IMG/VR virus record: IMGVR_UViG_3300045988_132610 | DNA length: 41,961 nt | Source of the DNA: a virus | Direction: 5' to 3' (one strand) | Part shown: positions 1-41,961 of the stretch, one piece after another | Layout: the number at the start of each line of letters is the position of its first letter | Position numbering within the stretch: position 1 is the first letter of the stretch | Program-made: the position numbers and the translations under genes | Notes under the pieces: model-generated | Told to the model about the DNA's origin: nothing | The model's input: the letters and a program-made list of their open reading frames with translations, nothing else | The model's database searches: none

Positions 1-119
1 CCATGAGCAATCCCTTGCTCCACAGGTGCAGGTTCTTCGTGATTGCCGAACCGCCGCTGAACGTGACATCGTCGCTCGTCGGCTCCACACGCCCCTGCAC
101 ATCCTCGATGACAGCCGAA
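1..119. repeat. terminal direct repeat, copy 1 (identical to 41843..41961)
   Basis: Base-by-base comparison: ccatgagcaatcccttgctccacagg...gatgacagccgaa is present at both ends. The match starts at 41843 and runs to the last base. Confidence 0.95.
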
Positions 120-283
120 CATATGTATCCGCCCGTCAGCGGTGGAATGACGATGTTGCCCCACAACCGCAAGAGCTGATTGTCCTCGGTCGCCGTGTAG
201 GTCCGCCCTTCCACGGTGCCGGGGAATGAATTGCCGTTCGATACGATGGTCTTGGTGGTCTTCGCCATATTCCGAACGATCAT
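1..283 (-). CDS. hypothetical tail-region protein, N-terminal part of a gene that crosses the window junction (continues 41842 down to 41730)
   Basis: ATG at 283 (MIVRNMAKTTKTIVSNGNSFPGTVEGRTYTATEDNQLLRLWGNIV...) is preceded by AAGGCGGGTGGG. The frame runs off position 1 and, through the 119-bp overlap, is continuous with ORF 41730..41942 (...VEPTSDDVTFSGGSAITKNLHLWSKGLLMGAG...TAIY stop). Confidence 0.6.
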   Translation of the reverse strand, partial: MIVRNMAKTTKTIVSNGNSFPGTVEGRTYTATEDNQLLRLWGNIVIPPLTGGYICSAVIEDVQGRVEPTSDDVTFSGGSAITKNLHLWSKGLLM

Positions 284-304
284 CGCCCACCCGCCTTGAC
301 GGGG

Positions 305-764
305 CTAGTACGGCGCGTTCTGCGCGGTGAAGAAGCTCGGAAGCCCCCCCGACGGCGGCGTCGTAAGTGTCGGCGCGTTCGATGAGCACATTCGATATCG
401 CCACGTCACGGATTCCGCTTGGATTTACCTCGAATCGAAACCCATGGGAGGTGACCGTGAATCTGTACAAGACGTCTGATATCCCCTGCTTTAATTTTTG
501 GTAAGACAATATATTATTAACGGCGACCTTGTCAGTTGTCTGAACGAGCATCACGCCCGCGACGTTATCATCGCTGGCGTCCGCTCTCATCGACAAGACG
601 AGCGGAACGTTGAATGGAACCGCAACGTTGAAGCCATATCCGCCATTGGGTCCCGTGATGTGCAACGCATTATCACGGACCGTCCCATTCGCGTTACCCC
701 AATGGGAGGTGTTGGTAAGCGGTCCGGCAAAAACAGGATTGGGGAAAAGATTAATCCTCTGCAC
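305..764 (-). CDS. small tail-tip accessory protein, paralog 1 of the RINL(Y/F)P...GLPxxFxAxxxPY family; as sequenced it is frame-disrupted at a G7 tract
   Basis: GTG at 764 is 7 nt after AAGGAG and gives MQRINLFPNPVFAGPLTNTSHWGNANGTVRDNALHITG...NVLIERADTYDAAVGG. After the G7 tract (plus-strand C7 at 344..350) the frame-0 reading has no stop and runs over the next gene. The +1 frame gives LPSFFTAQNAPY then TAG at 305..307, followed by an RBS and the next ATG. It is absent from the ORF track because frame 0 runs off the window edge. Confidence 0.6.
344..350. repeat. homopolymer C7 (G7 on the coding strand) inside paralog 1
   Basis: Read directly: aagcccccccgac. Together with 922..929 it is one of the two longest G/C runs I found in the window. 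Confidence 0.95.
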
Positions 765-766
765 GC

Positions 767-1267
767 TCATGCTCCTTTACGAAAATAGACCGTCTGGAAC
801 GTTCCGCGCCCCGCGCCAAGCCGGCCGAGGAACCCGCCGAGGTACAGATACCCGGAGTTGATGTCCGCCTCCACCCTCAAGCTCAGTACGGCGCGGTGCC
901 TGCGGTGAAGAAGCTCGGAAGCCCCCCCCGAAGTGAGAGCGTACGTGTCGGCGCGCTCCACGATGACATTGCTGATTGTCACACCGTTCTGGAATGCCCG
1001 AATGCGAACACGGTCTGGCTTTTTGAATGTGAAAGTCGTCTGGACGTGACCAATCTTGTCGGAAGAGAAAAGGGGGTTCCAGCCAGAATCGAACAACATT
1101 ACATTAATGCCGGTTTGAGTCCCACTGTTTTGAATGTCAGCCGCGAAAACATAAGTGCCAGCCTCAAGATTGTCGATTGCGACATCATAATCGCCGTGCG
1201 TGATGTCGCCTGTCCCATCATTGACCAATGGCGTCAATGGTGACGGATACAAGTTAATCCTCTGCAT
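767..1267 (-). CDS. small tail-tip accessory protein, paralog 2 of the same family; the conserved C-terminus is out of frame behind a G8 tract (alternative stop at 883..885)
   Basis: ORF track 166 aa: MQRINLYPSPLTPLVNDGTGDITHGDYDVAIDNLEAGTYVFAADIQ...NVIVERADTYALTSGG, then ASELLHRRHR... in frame 0. The +1 frame after the tract reads LPSFFTAGTAPY then TGA at 883..885. The frame-0 stop at 767 overlaps an ATG at 770. Confidence 0.65.
   Translation of the reverse strand: MQRINLYPSPLTPLVNDGTGDITHGDYDVAIDNLEAGTYVFAADIQNSGTQTGINVMLFDSGWNPLFSSDKIGHVQTTFTFKKPDRVRIRAFQNGVTISNVIVERADTYALTSGGASELLHRRHRAVLSLRVEADINSGYLYLGGFLGRLGAGRGTFQTVYFRKGA
922..929. repeat. homopolymer C8 (G8 on the coding strand) inside paralog 2
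   Basis: Read directly: aagccccccccgaag. Confidence 0.95.
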
Positions 1268-1877
1268 GATTCTCCAATTCCTTTCCCGTCAAAAGCTTCC
1301 AACCATTCCATTCCTTGCGCCATATTTCGCGGATACGGTCGATAAGGAAGCACATCACGTTCGCATCATCGCCGACTGCGCCGGTGTAATACTTGAGGCC
1401 ATTGTGCAGTTTCTCGGTGCGGCACCACAGGCTGCCGACCGGAACCGTCGAAGGCTGGTCGGGCTGGACGAGGATCTGCTTGGCACCCAACGTCTTGCCG
1501 CCTTCGGCAATCGACACGTGGCAGGCGTTGAAAGCGTCCTGTTTGAGGACGGTGAGGAAATTCGACGAATCGGAAACGAAGCTCACCGTGCCGGCATTGA
1601 TGCTCGCCACGGTGGAATCAGCCGTGGAAAGCGTCAAGGATGCGTCTTCGATGTGACCGTCGGCGAAAACCTTCTGAGCGGCCACCTTGACTTCCGGATG
1701 GTCGGCATAGAGCGCCTGAGAGGTGAAATCGACCGGTTTGAGCCACACGTCCACGAGTGTTTCGGCGGCTGGCGGCCATACTTGCACGCCGTCGTAAAGC
1801 GCGTTCCAGAAGACCGGCTGGCCATTATTGGCCATATACGGGAGGCCGACTTTCACGCCGTTGAGCAGTACAACCAT
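1254..1877 (-). CDS. hypothetical tail-tip protein
   Basis: 207-aa ORF placed tightly (3-nt gap) after 1881..2642 and overlapping the start of paralog 2 by 14 nt. Natural-looking sequence with no recognised motif. Confidence 0.6.
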   Translation of the reverse strand: MVVLLNGVKVGLPYMANNGQPVFWNALYDGVQVWPPAAETLVDVWLKPVDFTSQALYADHPEVKVAAQKVFADGHIEDASLTLSTADSTVASINAGTVSFVSDSSNFLTVLKQDAFNACHVSIAEGGKTLGAKQILVQPDQPSTVPVGSLWCRTEKLHNGLKYYTGAVGDDANVMCFLIDRIREIWRKEWNGWKLLTGKELENHAED

Positions 1878-1880
1878 TTG

Positions 1881-2642
1881 TCACGCCTCCTGAGAGGAGG
1901 CGGAATCGGCGGAATCGGTCGGCATGGTATCCGTCCTGTCCTCGCCAGACACGTCGGACACCTTATCTTTCACGCTCTTCACCGCCTCGTCAATCGCCGT
2001 CAAAGCGTCATTCGCATGTGATTCCACGACCGTCTTCGATTCGGTGATGCTGTCGGCCACCGCCGCCGCCTGCACGCTCGCCGCCTGCGCACCGGCAGCC
2101 GAAGCCTGCGCCGCATTAGCCGCCTGAGCAGCCGCAGCCGACTGCGACTCCACCACGGCGCGAGTATCAGTCAAATCCTCCAGAATCTGGGAAGCCACCG
2201 TCTTGGCCTGACCCTCCGGATAAAACACCATCTGACCCGGATTCGCCGCTGACATGGCCTGCGCCTCGGACAGGGAAGAAGCAAGCAGATACGTCAGCGC
2301 CGTACCGGAATTGGGTGCCGGGGCCAGAGTACTCGCGTCCACATCGACCAGATCGGCGAACGCCACGGGCGTGCTCGAATTCGGTACCTGCACGCATCGG
2401 ACGAAACGCCAGGCGTCCGGCGATTCGCCTACCGTCACCTCGTAGGCGAACGTGTTGTCGGTCGGCGTAACATCAACGGTGGCAGTGCCGGTTTCCGACA
2501 GTCGCACGTCGAAAGAGTCGCGCACGACGATGCGCTTGCCGACCTTGAACCGGCCTGTCGGCACCACATGCACCAGTTCGCCGGCCAAAACCGCGACGCC
2601 ATCGGCGCTTGGATGGCCGAAATCGAAATTAATCTGAGTCAA
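1881..2642 (-). CDS. tail fibre-like protein with an Ala/Gln-rich coiled-coil C-terminal half
   Basis: 253-aa ORF. The C-terminal part (AVVESQSAAAAQAANAAQASAAGAQAASVQAAAVADSITESKTVVESHANDALTAIDEAVKSVKDKV) is typical of fibre shafts. It lies in the tail-tip region. Confidence 0.6.
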   Translation of the reverse strand: MTQINFDFGHPSADGVAVLAGELVHVVPTGRFKVGKRIVVRDSFDVRLSETGTATVDVTPTDNTFAYEVTVGESPDAWRFVRCVQVPNSSTPVAFADLVDVDASTLAPAPNSGTALTYLLASSLSEAQAMSAANPGQMVFYPEGQAKTVASQILEDLTDTRAVVESQSAAAAQAANAAQASAAGAQAASVQAAAVADSITESKTVVESHANDALTAIDEAVKSVKDKVSDVSGEDRTDTMPTDSADSASSQEA

Positions 2643-2754
2643 AACATCCTCCTAGAAAACAGGGATATGGAACAATGAGAAAACCCACACACACGCCCAC
2701 CCAACGGCAACATGACGATGTGTGGGATTATCCAACGGAATTGGAAAGGGACCA

Positions 2755-3627
2755 ATGCTTTTCGACACATTCGTAACCACCGTTTGGAAACCCTCATGTT
2801 CGAAACTCCGCGAATGCACCAAAGTAGGCTACGAAAGCGCCCTGAACTGCCATATCCTCCCGCAATGGAGCGGAAGGGACATGGACTCGATCAGCATGGC
2901 GGACATCGAATCATGGTTGGACTCCTTCGATAAGCCGGGAGCGGCACGCAAGGCCTACGCGGTGTTCCGCTCGATACTGCGACTCGCGTTCAAACGCGGT
3001 TTGACCGACAACGACGTGACCAGACGCGAGATACGCCTGCCACGACTACGGCACTACGAGCCGCAAGTACTGTCCGCGTCGGAAGTACGCAGACTGTTGA
3101 AAGGCTTCTACGGGCATCCGCTCGAAGCATGGCTATTGGTGTCCGTGTGCGCCGGATTGCGACGCTGCGAAAGCGTGGGCGTCGAATGGGCCGACTTGGA
3201 CTTGCGACGCGGCACCGTCACGGTGAAAAGGTCGGTGCAATGGGTGGCAGGCCATGAGACCGTCACCGAACCGAAGACCGATCTGAGCCGACGAACCGTC
3301 GCATTGCCACGGTTCGCGGTCAAACGATTGGCGGAACTACGCCACGGCACAAAGACCGGCCGACTGGTCGGCAGTCTGAACGCGAACCAAGTGGCGAACC
3401 ACTACCGCAGTTGGTGCAGGCGCATGAACCTGCCCTGCGTGCCTCCACGCAACCTACGCCACACGTTCGGCACGTTGGCGATCAAGGCCGGAACCGACAT
3501 CAGCGTGGTCGCACGACAGCTCGGACACTCCGACATCCAAACCACCGCACGGTATTACCTCAAGCCCGATCTGAGCGTCCTCAAGGACATGCAGAAAGCA
3601 TGGCAGAAACTCATATTGACCTGCTGA
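2755..3627 (+). CDS. tyrosine site-specific recombinase, candidate shufflon invertase (Rci-like role)
   Basis: ORF 2722..3627. The likely start is ATG 2755 (MLFDTFVTTVW...) after GGAAAGGGA. Catalytic signature: CAGLRRCES (Arg), NLRHTFGTLAIKAG (HxxR), LGHSDIQTTARYY (His, Tyr). It is antiparallel to the surrounding structural genes and ends 5 nt before the first crossover site. Confidence 0.85.
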   Translation: MLFDTFVTTVWKPSCSKLRECTKVGYESALNCHILPQWSGRDMDSISMADIESWLDSFDKPGAARKAYAVFRSILRLAFKRGLTDNDVTRREIRLPRLRHYEPQVLSASEVRRLLKGFYGHPLEAWLLVSVCAGLRRCESVGVEWADLDLRRGTVTVKRSVQWVAGHETVTEPKTDLSRRTVALPRFAVKRLAELRHGTKTGRLVGSLNANQVANHYRSWCRRMNLPCVPPRNLRHTFGTLAIKAGTDISVVARQLGHSDIQTTARYYLKPDLSVLKDMQKAWQKLILTC

Positions 3628-3631
3628 TAGC

Positions 3632-3643
3632 ATTCCGTAACCC
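3632..3643 (+). repeat. crossover site A (ATTCCGTAACCC)
   Basis: Shares a 12/12 match with the inverted site in the tail-fibre gene and an 11-bp core with site B. Confidence 0.85.
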
Positions 3644-3945
3644 TTGAACAGCAGCCTTTCCCATTTTTCGGCAATGTCCTGCGATTACAAAAACACAAAG
3701 GGCTTGTAATCGCGACAGTCAGCGCAAGTCCAAAATCCACATCGAATAATCTTTACGATGTGGCCGTTAATGAGACCATTGCGAACGGATTCAGACCATC
3801 ATCGCATGACGCAATCATGACTTCAGTCAGTCATGGTGGTGACGTTGCATCAGCGCTGATCCATCCAGATGGGCGAATCAGCATGTTCGGGACGTTGGCT
3901 GTCGGCCACCATTACCTGTGGCAAGGCGTATGGCCGACCGAATAG
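3634..3945 (+). other. silent tail-fibre C-terminal cassette A (103 codons, no start codon)
   Basis: Reading TCC GTA ACC from site A gives SVTLEQQPFPFFGNVLRLQKHKGLVIATVSASPKSTSNNLYDVAVNETIANGFRPSSHDAIMTSVSHGGDVASALIHPDGRISMFGTLAVGHHYLWQGVWPTE then a stop. The ORF track shows only its distal part (3760..3945). Confidence 0.8.
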
Positions 3946-3947
3946 CT

Positions 3948-3960
3948 TTCCGTAACCCAG
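3948..3960 (+). repeat. crossover site B (TTCCGTAACCCAG)
   Basis: 13/13 match with the inverted site at 4584..4596. It lies 2 nt after the stop of cassette A. Confidence 0.85.
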
Positions 3961-4242
3961 CAATGGAAACCGCCGTATACGAACGACCGCCTCACTCTAT
4001 GTCGCGTCGGACGTATCGTCACGGTCAACGGCAACGTCAAGTTCACCGTCAGTGGACAGCAGAACTACTCGACGGCGAATGAGACCATCCCTGAAGCGTT
4101 CCGCCCACTCGCCGATATGAGCATCATTGCGTTCCCGTCCTGCGGTTTCAGCCTGATTGTCGAGCGTGACGGGAGGGTGAAGATGCTTGGCGACCCGAAA
4201 TCCGCCTACTCCACGGCGCACGGCTGTTGGATGGCGGCCTAG
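3949..4242 (+). other. silent tail-fibre C-terminal cassette B (97 codons, no start codon)
   Basis: Reading TCC GTA ACC CAG from site B gives SVTQQWKPPYTNDRLTLCRVGRIVTVNGNVKFTVSGQQNYSTANETIPEAFRPLADMSIIAFPSCGFSLIVERDGRVKMLGDPKSAYSTAHGCWMAA then a stop. Its TAG (4240..4242) overlaps the TAG of the expressed gene (4239..4241) in a CTAG palindrome. Confidence 0.8.
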
Positions 4243-5084
4243 ACGAATTCCACACCATCAGGCACCGGAATGATCCTCTGGAAGCATTGGACGATATCGG
4301 ACGAGCCTACGTCTCCGATAATCGTCACCGACCCGTCAGTATTCCACCTCGCCTGTTTGCCATACGCGACGCCGCTCACGTTCGCGACGCACCCAAGATT
4401 GACCGTTCTGGAGGGCTTCACGCCCGCTTTGAACAGCCAGACAGTGAAATCGCCTACTTTCACGGTGCTTCGGAACGAAGCCAGGTCCACGAAAATCAGA
4501 CCGTCTTTGACCGTGATGGTGCTCGAAGCGCCATAAGCAGCCGGAACGAACGATGAGGTGTCCTGAAATTTCAGTTGGCATGTCTGGGTTACGGAATCCC
4601 ACAAAGCCCACCTCGGCGTGAACAGGCGTACCGGCGTGCCGACCGTGATGCCGTCAAGCGGGATACGCCACAACGGCATGTACGCGTCAACCGCACCGGA
4701 CAATATCTTCCCTGACGGAATGGTCGGGTCAGCGGCAGCCGTCGCGTTCGGCGTGCCCTTCAACACGACCAACTCCACCAGCTCATTACCGGTCTTGGAA
4801 TCTCGATGGTAGTGCGCGCAAATGATGTCATTGCGTTTCATGCCCTGCGACCCGTTGGAGATCGTCACCGATTCCGCCGCCGTGATATGCCAGTCCAAGC
4901 CTTGTATCGACGCGCAACCAGTACCGATGGTGGCCTTGTTCGCACTGCCCATCGTGCACTTGAACGCGTCGCCCCAGTCGAACACCACGTCAGACTTCGA
5001 GAACTTGGCCTGATGGATGATCGCCTTGTCCTCGCTTGAGATGTGTGCAACTCCGGCCTTGCCGTCAACCAGTTCGATAGTCAC
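4239..5084 (-). CDS. tail fibre / receptor-binding protein with an exchangeable C-terminal domain (currently expressed variant)
   Basis: ORF track gives 4239..5105. The probable start is GTG 5084, 7 nt after GAAGGAGG, in a GTGA overlap with the stop of 5081..5332. The constant part ends ...RLFTPRWALWDSVT; the variable part is QTCQLKFQDTSSFVPAAYGASSTITVKDG...IIPVPDGVEFV. Confidence 0.8.
   Translation of the reverse strand: MTIELVDGKAGVAHISSEDKAIIHQAKFSKSDVVFDWGDAFKCTMGSANKATIGTGCASIQGLDWHITAAESVTISNGSQGMKRNDIICAHYHRDSKTGNELVELVVLKGTPNATAAADPTIPSGKILSGAVDAYMPLWRIPLDGITVGTPVRLFTPRWALWDSVTQTCQLKFQDTSSFVPAAYGASSTITVKDGLIFVDLASFRSTVKVGDFTVWLFKAGVKPSRTVNLGCVANVSGVAYGKQARWNTDGSVTIIGDVGSSDIVQCFQRIIPVPDGVEFV
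4584..4597 (-). repeat. crossover site C inside the expressed tail-fibre gene (ATTCCGTAACCCAG on the minus strand)
   Basis: Plus strand reads ctgggttacggaat. On the coding strand it encodes D-S-V-T-Q, with the Ser at about codon 164. Confidence 0.85.
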
Positions 5085-5332
5085 TGTCCGACCTCCTTCA
5101 ACCATGCTTCAAACGAAGCGTCATCCTTCTGCATGAACGTCATGAAAAACGTATTGCATTTGGAACACAATTCATAGATGTCAGGCGGCACATCATCCGC
5201 GATGCGGGTCGCCTTGCCAGCCGAATAGCGGCGCACGGTGAACCATTCACGCGCCTCAGTGTCACCAGCGGCGACATAAGCGGTCTTGCCGCACTTGTCG
5301 CACACGTACTTCGAGTAACCGTCAGATTTCAC
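5081..5332 (-). CDS. small zinc-ribbon protein
   Basis: 83 aa with CDKCGK...CSKCN (two CxxC pairs). It is translationally coupled to both neighbours. Confidence 0.65.
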   Translation of the reverse strand: MKSDGYSKYVCDKCGKTAYVAAGDTEAREWFTVRRYSAGKATRIADDVPPDIYELCSKCNTFFMTFMQKDDASFEAWLKEVGQ

Positions 5333-6888
5333 TAGCCTATCCTTTCAAACGTAAAACAACCAAGCGAAGGCAACTGCCTCCACGTGCCGCCGAAATCAAC
5401 GGAAGGGTTGACACCGGTCGTGTTCTGAACCACATAGCCGATTGGGAACACGACCCTCCCGGAAGCGCCGTCGCCGACATGCGCGCTGATGACACCATCC
5501 ACGCTCACGATCGTGGAACCGTCCACCCTCACGCCGCCCAGCACGTCCGTGGACGCCACAGGCAGCGTGTAGGCGTTCGCGCCCCGTTCGACCGAAGCGA
5601 GCTTCGACCGCTCGTCATCGGTCATCATGCCCGACTTCGCACTGTCGGCAACGGTCTTGGCCGCATCGGCGACGTTCTTCGCGTCCTCGGCGGTCTGATT
5701 CGCCTTGCCGATCTGCGCCGCGAAACCGGAAGCCGTCCTGTTCGCCGCCTCGGCGACCTGCCTGACGGCATCCAAATCCTCGGAAGCGACCTCCGCGTTG
5801 ATCGTGCCGCCTGAAATCGACAGGCCACGGCCAGCCGTCAAAGACACGCCACCACCAGTCGAACCCGAAGACGAAGAGGAAGAACCGGAATAGTTCGCGT
5901 TCGCCGACTGCACCGGCAGTCCGACCTCGAAAGTCGAAGCCAAAATCCCGGAATCGATTTTCACGATCCGCTTCGTCACCACGGCGGTGACGTTGACGCC
6001 GGAAGCATGATCCGCCGCAACAATCTTGTCATCCACGCGCAGACCGTCGCCGACCTCATCGGACAACGACACCTCGACCGAACCACCGGTCTGCAATTCC
6101 TGCAGATGCTTCTTCGTCTCGGATTGCAGCGTGGACAAATCCGCGTTGGAATAGTCGTATGTGGCGCATACTTCGTCAGCGCCTACGAGCGTCTGTGTCT
6201 GACTCACCACGCCGGTCGCGTCGGCGAAATAATTGACCACCAGACGGTTCTTGAGCTCCTGCGAGCCAAGGCCGATGAGATGATTCACCGCGCGACGGTT
6301 GGTCTCGGCCTTGAAATCCACCAAGTCGGAGTCGATCGTGTTGGTGATGATGCCGACCGGCGTGATGCCAAGCAGGATGTGATTATCCTTGGCTTGGAAG
6401 TCGAGGCGTCTGCCGCAGGATGCGAGCAGATTGCGGAATCCTGTGTAGGCGTCCACGTAGCGTGGATTCTGGAACATCCAATTCGACAGAGTGGAAGCAT
6501 CGGAGGAATCGACGGTGAACACCGAATCCAAACCGATGCGCTTCAAGAGGCTTTTGAGGATGTCAGGCAGCTTGCCGGAGACGGTCAGGTAATCCTGATT
6601 CGCGTCCGGCTGCAATATCTTCGCCGCCAACATGCCAGTCCACGATTGGCCGATCCACGTGGCCGTGGACACGCCACCGGAAACAGCCACACGACGGTCG
6701 ACGATCCGGCCGCCCACGTCACTGCCGTCAATCCAGAAATACCAGCCACGTTCAATTTCCGGCGCAGACGGATCTTCGATGGTCAGCTCGAAATCGTTTT
6801 CGTCCGTGCCGCAAGCCCAATCCAACGTCACCTGCGATACGCTCGCATGTGGCGTCAGCTTGCCGTCTGCGATGATAACGTCCGCCAT
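5332..6888 (-). CDS. tail-associated baseplate hub protein (Tal-like) with a fibre-like C-terminus
   Basis: 518 aa, lying directly after the Dit-like gene, the usual Dit-Tal order in siphoviruses. The C-terminal part has a Ser/Gly stretch, an Ala-rich coiled coil and a beta-rich tip. Confidence 0.65.
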   Translation of the reverse strand: MADVIIADGKLTPHASVSQVTLDWACGTDENDFELTIEDPSAPEIERGWYFWIDGSDVGGRIVDRRVAVSGGVSTATWIGQSWTGMLAAKILQPDANQDYLTVSGKLPDILKSLLKRIGLDSVFTVDSSDASTLSNWMFQNPRYVDAYTGFRNLLASCGRRLDFQAKDNHILLGITPVGIITNTIDSDLVDFKAETNRRAVNHLIGLGSQELKNRLVVNYFADATGVVSQTQTLVGADEVCATYDYSNADLSTLQSETKKHLQELQTGGSVEVSLSDEVGDGLRVDDKIVAADHASGVNVTAVVTKRIVKIDSGILASTFEVGLPVQSANANYSGSSSSSSGSTGGGVSLTAGRGLSISGGTINAEVASEDLDAVRQVAEAANRTASGFAAQIGKANQTAEDAKNVADAAKTVADSAKSGMMTDDERSKLASVERGANAYTLPVASTDVLGGVRVDGSTIVSVDGVISAHVGDGASGRVVFPIGYVVQNTTGVNPSVDFGGTWRQLPSLGCFTFERIG

Positions 6889-7709
6889 GGCACACCTCCA
6901 GAAACGTCAAACATGGTCAAATCGATGCCATAATTGCCGGAAACCGTCAACAGCGAATCTCCGGCCGGTATCGGCTCGAAAACATATGAGCCACTTCCAC
7001 TGCCGTTGCCGCGAACGCCCTTGTCGAAAACATCCGAAACGTCGCCGTTTTCGGCTGTCAACGTTATCGTCTTCCGCAAGCCGGTGGCCGATAATGACAC
7101 ATGACCGCCTTCCGGCACTGTCACATCAACCGCATAGGTGTTGCCGCCAATCTGGAAAGACGGGTTGACGCAAGGGCCGAAAATGACCGCAGTGAACTCG
7201 GCGGCCTTGCCGGTCGGATTATTCACCGTCAAGGCGATTTTCGACGGAGCCAAATCGGTCGGCAAGTCCAGTGGAAGGTCAATCTGCGCACCGGTGCCTG
7301 CCGTCATCGGAAAGAAATGCTGCACCGGCAGCGCGCGACGCCAGACGCCATCGCAAAGGACAATCGTGTAATCGACTTGCGCGTATTCCGGCCATGGCAC
7401 CAGACCGAGAGAAGAACCGACGACATACGCCCGCTGGAACCATTCGCCATCAACGGTCAACGTGCCTGGCGTAACGGCCTGCACGTCCGAATCGAAAGCC
7501 GTCTGAGCCACGTCCAATCTTGACGGATCCGTGGTGCGGACGGTCATTTTCGCCGTCGAAGCGTTTCTGCTCACCGATTTGATGCCGCGAGTGGCCAGCG
7601 TGTACGTCCATGCGTATCCGCGCATTTCCTGCAAATCGGCGACCCACAGACTGCCGGTGTTGAGGTCGATGACCGTGCCATCGTGCGACGTGTATTTAAG
7701 CTCGCGCAT
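6855..7709 (-). CDS. distal tail protein (Dit-like)
   Basis: 284 aa, immediately downstream of the tape measure gene. Call is by position and size. Confidence 0.6.
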   Translation of the reverse strand: MRELKYTSHDGTVIDLNTGSLWVADLQEMRGYAWTYTLATRGIKSVSRNASTAKMTVRTTDPSRLDVAQTAFDSDVQAVTPGTLTVDGEWFQRAYVVGSSLGLVPWPEYAQVDYTIVLCDGVWRRALPVQHFFPMTAGTGAQIDLPLDLPTDLAPSKIALTVNNPTGKAAEFTAVIFGPCVNPSFQIGGNTYAVDVTVPEGGHVSLSATGLRKTITLTAENGDVSDVFDKGVRGNGSGSGSYVFEPIPAGDSLLTVSGNYGIDLTMFDVSGGVPWRTLSSQTAS

Positions 7710-10700
7710 ATTTGCGGATCAACCTCCCCAAGTCACGGTCGCTGACCGTCGAATCATCGGACGCGGCGTTGATGATCGCGCCAAGATCATTGTGCAGGCT
7801 GGTTATCGCCGCCACCACGGAAGCGGTATCAACCTGTACGCTGACCTGATTGCCTGTCATCTGATTGGCTGTGGCAAACACTTCGCGTGGGATGGCGCGC
7901 CGGTTCAGCGCGTCCATGAAGTCGACGCCGTAATAGCTGGTGGCGAGCGCGTTTTCGACGTATTCGCCGCGTGCGATGCGGCCGTTGTCGAGGTAGACGC
8001 TGTCGCTGGTCGCGGTGCCTGGCGCCCATTTCGGGTCGACGTAGCCGTTGAAGGCGTAGCCTCCGTTGGCGTATCGGAATCGGTCGCCGTCGTAGAGGCC
8101 GCCGGTGGCTCCTGTCGGAATGTTGCCTGTGGCGTTTTTCGGACGGTATCCGCTGGATGAGTATGTGCCCCCTGATTCGTCGACGTAGGTTCCGTGGATT
8201 TGGAAATATTTGTCGGCGATCTGGTAGTTGCTCAGGTTGGTGAGCATGCTCATGGCGGGTGAGCCGTCTGCGTTGACGATGAATCCTTTGTCGTTGAGTT
8301 TCCATCCTTGGGTTTGGAGGAATTTGTTCATCGCATCGGAATTGTCACCTTTGAGGTAGCCTGTCTTGTCGTCGATTTTGGCTCCGTTCGCGATGGCGAG
8401 GGCGATCATGTATTGGTCGCTGTCCAGGGTGAGGGTGCCGGTTTTGGGGTCGATTTTGGCGTTTGTGGCTTGGGCGATTTTCTTCATCAGGTCGGTGTTG
8501 TCTCCGCTGATGGTGACGTGTTTGCCGTCCGGTGTTTCTTCGGCGGCGAGTTTGACCTGTTCGAATTTGGCGACGGCGTCGCCGGTGACTGTGACTTCGA
8601 TGGTTTTCGAGTCGGGGGTGTTCTGCAGGCTGTTGACGAGTTCGTCGACCGCGTCGCGTGTGAGTCCGTAGGCTTGTGCGGCGGCTTCTGCTTCCTCCGG
8701 TGTTTTGCCGAGGGATTGCATGAGTTGGGTGAACGCGTCGTGTGCCTTGTCGATGTTCGGGTAGATGTCGTTGAGGCTGTCTCCGTTCTGCGCTTGGGCT
8801 TTGGCACATTTGAGCGCCGCGTCGGCGATGTCGTTCAGGGCGCTTTGGTTCTCGCGTCCGGCTTCCGTGTTCAGGTCGAGGGTTTTGACGTTCTGACTGA
8901 TGGTGTCGTTCGCCGAGGAGATCTTGTTGGCGAGGTCGATTTGCGCGTCGGACGAGCTGATGGCGAACCCGTAGTAGGTCTGCATCGCGTCGATGACTTC
9001 GGACAGCGCGCTGGCGGTGTCGCTGACGGCGTCCGTAGTGGCACCGAACGCTTCGGCGAGGATGTCGTCGGCGCTGGCCGCTTCCTGCGCGTTGTCGGCG
9101 GATTGGCTGGCCGCGTCTGCTCCCGACAGGAGCGCCCCTGTCTTGTCGATGCTTGCCTGGGTGGATTCTTTTTCGGCCTGCGCGAGGTTGGCCGCCGAGA
9201 TTTGGCTTCCCTTGTAGCCTTTTTGGAGCTCCGTGAGGCTGTTGGCTACAACCTTGTACTCGTTGCCGGTAAACAGGCCGCCCTGGTTTGCGAGCTGGGT
9301 GCGGTAGGCGTCAAGCTCCTTGTAGACTTCGTTGACGGCGGTCTTCTCGCCTTGGATGGCTTTGATATACGTGCTGTGTTTGATGCCGACCTTGTCGATG
9401 GCCTGCCACACGTTGTCGTAGCCGGTGATGAGACGACCGAGCCAGTTGTCGGTGACCCTCGCGCCGGACGAGTCGGACAGCGCCTTCTCGTAGTGTTGCG
9501 CGGCGGAGGTCCCCTCCTGCAGGGCGTTCGACAGTTGCGTGGACCGCTCCTGGGCTTTCTGCTGTTCGGAGATGAACGCTCCGAGGACCGCCGTTGCCGC
9601 AGTGATCGCGATGCCCCACGGGCCGCCGAGCAGGTCGATGACGCTGCTGCCTACAGCCTTGAACCCAGCGGTCTTCAACTCCGCCTTGGACGCGGACGTG
9701 CCGAACGTCTCCATCTGTTCGTAAGCGCTCATCGAGGACGCCTTGAACATCTGGAATGCGGTCTGCGCGGAAGCCAGCGCGGTTTTGACTCGTTGGATCG
9801 GGTCTATCGCAAGCCCGATGTTGTTGGCCATGGTGCTGGTGCTGCTGTTGAGATTGCCTGCGGCCTTGTGCACCGCGCCGAACACGCCGGCCAGAGACGC
9901 CATGACCACGAGCGTCTGCTGCACTCCGGACGGCAAACCGGCGAACGCGTCAACCAGCGTATCCAAGCCCTGCACCATCTTGCGCAAAGGCCCCTGAGCG
10001 CCCTCGCCAACGGAAATCATCAAGGACTCCATCGAACCACTCAGATTCTCCAGATCACCCTTGAGATTGTTGTTCTTCGCAGCCGCCTGCTCGGCGGCAT
10101 AACCGCTTTCGGAGACGGCCTTCGTCCACTTGTTGACACCGGACTCGCCGGCCTCGTACAGGTAGTTCGCGGCCTTGATGGCATAGCTGCCGAAGATGGT
10201 CGCGTTCGCCTGGTTGCGCTGTTCGTCGGTCAAGCCCTTCTCGGCCTTCTGCAATTGGCCGGCGAAATTCGCCATGCCGACGAAATGGCCTTGAGCATCG
10301 TAAGCACTGATGCCAAGTTCCTTCATCGTGTTGGACGCTTTGGTGGACGGCGCGGCCAGTTTCATCAGCATACTGTTCAGCTGTGTGCCGGCCTCGGCAC
10401 CAATGGTGCCGTTCTGCGCGAACAGGGCCAGTACGCCGGTGGTCTCCTGAATGTTCATGCCGAAACTGTTCGCCTGCGCGCCGCAATTGTTCAACGCCTC
10501 GCCGAAATCGGAGACATTGCCGACGGCCTTGCCGGCGCCAGCCGCCAAAGTATCGGCCACCTGGGAAGCCTGAGACCCCTTCAGATGGAACATGCTCAAC
10601 GCGTTGGCCATGTATTCGGAGGCATCCCCAACAGCCATTCCATCGGACGCGGCCAGATTCAAAGCGCCAGACAAGCCGCCAGTGAGAATATCCGTGACGC

Positions 10701-11079
10701 TCATGCCGGCCTTGCCGAGATCATTGATCGCATCAGCGGAATCCGAAGCAGAATAAACCGTGGAAGCTCCGGCTTCGATGGCGGCGGCACGCAGCTGGTC
10801 CAATTGTGCGCCGGTCGCGTCGGTGTTCGCCTGCACGGTGCTCATCTGCTGGTCGAAGTCCGCGGCCATCTTCACCGCAGCCACGCCGAACGCGGCCACG
10901 GCCAGCCCTGCGGCGGTCATGCCACTGGCGATGAGCGCGGACTTGCGGCCGGTGTTCTCCATACCGGACGCGACCGTCTTCGCGGTGCTTCCGGCACGGG
11001 TCATCGCAGCCTCATATGAGGCTGTGTCCGCCATCAACCGGATGACGATGTTCTTGTTCTCCGCCAAAGCATCCTCCAA
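7696..11079 (-). CDS. tail tape measure protein
   Basis: 1127 aa, the largest ORF. It is Ala/Gly-rich and helical with hydrophobic segments, and directly follows the G/T chaperone pair. The track start is TTG; an in-frame ATG at 11034 is an alternative. Confidence 0.9.
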   Translation of the reverse strand: MEDALAENKNIVIRLMADTASYEAAMTRAGSTAKTVASGMENTGRKSALIASGMTAAGLAVAAFGVAAVKMAADFDQQMSTVQANTDATGAQLDQLRAAAIEAGASTVYSASDSADAINDLGKAGMSVTDILTGGLSGALNLAASDGMAVGDASEYMANALSMFHLKGSQASQVADTLAAGAGKAVGNVSDFGEALNNCGAQANSFGMNIQETTGVLALFAQNGTIGAEAGTQLNSMLMKLAAPSTKASNTMKELGISAYDAQGHFVGMANFAGQLQKAEKGLTDEQRNQANATIFGSYAIKAANYLYEAGESGVNKWTKAVSESGYAAEQAAAKNNNLKGDLENLSGSMESLMISVGEGAQGPLRKMVQGLDTLVDAFAGLPSGVQQTLVVMASLAGVFGAVHKAAGNLNSSTSTMANNIGLAIDPIQRVKTALASAQTAFQMFKASSMSAYEQMETFGTSASKAELKTAGFKAVGSSVIDLLGGPWGIAITAATAVLGAFISEQQKAQERSTQLSNALQEGTSAAQHYEKALSDSSGARVTDNWLGRLITGYDNVWQAIDKVGIKHSTYIKAIQGEKTAVNEVYKELDAYRTQLANQGGLFTGNEYKVVANSLTELQKGYKGSQISAANLAQAEKESTQASIDKTGALLSGADAASQSADNAQEAASADDILAEAFGATTDAVSDTASALSEVIDAMQTYYGFAISSSDAQIDLANKISSANDTISQNVKTLDLNTEAGRENQSALNDIADAALKCAKAQAQNGDSLNDIYPNIDKAHDAFTQLMQSLGKTPEEAEAAAQAYGLTRDAVDELVNSLQNTPDSKTIEVTVTGDAVAKFEQVKLAAEETPDGKHVTISGDNTDLMKKIAQATNAKIDPKTGTLTLDSDQYMIALAIANGAKIDDKTGYLKGDNSDAMNKFLQTQGWKLNDKGFIVNADGSPAMSMLTNLSNYQIADKYFQIHGTYVDESGGTYSSSGYRPKNATGNIPTGATGGLYDGDRFRYANGGYAFNGYVDPKWAPGTATSDSVYLDNGRIARGEYVENALATSYYGVDFMDALNRRAIPREVFATANQMTGNQVSVQVDTASVVAAITSLHNDLGAIINAASDDSTVSDRDLGRLIRKYARA

Positions 11080-11082
11080 AAA

Positions 11083-11915
11083 TCAGGTCAAATGCGCCAC
11101 CAGGGCGTTCGCGGCCGGATTGCCATTGCCGTTGGCCTCTGTCCACCGTTTCATGGCCTGCTGCATGTGCGCGGTGGCCCAGCAGACGCTGGTTTCGGCA
11201 TGCAGGGTGAGTTCGGCCTTCGGGTCTTGGCAGATCGAACGAGGCAAACCGCACATCGGGCACAATGACCGTTCGTATTCCGCCAACGAGCGCATCCAAT
11301 TACGCTCCGTCTCATCCCATTCGACCTCATCGCCCCTGCTCGGACGCCAGCCCATGAAACGCTTATAAGAGATGCCGAGCTGGCGGCAGATGCGCAGATC
11401 CTCGACTAATTGTGGAGAACCTTCGAGGCGAGGTCGAATGCCGCTTTTGGGTCCGCTGCGGTGCCGTTCAGCTCCGCGATGGCCCGCCATAGCGGCGTGA
11501 ACTGGCCATCGGTGAGTTCGTCGAACAGATTCCGCCACGCCTGTTCGGTCTTGTCCTCGTCGGCCACCGGCTTGCCGCCGATGGTCGCGGAGTCAAGCAT
11601 GAGAGGCAATGCCGCGGCGGCGGTGCCGAACATGTCGTTCGTGCCGTTCTTATTGCGGTGCGCGGCCAGTGCCTGCGCCCACTTGCTGACCGGCAACGCC
11701 CGCAACGTGAGCTTCAATGTCTCCGCATCCGCCTGTTCGCGGAGCTGTTCTATGCGTTTGGCGGTGGCCTTAGCTTGCCGGTTAGTCCCAGCCTCCGTGA
11801 CCTGTTCGCGCGTGGTCTCCTCGGCCAACGCATCACCCAATCTGGCGATGTCCTCGGCGGTCTGCTGGTTGAGGATAATATCGACCTCACGCGTGCGCCT
11901 GGTGACTTTAAGCAT
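11083..11915 (-). CDS. tail assembly chaperone frameshift fusion (gpGT-like), made by a -1 shift at 11445..11451
   Basis: ORF 11083..11538 overlaps the 3-prime end of 11406..11915 in the -1 frame and has no convincing start of its own. After the slip the reading is PKSGIRPRLEGSPQLVEDLRICRQLGISYKRFMGW... Confidence 0.75.
11406..11915 (-). CDS. tail assembly chaperone (gpG-like)
   Basis: 169 aa, between the major tail protein and the tape measure. It ends 39 nt after a slippery heptamer. Confidence 0.8.
   Translation of the reverse strand: MLKVTRRTREVDIILNQQTAEDIARLGDALAEETTREQVTEAGTNRQAKATAKRIEQLREQADAETLKLTLRALPVSKWAQALAAHRNKNGTNDMFGTAAAALPLMLDSATIGGKPVADEDKTEQAWRNLFDELTDGQFTPLWRAIAELNGTAADPKAAFDLASKVLHN
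11445..11451 (-). promoter_or_regulatory. -1 programmed ribosomal frameshift slippery heptamer C_CCA_AAA
   Basis: Minus strand reads GAC CCA AAA GCG in the zero frame (plus-strand ttttggg). It fits X_XXY_YYZ, and both frame phases were checked arithmetically against the two ORFs. Confidence 0.75.
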
Positions 11916-12016
11916 ATGTGTTCCTTCGCTCTAATATTCATGTTCCTTTGCCGGAAAAGAGAAAAGAGGGTCCCGCACCGGCGAAAGGGATGAAAGTCCG
12001 GTGCGGGAAGAATCAA

Positions 12017-12535
12017 TCAGGCGACCTTCACGTTCTCCGCCCAGCCGGGAGCGCGGACGGAGAAATTGACCTTGCTGCGCAGCACGCTGTTCGCGGCGAT
12101 CGCCACCTTGGCGCGCATGCCGATGCGGACCGCATACACGTTCACAAGGTCGCCGGCGACAAAAGTCTGATCCGTCTGCTTGCCGTAGCGTCGCACGAAA
12201 TATCCCTCCGCGCCCTCGATCAAAGTCTCCATTGCCGCGTTCTGCGTGGAATGCGACGTGTTGGTGTTGTCGATGACCTCGACGTTCGGGCCACTGATCT
12301 TCTTACGTCCGGGATTCTCGTAATCCTGCGCGCTGTTCTCGCGCTGGTCGGAGATGGAATCCTGCGACGGCGAGCACGACCAGCCGCCCAAAGTGACGTA
12401 GTTGCTCAGGTCGGTTCCGGCGTTGATCTCTGCAGCGGTCGGCTTCTGGATGTTTTTGATGGACGGCACCCAGATCGTGTTGACCAGACCATCGGCTGGC
12501 GTTGAAGGCACTTCGGTGCCCAGAGTCAAAACCAT
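12017..12535 (-). CDS. major tail protein
   Basis: 172 aa, immediately upstream (in transcription order) of the G/T chaperones. It has a strong RBS and a beta-rich sequence. Confidence 0.7.
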   Translation of the reverse strand: MVLTLGTEVPSTPADGLVNTIWVPSIKNIQKPTAAEINAGTDLSNYVTLGGWSCSPSQDSISDQRENSAQDYENPGRKKISGPNVEVIDNTNTSHSTQNAAMETLIEGAEGYFVRRYGKQTDQTFVAGDLVNVYAVRIGMRAKVAIAANSVLRSKVNFSVRAPGWAENVKVA

Positions 12536-12558
12536 GACTCCTCCTTAGATATTTGGGG

Positions 12559-12975
12559 TCACATGCGTGACCAGTTGAATTTGAAAGTCAATAGGCGCAC
12601 CTGATAGAGCAGGCTCGTGTCCTCTGCGGTGAGTCCGGCAGCATAGGCTCCGCTATCGGAGGAAAGGGTCAGGCAGCCGGTGTCGAAGCCCTGCGCGACG
12701 AACCGTTTTCCAGCCAAGGCTGGAATCATGAGATCATCGGCCAGCACGTTGACGGAATCGGCCGTAGTGCTCACGATGCGCACAAGCAAAGTGCCGATGC
12801 CGCAATGCACATGTTGCGTCTCGCCGACGATATGACCGTTGGTCGTGACCGTTTCGATCACCCACGGCGGCTTCTCCGTCGGCGTCGGCGCGGTCTGCTT
12901 GTAGACCTTCCACCCATCCGCAGGTTTTGGCACATGGTCGAGGATCGTGTTCGACAGGGTCATTATCGACTGCAC
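12559..12975 (-). CDS. head-tail connector / tail terminator candidate
   Basis: 138 aa. Call is by position, between the gp10-like gene and the major tail gene. Confidence 0.55.
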   Translation of the reverse strand: MQSIMTLSNTILDHVPKPADGWKVYKQTAPTPTEKPPWVIETVTTNGHIVGETQHVHCGIGTLLVRIVSTTADSVNVLADDLMIPALAGKRFVAQGFDTGCLTLSSDSGAYAAGLTAEDTSLLYQVRLLTFKFNWSRM

Positions 12976-13352
12976 TAGAATCCCTCCACTGCGGCACGCG
13001 CCACGTATTCCGCGAGCTTCGGAAGCTCTTCCTCGCCATGCTCGTAGAACCGGTGCGTTCCACCACCCCTCGCGGTGCCGAAGAACGCGATGTTCGCGAG
13101 CGAACCCGCTCCGCCCTTGGTGGGGCCTATCTCGGCGGTGATGCGTCCGGGCGTCTCGCTCACCGTGTAGGTGATCGGAATGCTGCGGAACGCCTTGTTG
13201 CCTGAGCCTTTCAGGTCGTCGCGAATCGAGTTCTTGACGTTCTGCGCGCCCTTCTTCACCGAAGCGGAGATCAAGGCGCGGCGAGCCACGCCCTTGGCGA
13301 GCAGCACGTCACCGAAGGCCGTCAATTGTGAAGCGTCGAACAGTCCGCTCAT
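12975..13352 (-). CDS. HK97 gp10-like head-tail component
   Basis: ORF track gives 12975..13373. ATG 13352 (MSGLFDASQL...) follows GAAGGAGG and forms an ATGA overlap with the upstream stop. Confidence 0.6.
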   Translation of the reverse strand: MSGLFDASQLTAFGDVLLAKGVARRALISASVKKGAQNVKNSIRDDLKGSGNKAFRSIPITYTVSETPGRITAEIGPTKGGAGSLANIAFFGTARGGGTHRFYEHGEEELPKLAEYVARAAVEGF

Positions 13353-13771
13353 GCGTCCTCCTTCACGTTCCAACGGCAGGCTGTGGCGTGCGTCTTCTCG
13401 CTTTGAGGTGAGACGAGCCTGAGCCGCCTGCCGGCGAGCAGCGGATTGGCGGATTCCGTGACTTCCACCACGTCACCGGTGCGAAGGCCTGGAGTGCCGT
13501 AGGGAAAATGCACGTACAAAGACCAGACCAACGAGACGGTGCCCACGGCTTGGGCCGCGTTGCTTTCGGTCTGCTCGCTGGCGAGGCCGCCGCTGGTCTG
13601 CACCTTGCAGCTGCCTTCGTACACCTGTTCCTTGCCGGTGTTCGGCAGTCCCGTGTCCGGATCCGTTGTGGTGGATCCGGGGCGGGTGACGACGCACTGG
13701 TCGGTCATGAGGCTTTCGGCCATCTGGCGTAGTTTCGGAAGGGCTCCGATGAGAGGTGCCATGCTTGGCAT
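13349..13771 (-). CDS. head-to-tail joining/stopper protein candidate
   Basis: ORF track gives 13349..13864. ATG 13771 (MPSMAPLIGALPK...) follows GAGGAGG and lies just after the upstream stop at 13782. Confidence 0.6.
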   Translation of the reverse strand: MPSMAPLIGALPKLRQMAESLMTDQCVVTRPGSTTTDPDTGLPNTGKEQVYEGSCKVQTSGGLASEQTESNAAQAVGTVSLVWSLYVHFPYGTPGLRTGDVVEVTESANPLLAGRRLRLVSPQSEKTHATACRWNVKEDA

Positions 13772-13781
13772 GTCAACCTCC

Positions 13782-14204
13782 TCAGTAGTCGTAGGGGTAG
13801 TGCGGCAGCGGGATGGCCACGGGTTCCGGAGCGATGACCGCCGTAGCGAGATCGCTGCTGACACGTTTCAGCAGCATGTCCCATTCCTCGTCGAGGATGG
13901 AGATCTCGCCGCGACTGCGCGAGCTGTCGATGCTGGTCTGCATGTTACCGTCGTCGATCTGCAGCATGGTGCTGCTCACGCCCTCAGGGTTGAGCGCCTT
14001 GCGTGCGACGGCGGCGGATTCCACCTCGATGACGGTCTCCTGATATCTCTCGTCCCTGCACCATTCGTCCAGCACTGGGATGCGGTTGCGGATCATCATT
14101 TCGGCGCGGCGGAGCCATTTCCCGATCTGCCTGCCTTCGGTGCTGTCGAAGGCGATGTCGCGGCCGAGTTCGACCGCGACATCGTCGATTTGCGCCCATG
14201 TCAT
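13782..14204 (-). CDS. gp6-like head-tail adaptor
   Basis: 140 aa, MTWAQIDDVAVELGRDIAFDSTEGRQIGKWLRRAEMMIRNRIP... N-terminal pattern and position are typical of the connector family. Confidence 0.6.
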   Translation of the reverse strand: MTWAQIDDVAVELGRDIAFDSTEGRQIGKWLRRAEMMIRNRIPVLDEWCRDERYQETVIEVESAAVARKALNPEGVSSTMLQIDDGNMQTSIDSSRSRGEISILDEEWDMLLKRVSSDLATAVIAPEPVAIPLPHYPYDY

Positions 14205-14208
14205 GGGA

Positions 14209-14430
14209 TCACTTCGCGATGATACCGGCGTTGCGCAGGCTGGTCAGCAAAGCGTTGATGGTGGCCGCCTCCTGACCTGTGGTGGCGTCCCTCACCGCAG
14301 CAGCCTGCTTGGCGGGCATGCCGGACAGCACCGTGTCGAGCGGCTTAGCTGCGCCGCCCGGCTGCGGCACATACACCGCGCTTGCCGGGATCATGCCCTC
14401 GTGACGTCCGTTCGTGGTCTCCTTCATCAT
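14209..14430 (-). CDS. hypothetical small head-region protein
   Basis: 73-aa ORF, tightly packed within the operon. Confidence 0.5.
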   Translation of the reverse strand: MMKETTNGRHEGMIPASAVYVPQPGGAAKPLDTVLSGMPAKQAAAVRDATTGQEAATINALLTSLRNAGIIAK

Positions 14431-14645
14431 TCACCATCCTTCGCACTGGTCTTCTTCTTCGGCTTCGCGGCGTCGGCGACCTTGCTCGGTTCGTCGGCCT
14501 GCACCTCGGCCACTGTGTAGCCGTGACGCTGGAAATAGTCGGACGGATCCACGTCGGTCTCACCGACGCCACCGACGAAGGTCACGCCGGCGGTGACGCC
14601 GTTGTACTCATTATTCGGAGCTTCGATTCGCCACATCATGATCAC
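14427..14645 (-). CDS. hypothetical small head-region protein
   Basis: 72-aa ORF with 4-nt overlaps on both neighbours and a lysine-rich C-terminal tail. Confidence 0.5.
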   Translation of the reverse strand: MIMMWRIEAPNNEYNGVTAGVTFVGGVGETDVDPSDYFQRHGYTVAEVQADEPSKVADAAKPKKKTSAKDGE

Positions 14646-15619
14646 CTGACCTTGATCTTACGGAGCACGCCAGCGGCCTTGGTGGCCTTCAATGCGACGC
14701 CGACCGGACCAAGTTCGACCTCGCCGCGATGCACTGCGCCCGGCTGGGTGAAGTCAGGCAGCCAGGTCTTCACGAGGGTGCCGTCGGTGGTGGTGATGCC
14801 ACAGAAGCCGTCCAGGCCGACGCGGTACGCGTACAGGCTGGTGGTGCCGTCTGAGGCGATGGGGATGATCGGATCGTTGCTGCCGGCCTTCTCTCCGGCA
14901 TCGGCGAAGAGGATGCCGCCATAGGATTCGCGGCTGATCGGACGGCCGTTCGCGTTGACGAGACCATCGATCGGCTCGCGCACGTACATGCTGGTGCGGC
15001 GCACCATGGCACGGACGCGGGCAAGAGCCTTCTTGTTGCCGACCACGATGGTCGGCGTGCCGTCAAGCAGGTCGAGGAACTCGTCGAGCGTGTCGATGGC
15101 CTTGTTGCCCTTCTCTCCTTCGAGGTCGGTCCAGTCGTAGGTGTCGGAGGTGGGCTTCATCTCGGTGCTTGAGCCAGTGAGCGCCTTGTCCAGGCCGTCG
15201 AAGGCCTTATCGTTCACACCGGTATCGCCGTTGATGACGGTATCCTGGAACAGGGTTATCGCGGCCTTCACCTTGTCGTTGATGTTGCGGGTCACCTCGT
15301 CGGATCCCTTCGGACCGATGTTCGCGAGGATGCGGTCGATCTCGAAAGCGCCGCCGAGCACGGCGAGCGTGGTGCTGTACTTCTTGGTCGTGGTAGTGCT
15401 CGGCAAGTATTCCGTGTTGATGGCGCGGAATTCGGCGGTGGGCTGGGTCTCCTGCCGACGGTAGGAGTAGTCGAGCGTCGCACCGCCTCCTGCGGGGTTC
15501 ACGGCATCATCGAAGATGAGGGAATCAAGGATGACGCTGGACTTTCGAAATTCGTCGATGACGAAAGGGTCGTAGTCTTCGAGGGCGTTGTTCTTCGCCT
15601 CTGCGAGAGTGACAGCCAT
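14642..15619 (-). CDS. major capsid protein
   Basis: 325 aa, directly after the scaffold gene, with a strong RBS (AGGAAGGAGAC). Call is by position and size. Confidence 0.75.
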   Translation of the reverse strand: MAVTLAEAKNNALEDYDPFVIDEFRKSSVILDSLIFDDAVNPAGGGATLDYSYRRQETQPTAEFRAINTEYLPSTTTTKKYSTTLAVLGGAFEIDRILANIGPKGSDEVTRNINDKVKAAITLFQDTVINGDTGVNDKAFDGLDKALTGSSTEMKPTSDTYDWTDLEGEKGNKAIDTLDEFLDLLDGTPTIVVGNKKALARVRAMVRRTSMYVREPIDGLVNANGRPISRESYGGILFADAGEKAGSNDPIIPIASDGTTSLYAYRVGLDGFCGITTTDGTLVKTWLPDFTQPGAVHRGEVELGPVGVALKATKAAGVLRKIKVR

Positions 15620-15646
15620 AAGGTTGTCTCCTTCCTAAGGAATCGG

Positions 15647-16204
15647 TTACTTGTAATATGCGGAAATGGCTTCGGAGAGACTGTGCGGCTTCGGGTCGCC
15701 GCCCTTGCCCTGACTCGGGTCGGGCTTGACGTTCGGCTTGTTCTGCACGCTGACGAGCTTCAGCAGGCTGTCCGCATCGGCTTCCAGCTCCTCGCGAGTG
15801 GATCCCTGCAGACGTTCCGCCAAGACCTTCGGCAATTGCTTGTCGACGGCGACTTCGTATCGCAGTGCCTTCGCGGCATTGCCGGTGTTGGACTTCTCCA
15901 GGCTGGCGATCCTCTCGCTGGCCTTTTCCGCGTCGGTCTTGTCGCGATCCTCGAACTCTTTGATTCTGGCGTTCGCGGCGGCGAGCTGTTCGCGCAGCGA
16001 CTTGTTGGCCCGGCGCTCGTTCTTGAGCGCGGTCATGACGTGTTCGCCGAGCTTCTCGTCGCCTTCGCCGCCGGTATTCGCCTGTGGGTCGGATTGCGGC
16101 GGCTCAGGCTGCGGCGGCTCAGGCTGCGGCGGCTCTCCGCCGCCCGGTTCGGCACCGGTCTCGATGGTGCGGATGCGGATGAGATTCCACCATTTCCTAT
16201 GCAT
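15647..16204 (-). CDS. capsid scaffolding protein
   Basis: 185 aa, with AAGGAG 8 nt before the ATG. It is charged and helical (LREQLAAANARIKEFEDRDKTDAEKASERIASLEKS) and sits between the MuF-like and capsid genes. Confidence 0.7.
   Translation of the reverse strand: MHRKWWNLIRIRTIETGAEPGGGEPPQPEPPQPEPPQSDPQANTGGEGDEKLGEHVMTALKNERRANKSLREQLAAANARIKEFEDRDKTDAEKASERIASLEKSNTGNAAKALRYEVAVDKQLPKVLAERLQGSTREELEADADSLLKLVSVQNKPNVKPDPSQGKGGDPKPHSLSEAISAYYK
16095..16135. repeat. 15-bp tandem repeat x2.7 (tgcggcggctcaggc) encoding PEPPQ repeats in the scaffold N-terminus
   Basis: Read directly. The protein shows GGEPPQPEPPQPEPPQSDPQ. Confidence 0.85.
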
Positions 16205-16291
16205 TGTGTTTTCTCCTTGTGGTTTCCTTGGCCGTCACATCGCGTGCCGGCGCCGACACCATCGCGATGCCGGTGAAAAATTCGATTTCGG

Positions 16292-17305
16292 CTAGAGGAT
16301 CCAGCCGTACTTGTAGAGCATGCCCAAGGCCTTCTCATGATCATCGCCGCAGCGTGCGTAAATGGTCTCGGGCATGAGACGCGGCCTGTCGACCTTTGTG
16401 TACCGGCCGCCGTTCTTGATGAATTCCTTGGCGTATCCGGAGTCGATCATGCGTGATGCGGCGAGTCCGTGGCGCGTGGTGCCCTCGGTCGTGTACTTGA
16501 TGTTCCGCCCGTCGATCTGGGCGGTGCGGATGCCGCGTTGGGCGTTAACCAGCTGGTTGAGGTCGGCTCCGTCCGTGTAGGCTCGGGCGTTGGCCCTTCC
16601 GCCAAGGACTTTGGCGAGCTGGCCTTCGTCCAGTGAATCGAGGTATTCGTTCGGACTGGTGCATGCGTTTGCCGGTGCTTTAGGACCGGTGTAGACGGCG
16701 ATGCAGTCGCAGTGCGGATGCCTTTCGAAAGGCGTCTTGCCGCATGGCTGTCCGGCGAGGATGACGCATCTTCCGCAGCTCGGCGGTGTCAGGCCGCGCA
16801 CGTAGGTGGATTGGTAGCAGATGCCGCGAGCGGTCATGCTTGTGGCCGACCGGTGAGTGTCCGCCAGCATGGTGCGCGTCCTGAGCACCAAGGTCACGCC
16901 TATGCGGTCCATGGCCGTGTCCACCGGAGCGCCGTTGGACACGGCCCGCTTGCCGATGGTGATCGCCGTCCACATCGTGTCCACGGTATCCATGCCGTTG
17001 CCGTTCACACCGACCCACTGCCATGGGTCCGGCTTGTATTCCGGGTGTGCTGCGTTCATGTCGAAGCGTTCCATGATTTTCGGCGTCGATGCTATCGCGT
17101 CGGCGGCGGTGTGGTATTGCGCCGTGTCCAATACTCGGAAAAGTTCAGGCATCATGTCCGCGAAGGCGGCGTCGAAGTCTGGTTGCGCGTGCTTATGCCA
17201 CAGTCTGAGCACCGTCGCGGCCAGCCGGTTGCTTCGGCTGCGCAGCAGACGGTTCTGCGCCGTCGCCTCCTGCGGAAGCGTCTGCCCAGCCATCGTCGCC
17301 GCCAT
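16292..17305 (-). CDS. minor head protein, MuF/SPP1 gp7-like
   Basis: 337 aa, after the portal gene. It contains a Cys/His cluster (SCGRCVILAGQPCGKTPFERHPHCDCIAVY) typical of MuF-like proteins. The 5-prime end overlaps the portal gene by 113 nt, so the true start may lie further downstream. Confidence 0.7.
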   Translation of the reverse strand: MAATMAGQTLPQEATAQNRLLRSRSNRLAATVLRLWHKHAQPDFDAAFADMMPELFRVLDTAQYHTAADAIASTPKIMERFDMNAAHPEYKPDPWQWVGVNGNGMDTVDTMWTAITIGKRAVSNGAPVDTAMDRIGVTLVLRTRTMLADTHRSATSMTARGICYQSTYVRGLTPPSCGRCVILAGQPCGKTPFERHPHCDCIAVYTGPKAPANACTSPNEYLDSLDEGQLAKVLGGRANARAYTDGADLNQLVNAQRGIRTAQIDGRNIKYTTEGTTRHGLAASRMIDSGYAKEFIKNGGRYTKVDRPRLMPETIYARCGDDHEKALGMLYKYGWIL

Positions 17306-18650
17306 AGTCCACGTCCTTCATGAATTGGCCATAGGATTCGCTGATCTGCTTGGCGAAGTACTCGCGCTCCTTGTCCTTGCGGGCCTCGCTCCAGCCAAGC
17401 TCGTCCCATGCCCCCTCGCGGGAAAGGATGCCGGACGCCATGAGCTTCGTGATCGCATCAGCACGCTGAGCGTAGGTAGGCGTGTTCGGATCCTCCCAGT
17501 CGCAGCGCACCAGGTTCGCGTTAATGTCGTCGCTGGTGGCGAGCTTGTGCGCCACGGCCATGACCTGCGACCACGCATCGCCGTCGACGGCGTTCTTCAG
17601 CTCGACGTTCTTCACCAGTCTCAGCTCGTCGGCGCGGATGGCTCCCTCGGCTGCTGGATTGGCGGTGTTCATTCCGAAATAACGCATCGGAAGACCGGTG
17701 ATGGCGCTCATCTGCTCGCTCAGCAGGTCGATGACCGTCTTGAAGTTCGACAGGTCAGATGCCGTGAACTGGCCGAATTTCGCGTTCGCGTTCTTGGAGG
17801 TGAGCATCGAGTTGAAATAGGTCTTTATCGCCGATGCCGGCTGTCCGGTCTTCGCGTCGATAAAGTCGTTGTGCGTGACGCCGATCGCCCATTTGCCTGG
17901 CACCGCGTGAGTTTCCATGGCGATCTGCAGGTCGAGGATGGCGCGTGCGGCCATGTCTGTCGGCCGCACCACGTCGGCCATCTCGCTCTCGCCAAGGAAG
18001 TCGCCGGCGCGCGGACGGTTGAGGAACTGCACAACAGGGACGACGCCGAGGTGATGGTCGTCGCGGCCGGTCATGACCCACTTGCCATGCTGTTTCTCCA
18101 GCCAGAGCGTGTATTCGGGCGTGTACAGCGTCGCGTAGTCCGGCGTCCCGTTCTCCCAAGGGTCGAAATAGACGCGGAGCGCCGATTCGACGGTTCTCGT
18201 GCGCGGGTCGATGCGCGCGATCATGTTCCTGGATGATTCGACGGTGATCAGTGGATGCCGTCTGTCCTTCGGGTTAGCGCCGACGCATACGAAGCCGTGG
18301 CCCTGCACGCGTGTCTCCGTGTGCAAAAGCACCTGCTGCGATTCCATGTTGTTGTATTCCCAAAGATCGCGCAGCTCGTTTGACACCTTGTCGTCATCCG
18401 GCACGGAGAAGGATTTGACCTGCTGGCGCTGCACGACGCTATCGACCACGATGCGCGGCCAATTCAGCGGAAAAACGAACGAACGGAGTTCGGCCGGCAC
18501 GGCGATGCCGATGCTCTGGATGACCTGCCGTCCGCGATAATAATCATCCCACTGCCTATGAGGCTTGCGCAGTCGTGCAAGCCGGTAGGTGAGGCTCCTG
18601 ATGAGCTTCGCGTCATCGTCGGAAAGCCTCGATGCCTGTATCAGCTCCAC
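17193..18650 (-). CDS. portal protein
   Basis: 485 aa, immediately after the large terminase. Call is by size and position. Confidence 0.8.
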   Translation of the reverse strand: MELIQASRLSDDDAKLIRSLTYRLARLRKPHRQWDDYYRGRQVIQSIGIAVPAELRSFVFPLNWPRIVVDSVVQRQQVKSFSVPDDDKVSNELRDLWEYNNMESQQVLLHTETRVQGHGFVCVGANPKDRRHPLITVESSRNMIARIDPRTRTVESALRVYFDPWENGTPDYATLYTPEYTLWLEKQHGKWVMTGRDDHHLGVVPVVQFLNRPRAGDFLGESEMADVVRPTDMAARAILDLQIAMETHAVPGKWAIGVTHNDFIDAKTGQPASAIKTYFNSMLTSKNANAKFGQFTASDLSNFKTVIDLLSEQMSAITGLPMRYFGMNTANPAAEGAIRADELRLVKNVELKNAVDGDAWSQVMAVAHKLATSDDINANLVRCDWEDPNTPTYAQRADAITKLMASGILSREGAWDELGWSEARKDKEREYFAKQISESYGQFMKDVDYGGDDGWADASAGGDGAEPSAAQPKQPAGRDGAQTVA

Positions 18651-18660
18651 AACAGCCTCC

Positions 18661-20280
18661 TTACCAGCCGTACACCATGACCGGTGAGCCGCCTGCGCTC
18701 CAGCCGAGCGCCCTCATGTCGGACGCCGCCTCGTGCGCGAGGATGTCGGCCATGGTTATATCGATCTTCTGATTCTCGCTCGGCTTGCCGAGCACGTACT
18801 TGTCGCCAGGCTTGGCGATCCGTCGAGCAGCCATCATGTGAAGCTTCGCGACCGGGTCGTCACTGTGGGTGGTGGTGCCGTCGGTGGTGTCGGTCATGAA
18901 ACGGGTGAGCGCATCGTACATGCGGCCGGTGCGGTTCGTTGGCCACTGCACCACCACATCCTCGCCGAAGCGCACGCCCCAGTCATCGATAAGCGACTCC
19001 CACAAATGAGGGTCGCAGTAGAATCGCCTGACCCTAAAATGATTGAACAGGTCGGAAACGGCGGCGTCGACCTCGCTGCGTGGGATTCGTCCCTCCCATT
19101 CGACCGGATTCCAATACGTCGGCCGCCTGTCCACGCCGTAGACGGGTGTGAACCGGTAGCCGTCCACGGTCTCGGCGCGAATCGCCGACCAGTCGCCGGA
19201 CTGGGAACCGTCGAAGCCGAGGCATATCTCGGTATCGTCGGCCGGATACGGTCGGTCTTCGACGCCGGCGTCGTAGAGCGCTTCGGACATGTAGGAGCCG
19301 AGGCCCTGCACGAGTTCGCAACCGAAGAAGCGACGGGCCTGCGCGGGGTCGCGTGGCAGCAGCTCATCGCATGTCGCCTCGATCGCGTCCAGGTTCACCC
19401 ACGGCGAGCCCTTGTACACGAACTCGAGAATCTTCCGCCGGTCGACCCTGTCGGTGAAGTCCAGGTTGGGGTCGTGCCGGGGGAAGAACTTCATGATGTC
19501 CTTCGCCGTCGACTCGTAGGTTGCCTGGCCGAAGCTCGCGTCCATGGGGTCCCACGGGTTCGTGAGCTCCAGCATGCGCCCGTCCATGCCGGTGACGCCA
19601 CGGAGCACGGTGTCGGCGACCTCGAACATGCCGGAGCGCTTCGTGTACACGCCGGACTCGTCGCACAGAGCGAAGTTCACGGGATTGCCCAGCTTCGAGC
19701 GGGCGGAGGCGGTCACTGGGTCGATGCGCCCGCCGTTGGGCAGGCGGATGAAGCCCTCGCGCACCTTCATCAGGTCGTCCAGATGGCCGTTGCGCACCAT
19801 GGTCTGCAAAGGCCGGTACACGTTCGCGGTCTGCTCCTCACTGTTGGCGAGCAGCTGCACCAACGCGGTGCGCCGGGGCATGCCCATCGGCTCTTCCGGC
19901 CGGTACTCGTAGGAGAAGCCGCACCCACATCCCCAGTCCTCGCAGCGGAACTCCTCGCCGCCTTCGGCCCAGCCGCAGAACACGCAGGGGCCCACGGCCT
20001 CGAAGCAGGCCACGGCAGCGCCGAACGGCGACTTACCTAGCTTCTGGCCGCCGACGATCTGGCCGCGACGCCATTGGAACGCGCCGCCCTGCAACGGGCG
20101 CGACGCATTGAACCGCGTACCGGCCTTGACGGTGTAGAAGTCCACCGCGTTCGCCAACTGCCAGCCCACGAGGCTGAACGGCTTGTTGAGGTCATAGCCG
20201 GAAGGCACCACGCAGTGGGCGCGAGTCCATGCGGCCATCAGGAAGCCCAGCGAGGCTGGAGGCTGCCTACGTTCCGCCAT
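18661..20280 (-). CDS. terL: terminase large subunit
   Basis: 539 aa, between the small terminase and the portal. It has a Walker A-like GGQKLGKS and an acidic C-terminal nuclease half (LGFDGSQSGDWSAI). Confidence 0.8.
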   Translation of the reverse strand: MAERRQPPASLGFLMAAWTRAHCVVPSGYDLNKPFSLVGWQLANAVDFYTVKAGTRFNASRPLQGGAFQWRRGQIVGGQKLGKSPFGAAVACFEAVGPCVFCGWAEGGEEFRCEDWGCGCGFSYEYRPEEPMGMPRRTALVQLLANSEEQTANVYRPLQTMVRNGHLDDLMKVREGFIRLPNGGRIDPVTASARSKLGNPVNFALCDESGVYTKRSGMFEVADTVLRGVTGMDGRMLELTNPWDPMDASFGQATYESTAKDIMKFFPRHDPNLDFTDRVDRRKILEFVYKGSPWVNLDAIEATCDELLPRDPAQARRFFGCELVQGLGSYMSEALYDAGVEDRPYPADDTEICLGFDGSQSGDWSAIRAETVDGYRFTPVYGVDRRPTYWNPVEWEGRIPRSEVDAAVSDLFNHFRVRRFYCDPHLWESLIDDWGVRFGEDVVVQWPTNRTGRMYDALTRFMTDTTDGTTTHSDDPVAKLHMMAARRIAKPGDKYVLGKPSENQKIDITMADILAHEAASDMRALGWSAGGSPVMVYGW

Positions 20281-20292
20281 ACGACACCTCGC

Positions 20293-20829
20293 TTATTCCT
20301 GCATCGACTGCCATTCGTCGCGCGGATCAGGGAAATCGACTATCTTCGCGCTCTTCCTATGCGGCTGGGGTTTCTCGTCGGCCACGATGCGCCAACCGTT
20401 CAGCCGCAGCCCCTGAGGGGTGAGCCCGATGGAATCCGCGTAGCGGCACAGGGTCGTCCGGTCGGCGGCCTTCGCGTCGGAAGACTCGCACAGCACGTAC
20501 TGGCGGACGTAGAGGGCCACCATGTGCTGCAGGTACTTGTACTGCGGGCGGCTCCACGCATACCCCTGCGGGTAGCGCCACAATTCGTTCCACACGTCAC
20601 GCTCGCGCTCGTTCCACTGCGCCGAGGCCGCGTCGTCGGGCTCGCGATGGAAGCCGTCATCGTCCTTGAACGTGAACCAGACGACGTACCGCGGCAGCGG
20701 GAACTTCGGGTGAGGTCGCCTGTAGCCGTTCGCGGGCAGAGCGAACAGGCCGGCGGCGCGCTGCTGGAACGCCTCTGACGAGGGGTCGGGCATCCTGCCC
20801 GCCTTCGCGCGGGCACCACCGCTGGGCAT
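20293..20829 (-). CDS. terS: terminase small subunit
   Basis: ORF track gives 20293..20835 (TTG). ATG 20829 lies 6 nt after GAGGTGA. Call is by position upstream of terL. Confidence 0.65.
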   Translation of the reverse strand: MPSGGARAKAGRMPDPSSEAFQQRAAGLFALPANGYRRPHPKFPLPRYVVWFTFKDDDGFHREPDDAASAQWNERERDVWNELWRYPQGYAWSRPQYKYLQHMVALYVRQYVLCESSDAKAADRTTLCRYADSIGLTPQGLRLNGWRIVADEKPQPHRKSAKIVDFPDPRDEWQSMQE

Positions 20830-20835
20830 GGCCAA

Positions 20836-21133
20836 TCACCTCTTCCTTCGACGTGTAGGCAGCGGCGTCACGCCCATATTTCTCACTACGTCCCGCTCGT
20901 TCGGCTCCTGTTGGAGCGTAAACAGACGGTCGCGGGCCGCCCCTCATCTGTCCTGTTCCGCGTAGTATCTACGATTCGCCGCCTCCCAAACCTCTTGGCT
21001 GCGGTTCGGGGAGGGTCGGTCCTTGTCTCGGGCCAATCCCTGTCTGAAATGTTTGAAACGCAAAAACTTGCGAGTCCCCTCACCGGCGGTCTCGGCGGGG
21101 TTCGGCGGGGGTTCCATCCCCACCCCGTCGCCG
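20836..21133. other. non-coding packaging region, candidate cos site
   Basis: A 298-bp gap between the HNH and terS genes with G-rich direct repeats (ggttcggggagggtcgg; ctcggcggggttcggcgggggttcc). HNH next to terminase is typical of cos-packaging phages. Confidence 0.3.
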
Positions 21134-21550
21134 TTAGTTTTCCGGCGGGGGCGTTGGTTCCTGTTTGTTCCAGTGTTCGCGCATGCGGTTGCTGTTGGCT
21201 GCTCCCGCTTTGCGGTTGCAGCTCGCGTGTTCGGGTCCGTTGTATCCGTCGCGCCGGTCGTTATGCCCAAGGTCCCATGCTTGGCCGCGGGTAACGGGCA
21301 GGTGGCAGCGGGGGCAGAGTGGCGCGGCCCCGTTGTCGATGGCCGCTTGCCATCGGGCGCGGAGCCGCTTGTGTGGGGCACCATACCCCCGTTGGGTGGC
21401 GGTGCCCCTCTCCCTCTCGTGGGCCCTGCCGTGTTCGGCGCAGTAGCGTTTGCCTGCGGGTATGAGCTGTGGGCAGTGGGTGTATGAGCATCTGCGTAGT
21501 GCCATTTGTTGTTTGCCTGGTCCTGCGTGTCGTGTGTCCCCGGCTTGCAT
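21134..21550 (-). CDS. HNH endonuclease (terminase-associated)
   Basis: 138 aa with CPQLIPAGKRYCAEH ... CPRCHLPVTRGQAWDLGHNDRRDGYNGPEHASCNRKAG (His-Asn-His and zinc-finger pattern). An alternative start is ATG 21505. Confidence 0.8.
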   Translation of the reverse strand: MQAGDTRHAGPGKQQMALRRCSYTHCPQLIPAGKRYCAEHGRAHERERGTATQRGYGAPHKRLRARWQAAIDNGAAPLCPRCHLPVTRGQAWDLGHNDRRDGYNGPEHASCNRKAGAANSNRMREHWNKQEPTPPPEN

Positions 21551-21579
21551 ATCTATAGTTATTGTGTTACTATAGATAT
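21549..21579. promoter_or_regulatory. AT-rich 11-bp inverted repeat (ATATCTATAGT n9 ACTATAGATAT) in a divergent control region
   Basis: Read directly. It lies between the HNH start and the RBS (GAAAGGAGG) of the plus-strand gene at 21600. Confidence 0.6.
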
Positions 21580-21599
21580 GTCAGCAGAAAGGAGGTCCG

Positions 21600-21707
21600 A
21601 TGAATCCAAAGGATTGGTTCGATGTCATCAACGGCATCATCGCCAACGTCCTCGCCGCGATAGCCATAATCATCGCAATCAGACGAAGACCGAAGCACAA
21701 GAAGTAA
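21600..21707 (+). CDS. 35-aa single-pass membrane peptide
   Basis: MNPKDWFDVINGIIANVLAAIAIIIAIRRRPKHKK, with GGAGG 5 nt upstream. Too short for the ORF track. Confidence 0.55.
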   Translation: MNPKDWFDVINGIIANVLAAIAIIIAIRRRPKHKK

Positions 21708-21773
21708 AACAGGTTCCGGCTAACCCTACTAGCCGGAACCTCCCCGCCAATCCTATCTCATCGGAAACACATC

Positions 21774-21944
21774 ATGAGAACATCACTGATTTTCGGAATC
21801 GTGGCCCTGACGTTCGGAGCCATGGCCCTGGGCGGCGCGCTATCCGACAGCCCGATAGTATCTGGCAGCTTCGGTCTCGCGGCCGGAATCATGGGCCTTG
21901 CGGCCGGAATCATCAACGGCAAGGAAGGCAACAATGACGACTGA
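21774..21944 (+). CDS. 56-aa two-helix membrane protein
   Basis: MRTSLIFGIVALTFGAMALGGALSDSPIVSGSFGLAAGIMGLAAGIINGKEGNNDD, translated by hand. Too short for the ORF track. Confidence 0.5.
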   Translation: MRTSLIFGIVALTFGAMALGGALSDSPIVSGSFGLAAGIMGLAAGIINGKEGNNDD

Positions 21945-22137
21945 ATACCTCGGCGTCAAACAGGTCGCCGAACGCCTCGGCATCACCAGCGGCGGCCTGC
22001 TCAACCTCAAACTCCCCGAACCCGACGCGACCATAGGCCGCACTCGGGGCTGGCTGCCTGAGACCATCGATGAATGGAACGCCCAACGTCCGGGACGTGG
22101 TGTCGGCGGAGGAAGGCCACGCAAGAACAAAGCATAG
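21934..22137 (+). CDS. excisionase/MerR-type helix-turn-helix protein
   Basis: Internal ATG of ORF 21898..22137: MTTEYLGVKQVAERLGITSGGLLNLKLPEPDATIGRTRGWLPETIDEWNAQRPGRGVGGGRPRKNKA. Confidence 0.65.
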   Translation: MTTEYLGVKQVAERLGITSGGLLNLKLPEPDATIGRTRGWLPETIDEWNAQRPGRGVGGGRPRKNKA

Positions 22138-22146
22138 ATACGCGAA

Positions 22147-22169
22147 AACCCAGCCACTTGAGCTGGGTT
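22147..22169 (-). terminator. intrinsic terminator closing the minus-strand early operon (hairpin shared with the convergent plus-strand island)
   Basis: AACCCAGC n7 GCTGGGTT, followed on the minus strand by TTTTCGCG. It lies 32 nt after the stop of 22201..22968. Confidence 0.6.
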
Positions 22170-22200
22170 CTCGACACTTCTGCCACTGCATATTATGGCT

Positions 22201-22968
22201 TCACCTAACGGATTTTGTCAAATCGGGGCCGATGAGCAGCCGGTACACGTCGCAGTAGGCGTATCCATCCGCATGACGGGGCAGTTTGCCGCGCTGCTCC
22301 CACGTGGTGATGGTCTTACGGCTGACCTTGAGCCCCGAGACGGCGAATGCCTTGGAGATGTCCGCCGCCGAACCTCGCTCGGAATCATCCCAACACAATG
22401 TCTTGAGTCGGCGCAGTTTGACCGTCTGAGCTCGCTGTTCCCTCCCGCACACGGGACAGGTGACCCACTGGTCTGCCGCGCCTGCGGTGAGCATGGTCTC
22501 GCATAGTTCGCAGGTGCCGATTTCGCGGCGTTGCTCTGGCGGGTCCAAAACCGTATCGACCTTGCGGGCAAGGTCGTTGATGACGTGCATGTAGAGGCCG
22601 GCGTCCGCGAACGTGGCGAGCCTGGGGTGGCCTGCGCATGCGATGAGCGTGGCCTTCAGATCCTCGTTGCGTTTGTCTTTGCGCCAGTCCAAGGCGTCGA
22701 TGCCGTCGAGGCAACGCCATAGTTCACGGGCCGTGGCGTCGAGCATGTCGATGAGGTCGAGCACGTCGAGCCTGATTGGAGTCGGGGGAGTGGCCGTCTG
22801 GATCCTGACCGGCGAATGCCCTCCCGGATGCAGTGTCGCGTCCAATGAGTCGTGCAGTGGCGTGATGTCTCGCGCGAGTCGCAGGAGCGTGCCGGCGAAC
22901 CGCAGCTCGCATGCCTCGCACAGTGAGTATCCCTCTTCGGTTATCGTTTTGCAGTTCTGGCAGTTCAC
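22201..22968 (-). CDS. zinc-finger plus C-terminal HTH DNA-binding protein (possible late-gene regulator)
   Basis: 255 aa with CQNC..CEAC at the N-terminus, CELC...CPVC in the middle, and a C-terminal HTH (ISKAFAVSGLKVSRKTITTWEQRG). Confidence 0.65.
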   Translation of the reverse strand: MNCQNCKTITEEGYSLCEACELRFAGTLLRLARDITPLHDSLDATLHPGGHSPVRIQTATPPTPIRLDVLDLIDMLDATARELWRCLDGIDALDWRKDKRNEDLKATLIACAGHPRLATFADAGLYMHVINDLARKVDTVLDPPEQRREIGTCELCETMLTAGAADQWVTCPVCGREQRAQTVKLRRLKTLCWDDSERGSAADISKAFAVSGLKVSRKTITTWEQRGKLPRHADGYAYCDVYRLLIGPDLTKSVR

Positions 22969-22991
22969 GTTAGCCCCTTCCGGCTGGTCGG

Positions 22992-23498
22992 CTAGAATAG
23001 TGTTTGCTTCTCGCCCTGGCCGACCTTGTTGGCTGGGGTTTTCTCATGCTTGAGCTGGCTGTACGGCATATCCCATATGCGTTTGAATTCGGCTATCTCC
23101 TGCTTCGACAGTTTCGGCCCGCCCCACGGCTTGCCCGGCGGCCGCTCGCGGCTTGGTGGTTTGAACGGTTTGACGCTTATCCGGGCGAGATGGCACATGT
23201 GCATGGCCAGATACTGGCCGTCCGGTCTGATGCCTGCATCTCCGCAGGTGCTACGGAGCAGCGGGTGGCCGACGGAGGGAAGCCACGTGACGCGGGTCAA
23301 CGGCCGGCCGAGGATTATCGCCACGGTCAGGTCGTCACCCGCCACACACCCGTAATCCCACGACTCCCACACGGTTTCCCGATCCTCGATGACGTACAGG
23401 CCGCACCCCTCGCAGACGGTGACAACGAGGGGACTCGTTTTCGGGATGAACGCGCGAAGCCATGCTGGTTTGCGTTCACGGGCGCGTGACCTGCTCAC
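22992..23498 (-). CDS. hypothetical protein
   Basis: Distal 168 codons of ORF 22992..23666. GTG 23498 forms a GTGA overlap with the upstream stop. The upstream extension overlaps gene 23495..23737 and was discarded. Confidence 0.5.
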   Translation of the reverse strand: MSRSRARERKPAWLRAFIPKTSPLVVTVCEGCGLYVIEDRETVWESWDYGCVAGDDLTVAIILGRPLTRVTWLPSVGHPLLRSTCGDAGIRPDGQYLAMHMCHLARISVKPFKPPSRERPPGKPWGGPKLSKQEIAEFKRIWDMPYSQLKHEKTPANKVGQGEKQTLF

Positions 23499-23737
23499 TC
23501 CTCCATTGCCTTTCTTCTTGCCGCGTCGAACGCGATTCTGATGATGTTCTCCAACCACGTGCCGGGGAGCGTGATGAACTTTCGGGTTTCGGCCATGGCG
23601 GCGGCAATCTCCTCTTCGGTGATTCCGCGTGACGCTCCGGCCTTGTATCCTCGTCCCCACGCCCACTGCAGGTCACTGTCGATGTACGACGGGTCACGCT
23701 GCTTCTGTGCCTCGATTTCACTGCTGATGATGCTCAT
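23495..23737 (-). CDS. hypothetical protein
   Basis: ATG 23737 (MSIISSEIEAQKQRDPSYID...) follows GGAGGAAA and lies within ORF 23495..23827. Confidence 0.55.
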   Translation of the reverse strand: MSIISSEIEAQKQRDPSYIDSDLQWAWGRGYKAGASRGITEEEIAAAMAETRKFITLPGTWLENIIRIAFDAARRKAMEE

Positions 23738-23912
23738 TCGTTTCCTCCGTTTCGTTGTTGATTGCAGTTTCGATTCGTATGCACAGGTCGAGCGCTTCCC
23801 GCCAGCCGGCCTGGTAGCCGAGCACATACGCCTCTGCCGGCGACTCGCTGCCCAATCCCGCTGAGGCCAGTGCGCTGAGCGCCTGTTGAATCACGTCAAT
23901 CGGTCCGGCCAT
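23718..23912 (-). CDS. hypothetical protein
   Basis: 64-aa ORF packed within the operon. Confidence 0.45.
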   Translation of the reverse strand: MAGPIDVIQQALSALASAGLGSESPAEAYVLGYQAGWREALDLCIRIETAINNETEETNEHHQQ

Positions 23913-23915
23913 GGG

Positions 23916-24140
23916 TCAGTCCTCCCATTTGATGTCCTGGATTTCATGCAGCACCGCTTCGCAGGCGGTGATGAGTACGCTGAGCATACGGCGGCCGTGA
24001 TGTCCTCTCCGGTCAAGGTTGAACAGGACGGGATGGCCTTGACTCCACTGGCCGATGCCGATGGAGGCGATTGGGATGGTTTCGACCAGATTGGTGTCAG
24101 CATCCTCACAGCGGTATTGGATGGTGACGGATTCTTTCAT
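23916..24140 (-). CDS. hypothetical protein
   Basis: 74-aa ORF with a 4-nt overlap on the upstream gene. Confidence 0.5.
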   Translation of the reverse strand: MKESVTIQYRCEDADTNLVETIPIASIGIGQWSQGHPVLFNLDRRGHHGRRMLSVLITACEAVLHEIQDIKWED

Positions 24141-24508
24141 GCTTCCTCGCTTTCAGTCGTGTGGCAGTTTGTGTCGAGCCAGTCGGCGATGACGCGGAAG
24201 TCCTTGGCCCATTGGATGCGGTTTTCCCGCTCCCGCTCGTCCTTGGGAGCTGGTTTCGGCTCATTGAGGTTGAGTAGTCCGTATTCGGGTTTCTTCAGAT
24301 AGTGGCAGCGGGCGCGTCCGCGTCCCTTGCCGGCTTGCTTGTAGTTGATGAGCTGGAGTATGTGCAGCATCTCCAACGCCTTGGTCGGATCGAAGTTCGG
24401 GGTCTCAGAATCCGCATCGAAGCGCTTTCGAAGCTCGGGCGTGGTTCCCTCTCCATTGCCAAGCTCCCATGCGGTCGCTTCGATCTGCTCCCTGAATGTG
24501 AGTGCCAT
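24137..24508 (-). CDS. hypothetical protein
   Basis: ATG 24508 (MALTFREQIEATAWELG...) follows GGAGACCGGAAG, inside ORF 24137..24622. Confidence 0.55.
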   Translation of the reverse strand: MALTFREQIEATAWELGNGEGTTPELRKRFDADSETPNFDPTKALEMLHILQLINYKQAGKGRGRARCHYLKKPEYGLLNLNEPKPAPKDERERENRIQWAKDFRVIADWLDTNCHTTESEEA

Positions 24509-24540
24509 CTTCCGGTCTCCTTTCTGACGTTTTCTTGATT

Positions 24541-24717
24541 GGGAACAACTAGTGTCGTTGACGTGCTTTTTTTGCTGTTCCGGAGGGCCGAGTCGCAGTT
24601 GTTCCCGCACCCACCCACACACGTAGTGTGGGTGGGGAGTGCTGGGAACAGCTGGACATCGCTACTCCAGTTGTTCCGGGAACAACTCGGAACAACTGGG
24701 AACAACGGGAACAACTA
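24541..24717. repeat. iteron-like array of GGGAACAAC(T) repeats plus an 11-bp perfect hairpin; candidate replication origin or regulator-binding region
   Basis: Copies: 24541..24550 (+), 24597..24606 (inverted), 24644..24653 (variant GGGAACAGCT), and 24669..24677 (inverted, forming the palindrome AGTTGTTCCGGGAACAACT). Four tandem direct copies follow at 24678..24687, 24689..24697, 24698..24706 and 24707..24716. Hairpin: CCCACCCACAC acgta GTGTGGGTGGG at 24610..24636. Confidence 0.7.
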
Positions 24718-27015
24718 GATTTCGAGATGGTTTTCGTCTTCCAATTCGCTCGCCTCCTCCCTGCTCATCCGGTCCACGAAAGCGTCCGATTTCGGGTCGT
24801 CCATCTGCCGGTATGGTCTGACGCTGGCGTAGATGTTCCGGTTGTTTCGTCCGGAGCGGTTGCTGATCCATCCGCCCTCGAGCAGCCGGTTGATGGCGGT
24901 GAGCACGGTGGTCTTCCGGGCGCTTGACCCGTCGTCCTTCAATAGTTCGATGATCTCGGTCTGGTTCGGCTCCTCGGGCGCGTTCTCGACGATCCGGCTG
25001 ATCTTCTCCATGAGCCCGCTGGGTCGTTCGAGGCCGCGCTGTCGCGTGGTTTCATCGCTGGGCATCATGTTGGGGCGTGCGATGGTGACGCGCATGAGTT
25101 TCGGATCCGTGCTGTTGATTTCGATGCGTGCGGCTTCGCGCAGGTGGCTGCCGTTGCTGCTCCAGCTGACGGCGCAATGCTCCTCGATCTCGCTGATGCG
25201 GTCCTTGCCTGATTTGATGACGATGGTGCCGCGCACGCCCTTGCCGACTGGTTTGGTCATGTCCACCGAGTAGCTGATGCCGTCGATGAGTGCGAGTTTC
25301 TGCATGCTGCCGCCGGCGTAGCGGCCCCGGTTGTCCTTGCTTTTGACGACGTGGTCGATGAGCACGACTGCTGGCCCACAGGCGCTGATGAGTCGTGGCA
25401 TGGTGTTGTACCAGGCGGCGATGTCGTCACCGCTGTTGCTGTCGAGGCCGGCGTAGGCGAGGCAGCTGGTGACGCCGTCGATGATGGCCAGCGTGGCCGT
25501 GTCCGCGTAGTCGAGGGTTTCCTTCCAGCCGTCGAGGCTGGTGGGGCTGCTCGGCTTGGCGCTGGGCCGCACGTAGTGTAAATGCTGCACGATCTGTTCG
25601 CCGGTCACGCCGAGCAGCAGGAGACGCTTGACGACGTTTCTGGCGGAATCCTCATAGTCGATATAGATCACGTCATGTCCCTGTTTGAGTTCCTGGGCGG
25701 TGGCGATCTGGGCGAGCATGCTTTTGCCGCAGCCGGGTTCGCCGTGCAGGTCGTTGACCGCGCCCCTATAGAAGAGGCCTTGGCCGTCCTCTCGTTGGAA
25801 CACGGTGGGCGTGGGCGGCAGTTCAATGCCGGAAGCGAGCTGGGTGAGGTCTTCGAACTGCCAGCTGGAGGAGGCGTTTTTACTTGCCTCGTGACTTTCC
25901 ATTGAACCGTTTTGAACCGATGCGACGGGTGTTGAACCGGCTTGAACCGGCATTGTTCCAGTGTTTTGAACTGCTTCCGGGTGACTTTCCTCCATTTGAC
26001 TCGCAGCCGCGTTTTGGGTGAGTTCGTCGAACTCGCCGGGCGTCATGCGTTCGATTTTCGACTGCTCGCACGGATCCACATGCGATTGCACGCCGTTGAC
26101 CTTCTCCATCGCGCCACTGAGAATGCTGGCCCATTCGCGTGCCGCCTCACGCTCCTTGCCTTGACGGTCGGGGGCCACCTCGGCGATGAACCGTGGCTTC
26201 AATTGGTTGATGGCGTCGAGAGCCCCCCGGTGTCCCTCCTGCGCGAAGTTCACCAACGCCCAGACGGCCTGCAGCGTGGTGTCATGCCTTGAGCCTTTGG
26301 AAGCGGGGTTGGCGAGCGTCTTGTTGAGGAACGTGTTGACGGCCTTGCACATGCGGTCGTCGTATTCCCTCGGATTCGAGGGGGTTAAAGTGTTCGAATT
26401 CGAACACTTTAATTCCTTCGGGTTCGACATATTGTCGGGCTTGCGCAGATAGTCCACCCACTTCCATGGCAGTGTCGCCAGATCCGAGATGTGGGGGAGT
26501 GTGCTGGCGAATGCGCCGCTTGGCGTGTACCAGCAGTACATTTCGCCGCTCGGGTGGATCGACGGCCAGACCACGGAATACCGGTGGCCGGGCTGCAGGA
26601 TGTCGACCCCCTCGATGGCGCCGCCCTTCCACGCCAATCCCTCGGGCACCTTGTAGAACAGGTGGCGTGCCGGCGAGTCGATGCCGTGCGCCGTGCTGCT
26701 CCACGTGGCCGGAAGCATGCCCAGTTCCTGAGAGAGTTCGCTGATGCCTTTCGCCCCGTCCGCCTTGACCTGATGGCCCTGCGCCGCGTCGATGTCCAAT
26801 ACGAGCACGCCTTCGGGGATGACGATGCCCGTGTTCGCGTTCGGGTTGGCTTGGCTCCACAACTGTATTTGTTCGTCGGTGACGGGCTTGCGGCTGCGCC
26901 CCGTGAACCCCGCCGGCGGCGGGGTCTTGCGTCCCTCGGGCAGGGGGATGACCTGCATCCATCCAGCAGCACGGTACATGGGTGCGGCTGCCGTGTATCC
27001 GTAGATGTCGGTCAT
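24715..27015 (-). CDS. bifunctional primase-polymerase / P-loop replicative helicase-like protein
   Basis: ORF track gives 24715..27072; ATG 27015 follows AAAGGAG. The N-terminus (YRAAGWMQVIPLPEGRKTPPPAGFTG) is prim-pol-like. It has Walker A (GEPGCGKSMLAQ) and Walker B-like (VVLIDHV) motifs and a C-terminal winged-helix-like segment. Confidence 0.8.
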   Translation of the reverse strand: MTDIYGYTAAAPMYRAAGWMQVIPLPEGRKTPPPAGFTGRSRKPVTDEQIQLWSQANPNANTGIVIPEGVLVLDIDAAQGHQVKADGAKGISELSQELGMLPATWSSTAHGIDSPARHLFYKVPEGLAWKGGAIEGVDILQPGHRYSVVWPSIHPSGEMYCWYTPSGAFASTLPHISDLATLPWKWVDYLRKPDNMSNPKELKCSNSNTLTPSNPREYDDRMCKAVNTFLNKTLANPASKGSRHDTTLQAVWALVNFAQEGHRGALDAINQLKPRFIAEVAPDRQGKEREAAREWASILSGAMEKVNGVQSHVDPCEQSKIERMTPGEFDELTQNAAASQMEESHPEAVQNTGTMPVQAGSTPVASVQNGSMESHEASKNASSSWQFEDLTQLASGIELPPTPTVFQREDGQGLFYRGAVNDLHGEPGCGKSMLAQIATAQELKQGHDVIYIDYEDSARNVVKRLLLLGVTGEQIVQHLHYVRPSAKPSSPTSLDGWKETLDYADTATLAIIDGVTSCLAYAGLDSNSGDDIAAWYNTMPRLISACGPAVVLIDHVVKSKDNRGRYAGGSMQKLALIDGISYSVDMTKPVGKGVRGTIVIKSGKDRISEIEEHCAVSWSSNGSHLREAARIEINSTDPKLMRVTIARPNMMPSDETTRQRGLERPSGLMEKISRIVENAPEEPNQTEIIELLKDDGSSARKTTVLTAINRLLEGGWISNRSGRNNRNIYASVRPYRQMDDPKSDAFVDRMSREEASELEDENHLEI

Positions 27016-27116
27016 TCCTGGAACTCCTTTGACGTGATGTGAATATGTGTGGTGCCGTGCACGCCTTTGCATTCGTGCGGGCCGCTTGGATACGGCTACG
27101 GCGGTCGGGACTGGTA

Positions 27117-27293
27117 TCAGTCCTTGTCGGAATCCTTGCTCTTGTTCCAGCCCAGGAGCACGAGCCTCACGCTCATGAGCTGGAGGCTTTCCGAATCGAC
27201 GTCACGGAAACCGACCTGATCGGAGGCAAGGGAATCCATGTCCTTCACCAGTTCGATCCACTGGTTCTGCAGGTGTTTCAGCAGCTCGTCCAC
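27117..27293 (-). CDS. 58-aa acidic hypothetical protein
   Basis: GTG 27293 overlaps the TAG of the upstream gene by 1 nt. Hand translation: MDELLKHLQNQWIELVKDMDSLASDQVGFRDVDSESLQLMSVRLVLLGWNKSKDSDKD. Preferred over the antisense track ORF 27039..27296. Confidence 0.45.
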   Translation of the reverse strand: MDELLKHLQNQWIELVKDMDSLASDQVGFRDVDSESLQLMSVRLVLLGWNKSKDSDKD

Positions 27294-28195
27294 TAGAACT
27301 CACCTGTTTCCGGCATCTGTTCGGAACCCCCGTGGTATTGGGGTTGCGCCTGGTCGGTGACGGCGGTGACCGCTTCGACGGGCACGCCCAACAATGCGGC
27401 GATCTCCTGCGGGCTTTTGCCCACGGCCTTCAACTGGTTGACCTTCATCGGATCAGCCTGCTGCTGTGGCTGGCCGAGCTGTACCGGCTGGGCGGGCTGC
27501 TGCGGCTGCTGCTGCGTCGGCGGGTTCCATGGGTCGACCGGAGGCTGCTGATACCCCTGATTCGGGGTCTGCGTGGGCTGCTGGGGAGCGTACTGCTGCT
27601 GCGGGTAGTCTTGCTGGGGTTGCTGCATGACAGGCTGCTGTGGAGCCTGCTGGACGGGCTGCTGGGGTTGGCTTCCGTTGACGAGACTGTTGACGCTGGA
27701 CGCGGGTTCGATGTGGAATTCGAACACCTTCGGCGGTTGGGGCGCGTCGCCCCGCTGGCCGAGACCCACGAACCGTTCCGTGATGGTGTCGCCCGGCTTC
27801 GGAATCTTCACGCCCGCCTGACGGCAGGCATCGCGAAACGCCTTGAGCTGGATGCCCCAGCCTTTAATCCATAGCGAGCGGCGGCCGTCATCGTCGTCTA
27901 CGCTCGGGTCGCGCAACTGGGTTTGGATGATGACGTGGATCTGCTCTTTCGGACGCCCGTCGTTCCAAAAGGCGGGCTGCTTGGTCTGGAAGTCGTTGAC
28001 CTGCGTGGTCTCGATTTTCTCGATGACGCCGGTCACCGTGTCCCCCGGCTGGCTGTTCGCGCCGAAGTACGCTTTGGCGCTGTTGCCGGCGAGCAGGTCG
28101 CCGAGCGAACTCAACTGGGCGGGCTGACGCTGCTGCGGCTGATAGCCGTACCCCTGCTGGGGGTAACCATACTGTTGCTGTGGCTGTCCGAACAT
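27293..28195 (-). CDS. Q/P-rich protein with an SSB-like acidic-aromatic C-terminal tip (possible ssDNA-binding/recombination protein)
   Basis: 300 aa. It has Gln/Pro/Tyr-rich flanks (MFGQPQQQYGYPQQGYGYQPQQ...; QPQQPVQQAPQQPVMQQPQQDYPQQQYAPQQP), a globular middle, and the end ...SEQMPETGEF. Confidence 0.5.
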   Translation of the reverse strand: MFGQPQQQYGYPQQGYGYQPQQRQPAQLSSLGDLLAGNSAKAYFGANSQPGDTVTGVIEKIETTQVNDFQTKQPAFWNDGRPKEQIHVIIQTQLRDPSVDDDDGRRSLWIKGWGIQLKAFRDACRQAGVKIPKPGDTITERFVGLGQRGDAPQPPKVFEFHIEPASSVNSLVNGSQPQQPVQQAPQQPVMQQPQQDYPQQQYAPQQPTQTPNQGYQQPPVDPWNPPTQQQPQQPAQPVQLGQPQQQADPMKVNQLKAVGKSPQEIAALLGVPVEAVTAVTDQAQPQYHGGSEQMPETGEF

Positions 28196-28211
28196 GATTG
28201 TTTTCCTTTCG

Positions 28212-29222
28212 TTATTCGGTGAACTGGTATTCGGATTCGATTAGGGGGATGAGTCGGAGCCACTTGTCGGGCACGTCCGGCCATGGCTTTTCGTCGAATT
28301 CGGGGAGCGCGCTCATGTCGGGCCAGACCCGGCCCTTGCAGGAGAAGCACTTGTCGGGTCCGGCCGCCGGCAACTGTTTGATCCAACTGTCGCGCACGTC
28401 GGGGCCCTCCGCCTGCTCCACGCAATCCATGAGATTGACGAGCAGTTGGGCGCGGCTCAACGCCCATTTGCCGGGCTCCGGATCAAACCTCGTCTCCCAG
28501 GGCAAAGCATCACCCAGACTGGTCTTGTTGCGAGGCAGGAAATAGATGCAATTGCGCTCCACCCGCTCGCCCTCGTTCTGCAGTCCCATGCCGTAGAGCG
28601 ACGCCTGCACCCGATATTGCTGGCTGGGGCCGTGCGCCTTGACCTTCGTGACCGTGGTGTTGCCGACGATCTTCCAATCGATGGTGCTATGGGTTTTGCG
28701 ATCCCAGAGGTCAATCGAACCGGTGACGTCGTAGCCGCCGTGCAGGCCCTGCAACCGGCCTACGGTGACCCGGTACTCCGAGCGCCACCGTTCCACGAGC
28801 TCGGTCACGTTGTCCTCGCTCGTGTAGGGGAATTGGAACGCCGGCTCCCCGTTCAGGTCATGGAACATGGTTTCGAAATGCGCGTGGACGCACGTGCCGA
28901 TGAACGGCAGCCAGCCCGGGGAGCGACGCTCCGGCCAGCCCGCCAGTTTCGCGGCGAGGCAGTGCACGCAGTCCGTTCCCAGTTCGGATGGGCCTATCTC
29001 ACGCTGCAGCTCACGCGGAGCGTTCTGGATATCCGCTTCGATGAGCTGGCGGATCTCCGGCCACAATCGTGGTTCCTCCATCGTGTCCGTCTTGGTTTTC
29101 GGCGTTGCCGGCGGCTTGCCCATATCGGGTGCCGACTGGGTCATGGGCGGTGTGTCCACTGGTATCGCATCACCCTGCTGTTGGGCTTGTGCGACGGCGA
29201 GAATGGCGTCATTCATGCTCAT
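28212..29222 (-). CDS. PD-(D/E)XK (RecB/Cas4-like) exonuclease
   Basis: 336 aa with SIDLWDRKTHSTIDWKIVG (D...D-x-K), QASLYGMGL (QxxxY) and Cys residues at both ends (DCVHC ... CFSC). Confidence 0.7.
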   Translation of the reverse strand: MSMNDAILAVAQAQQQGDAIPVDTPPMTQSAPDMGKPPATPKTKTDTMEEPRLWPEIRQLIEADIQNAPRELQREIGPSELGTDCVHCLAAKLAGWPERRSPGWLPFIGTCVHAHFETMFHDLNGEPAFQFPYTSEDNVTELVERWRSEYRVTVGRLQGLHGGYDVTGSIDLWDRKTHSTIDWKIVGNTTVTKVKAHGPSQQYRVQASLYGMGLQNEGERVERNCIYFLPRNKTSLGDALPWETRFDPEPGKWALSRAQLLVNLMDCVEQAEGPDVRDSWIKQLPAAGPDKCFSCKGRVWPDMSALPEFDEKPWPDVPDKWLRLIPLIESEYQFTE

Positions 29223-29607
29223 GGTTCTTCACCTCCTTCAAAAACTCGTTGATCTGTTTCTTGATGTCCGTGAGTGCGGTCTGGCTGAGCCGTGTGATGG
29301 CCACCGCCTCGTCCGAATTGTCGAAGCGCAGCGTGTAGGTCCCGTCATCCGCCGTCGTGATGGTTGGCGGCGTATGCCCGCAGAGCATCGAATGCACGGG
29401 AAAACCGGTCTTACCCTGCGCCTCCAGTTCGCGTATGGCCTTGTGGATGCGTCTGGCGACGGTGAGGCCCAGCTCGTCGAGCTGCTCGGAGCGGATGACG
29501 TACAGGTCGTCGGTCAGCTCGTTGCCGTTCTCGTCGTGCAGGTCGTAGTCGGCGATGGCGCTTTCCACGATCTGGGCGATGCCCAGGCTGGACAGTTCCG
29601 CGCTCAT
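29209..29607 (-). CDS. hypothetical protein
   Basis: 132-aa ORF packed within the operon. Confidence 0.55.
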   Translation of the reverse strand: MSAELSSLGIAQIVESAIADYDLHDENGNELTDDLYVIRSEQLDELGLTVARRIHKAIRELEAQGKTGFPVHSMLCGHTPPTITTADDGTYTLRFDNSDEAVAITRLSQTALTDIKKQINEFLKEVKNHEHE

Positions 29608-29987
29608 GAGACCACCACCGTGGGCTTGCCGCTCATCGCGTAATCGGCCACCGCGTCCGCCGTCAGCAGCTTCTCCAACTGGCTGAGCGGGCGCGGCCGC
29701 AACTGGTAGGCTCCGGGATACTTGGTGGCCGGGTAGGCTTTTTCGAACGTGCCGGCGTTGATGCGGCGCGCGCCCGGCTTGACCTGCACTTTCAGGTTGC
29801 CGGCCTGGTAGGTGCCGACCGGATGCGAGTCGAGAATCAGGGATTTGAGATTGTCGATTTCCTCCTGTCGGCTGGCGATCTCGGCCTGCAGTTCGACGAT
29901 GCGCGCCGCCTGCGCGGCGAACAATCCTTGGCGCAATTCCCCGTCCGGGTTCACGGCCTCTGTGTTTTCAATGGTTGATGGAGTCAT
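29604..29987 (-). CDS. hypothetical protein with a coiled-coil N-terminus
   Basis: 127-aa ORF with a 4-nt overlap on the downstream gene. Confidence 0.55.
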   Translation of the reverse strand: MTPSTIENTEAVNPDGELRQGLFAAQAARIVELQAEIASRQEEIDNLKSLILDSHPVGTYQAGNLKVQVKPGARRINAGTFEKAYPATKYPGAYQLRPRPLSQLEKLLTADAVADYAMSGKPTVVVS

Positions 29988-30159
29988 TTGATGTGCCTTT
30001 CACGATGATTTGGGCGTAGGTGGGATACCACGCCGTCTGATGTTTGGTCTGGTTCGTGTGCCGGTTGCAGCAGGTGACCGCCTCGTCCAGGCCGGTGGGC
30101 TTGCCGAGCGGCCCGCATGTCCTGCAACGCGGCATCCAGAGACGCCGGTCAGGCATCAT
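29968..30159 (-). CDS. small Cys-rich hypothetical protein
   Basis: ATG 30159 forms an ATGA overlap with the RusA stop. Sequence: MMPDRRLWMPRCRTCGPLGKPTGLDEAVTCCNRH... Confidence 0.45.
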   Translation of the reverse strand: MMPDRRLWMPRCRTCGPLGKPTGLDEAVTCCNRHTNQTKHQTAWYPTYAQIIVKGTSNDSINH

Positions 30160-30632
30160 GCTTGTCCTTGCTTGTTCGGCTCCCATTCGGGGAGCGGCTT
30201 GATTCGGATATAGAGATGTGGCTCGTACTCATGCCCGCAACACGTGTACGGATCACCGCTCTTGCGTTTCCGGTATTTGCCTTTGGCTCCGTACACCCAC
30301 AGGTCGGGCATGCGCTTGGTGGCGTGGGATTCGACGACCTGCGCGTCATCCACGTAGGCGACGCCGTTCAACGAGTCCAAAACCAGCTTCAAAAGGTTGT
30401 CGAGATCCGGGCGGCCGCGATGGCTCATCCAGAATTCGGCCTCCAACCTGACCGGGCACTGGTATGGTTTCGCCTGCGGGTATTTCAACCGGAATTCGGC
30501 GAACAGGCGTTCCTCCGCCCTGACGGTGCGTTTCGGTGTCATCGCGTGCCCGTTGTAGACGCGGGGACGCCCCTTCGGCACCGGGTCGCCCGGCAAGCAG
30601 AGCGTGAACTCACTTGGCTGTTCCATCGCCAC
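30156..30632 (-). CDS. rusA: RusA-family Holliday junction resolvase
   Basis: 158 aa with LPGDPVPKGRPRV ... RPDLDNLLKLVLDSLNGVAYVDDAQV, the characteristic RusA motifs. Confidence 0.8.
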   Translation of the reverse strand: MAMEQPSEFTLCLPGDPVPKGRPRVYNGHAMTPKRTVRAEERLFAEFRLKYPQAKPYQCPVRLEAEFWMSHRGRPDLDNLLKLVLDSLNGVAYVDDAQVVESHATKRMPDLWVYGAKGKYRKRKSGDPYTCCGHEYEPHLYIRIKPLPEWEPNKQGQA

Positions 30633-30873
30633 CCCACTTCAACAGGATTCCCACGAACACGAGCGGCAATACGACCGCCAATGCGAGCGAGCCGGTTATC
30701 ATCCACTGCGGCGTACCCACCGGACTTGGGATGCGACTATGCGTGCCGGCGAAACCGACCAGCCAACCCTCGAAGAACGTGAGAGCCAGTAATACGGCCG
30801 ATTTCTGCCCGTCCGTTAACCTCGGCCGGGGTCGGCGCATACGCTTCTTTTTGCGCAATGCTTCGATGCTCAT
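30610..30873 (-). CDS. two-helix membrane protein
   Basis: 87 aa with a basic N-terminus followed by two hydrophobic segments. Confidence 0.5.
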   Translation of the reverse strand: MSIEALRKKKRMRRPRPRLTDGQKSAVLLALTFFEGWLVGFAGTHSRIPSPVGTPQWMITGSLALAVVLPLVFVGILLKWGGDGTAK

Positions 30874-31268
30874 TCCGCAACCTCCTTGCGCTTGCGTTGG
30901 ATGGCACGCAGCAGGGTCAGCGACTGGCTGAGGATCATCGACGCCTCGAACGCCAACGGGTTCTCACCCAGCTCGAACAGCGCGTGTTCGAGAGAGCCGG
31001 CCGCGTCATGCACGTCACTGGCCACATCGACGGCGTGCTGCCACTGATCGACCGGATGGAACAATCTTTCCTCCACGGTGTCCTTGTCCGGATCGCACAC
31101 CGGACAATCGCACTTGCCGGTTTCCGGCTGGCGCGTCTCCTCGTCCAACTCCTTCTCCAACTCAGCCTCTCCTCCCTCAAGCAGCTGCTCCATGAGCTCC
31201 TTGAATGACATTCCCTTCGGGACCTCGACGCCGATGGCGTGGATTCCGGTAATCTTGTGTCCTGACAT
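30870..31268 (-). CDS. hypothetical acidic protein
   Basis: ATG 31268 (MSGHKITGIHAIG...) follows AAAGGAAAA, inside ORF 30870..31340. Confidence 0.55.
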   Translation of the reverse strand: MSGHKITGIHAIGVEVPKGMSFKELMEQLLEGGEAELEKELDEETRQPETGKCDCPVCDPDKDTVEERLFHPVDQWQHAVDVASDVHDAAGSLEHALFELGENPLAFEASMILSQSLTLLRAIQRKRKEVAE

Positions 31269-31377
31269 CACTTGTTTTCCTTTCAATGTGATTGGTGATG
31301 TTGGTGCCGGCGTGAACCTTGGACAGTGCGACGCCGGCACCTCTTCCTTTTCTCCCGGTTTTGAATCCGGGAAACCC

Positions 31378-31623
31378 TTATTCGCCGTAGACCAGCTCCC
31401 TGCGGCTTATCGCGCACCGCCGGTCCCGGTAGTCGATGACCTCCTGTGGATTCCAAACGAGCCTGCGGCCTACGCGTTTCGGCGCGGGCGGATACCGGCC
31501 TCCCCACTTGTCGTGGCACGACCACACGTAGAGACTGCCCTTCGAGACACCGAGGAAGCTCGCCACCTTGGCGATCGACCAGCCGTCAAGAGACGATTCG
31601 ATTTGATGACTACCGGCCATCAC
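31378..31623 (-). CDS. excisionase-family helix-turn-helix protein
   Basis: 81 aa with WSIAKVASFLGVSKGSLYVWSCHDKWGGRYPPAPKRVGRRLVWNPQEVIDY, an HTH_17-like pattern. Confidence 0.65.
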   Translation of the reverse strand: MMAGSHQIESSLDGWSIAKVASFLGVSKGSLYVWSCHDKWGGRYPPAPKRVGRRLVWNPQEVIDYRDRRCAISRRELVYGE

Positions 31624-32387
31624 GCACCCGCTTCCAGGTCAAGGGGAGTGCAGCCCAGATACTTCTGGATGAGGTACTGCTGGCCCTTGGGCGTGACCTT
31701 CGTCGTGAAGTTCAACGACACATGACCATCCGAATGGGCAATCGATGTTTCCTTGACCTCGAACAACCCCAGTTCCATGCTCTTCTGCGTCGGCATGTTC
31801 GGATTCCCGTTGCGCTTCATCAGGAAACCGTCCTCACGTAATTGTTTGAACAACCGGTTCTGGCCGGTCTTCACGCCGTTCTGTTTGAGGATCTTCGCCA
31901 ATTCGCCGATCAGAATGCTCCTCTTGCTCGTGGCCACCGCGTCCGCGAACAACACCTTCGGCTTCTGCTCGTCCAACTGCTTCCGTTGTTCTTCGATGGT
32001 CTTCTGCGCGATGAGCACCGCGCGCGCCATCGTCTCCTCCGGGGTCTCGCCCTGGGGAATGTAACCGCCGGTACGACGGATCTGGGGCACTACCTCGTCG
32101 AACAGCCAATGCTCGAACTCGACCGCGCTGGTGAGCTTGCTGCTGGCGATGAGGCGGTACACGTCGCCTTCGGTGATGAATACCATCTGCTGGATTCCAC
32201 CGGCCGTCTCAAGGGGGTAGCGATTCGCGACACCCTTGCAATGCTTTGCGATTGCGTCACGGGTGTTGCTGTATCCGAGTGCGGTGGCGACGTGCTTCGC
32301 GCAGAACAGCACCGTCCCGTTCTCCGCGGTCACCGTGGCGACCGGGTTGCCCCGAAACTCGAAGGGCTGTACATTGGATTCAGTCAT
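31620..32387 (-). CDS. BRO-N / antirepressor (Ant-like) protein
   Basis: 255 aa. The N-terminus (FEFRGNPVATVTAENGTVLFCAKHVATALGYSNTRDAI) is BRO-N-like, and the C-terminal half resembles phage antirepressor C-domains. Confidence 0.75.
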   Translation of the reverse strand: MTESNVQPFEFRGNPVATVTAENGTVLFCAKHVATALGYSNTRDAIAKHCKGVANRYPLETAGGIQQMVFITEGDVYRLIASSKLTSAVEFEHWLFDEVVPQIRRTGGYIPQGETPEETMARAVLIAQKTIEEQRKQLDEQKPKVLFADAVATSKRSILIGELAKILKQNGVKTGQNRLFKQLREDGFLMKRNGNPNMPTQKSMELGLFEVKETSIAHSDGHVSLNFTTKVTPKGQQYLIQKYLGCTPLDLEAGA

Positions 32388-32459
32388 TTTGGACCTTCTT
32401 TCAATCTGACATTCGCCGCCGCTCCAATCGGCGGCATTTTTGTGGCTAGAATCTGAGCC

Positions 32460-32792
32460 ATGTGGAAATGGCTGGCGGACAACTGGATGGGATTGACGGC
32501 GTTGCTACTGTCCCTCGACGCGGAACGACGCCTGTACCTCTCGACCGATTGGGGAGTAGAGAAGACGGATGGGGACGGGTGGATACTGCGCAACAACGGG
32601 TGGCTCACCGAACGAGACATTCGAGTGACGCCGACTGGCGGCGCTATCGTCGAATACCGTGGAGCCTCCAAGCTCAAGCGCCATGAGTCCGGCACCGTCA
32701 TCGTCGCGATGGTCGAGACCTCGAAATCGAGAGACATCCGCGTATCCTCGCGAAGAATCCTGTTCCGGCATTCCCGGATCCTGTCCCTATAG
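32460..32792 (+). CDS. reverse-oriented, probably leaderless hypothetical gene inside the early operon (moron-like)
   Basis: 110 aa, MWKWLADNWMGLTALLLSLDAERRLYLSTDWGVEKTDGDGWILRNNGWLTERDIRVTPTGGAIVEYRG..., with G/C-rich third codon positions. TAGAAT at 32447..32452 lies 7 nt before the ATG and there is no RBS. It is preceded by a GC hairpin plus T5 at 32415..32441. Confidence 0.55.
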   Translation: MWKWLADNWMGLTALLLSLDAERRLYLSTDWGVEKTDGDGWILRNNGWLTERDIRVTPTGGAIVEYRGASKLKRHESGTVIVAMVETSKSRDIRVSSRRILFRHSRILSL

Positions 32793-33027
32793 ACCCCGGC
32801 CCGACATCCACGGGCTCGAGCCCACGGAGACAGAAATCGATGTCTTCCTTGTCGCAGACGACGAGTCCCGTGTATTCGACCCAGCATTTGCCGTCATCAA
32901 ACACGCGAACCGTCATCGGGTGGCCGTCCAACCATCTGACACGATCCATGTCGATGCTGAGAATACGAATCAGCGCACGGGCCCTCTCACGTTCCGCGCC
33001 GCCAAGCCGGTAGGTCCTAACCATCAC
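32698..33027 (-). CDS. hypothetical early protein
   Basis: 109 aa with a 4-nt overlap on the cro-like gene. Its 3-prime 95 nt overlap the convergent plus-strand gene. Confidence 0.5.
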   Translation of the reverse strand: MMVRTYRLGGAERERARALIRILSIDMDRVRWLDGHPMTVRVFDDGKCWVEYTGLVVCDKEDIDFCLRGLEPVDVGPGSIGTGSGNAGTGFFARIRGCLSISRSRPSRR

Positions 33028-33293
33028 TCCACCGCCTTCGCGTTGTGCATTTCGGCTGCGAATCGTGCCGAGTTGATGATGTCGGCGGCGGTGATGCCGA
33101 GGGCTGTGGCAATGGCGTCGAGGTCATCAGTGGAAAAGGCTTTGAGGAATAGGAAGCGGTCGTAGAAGAATTTGCGGTCGCGCCCAGTTCGGCGGGCTAG
33201 TTCTGGGGTGGACACGCCCGAGCGCGCCGCCTCGGCCTTTACTGCCCTAATCAGTTCTATTGATGTTGCGGAGAGCTGTGTGTTTGTTTGCAT
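33024..33293 (-). CDS. Cro-like XRE-family HTH regulator
   Basis: 89 aa, divergent from the repressor gene, with the HTH segment SGVSTPELARRTGRDRKFFYDRF. Confidence 0.7.
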   Translation of the reverse strand: MQTNTQLSATSIELIRAVKAEAARSGVSTPELARRTGRDRKFFYDRFLFLKAFSTDDLDAIATALGITAADIINSARFAAEMHNAKAVE

Positions 33294-33300
33294 GTTTTAT

Positions 33301-33375
33301 AAAGTACCGTATCCGGTACGTACTGTCAACCCAAAACGGTACGAATTTTGCAAACGTACCGGAAAACGGTACAAT
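33301..33375. promoter_or_regulatory. genetic switch: divergent promoters and GTAC-type operators
   Basis: Operators: GTACCG TATC CGGTAC at 33304..33319, CGGTACG n11 CGTACCG at 33337..33361, and a half-site CGGTAC at 33367..33372. On the minus strand, TTGACA (33329..33324), 17 nt, TACTTT (33306..33301), then 7 nt to the cro ATG. On the plus strand, TTTGCA (33347..33352), 17 nt, TACAAT (33370..33375), then 7 nt to the repressor ATG. Confidence 0.65.
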
Positions 33376-33382
33376 CTTTCAC

Positions 33383-33730
33383 ATGAGCAAATATGAATCA
33401 CTCTTCACGCAAAGAGTCATAGAGGTTATCGAAAATCGACGTCGTGACCGCAACATGACGATAGACGACCTTTGTACAGCTACCGGTATCGGACGTAACA
33501 GCTACTACAACAAGATTCGTGGTGATCGCTGTTTCAACACCGAAGAGATTGACGCCATCGCGAGGGTACTTGGCTGCGATCCACTCCTCATCCTTGAAGA
33601 GGCGTCTGCAAAAGCTCAGATTGAATCTGACGCTCAGCTTGCAAAGAAAGCGTTTGCTCGTATGCAAACACTGGTGGCCAAGCCGGGCGACACCAAGGCC
33701 GAACAGGAAGCATACGAGGAGCTGCCGTGA
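33383..33730 (+). CDS. CI-like XRE-family repressor
   Basis: ATG 33383 lies inside ORF 33260..33730: MSKYESLFTQRVIEVIENRRRDRNMTIDDLCTATGIGRNSYYNKIRGDRCFNTEEIDAIARVLGCDP... It has an HTH_XRE pattern and is divergent from cro. Confidence 0.75.
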   Translation: MSKYESLFTQRVIEVIENRRRDRNMTIDDLCTATGIGRNSYYNKIRGDRCFNTEEIDAIARVLGCDPLLILEEASAKAQIESDAQLAKKAFARMQTLVAKPGDTKAEQEAYEELP

Positions 33731-34110
33731 CGACAGACCTAGAGCAGGAAGCCAGGTGGTACGCGAAAAGAGTCATCATCACCCCGATGCAAACCGGGTA
33801 CCAAGGACTCTACGACGCGAACACCGAGACCATCTACATAGCGGACGACCTCACCCCAACCCAATACCGGTGCGTACTGGCCCACGAAATCAGCCACGCC
33901 AAACACCGCGACAGGGGAGGCCACGCCGACCGCTACACGGAACAACGAGCGGATATAGAAGCCGCCCGAATGCTCATAAGCCAAGTGGAATACCAGACCG
34001 CCGAAAACATATACGACGGAGACGAAACCCTCATGGCAAAAGAGATGAACGTAATGCCTTGGATAATCCAGGCATACAAACAATGGCTGCACGACAACGT
34101 GGCCGCGTAA
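33727..34110 (+). CDS. ImmA/IrrE-family zinc metallopeptidase
   Basis: 127 aa with HEISHAKH (HExxH). The GTG start forms a GTGA overlap with the repressor stop. Confidence 0.75.
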   Translation: MTTDLEQEARWYAKRVIITPMQTGYQGLYDANTETIYIADDLTPTQYRCVLAHEISHAKHRDRGGHADRYTEQRADIEAARMLISQVEYQTAENIYDGDETLMAKEMNVMPWIIQAYKQWLHDNVAA

Positions 34111-34119
34111 GGGGACGCA

Positions 34120-34899
34120 ATGGGCTGGATACTGTTCTTTTCCATAGGAATTCCACTGCTTTGCCTACCGGCATACATGCTTATCGAAATGACAAAACCC
34201 AAAGAGGAAAGATGGGGGCGGTCTCAGCCAAATCAAGCAGTGAAGGGCTCCGGTTCGGGGTCGATGAAGAATCCGCCGATTCGCCCTTCTGCATTCGTCG
34301 GGCTGGAAACCACTCAGCATCCTGCCGACCCTCGAACCTTGAAACCAGTCCAAGGATTGACTGAATACGTACCGATATACAGCGGTGCCTTCCTCCCCGC
34401 CGAACACCAACTTGATTTGGTGACGATGGACGACGAAGGCAACACCAACCTGCAGCTCAACCTGTATAACGGCCAACTGGTGCTGGAAGCGCCGAATGGC
34501 TTATTGCCGAATAGATCTAGTGGGCAGGTTTACAAGCTCGGTATCTATACCGGTTCCATACGAGGATCCGCATACTATGAGGAGGCCGTGCTGAATGCAG
34601 ATACGCGACCCTTAGCGAAGGCCGAATTAGTCAGAGAGCCCGGCAATAAATACGATAAGAATGCAGTGGCCATTCACGCATCTGGTGCTGGCTGTGTAGG
34701 TTACGTCAACAAGCAAAACGCCGCTCGATTATCAAAGCATCTTGGTGTCGGAGAGGAATATATGGCGATATTCACAAGCGGTTGTAAACGCGGCGATGAT
34801 TCCGTGCCTGTCTCGGTGTTGATTGCACCAACGGCAACCATGATGTCGATATTCCGCAACAGCGGGATACCTTTACCAAGTAATGGAATAACCCAATAA
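34120..34899 (+). CDS. membrane-anchored HIRAN-domain protein
   Basis: 259 aa with an N-terminal TM helix (MGWILFFSIGIPLLCLPAYMLI). The C-terminus (GSAYYEEAVLNADTRPLAKAELVREPGNKYDKNAVAIHASGAGCVGYVNKQNAARLSKHL) matches the HIRAN pattern. Confidence 0.65.
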   Translation: MGWILFFSIGIPLLCLPAYMLIEMTKPKEERWGRSQPNQAVKGSGSGSMKNPPIRPSAFVGLETTQHPADPRTLKPVQGLTEYVPIYSGAFLPAEHQLDLVTMDDEGNTNLQLNLYNGQLVLEAPNGLLPNRSSGQVYKLGIYTGSIRGSAYYEEAVLNADTRPLAKAELVREPGNKYDKNAVAIHASGAGCVGYVNKQNAARLSKHLGVGEEYMAIFTSGCKRGDDSVPVSVLIAPTATMMSIFRNSGIPLPSNGITQ

Positions 34900-34906
34900 A
34901 AGAATT

Positions 34907-34936
34907 GCCCTGCCGGCGTTGCAGCGTCAGCAGGGC
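34907..34936 (+). terminator. hairpin after the HIRAN gene
   Basis: GCCCTGC n16 GCAGGGC, 8 nt after the stop, with no clear T-run. Confidence 0.4.
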
Positions 34937-35072
34937 TGACTCTATAATCTGTTTTCTTCCGTTTTGGGCTCATTGAGAACAGATTCCGATTGTCTATATA
35001 TCGATTTCCGGCGTTTTCGATACATAGAAGAGTAATATTCGTATTCCAAACATCGATACAACGCGAAACGAG

Positions 35073-36323
35073 GTGATAGGAGAGATGGACTACAAAAGCA
35101 TCCGGCAGACCATCAACATGTCCCGGTCCACGGAGAAACCCACGGACGCCGCCCAACGCGAATACGAGTCACGGGTCAACGGATGGTCCACGTTCCGTTC
35201 CGGAATCACGTTCGACGGACACGAGATGTTCGCCGTATGCTTCAGGGAACTCGGCACGGCCCTCGACACCGTGAGGGAACTCGAAGGAAGCGTCGAATCA
35301 TTGTGGAACGACCTGCCGAACATCGCCAAACGGGCCTACCTGTTCGACCTCATCGGAGCCGAGGTGCAAAGCACCAACACCATCGAAGGCGTGCACACCA
35401 CACGCAAGGAGATAGCCGACGCACTGGAATCGGCCGCGGGCGAGGGCCCCCACAAACGGCTGACCGAATTCGCGAAACTGTTCCTCGGACTGTCCGGAGA
35501 GGACGGCGAACAGCTCGAACTGCCCCACGAGCTCAAGGACATCAGGAACATCTACGACCAGGTCACCGACGGCGAGATAGCCGACAAGGACAAACCGGAC
35601 GGCATACTGTTCCGAAAGGGAACGGTCTCCGTGTGGGACGACGGCAACGGGCGCAAACTCCACGACGGCGCATACCCCGAATCGGAGATCCAGGTGCAAC
35701 TCACCAAATGGATAACCCTGCTCACCGACTCGAACATACCGCCGGTGCTCCGGGCCGTGATGTGCCACTACGCCTTCGAATACGTCCACCCGTTCTACGA
35801 CGGCAACGGAAGGACGGGGCGATTCCTGCTGGCATTGCAGCTGAGCAAGCATCTGAGCGTGCCCACCGCGATATCGCTCAGCCCCGTCATAGCCGACGCC
35901 AAAGGTCAGTACTACAAGGCGTTCGACGACGCCCAGTTCCCGTTGAACTGCTCCGACGTGTCCCTGTTCTGCTACCGGATGGTGAAGTTCATCATCACCG
36001 CGCAGAAAAACATCATCTCCGATCTGGGGAACAAATGGGGCTCCCTGAAGGCCGCCTACGACAAGCTCAACGACTACGCCGAACAGAAACGCCTGTCCGG
36101 CGACCAGAAGGACATCCTGTTCTACCTGCTTCAGATTGAACTGTTCGACAACAACCCGCAACCGGCATCTCGCAAGGAACTGTGCTCGTTTCTCGAAGCC
36201 GGGAACACCAGGCTCATGAGCTCCATCAACGCGCTCCTCGGCCTCGGCCTCCTGCAGGAACACGGCAAACGGCCGATACGGTATTCATTGTCAGAAACGG
36301 CCCACAGGCAATTCCTGCAATAG
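35073..36323 (+). CDS. class II Fic-domain protein (putative AMP-transferase) with a C-terminal winged-helix domain
   Basis: Fic motif HPFYDGNGRTGRFL; N-terminal inhibitory-helix motif TNTIEG, matching (S/T)xxxE(G/N). The start could be GTG 35073 or ATG 35085. Confidence 0.8.
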   Translation: MIGEMDYKSIRQTINMSRSTEKPTDAAQREYESRVNGWSTFRSGITFDGHEMFAVCFRELGTALDTVRELEGSVESLWNDLPNIAKRAYLFDLIGAEVQSTNTIEGVHTTRKEIADALESAAGEGPHKRLTEFAKLFLGLSGEDGEQLELPHELKDIRNIYDQVTDGEIADKDKPDGILFRKGTVSVWDDGNGRKLHDGAYPESEIQVQLTKWITLLTDSNIPPVLRAVMCHYAFEYVHPFYDGNGRTGRFLLALQLSKHLSVPTAISLSPVIADAKGQYYKAFDDAQFPLNCSDVSLFCYRMVKFIITAQKNIISDLGNKWGSLKAAYDKLNDYAEQKRLSGDQKDILFYLLQIELFDNNPQPASRKELCSFLEAGNTRLMSSINALLGLGLLQEHGKRPIRYSLSETAHRQFLQ

Positions 36324-36333
36324 AAAAAAGAAT

Positions 36334-36364
36334 CGCCCTGTTGATCTTGACCATCAACAGGGCG
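36334..36364 (+). terminator. hairpin after the Fic gene
   Basis: CGCCCTGTTGAT cttgacc ATCAACAGGGCG, a 12-bp stem lying 11 nt after the stop. Confidence 0.5.
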
Positions 36365-36431
36365 GGTGAAACATCGACCAGCTTGCTTATCAGAAAGGAG
36401 GACGCTTCGTCTTTTATCCTACACGGGGCGA

Positions 36432-36464
36432 AGCATACCCGAAATGGCTAACGTCACCAGATGA
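36432..36464 (+). repeat. remnant copy of the integrase leader and first six codons (AGCATACCC..ATGGCTAACGTCACCAGAT then TGA)
   Basis: Matches 37727..37754 (AGCATACCC ATGGCGAACGTCACCAGAT) with one mismatch and a 3-nt indel. Both copies are preceded by a GCTTCG/CGAAGC hairpin. Confidence 0.75.
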
Positions 36465-36693
36465 AATCAAAAACAGACGTCTCCTCTTGATAAAGGAACT
36501 AGTCGTAATACCTCTCGCATACGGAATATGAAACAGCTTGATTCCAACGAAAGTGGTGGTGCCGAAACACGGCGTTTCGCATGATAAAGGACGGTGGAAG
36601 CCAGTGATTGCAACGATTCAGCGATGGTGCCAACACTAATGCTGTATACTCATCATTAGATTCACTTAGATTTGATAAAGAAACGAGGCGGAA

Positions 36694-37611
36694 ATGAGTG
36701 AACGCGAATCAGGGGAGACCGCTCGATACAGCGGAATCCTGCATCTCGGCGACGACATAGAAATACCCTGCGGCGTCATGGATGACGGCACCAGGCTCCT
36801 CTCGGAGAGAGCCGTGACCAAAGCCCTAGGCGGCAAGCGAGGAGGCTCCCACTGGCTGCGCCAGAAAGAAGGTAGCCAACTGCCCGTCTACGCCTCGGCC
36901 AACAACCTGCAACCCTACATCTCCGCGTCCTTGGGAATAAAACTGGTGTCCCACCGACTGTGGAGAGCCAAAGGGACGGGCGGCTTCGGAGCCTACGGAA
37001 TAGACGCCACGGCGCTGCCGGAGATTTGCGAAGTGTACCTCAACGCGCGAAAGGCGGGAGCCCTCACGGCATCGCAGCAGCACATAGCCGAACAGGCTGA
37101 AATACTGATGATCGCCCTGGCCAAAGTCGGTGTCGTGGCCCTCGTGGACGAAGCCACCGGCTATCAGACGGTAAGGCAGCGCGACGAGCTTCAAAGGCTC
37201 CTCAGCAAGTACATAGCGGAGGAGCTGCAACCGTGGGCGAAACGATTCCCGGACGAGTTCTACACGCAGATGTTCCGCCTACGCGGATGGGATTACGGCA
37301 GCCTAGGCGCAGGAGGTAAGAAACCGCGTATCGTAGGCAAGCTCACGAACGAAATAGTGTACGAACGGTTGCCCAAGGGCGTTCTGGAGGAATTGAAGCG
37401 GAAGAATCCGCCAACCGTCGAAGGTCGAAGAAAATACAAGCATCACCAATTTCTCACGGAGGATATCGGAGACGAGCATCTGGAACGTCAAATCAGCGCC
37501 GATATCACACTAATGCGCGCATCCGGCAGCTGGGCCGAGTTCGAGCGTCTGCTTGACCGAGCCTATCCCAGATTCGGAGCGGTGCAGGGAGAACTGGATA
37601 TAAAAGACTAA
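36694..37611 (+). CDS. P63C-domain protein
   Basis: 305 aa with an RBS GAGGCGGAA. The sequence (…ALVDEATGYQTVRQRDELQRLLSKYIAEELQPWAKRFPDEFYTQMFRLRGW…) matches my recollection of the P63C family. It lies in an AT-richer block. Confidence 0.6.
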   Translation: MSERESGETARYSGILHLGDDIEIPCGVMDDGTRLLSERAVTKALGGKRGGSHWLRQKEGSQLPVYASANNLQPYISASLGIKLVSHRLWRAKGTGGFGAYGIDATALPEICEVYLNARKAGALTASQQHIAEQAEILMIALAKVGVVALVDEATGYQTVRQRDELQRLLSKYIAEELQPWAKRFPDEFYTQMFRLRGWDYGSLGAGGKKPRIVGKLTNEIVYERLPKGVLEELKRKNPPTVEGRRKYKHHQFLTEDIGDEHLERQISADITLMRASGSWAEFERLLDRAYPRFGAVQGELDIKD

Positions 37612-37618
37612 ATTAATT

Positions 37619-37650
37619 GCCCTTCATGCTGCTGGAACAGCATGAAGGGC
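37619..37650 (+). terminator. strong hairpin after the P63C gene
   Basis: GCCCTTCATGCTG ctggaa CAGCATGAAGGGC, a 13-bp perfect stem lying 7 nt after the stop. Confidence 0.6.
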
Positions 37651-37735
37651 GGTGAAGCAAAATTATCAGTTTGTTCGAGATTGATAGCCGCTTCGCGCTC
37701 CAGTCTAGCAGCGAAGCGGGGAATGGAGCATACCC

Positions 37736-38911
37736 ATGGCGAACGTCACCAGATACAAGACCAGTAAGGGTGAAACCAGATACCGTGTGAGGTACCGCAA
37801 GCCGGACGGCACGCAGACCGATAAACGAGGCTTCCGCCGCAAGATAGATGCGGAGAACTGGGCGGCCGAGCACGTCACCATCGCCAAGGCAACCAACAGC
37901 TACGTGGATCCGGAAGGCGGCAAACGGCTCGTCGGAGACCTGTATGAGCAGTGGCTGAAGGAGAAATGGCCGTTTTGGAAGGAAACCACACGGGTCAACG
38001 CCACGGAAGCATGGCGACTCTACTGCGAGGCTCGATGGGCCAACCGGAGAATCGGCACCATCGCCAGCGCCGAGGTCCAGGCGTGGATCAGCGACATCAT
38101 CGCGAGCGCCGGCGCTCCATCCGTGAGCCGTCCGTACCAGACCATGCTCGGCATCTGCCGCATGGCCGTCCGGGACAAGCTCATACTCGACAATCCATGT
38201 GAAAACGTTGAACTCCCCAAGCTGCCGAGGCGCAAGAGCCGTCGCGTGTACCTGACCATATCCCGGCTGCGCGCATTCGCCGACGAATGCGCCAGAGGAA
38301 AGCATCTGGGAGCGGAGCGGCGGGCGCTCGTGCTGACACTGGGCTTCTGCGGATTGCGCTGGGGCGAGGCGGCGGCGTTGAAGGCCCGTGACCTGGACTT
38401 CGATCGGGGAGTGCTGCATGTGGGCGGCAACCTCGTGTACGTCGGGGCACGATGGGTCGAGGGGTCGCCGAAGAACAGCGAGGAACGCGACGTGCCCATG
38501 CCTCTCATCGTCATGGAAGCGCTGAAACCGATATGCGGGGAACGCGAACCGGACGAAAGGGTGTTCCGTGATCTGCGGGGCGGCCCGATCATGAAGCAGA
38601 GCACGGCGAAGACCACAGGCTGGTGGCATCACGCGCTGGTGCGCCTGGGCTGGCCGAAGGAGGAATGGCCCACACCGCATGACCTGCGCCATACCGCGGC
38701 ATCGCTGGCCGTGCACGCCGGGGCGAACGTCAAGGCGCTGCAGCGGATGCTCGGCCACAAGAACGCGAGCATGACGTTGGATGTGTATGCGGATCTGTTC
38801 GACAGCGACCTGATGGATGTGGCCCGTCTGCTCGATGCCGCCGTGCAGGTGGAGACGGGCATGGGAGAATGTGGGCAAAATGTGGGCAAAAACGTTTTGA
38901 AGCCCGTCTGA
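37736..38911 (+). CDS. int: phage integrase (tyrosine recombinase)
   Basis: 391 aa with an N-terminal arm-binding-type start (MANVTRYKTSKGETRYRVRYRKPDGTQTDKRGF), CGLRWGEA (Arg), HDLRHTAASL (HxxR), and LGHKNASMTLDVYADLF (His, Tyr). Confidence 0.9.
   Translation: MANVTRYKTSKGETRYRVRYRKPDGTQTDKRGFRRKIDAENWAAEHVTIAKATNSYVDPEGGKRLVGDLYEQWLKEKWPFWKETTRVNATEAWRLYCEARWANRRIGTIASAEVQAWISDIIASAGAPSVSRPYQTMLGICRMAVRDKLILDNPCENVELPKLPRRKSRRVYLTISRLRAFADECARGKHLGAERRALVLTLGFCGLRWGEAAALKARDLDFDRGVLHVGGNLVYVGARWVEGSPKNSEERDVPMPLIVMEALKPICGEREPDERVFRDLRGGPIMKQSTAKTTGWWHHALVRLGWPKEEWPTPHDLRHTAASLAVHAGANVKALQRMLGHKNASMTLDVYADLFDSDLMDVARLLDAAVQVETGMGECGQNVGKNVLKPV
38869..38890 (+). repeat. tandem pair ATGTGGGCAAA x2 inside the integrase 3-prime end (candidate arm-type site)
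   Basis: Read directly. An almost identical pair lies at 39090..39111. Confidence 0.7.
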
Positions 38912-39004
38912 AACCCTCAGAAACGTTGGAATCACGCCATTCCTGCGAATGGTGGTTCTTCTGCAAGTTGAAGGACGCACTGAGCTGAGAGCGGGTTGGA
39001 AAAT

Positions 39005-39046
39005 AGCCGCTTTGCCTTACGGGAGTAGGGCTGAGCGGCTTTTTTC
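39005..39046 (+). terminator. intrinsic terminator downstream of int
   Basis: AGCCGCT n22 AGCGGCT followed by TTTTTTCG. Confidence 0.65.
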
Positions 39047-39084
39047 GTTTTAACCAGTTTTAACGGTTTTTAACCTGTTTTTAC
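39047..39084 (+). repeat. four helically phased T-tract repeats (GTTTTAAC, GTTTTAAC, GTTTTTAAC, GTTTTTAC), about 10 bp apart
   Basis: Read directly: cgttttaaccagttttaacggtttttaacctgtttttacgg. Confidence 0.75.
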
Positions 39085-39089
39085 GGAAA

Positions 39090-39111
39090 ATGTGGGCAAA
39101 ATGTGGGCAGA
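39090..39111 (+). repeat. tandem pair ATGTGGGCAAA ATGTGGGCAGA (second candidate arm-type site)
   Basis: 21/22 identical to 38869..38890, in the same orientation, 221 bp downstream. Confidence 0.7.
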
Positions 39112-39148
39112 AATCGAGCCCGCGAAGCCCTCTGCCACAACGCGAAAT

Positions 39149-39208
39149 CGGCCCCGTCCGGCAGCAGTCAAGCTCTGTGCGAGCTGTCTGCGATGCCGGA
39201 CGGGGCCG
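39149..39208 (-). terminator. 15-bp-stem hairpin downstream of the holin gene
   Basis: CGGCCCCGTCCGGCA n30 TGCCGGACGGGGCCG, 13 nt after the holin stop. It lies convergent with int. Confidence 0.55.
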
Positions 39209-39220
39209 AACTATGTGTGG

Positions 39221-39532
39221 TTATGCGGCGCGGTCGAGGCGTTGTTTGATGGCGCTGACGCCGATGAGCGCGCCGGCGAGGATGCCGAGCGCGTTGAGCG
39301 TGGTCACTATCGCGTCCACGTGAGGCCAGCCCCATGCGGGGCCGACCGTGTTGACGAACAGGGCGAGTGCGGGCAGGACGATGAGGCCGAGCCATTTGAG
39401 GATGTCGTAGACGCGGCTGGGGATGAGCCAGTCGGGCACGTCATGGGTGACGTCGGCCGTCTCAGGCCAGTCGCTCACATCGACGCCGGGAAGCGTTTCG
39501 CCGGTGTCGGTCGTGTTTTTGCTGTCGGTCAT
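39221..39532 (-). CDS. holin (r1t-like, two TM segments)
   Basis: ATG 39532 inside ORF 39221..39727: MTDSKNTTDTGETLPGVDVSDWPETADVTHDVPDWLIPSRVYDILKWLGLIVLPALALFVNTVGPAWGWPHVDAIVTTLNALGILAGALIGVSAIKQRLDRAA. Confidence 0.7.
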   Translation of the reverse strand: MTDSKNTTDTGETLPGVDVSDWPETADVTHDVPDWLIPSRVYDILKWLGLIVLPALALFVNTVGPAWGWPHVDAIVTTLNALGILAGALIGVSAIKQRLDRAA

Positions 39533-39566
39533 GTTTGCTCCGATCAATAAGGGATGATGATGGGGT

Positions 39567-39600
39567 GATGCCGTCACCCGGTCAAGCGGGTGGCGGCATC
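39567..39600 (-). other. 14-bp-stem hairpin between the endolysin and holin genes
   Basis: GATGCCGTCACCCG gtcaag CGGGTGGCGGCATC with one non-Watson-Crick position. Confidence 0.5.
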
Positions 39601-39609
39601 TGTTGAGTC

Positions 39610-40734
39610 TCAGCGGCAGGTCACCACGTCGCCCACATAGTAGACGTTGATGTTGCCGGAGGGTACCGTGCATTGGCTGACGCTGTAACCGTGCGCGGTG
39701 GCGAAATCCCACACGGTGTCGCCCCATTGAAGAACCTTGGAGACCCCGCCGGACGATGCGGGGGCGGTGCCGCCGCCGTAGGTTACGACGTCGCCCACGT
39801 AGTAGCGGTTGATGTCACCGCTCGGCGTATGCCACGCGGACAGGGGCCAAGCATCATAGGCGACGGCGAGTCCCCAGATGGTCTCGCCCCACTGCATGAC
39901 GTGGCTGATGCCACCCGTGTTGGTGTTGGCCGGGGGAGTGCTCGGCTGCACGGGCGCGGGCGTTGCCGGGGCCGGGGCTGTGGAGCCGCCGGTGGGGTTG
40001 GCGTACAAATCCCACTGCCATGCCTCGCCGCGGAACACATTGAGATCGATGGGACTCCACGTGTTGACCACGCCGGTGCCGGAGTACTGGCGCATGGCCT
40101 CGCCGTATGCGCCCAGCATCCACGGGGATGCCTGATAGCCGGTCGGGCTCATGTTCGCGTATTGTGCGATCCACAGGCCGTACCGGTTGCGGATGTCCTG
40201 CGGGATGGTGCCGGCCACCGGGCCGGTGTACAGCAATGGGCGCACATCGCCGCTCAACCGTTCACACTCCGCCATGAATCGGCGTACCCAATCCCAATCG
40301 CCCCATGCGGGGTTGTCGTCCATCTCCCAATCCAACGCCACGATGCCGTGACGCCAATAGTTCGACGTGTTGCGATAGAAGAATTGGGCTTCCGCCTCCG
40401 GGTTGCCTCCCATCGCGTAGTGATACAAACCGAATTTCTTGCCGGATGCTTGTGCCTGGGCGATCATGCGGTTGGCGTCCGTGTTGACGCCGGACACCAA
40501 GCAGTTGTTGTTGACTTGCCCGGTGCCCCATGTGGTGCCGACCACGATGAAATCGGCCTGCATGTTGTACACGTCCGCGCCGCACTGCCAGTTGCTCATG
40601 TCCACGCCCTGCATGTCGGCCATCGCCGCCGGGGCGAACGCCATGGAGACCGCGACGGCAAGCGCGGTCAGCGTCATGCCCACGCGCCGGTGCAGGTGTC
40701 CGTGTTTCGGCTTGCCTTTGTTGAGGATTCCCAC
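39610..40734 (-). CDS. endolysin: Sec-type signal peptide, GH25 muramidase domain and two LysM-like repeats
   Basis: ORF track gives 39610..40779; GTG 40734 lies 5 nt after AAGGAG. Signal peptide: KGKPKHGHLHRRVGMTLTALAVAVSMAFAPAAMA-D. GH25 pattern: GVDMSNWQ...FGLYHYA...VALDWE. C-terminal repeats: ISHVMQWGETIWGLAVAY...YYVGDVVTY and VSKVLQWGDTVWDFATAH...YYVGDVVT. Confidence 0.8.
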   Translation of the reverse strand: MGILNKGKPKHGHLHRRVGMTLTALAVAVSMAFAPAAMADMQGVDMSNWQCGADVYNMQADFIVVGTTWGTGQVNNNCLVSGVNTDANRMIAQAQASGKKFGLYHYAMGGNPEAEAQFFYRNTSNYWRHGIVALDWEMDDNPAWGDWDWVRRFMAECERLSGDVRPLLYTGPVAGTIPQDIRNRYGLWIAQYANMSPTGYQASPWMLGAYGEAMRQYSGTGVVNTWSPIDLNVFRGEAWQWDLYANPTGGSTAPAPATPAPVQPSTPPANTNTGGISHVMQWGETIWGLAVAYDAWPLSAWHTPSGDINRYYVGDVVTYGGGTAPASSGGVSKVLQWGDTVWDFATAHGYSVSQCTVPSGNINVYYVGDVVTCR

Positions 40735-40773
40735 ATCCTCTCCTTCCCGCCCCGAGTCAAGGGGCAATAGAAA

Positions 40774-40796
40774 AGCCATCCCGGAATGGGATGGCT
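40774..40796 (-). terminator. intrinsic terminator upstream of the endolysin gene
   Basis: AGCCATCCC n5 GGGATGGCT, followed on the minus strand by TTTCTATT. Confidence 0.5.
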
Positions 40797-40815
40797 TTGA
40801 AAACCTGTGTGAAAA

Positions 40816-40902
40816 TCAATGCCTGTGCGCGCCATGATTGAATATGATGATGAGCGCGAGCAGCAGCAGGTATATGCCGCCTGCGATCATGAGATGCGTC
40901 AT
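40816..40902 (-). CDS. 28-aa single-pass membrane peptide
   Basis: MTHLMIAGGIYLLLLALIIIFNHGAHRH, with an ATGA overlap on the stop of 40899..41288. Too short for the ORF track. Confidence 0.45.
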   Translation of the reverse strand: MTHLMIAGGIYLLLLALIIIFNHGAHRH

Positions 40903-41288
40903 TGCCGGTCCTCCAAATATTTTTCGGCGGCGGCGACGATCCAGCATTGCGCGTCCAATTTCTCAAGCTTCGACAACTCGTAGCTGACGGCCTCGCTGTG
41001 GTCGGTGTCCTTGTCGCCGTAAATCAGACTGATGATCGTGTTTTTGATCGTGTCCCGGCAGAGCTCGTCCATACGGTCGTCGAATTTCGCGGTGCGTTCG
41101 CCGAGTTGTCGCGTCTTGGCGAAATGCTGGGAGAGCGGCGAATCGTAAGGCAGGCGTTCCGGTTGCACGTGCGCGTACAGGCCGGTCGCCAACGCGTCCA
41201 AAGCGCCCGGCCAGACTCTAAGTCCGAGCGTGATGATGGCGCACGCGCCACCCACCCCACCGAAACCGGCTAGGAAATTTTGCAGCAC
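40899..41288 (-). CDS. membrane protein of the lysis region
   Basis: GTG 41288 lies 7 nt after AAGGAG, inside ORF 40899..41318. It has an N-terminal TM segment (MLQNFLAGFGGVGGACAIITLGL). Confidence 0.55.
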   Translation of the reverse strand: MLQNFLAGFGGVGGACAIITLGLRVWPGALDALATGLYAHVQPERLPYDSPLSQHFAKTRQLGERTAKFDDRMDELCRDTIKNTIISLIYGDKDTDHSEAVSYELSKLEKLDAQCWIVAAAEKYLEDRQ

Positions 41289-41338
41289 ATTACATCTCCT
41301 TATGGGAAAGCCCCGCACGTGGCGGGGCTGTGGTTGGT

Positions 41339-41704
41339 TTAATACGGGTGGTCAACGGCGGCGAACACGAGCGGCAATCCGGCGTTCTGCAGCAGGGTTA
41401 TGAGCGAACCGTCATTGAAACCACACAGGCGGGTCAGCACCGTCACGCCAACAGGTGTCGGCACAGTCAAGTTGTTCCTAGTGCCGATGAGATACGAGCC
41501 GTCCTTTTTCTGCCACGCAACGTTAGCCAGTCCATCAGGCCTTGGTTCTGGCGGATACAACCAGCCAGTATCTTCGCCGGTGACGGTTATCTCACAGCCC
41601 TCGTCGGTGATCTTCGACGAGGCGTTCTTATAATTCGGAGCCCACGGCACCACCGGATCACGGTCCTTCAGGGTCGGCGGATCATAAAGATTCCTGATTC
41701 TCAC
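41339..41704 (-). CDS. small tail-tip accessory protein, paralog 3 of the RINL(Y/F)P...GLPxxFxAxxxPY family (intact)
   Basis: GTG 41704 follows GGGGGTGG, inside ORF 41339..41944. The N-terminus is MRIRNLYDPPTLKDRD... and the C-terminus is ...LLQNAGLPLVFAAVDHPY then a stop. Confidence 0.65.
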   Translation of the reverse strand: MRIRNLYDPPTLKDRDPVVPWAPNYKNASSKITDEGCEITVTGEDTGWLYPPEPRPDGLANVAWQKKDGSYLIGTRNNLTVPTPVGVTVLTRLCGFNDGSLITLLQNAGLPLVFAAVDHPY

Positions 41705-41729
41705 GCGGCCACCCCCAAACTGATGAGGG

Positions 41730-41961
41730 CTAGTAGATTGCCGTATCCTTGTCGAAGCAGTTGACGCCGACCGTCTGAAGGACAGTCCAATCGTCGTCCG
41801 AGAAGATTCCTCGGCATGCGAGCAGGACCTTCGCACCGGCGCCCATGAGCAATCCCTTGCTCCACAGGTGCAGGTTCTTCGTGATTGCCGAACCGCCGCT
41901 GAACGTGACATCGTCGCTCGTCGGCTCCACACGCCCCTGCACATCCTCGATGACAGCCGAA
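41730..41961 (-). CDS. C-terminal part of the junction-spanning gene (same gene as 1..283)
   Basis: ORF 41730..41942 is in frame through the 119-bp overlap. 41843..41961 duplicates 1..119. Confidence 0.6.
   Translation of the reverse strand, partial: SAVIEDVQGRVEPTSDDVTFSGGSAITKNLHLWSKGLLMGAGAKVLLACRGIFSDDDWTVLQTVGVNCFDKDTAIY
41843..41961. repeat. terminal direct repeat, copy 2
   Basis: Identical to 1..119. Confidence 0.95.

What the first reader, a model, noticed from the sequence alone, without database searches (positions are those of the whole stretch)
2755..5084. Tail-fibre shufflon: a dedicated tyrosine recombinase, three crossover sites and two silent receptor-binding cassettes
Seen in sequence: I found the 11-bp core TTCCGTAACCC only three times, at 3633..3643 (+), 3948..3958 (+) and 4586..4596 (inverted). 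The inverted copy lies inside the minus-strand tail-fibre gene 4239..5084, where it encodes D-S-V-T-Q at about codon 164 of 281. Reading from each plus-strand copy in the same phase (TCC GTA ACC), a start-less ORF runs to a stop: 3634..3945 (103 codons) and 3949..4242 (97 codons). Inversion between the inverted site and either direct site would therefore fuse the constant N-terminal ~163 codons in frame to a different ~100-aa tip, giving three alternative proteins. A 290-aa tyrosine recombinase gene (GLRRCES, LRHTFGT, LGHSDIQTTARYY) ends 5 nt before the first site. It is the only plus-strand gene inside about 20 kb of minus-strand structural genes, and the phage has a separate integrase at 37736..38911. 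Established knowledge: this is the architecture of the R64 plasmid shufflon (Rci tyrosine recombinase, sfx sites, PilV tips). Functionally it parallels Mu Gin and P1 Cin tail-fibre switching, which use serine invertases. From memory, a Rin-type shufflon has been reported in Bifidobacterium prophages; I cannot tell whether this element belongs to that family. Inference: host-range phase variation with three states.
Basis: partly seen in the sequence, partly recalled or inferred. Interest (0 to 1): 0.9.

Follow-up and report, generated by a model that had tools for sequence, protein, structure and literature searches.

The report
Rin-type shufflon switching phage receptor-binding tips
This Bifidobacterium phage carries an intact copy of the already-described "Rin" shufflon, a small recombinase plus three 11-bp sites that flip DNA to give its receptor-binding protein one of three tips.

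Summary
TTCCGTAACCC occurs exactly three times, at 3633(+), 3948(+) and 4586(-). A 290-aa arm-less tyrosine recombinase gene ends 5 nt before the first site. Two start-less cassettes follow the plus-strand sites in frame. The third site lies at codons 163-166 of the 281-aa receptor-binding protein gene.

This is the Rin shufflon of dnaJ2-integrating bifidophages (Mavrich et al. 2018, PMC6109161). The published crossover site is TTCCCTAACCC; this one differs by one base. Its Rin is 50-56% identical to Rins at loci with the published site.

Relatives show the element flips. Two contigs that are 100% identical over 8.7 kb differ only by segments rearranged at rix sites. A contig about 99% identical to the window joins rin and rix A directly to the start of Rv3, which is the predicted inversion junction. 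Each of the three cassette types is found fused to Rc in some phages and silent in others. Of 85 related contigs, 15 end within 100 bp after rin and none within 100 bp before it.

Added here:
- an extended site consensus, T-R-G-N-W-core;
- four DNA isomers giving three proteins;
- a 99.8%-identical relative showing a precise rix-to-rix cassette loss or gain.

Verdict: real and very probably functional, a new member of a known kind, of modest interest.

The parts
2755..3627 (+). rin, a 290-aa Xer-like tyrosine recombinase (invertase) with no arm-binding N-terminal domain
   Evidence: It matches Pfam PF00589 at 2e-15 plus a weak SAM-like N-domain, and phrog_1 integrase at 1e-43. Its best solved relative is XerD 1a0p at 4e-10. 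R136, K174, R235, H258 and Y267/Y268 are conserved in 98 unique Rins, and R232 replaces the usual His of HxxR. It is 26% identical to the phage's own 391-aa integrase.
3628..3645 (+). rix A, the rin-proximal crossover site (core 3633-3643), preceded by TAG at -5 to -3
   Evidence: A rix lies 5-10 nt after the rin stop in most related loci that extend past rin.
3634..3945 (+). Rv1, a silent start-less tip cassette of 103 codons (SVTLEQQ...VWPTE*)
   Evidence: Five cassettes of this type were found, counting the window's own: one fused to Rc (L015) and four silent.
3943..3960 (+). rix B (core 3948-3958); the TAG stop of Rv1 forms its -5 to -3 positions
3949..4242 (+). Rv2, a silent start-less tip cassette of 97 codons (SVTQQWK...CWMAA*)
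   Evidence: It matches the C-terminal part (201-293 of 297) of phrog_13141, whose N-terminal part matches Rc. It is 30% identical to Rv1. Of 47 cassettes of this type, 7 are fused to Rc, 39 are silent and 1 is neither.
4239..4595 (-). Rv3, the currently expressed tip (118 codons), tail to tail with Rv2 and sharing one CTAG for both stops
   Evidence: Of 36 cassettes of this type, 9 are expressed and 27 silent. It is a silent cassette in phage ctl617, where the match ends exactly at a rix.
4584..4601 (-). rix C (core 4586-4596), inside the receptor-binding protein gene, encoding W-D-S-V-T
   Evidence: WDS(V/L)T is the invariant junction in 29 diverse receptor-binding proteins, and they become unrelated after it.
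4596..5084 (-). Rc, the constant N-terminal 163 codons of the receptor-binding protein (GTG start at 5084)
   Evidence: It matches phrog_9994, phrog_13141 and phrog_25635 over the N-terminal part only. A profile of 29 receptor-binding proteins matches PDB 30yz_W 'receptor-binding protein' at 6e-5. The gene follows the tape measure, a 284-aa ORF, a minor tail protein and an 83-aa gene.

Best explanation
This is an intact Rin-type shufflon in the tail module of a complete, circularly assembled dnaJ2-integrating Bifidobacterium phage of about 41.8 kb.

Proposed mechanism: Rin, a Xer-like tyrosine recombinase without an arm-binding domain, recombines rix sites that lie in inverted orientation. One rix sits inside the receptor-binding protein gene, at the W-D-S-V-T junction. 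The other two precede silent cassettes that have no start codon and are closed upstream by an in-frame TAG.

Inversion between rix C and rix B flips the two-headed Rv2/Rv3 segment, so that Rc-Rv2 is made. Inversion between rix C and rix A puts Rv1 behind Rc. A further inversion between A and B then becomes possible. This gives four DNA isomers and three proteins: the same 163-aa anchor carrying a 118-, 97- or 103-aa tip.

The likely outcome is a phage population with mixed adsorption specificities.

Shown here: the anatomy, the integrity of all parts, the DNA-level conservation of rix, and rearrangements exactly at rix in near-identical relatives.

Inferred: that Rin is the catalyst, that this particular genome flips, that the tips set host range, and that core position 5 lies in the strand-exchange region.
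For: Anatomy.

Same architecture as the published Rin system. That system has an 11-bp rix TTCCCTAACCC, a 168-aa Rc, Rv cassettes of 95-100 aa and a flanking arm-less tyrosine invertase. Inversions were seen there in virion and lysogen reads. The window's attP core matches the published dnaJ2 core at 33 of 35 bases.

Rearrangement in relatives:
- L012 and L013 are 100% identical over 8.7 kb, except for two segments rearranged with breakpoints inside rix.
- L009, about 99% identical to the window, reads rin stop, rix A, then the start of Rv3. This is the predicted A x C junction.
- L027 and L077 show the B x C isomer, with Rc-Rv2 expressed and Rv3 silent. L015 expresses Rc-Rv1.
- All three cassette types occur both fused to Rc and silent.

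Selection on the DNA itself: 272 exact cores inside shufflons and none in 589 kb outside, with only 15 one-mismatch variants.

Assembly breaks: 15 of 85 contigs end within 100 bp after rin, and none of the 85 within 100 bp before it.

The catalytic residues of Rin are conserved.
Against: No reads are available for this window, so flipping of this particular genome is not shown.

The exact predicted Rc-Rv1 and Rc-Rv2 proteins are absent from the 15-billion-protein collection.

No experiment anywhere links Rin to the inversions or the tips to host range; the literature search found only the 2018 description and a 2022 report in Eggerthella.

The receptor-binding fold could not be confirmed. The AlphaFold model had pLDDT 31, and the cassette profile found no solved relative.

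No promoter-like site was found for rin.

Contig ends at rix could also come from mixtures of strains.
Confidence: 0.9

Rival explanations
1. The arrangement is a relic or a module-exchange hotspot. Under this view the conserved 11-17 bp serve as short homologies for recombination between different phages, and this genome no longer flips.
For: Cassettes and Rc modules are clearly exchanged between lineages. Rc 90-94% identical to the window's sits next to a Rin only 54% identical (L104; L111 and L155 share that Rc and the C-type rix). L010 has a rin 100% identical to the window's but an Rc only 94% identical. No reads are available for this genome.
Against: L012 and L013 are 100% identical apart from rearrangements bounded by rix, which argues for events within one lineage and not for mixing. 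Rin is intact with its catalytic residues. The core is invariant even at synonymous positions, and exact copies are confined to shufflons. Assemblies break right after rin. The published system flips in reads.
Confidence: 0.05
2. Inversion is real but is catalysed in trans by another recombinase, such as the phage integrase or the host XerC/D. Rin would then have another job, for example dimer resolution.
For: The 2018 paper reports a second bifidophage inversion locus with no adjacent recombinase. Rin scores below the curated cut-off of every NCBIfam model and looks generically Xer-like.
Against: In the related loci that extend beyond rin, a rix nearly always lies 5-10 nt after the rin stop, across Rins down to 50% identity. 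That tight linkage is what a dedicated invertase would show. The phage integrase has its own attP with arm-type repeats elsewhere in the genome.
Confidence: 0.04
3. The three 11-mers are a by-product of a conserved peptide motif, or chance, and the 'cassettes' are not coding sequence.
For: The core does encode a conserved S-V-T.
Against: The silent copies are not translated, since an in-frame TAG lies two codons upstream in 287 of 429 cassettes, yet they keep the exact nucleotides. The cassettes stay open for 80-129 codons (427 of 429; two have 61) and are homologous to tips that are expressed elsewhere. Only 2 of 100 simulated sequences had any 11-mer three or more times within 1 kb.
Confidence: 0.01

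Closest known systems
Rin shufflon of dnaJ2-integrating Bifidobacterium breve and B. longum prophages Bb423phi1, Bl157phi1 and Bl30698phi1 (Mavrich et al. 2018, PMC6109161); also reported in Eggerthella lenta clade 1 prophages (PMC8778435)
   Same: The gene order is the same: Rc-Rv, silent Rv cassettes, then a divergently oriented rin. The recombinase is an arm-less Xer-like tyrosine recombinase. An 11-bp asymmetric rix precedes each cassette. The constant part is about 165 aa and the tips about 100 aa, and the tips are mutually dissimilar. The host phage group is the same, with a dnaJ2-type attP core.
   Different: The core is TTCCGTAACCC, not the published TTCCCTAACCC (Val codon in place of Leu at the junction). 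Its Rin belongs to a separate cluster, 50-56% identical to Rins at loci with the published core. There are three cassettes and three sites, against up to five cassettes in the published loci. No rix follows the 3' end of the expressed gene; instead Rv2 and Rv3 form one two-headed invertible segment.
Bifidobacterium phage PMBT6 (MH444512, host B. thermophilum) and Siphoviridae sp. ctl617 (OY725605)
   Same: These are the closest deposited phage genomes. Their Rins are 88% and 80% identical to the window's, the rix core is identical, and they have 3 and 7 sites. PMBT6 has the site topology (one + site, two - sites) that an A x C inversion of the window would give.
   Different: Rc is only 38-42% identical. 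In both records rin is annotated just as 'integrase' and the cassettes as hypothetical proteins.
R64/IncI1 plasmid shufflon (Rci, sfx sites, pilV tips); comparison from established knowledge
   Same: Both use a tyrosine recombinase, multiple short asymmetric sites, a constant N-terminus fused to alternative C-terminal exons, and two-headed invertible segments.
   Different: The target there is a conjugative pilus adhesin, not a phage receptor-binding protein. The site sequence is different. Rin is Xer-like and gave no Rci-specific match.
Gin/Mu, Cin/P1 and Min/p15B tail-fibre inversion systems; comparison from established knowledge
   Same: The biological logic is the same: a phage switches the C-terminal part of its host-recognition protein by site-specific DNA inversion.
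   Different: Those systems use serine invertases, and the classical ones need an enhancer and Fis. Rin belongs to the tyrosine recombinase family PF00589.

Membership tests
Rin shufflon (Mavrich et al. 2018) | A tyrosine-family recombinase without an arm-type N-terminal domain flanks the cassette array and is distinct from the phage integrase | tested here: met
   Rin is 290 aa, matches PF00589 and aligns end to end with the 290-aa XerD. The separate integrase is 391 aa and 26% identical.
Rin shufflon (Mavrich et al. 2018) | A short asymmetric 11-bp rix (published as TTCCCTAACCC) lies upstream of every Rv cassette and inside the receptor-binding protein gene, and is rare elsewhere | tested here: met
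   There are three exact copies of TTCCGTAACCC, one base different from the published site, in the expected places and nowhere else in the window. In relatives there are none in 589 kb outside shufflons.
Rin shufflon (Mavrich et al. 2018) | A constant N-terminus of about 168 aa (Rc) is fused at rix to alternative C-termini of about 95-100 aa (Rv) that have no start of their own and are mutually dissimilar | tested here: met
   Rc is 163 aa and the Rv cassettes are 118, 97 and 103 aa. Rv1 and Rv2 are 30% identical, and Rv3 is not detectably similar to either.
Rin shufflon (Mavrich et al. 2018) | The recombinase is homologous to the published Rin proteins | tested here: inconclusive
   It is 50-56% identical over its full length to recombinases that flank arrays carrying the published TTCCCTAACCC core. 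The Bb423phi1, Bl157phi1 and Bl30698phi1 sequences themselves were not in any collection I could query.
Rin shufflon (Mavrich et al. 2018) | Inversions with breakpoints at rix occur between otherwise identical genomes or reads | tested here: met
   This was met in close relatives: L012 versus L013 at 100% identity, and the A x C junction in L009 at about 99% identity. It cannot be tested for the window itself because no reads are available.
Rin shufflon (Mavrich et al. 2018) | Rc resembles the receptor-binding protein of lactococcal phage 1358, and Rv resembles the head domain of the TP901-1 receptor-binding protein (HHpred in the paper) | tested here: inconclusive
   The AlphaFold model was unusable, with pLDDT 31. 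A profile of 29 receptor-binding proteins matched only PDB 30yz_W 'receptor-binding protein' at 6e-5, over the N-terminal 70 residues. The cassette profile had no PDB match.
Rin shufflon (Mavrich et al. 2018) | The host element is a dnaJ2-integrating bifidophage | tested here: met
   Window 38956-38990 matches the published dnaJ2 attL core of Bb83phi1 at 33 of 35 bases. Close homologues of the receptor-binding protein are named from B. pseudocatenulatum, B. adolescentis, B. longum and B. bifidum.
R64-type plasmid shufflon (Rci/sfx/PilV) | The switched protein is the PilV adhesin of a conjugative type IV pilus | tested here: not met
   The switched gene lies in a phage tail module, after the tape measure and minor tail protein genes, and its homologues are phage receptor-binding proteins.
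R64-type plasmid shufflon (Rci/sfx/PilV) | The recombinase is of the Rci family and acts on 19-bp sfx sites | tested here: inconclusive
   The NCBIfam matches are Xer-type or integron-integrase models, all far below their cut-offs, and none is Rci-specific. I do not know whether the library holds an Rci model. The sfx sequence is known to me only from memory.
Serine-invertase tail-fibre switches (Gin, Cin, Min, Pin) | The invertase is a serine recombinase of the resolvase/invertase family | tested here: not met
   Rin matches PF00589 (tyrosine recombinase) only and has the conserved R-K-R-H-Y residues.

The most novel reading that the evidence does not exclude
Two readings go beyond the 2018 description, and the evidence does not exclude either.

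First, rix may really be a site of about 18 bp, T-R-G-N-W-TTCC[G/C]TAACCC-W-G, built like R64 sfx with one conserved arm plus a crossover region. Its -5 to -3 triplet would then do two jobs: TGG (Trp) in the expressed gene, and TAG, the stop that silences each stored cassette. Core position 5 (G or C) would lie in the strand-exchange region. It is uniform within an array, but it does not follow Rin phylogeny, since the B. indicum locus has a G core with a C-like Rin. It would therefore define compatibility classes that keep co-resident prophage shufflons insulated from each other, while cassettes still move between classes over evolutionary time.

Second, the 99.8%-identical L208 and L209 genomes carry one extra cassette exactly between two direct rix sites. 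This suggests that Rin, or short-homology recombination, also deletes or inserts cassettes, which bears on the open question of how direction is controlled.
Probability: 0.3. Interest if true: 0.45.

Novelty: new member of a known kind. Interest (0 to 1): 0.3.

Why it matters
Bifidobacteria are key members of the infant and adult gut, and no lytically propagating bifidophage host pairs are established. A switchable receptor-binding tip is one plausible reason.

This window adds an intact, complete and circular phage genome with a minimal three-site version of the system. The survey around it shows that the Rin family is abundant: 237 IMG/VR stretches encode close relatives of this Rin alone. 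About 46 cassette types at 70% identity are shared across Bifidobacterium species.

In practice, such loci break metagenomic assemblies and are annotated as 'integrase plus hypothetical proteins', which hides host-range variation. The three-site layout would make a convenient substrate for testing how an arm-less tyrosine recombinase favours inversion over deletion.

Tried and rejected
- AlphaFold2 on the 281-aa receptor-binding protein, with 36 close homologues as the alignment, gave pLDDT 31, so no fold search was run.
- The receptor-binding protein alone had no match among solved structures. A profile of 10 cassette representatives had none either. Pfam found nothing for Rc or the cassettes.
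- An exact look-up of the predicted Rc-Rv1 and Rc-Rv2 fusion proteins found neither in the collection.
- The promoter scan of 2400-5400 found no sigma-70-like site, and terminator-like sites were at the chance level.
- No tRNA genes and no Rfam families were found in the window.
- The published Rin phages are not in the phage collection, so direct comparison was not possible.
- I considered that G-type and C-type cores mark two co-evolving Rin-site specificity pairs. I downgraded this because B. indicum L006 has G cores with a Rin nearer to the C-type cluster, and L129 mixes both core types.
- I considered the R64 shufflon and serine invertases as families for this element and rejected both as memberships.
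Full report
**1. The observation**

The 11-mer TTCCGTAACCC is present exactly three times in the window, at 3633-3643 (+), 3948-3958 (+) and 4586-4596 (-). No further copy appears when one mismatch is allowed. In 100 first-order Markov simulations of the window, only 2 contained any 11-mer three or more times within 1 kb.

Reading TCC GTA ACC from each copy gives open frames that all start with Ser-Val-Thr:
- 3634-3945, 103 codons (Rv1);
- 3949-4242, 97 codons (Rv2);
- 4595-4239 on the minus strand, 118 codons (Rv3, the currently expressed tip).

The recombinase ORF 2755-3627 stops 5 nt before the first site.

The tail gene most likely starts at the GTG at 5084. AAGGAGG lies 7 nt upstream, and the start overlaps the stop of the preceding 83-aa gene as GTGA. 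Public gene calls give the same 281-aa product.

**2.

Rv2 and Rv3 are convergent and share one palindromic CTAG for both stop codons. No rix lies between them. The B-C interval is therefore a two-headed invertible segment.

Enumerating inversions between oppositely oriented sites gives four reachable DNA isomers and three proteins (inference from the map):
- S0 is the window as assembled.
- B x C gives S1, in which Rc-Rv2 is expressed.
- A x C gives S2, in which Rc-Rv1 is expressed.
- A x B then interconverts S2 and S3.

An alignment of 243 unique site contexts from the window and related loci shows that conservation extends beyond the 11 bp. T is at -5 in 99% of sites, A or G at -4, and G at -3 in 100%. 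C, G or T is at -2 and A or T at -1. After the core, A or T is usual at +11 (88%) and G is commonest at +12 (69-72%).

The -5 to -3 triplet is TGG in the expressed gene, where it is the Trp of WDSVT. It is TAG before silent cassettes in 287 of 429 cases, an in-frame stop two codons upstream. So each stored cassette has no start codon and is also closed by a stop that is part of the conserved site.

**3. The proteins**

Rin matches Pfam Phage_integrase (2e-15) plus a weak SAM-like N-domain. It aligns over its length with the 290-aa XerD (1a0p, 4e-10). It is below the curated cut-off of every NCBIfam model, and the best of those are Xer-type.

In 98 unique Rin sequences, R136, K174, R235, H258 and Y268 are invariant. 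Y267 is Tyr in 94 of the 98. The first His of the HxxR motif is Arg (R232; Gln in 4 of 98).

The phage has a separate 391-aa integrase at 37736-38911, 26% identical to Rin, with an extra N-terminal region.

Rc matches the N-terminal halves of three PHROG families of unknown function. Rv2 matches the C-terminal end of one of those families, phrog_13141. This directly ties a silent cassette to the C-termini of full-length proteins.

A profile of 29 diverse receptor-binding proteins matches the N-terminus of PDB 30yz chain W, 'receptor-binding protein', at E = 6e-5. The gene follows the tape measure (7696-11079), a 284-aa ORF, a phrog_538 minor tail protein and an 83-aa gene. In the 29-sequence alignment the proteins are alignable up to an invariant W-D-S-(V/L)-T and unrelated after it.

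**4. What it is**

[quoted passage not shown] 2018, PMC6109161). That system has:
- a tyrosine invertase gene, rin;
- 11-bp rix sites, TTCCCTAACCC;
- a constant Rc of 168 residues;
- Rv cassettes of 95-100 residues that are 6-30% identical to one another;
- inversions at rix seen in virion and lysogen reads.

It has also been reported in Eggerthella lenta prophages (PMC8778435).

The window's site differs from the published one by one base, G for C at position 5, which changes the codon from Leu to Val.

The window itself is a circular assembly: bases 1-119 are identical to 41843-41961. It carries at 38956-38990 a 33-of-35 match to the published dnaJ2 attL common core, flanked by paired AAAATGTGGGCA repeats. 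It therefore belongs to the same phage group. Close homologues of its receptor-binding protein are named from B. pseudocatenulatum, B. adolescentis, B. longum and B. bifidum.

**5. Evidence that the element flips**

I fetched 85 loci through Rin (5 from genomes, 80 from IMG/VR, where 237 stretches encode relatives). I fetched loci with the published C-type core through a DNA pattern.

(a) L012 and L013 are 100% identical over 8.7 kb. The only differences are one 289-bp segment that is inverted and moved and one 656-bp segment that is moved. All junctions fall in 12-24-bp overlaps that contain rix. This is the result expected from two successive inversions.

(b) L009 is about 99% identical to the window. 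It reads rin stop, GATAGCA, TTCCGTAACCC, then AGACATGCCAACTGAAATTTCAGG..., which is the start of Rv3 in plus orientation. The match to the reverse complement of window 4521-4597 is 100%.

(c) L027 and L077 have the B x C isomer, with Rv3 silent in plus orientation and Rv2 fused to Rc. L015 has Rv1 fused to Rc. L013, L062 and L080 have the S2/S3 topologies.

(d) I extracted 429 complete cassettes, of which 427 have 80-129 codons (two have 61). They fall into 46 clusters at 70% identity. Counting the window's own copies, the split between fused to Rc and silent is:

| Cassette type | Fused to Rc | Silent |
|---|---|---|
| Rv2 | 7 | 39 |
| Rv3 | 9 | 27 |
| Rv1 | 1 | 4 |

(e) The exact core occurs 272 times inside the shufflon regions of these loci and never in the 589 kb outside them. 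Only 15 one-mismatch variants occur inside. The third codon positions are therefore held by selection on the DNA, including in copies that are not translated.

(f) Of the 85 contigs, 15 end within 100 bp after the rin stop and 24 within 1.5 kb. On the upstream side the figures are 0 and 5. This is the pattern expected when assemblers meet several isomers, although mixtures of strains could contribute.

**6. Two further points**

First, L208 and L209 are 99.8% identical to the window and have the same layout, plus one extra cassette between rin and Rv1. That cassette is bounded by a degenerate rin-proximal site (TTCCGTACCCC) and a perfect one. The window corresponds to a precise deletion from site to site, or L208 to a precise insertion. 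Recombination between directly repeated rix sites therefore happens at least on evolutionary time scales. This bears on the question raised in the 2018 paper of how deletion is avoided.

Second, Rin proteins fall into one large cluster in which every locus has G-type cores (67 sequences, including the window) and several clusters with C-type cores that are 50-56% identical to the window's Rin. The B. indicum locus has G cores with a Rin nearer to the C-type clusters, and L129 has four C sites and one G site. I infer that position 5 lies in the strand-exchange region. There, partner sites must match each other, but the protein need not read the base. This is untested.

Rc modules 90-94% identical to the window's also occur in C-type shufflons (L104, L111, L155), so modules are exchanged between the two classes.

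**7. Comparison with known systems**

- The window meets all the structural criteria of the Rin shufflon. Two criteria stayed inconclusive. Direct alignment to the published Rin sequences was not possible because they were not in any collection I could query. Fold-level similarity to the lactococcal receptor-binding proteins could not be tested because the AlphaFold model failed at pLDDT 31 and the cassette profile had no PDB match.
- It works like the R64 shufflon but is not a member of that family: the target is different and the recombinase is Xer-like.
- It parallels the Gin, Cin and Min systems in function but uses a tyrosine recombinase, not a serine recombinase.
- The closest deposited genomes, PMBT6 and ctl617, carry the same G-type system. 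In both, rin is annotated only as 'integrase' and the cassettes as hypothetical proteins.

**8. Verdict**

The element is very probably active. However, it is a new member, a G-core variant, of a system published in 2018.

Still unshown anywhere are catalysis by Rin, the cleavage positions, how direction is controlled, and that the tips change host range. The minimal three-site layout of this complete genome would be a convenient substrate for those experiments.

Noticed in passing
window 1-119 and 41843-41961: The first 119 bases are identical to the last 119, so the contig is a circular assembly of a complete phage genome of about 41,842 bp. The minus-strand late operon wraps round the ends, continuing from the ORF at 767-1267 into the ORF at 41339-41944 and the endolysin gene at 39610-40779.
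   Followed up: partly
window 38867-39110: This looks like attP. The 35-bp core at 38956-38990 matches the published dnaJ2 attL core of Bb83phi1 at 33 of 35 bases. It is flanked by paired 11-bp repeats (AAAATGTGGGCA) at 38867-38890 and 39086-39110, which are likely arm-type integrase binding sites. The left pair overlaps the 3' end of the integrase gene.
   Followed up: partly
window 24597-24716: AGTTGTTCCCG occurs three times, at 24597 (+), 24677 (-) and 24706 (-), just beyond the 3' end of the DNA primase/polymerase gene (24715-27072, minus strand). It could be an origin or operator-like repeat set.
   Followed up: no
window 16095-16135: There are three tandem copies, 15 bp apart, of a unit containing TGCGGCGGCTC, between the major head protein gene (14642-15619) and the portal gene (17193-18650).
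   Followed up: no
window 5081-5332 (-): A conserved 83-aa gene lies between the minor tail protein gene and the receptor-binding protein gene. It has two Cys-x-x-Cys pairs (CDKCGK...CSKCN), matches phrog_28750, and is translationally coupled to the receptor-binding protein gene by a GTGA overlap.
   Followed up: no
L208:5453-5731 and L209 (Logan SRR33527863, ERR12815752): These genomes are 99.8% identical to the window but carry one extra silent cassette between rin and Rv1. The rin-proximal rix next to it is degenerate (TTCCGTACCCC). The window equals a precise deletion between the two direct rix sites.
   Followed up: yes
L036:6879-10170 and L158:1251-3992: These cassette arrays are flanked by a rin gene at both ends, with no Rc between them. 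Either they are real double-rin loci or they are assembly chimeras joined at rix or at shared cassettes.
   Followed up: no
L033 and L035 (both from IMGVR_UViG_2877182016_000001): One 83.7-kb contig holds two copies of the phage region 42,453 bp apart. The copies are 98-99% identical but have different shufflon layouts. This could be a tandem double lysogen or a concatenated assembly.
   Followed up: partly
L129:5305-6840; L006 (B. indicum KCTC 3230); L104, L111, L155: L129 mixes four C-type rix sites with one G-type site. B. indicum has G-type rix but a Rin nearer to the C-type clusters. Rc modules 90-94% identical to the window's sit in C-type shufflons next to a Rin only about 54% identical. 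Together these show mosaic exchange between the two classes.
   Followed up: partly
window rin residue 232 (codon at 3448-3450): Throughout the Rin family the first His of the tyrosine-recombinase HxxR motif is replaced by Arg (Gln in 4 of 98 sequences). The phage's own integrase keeps the His (PHDLRHT).
   Followed up: partly
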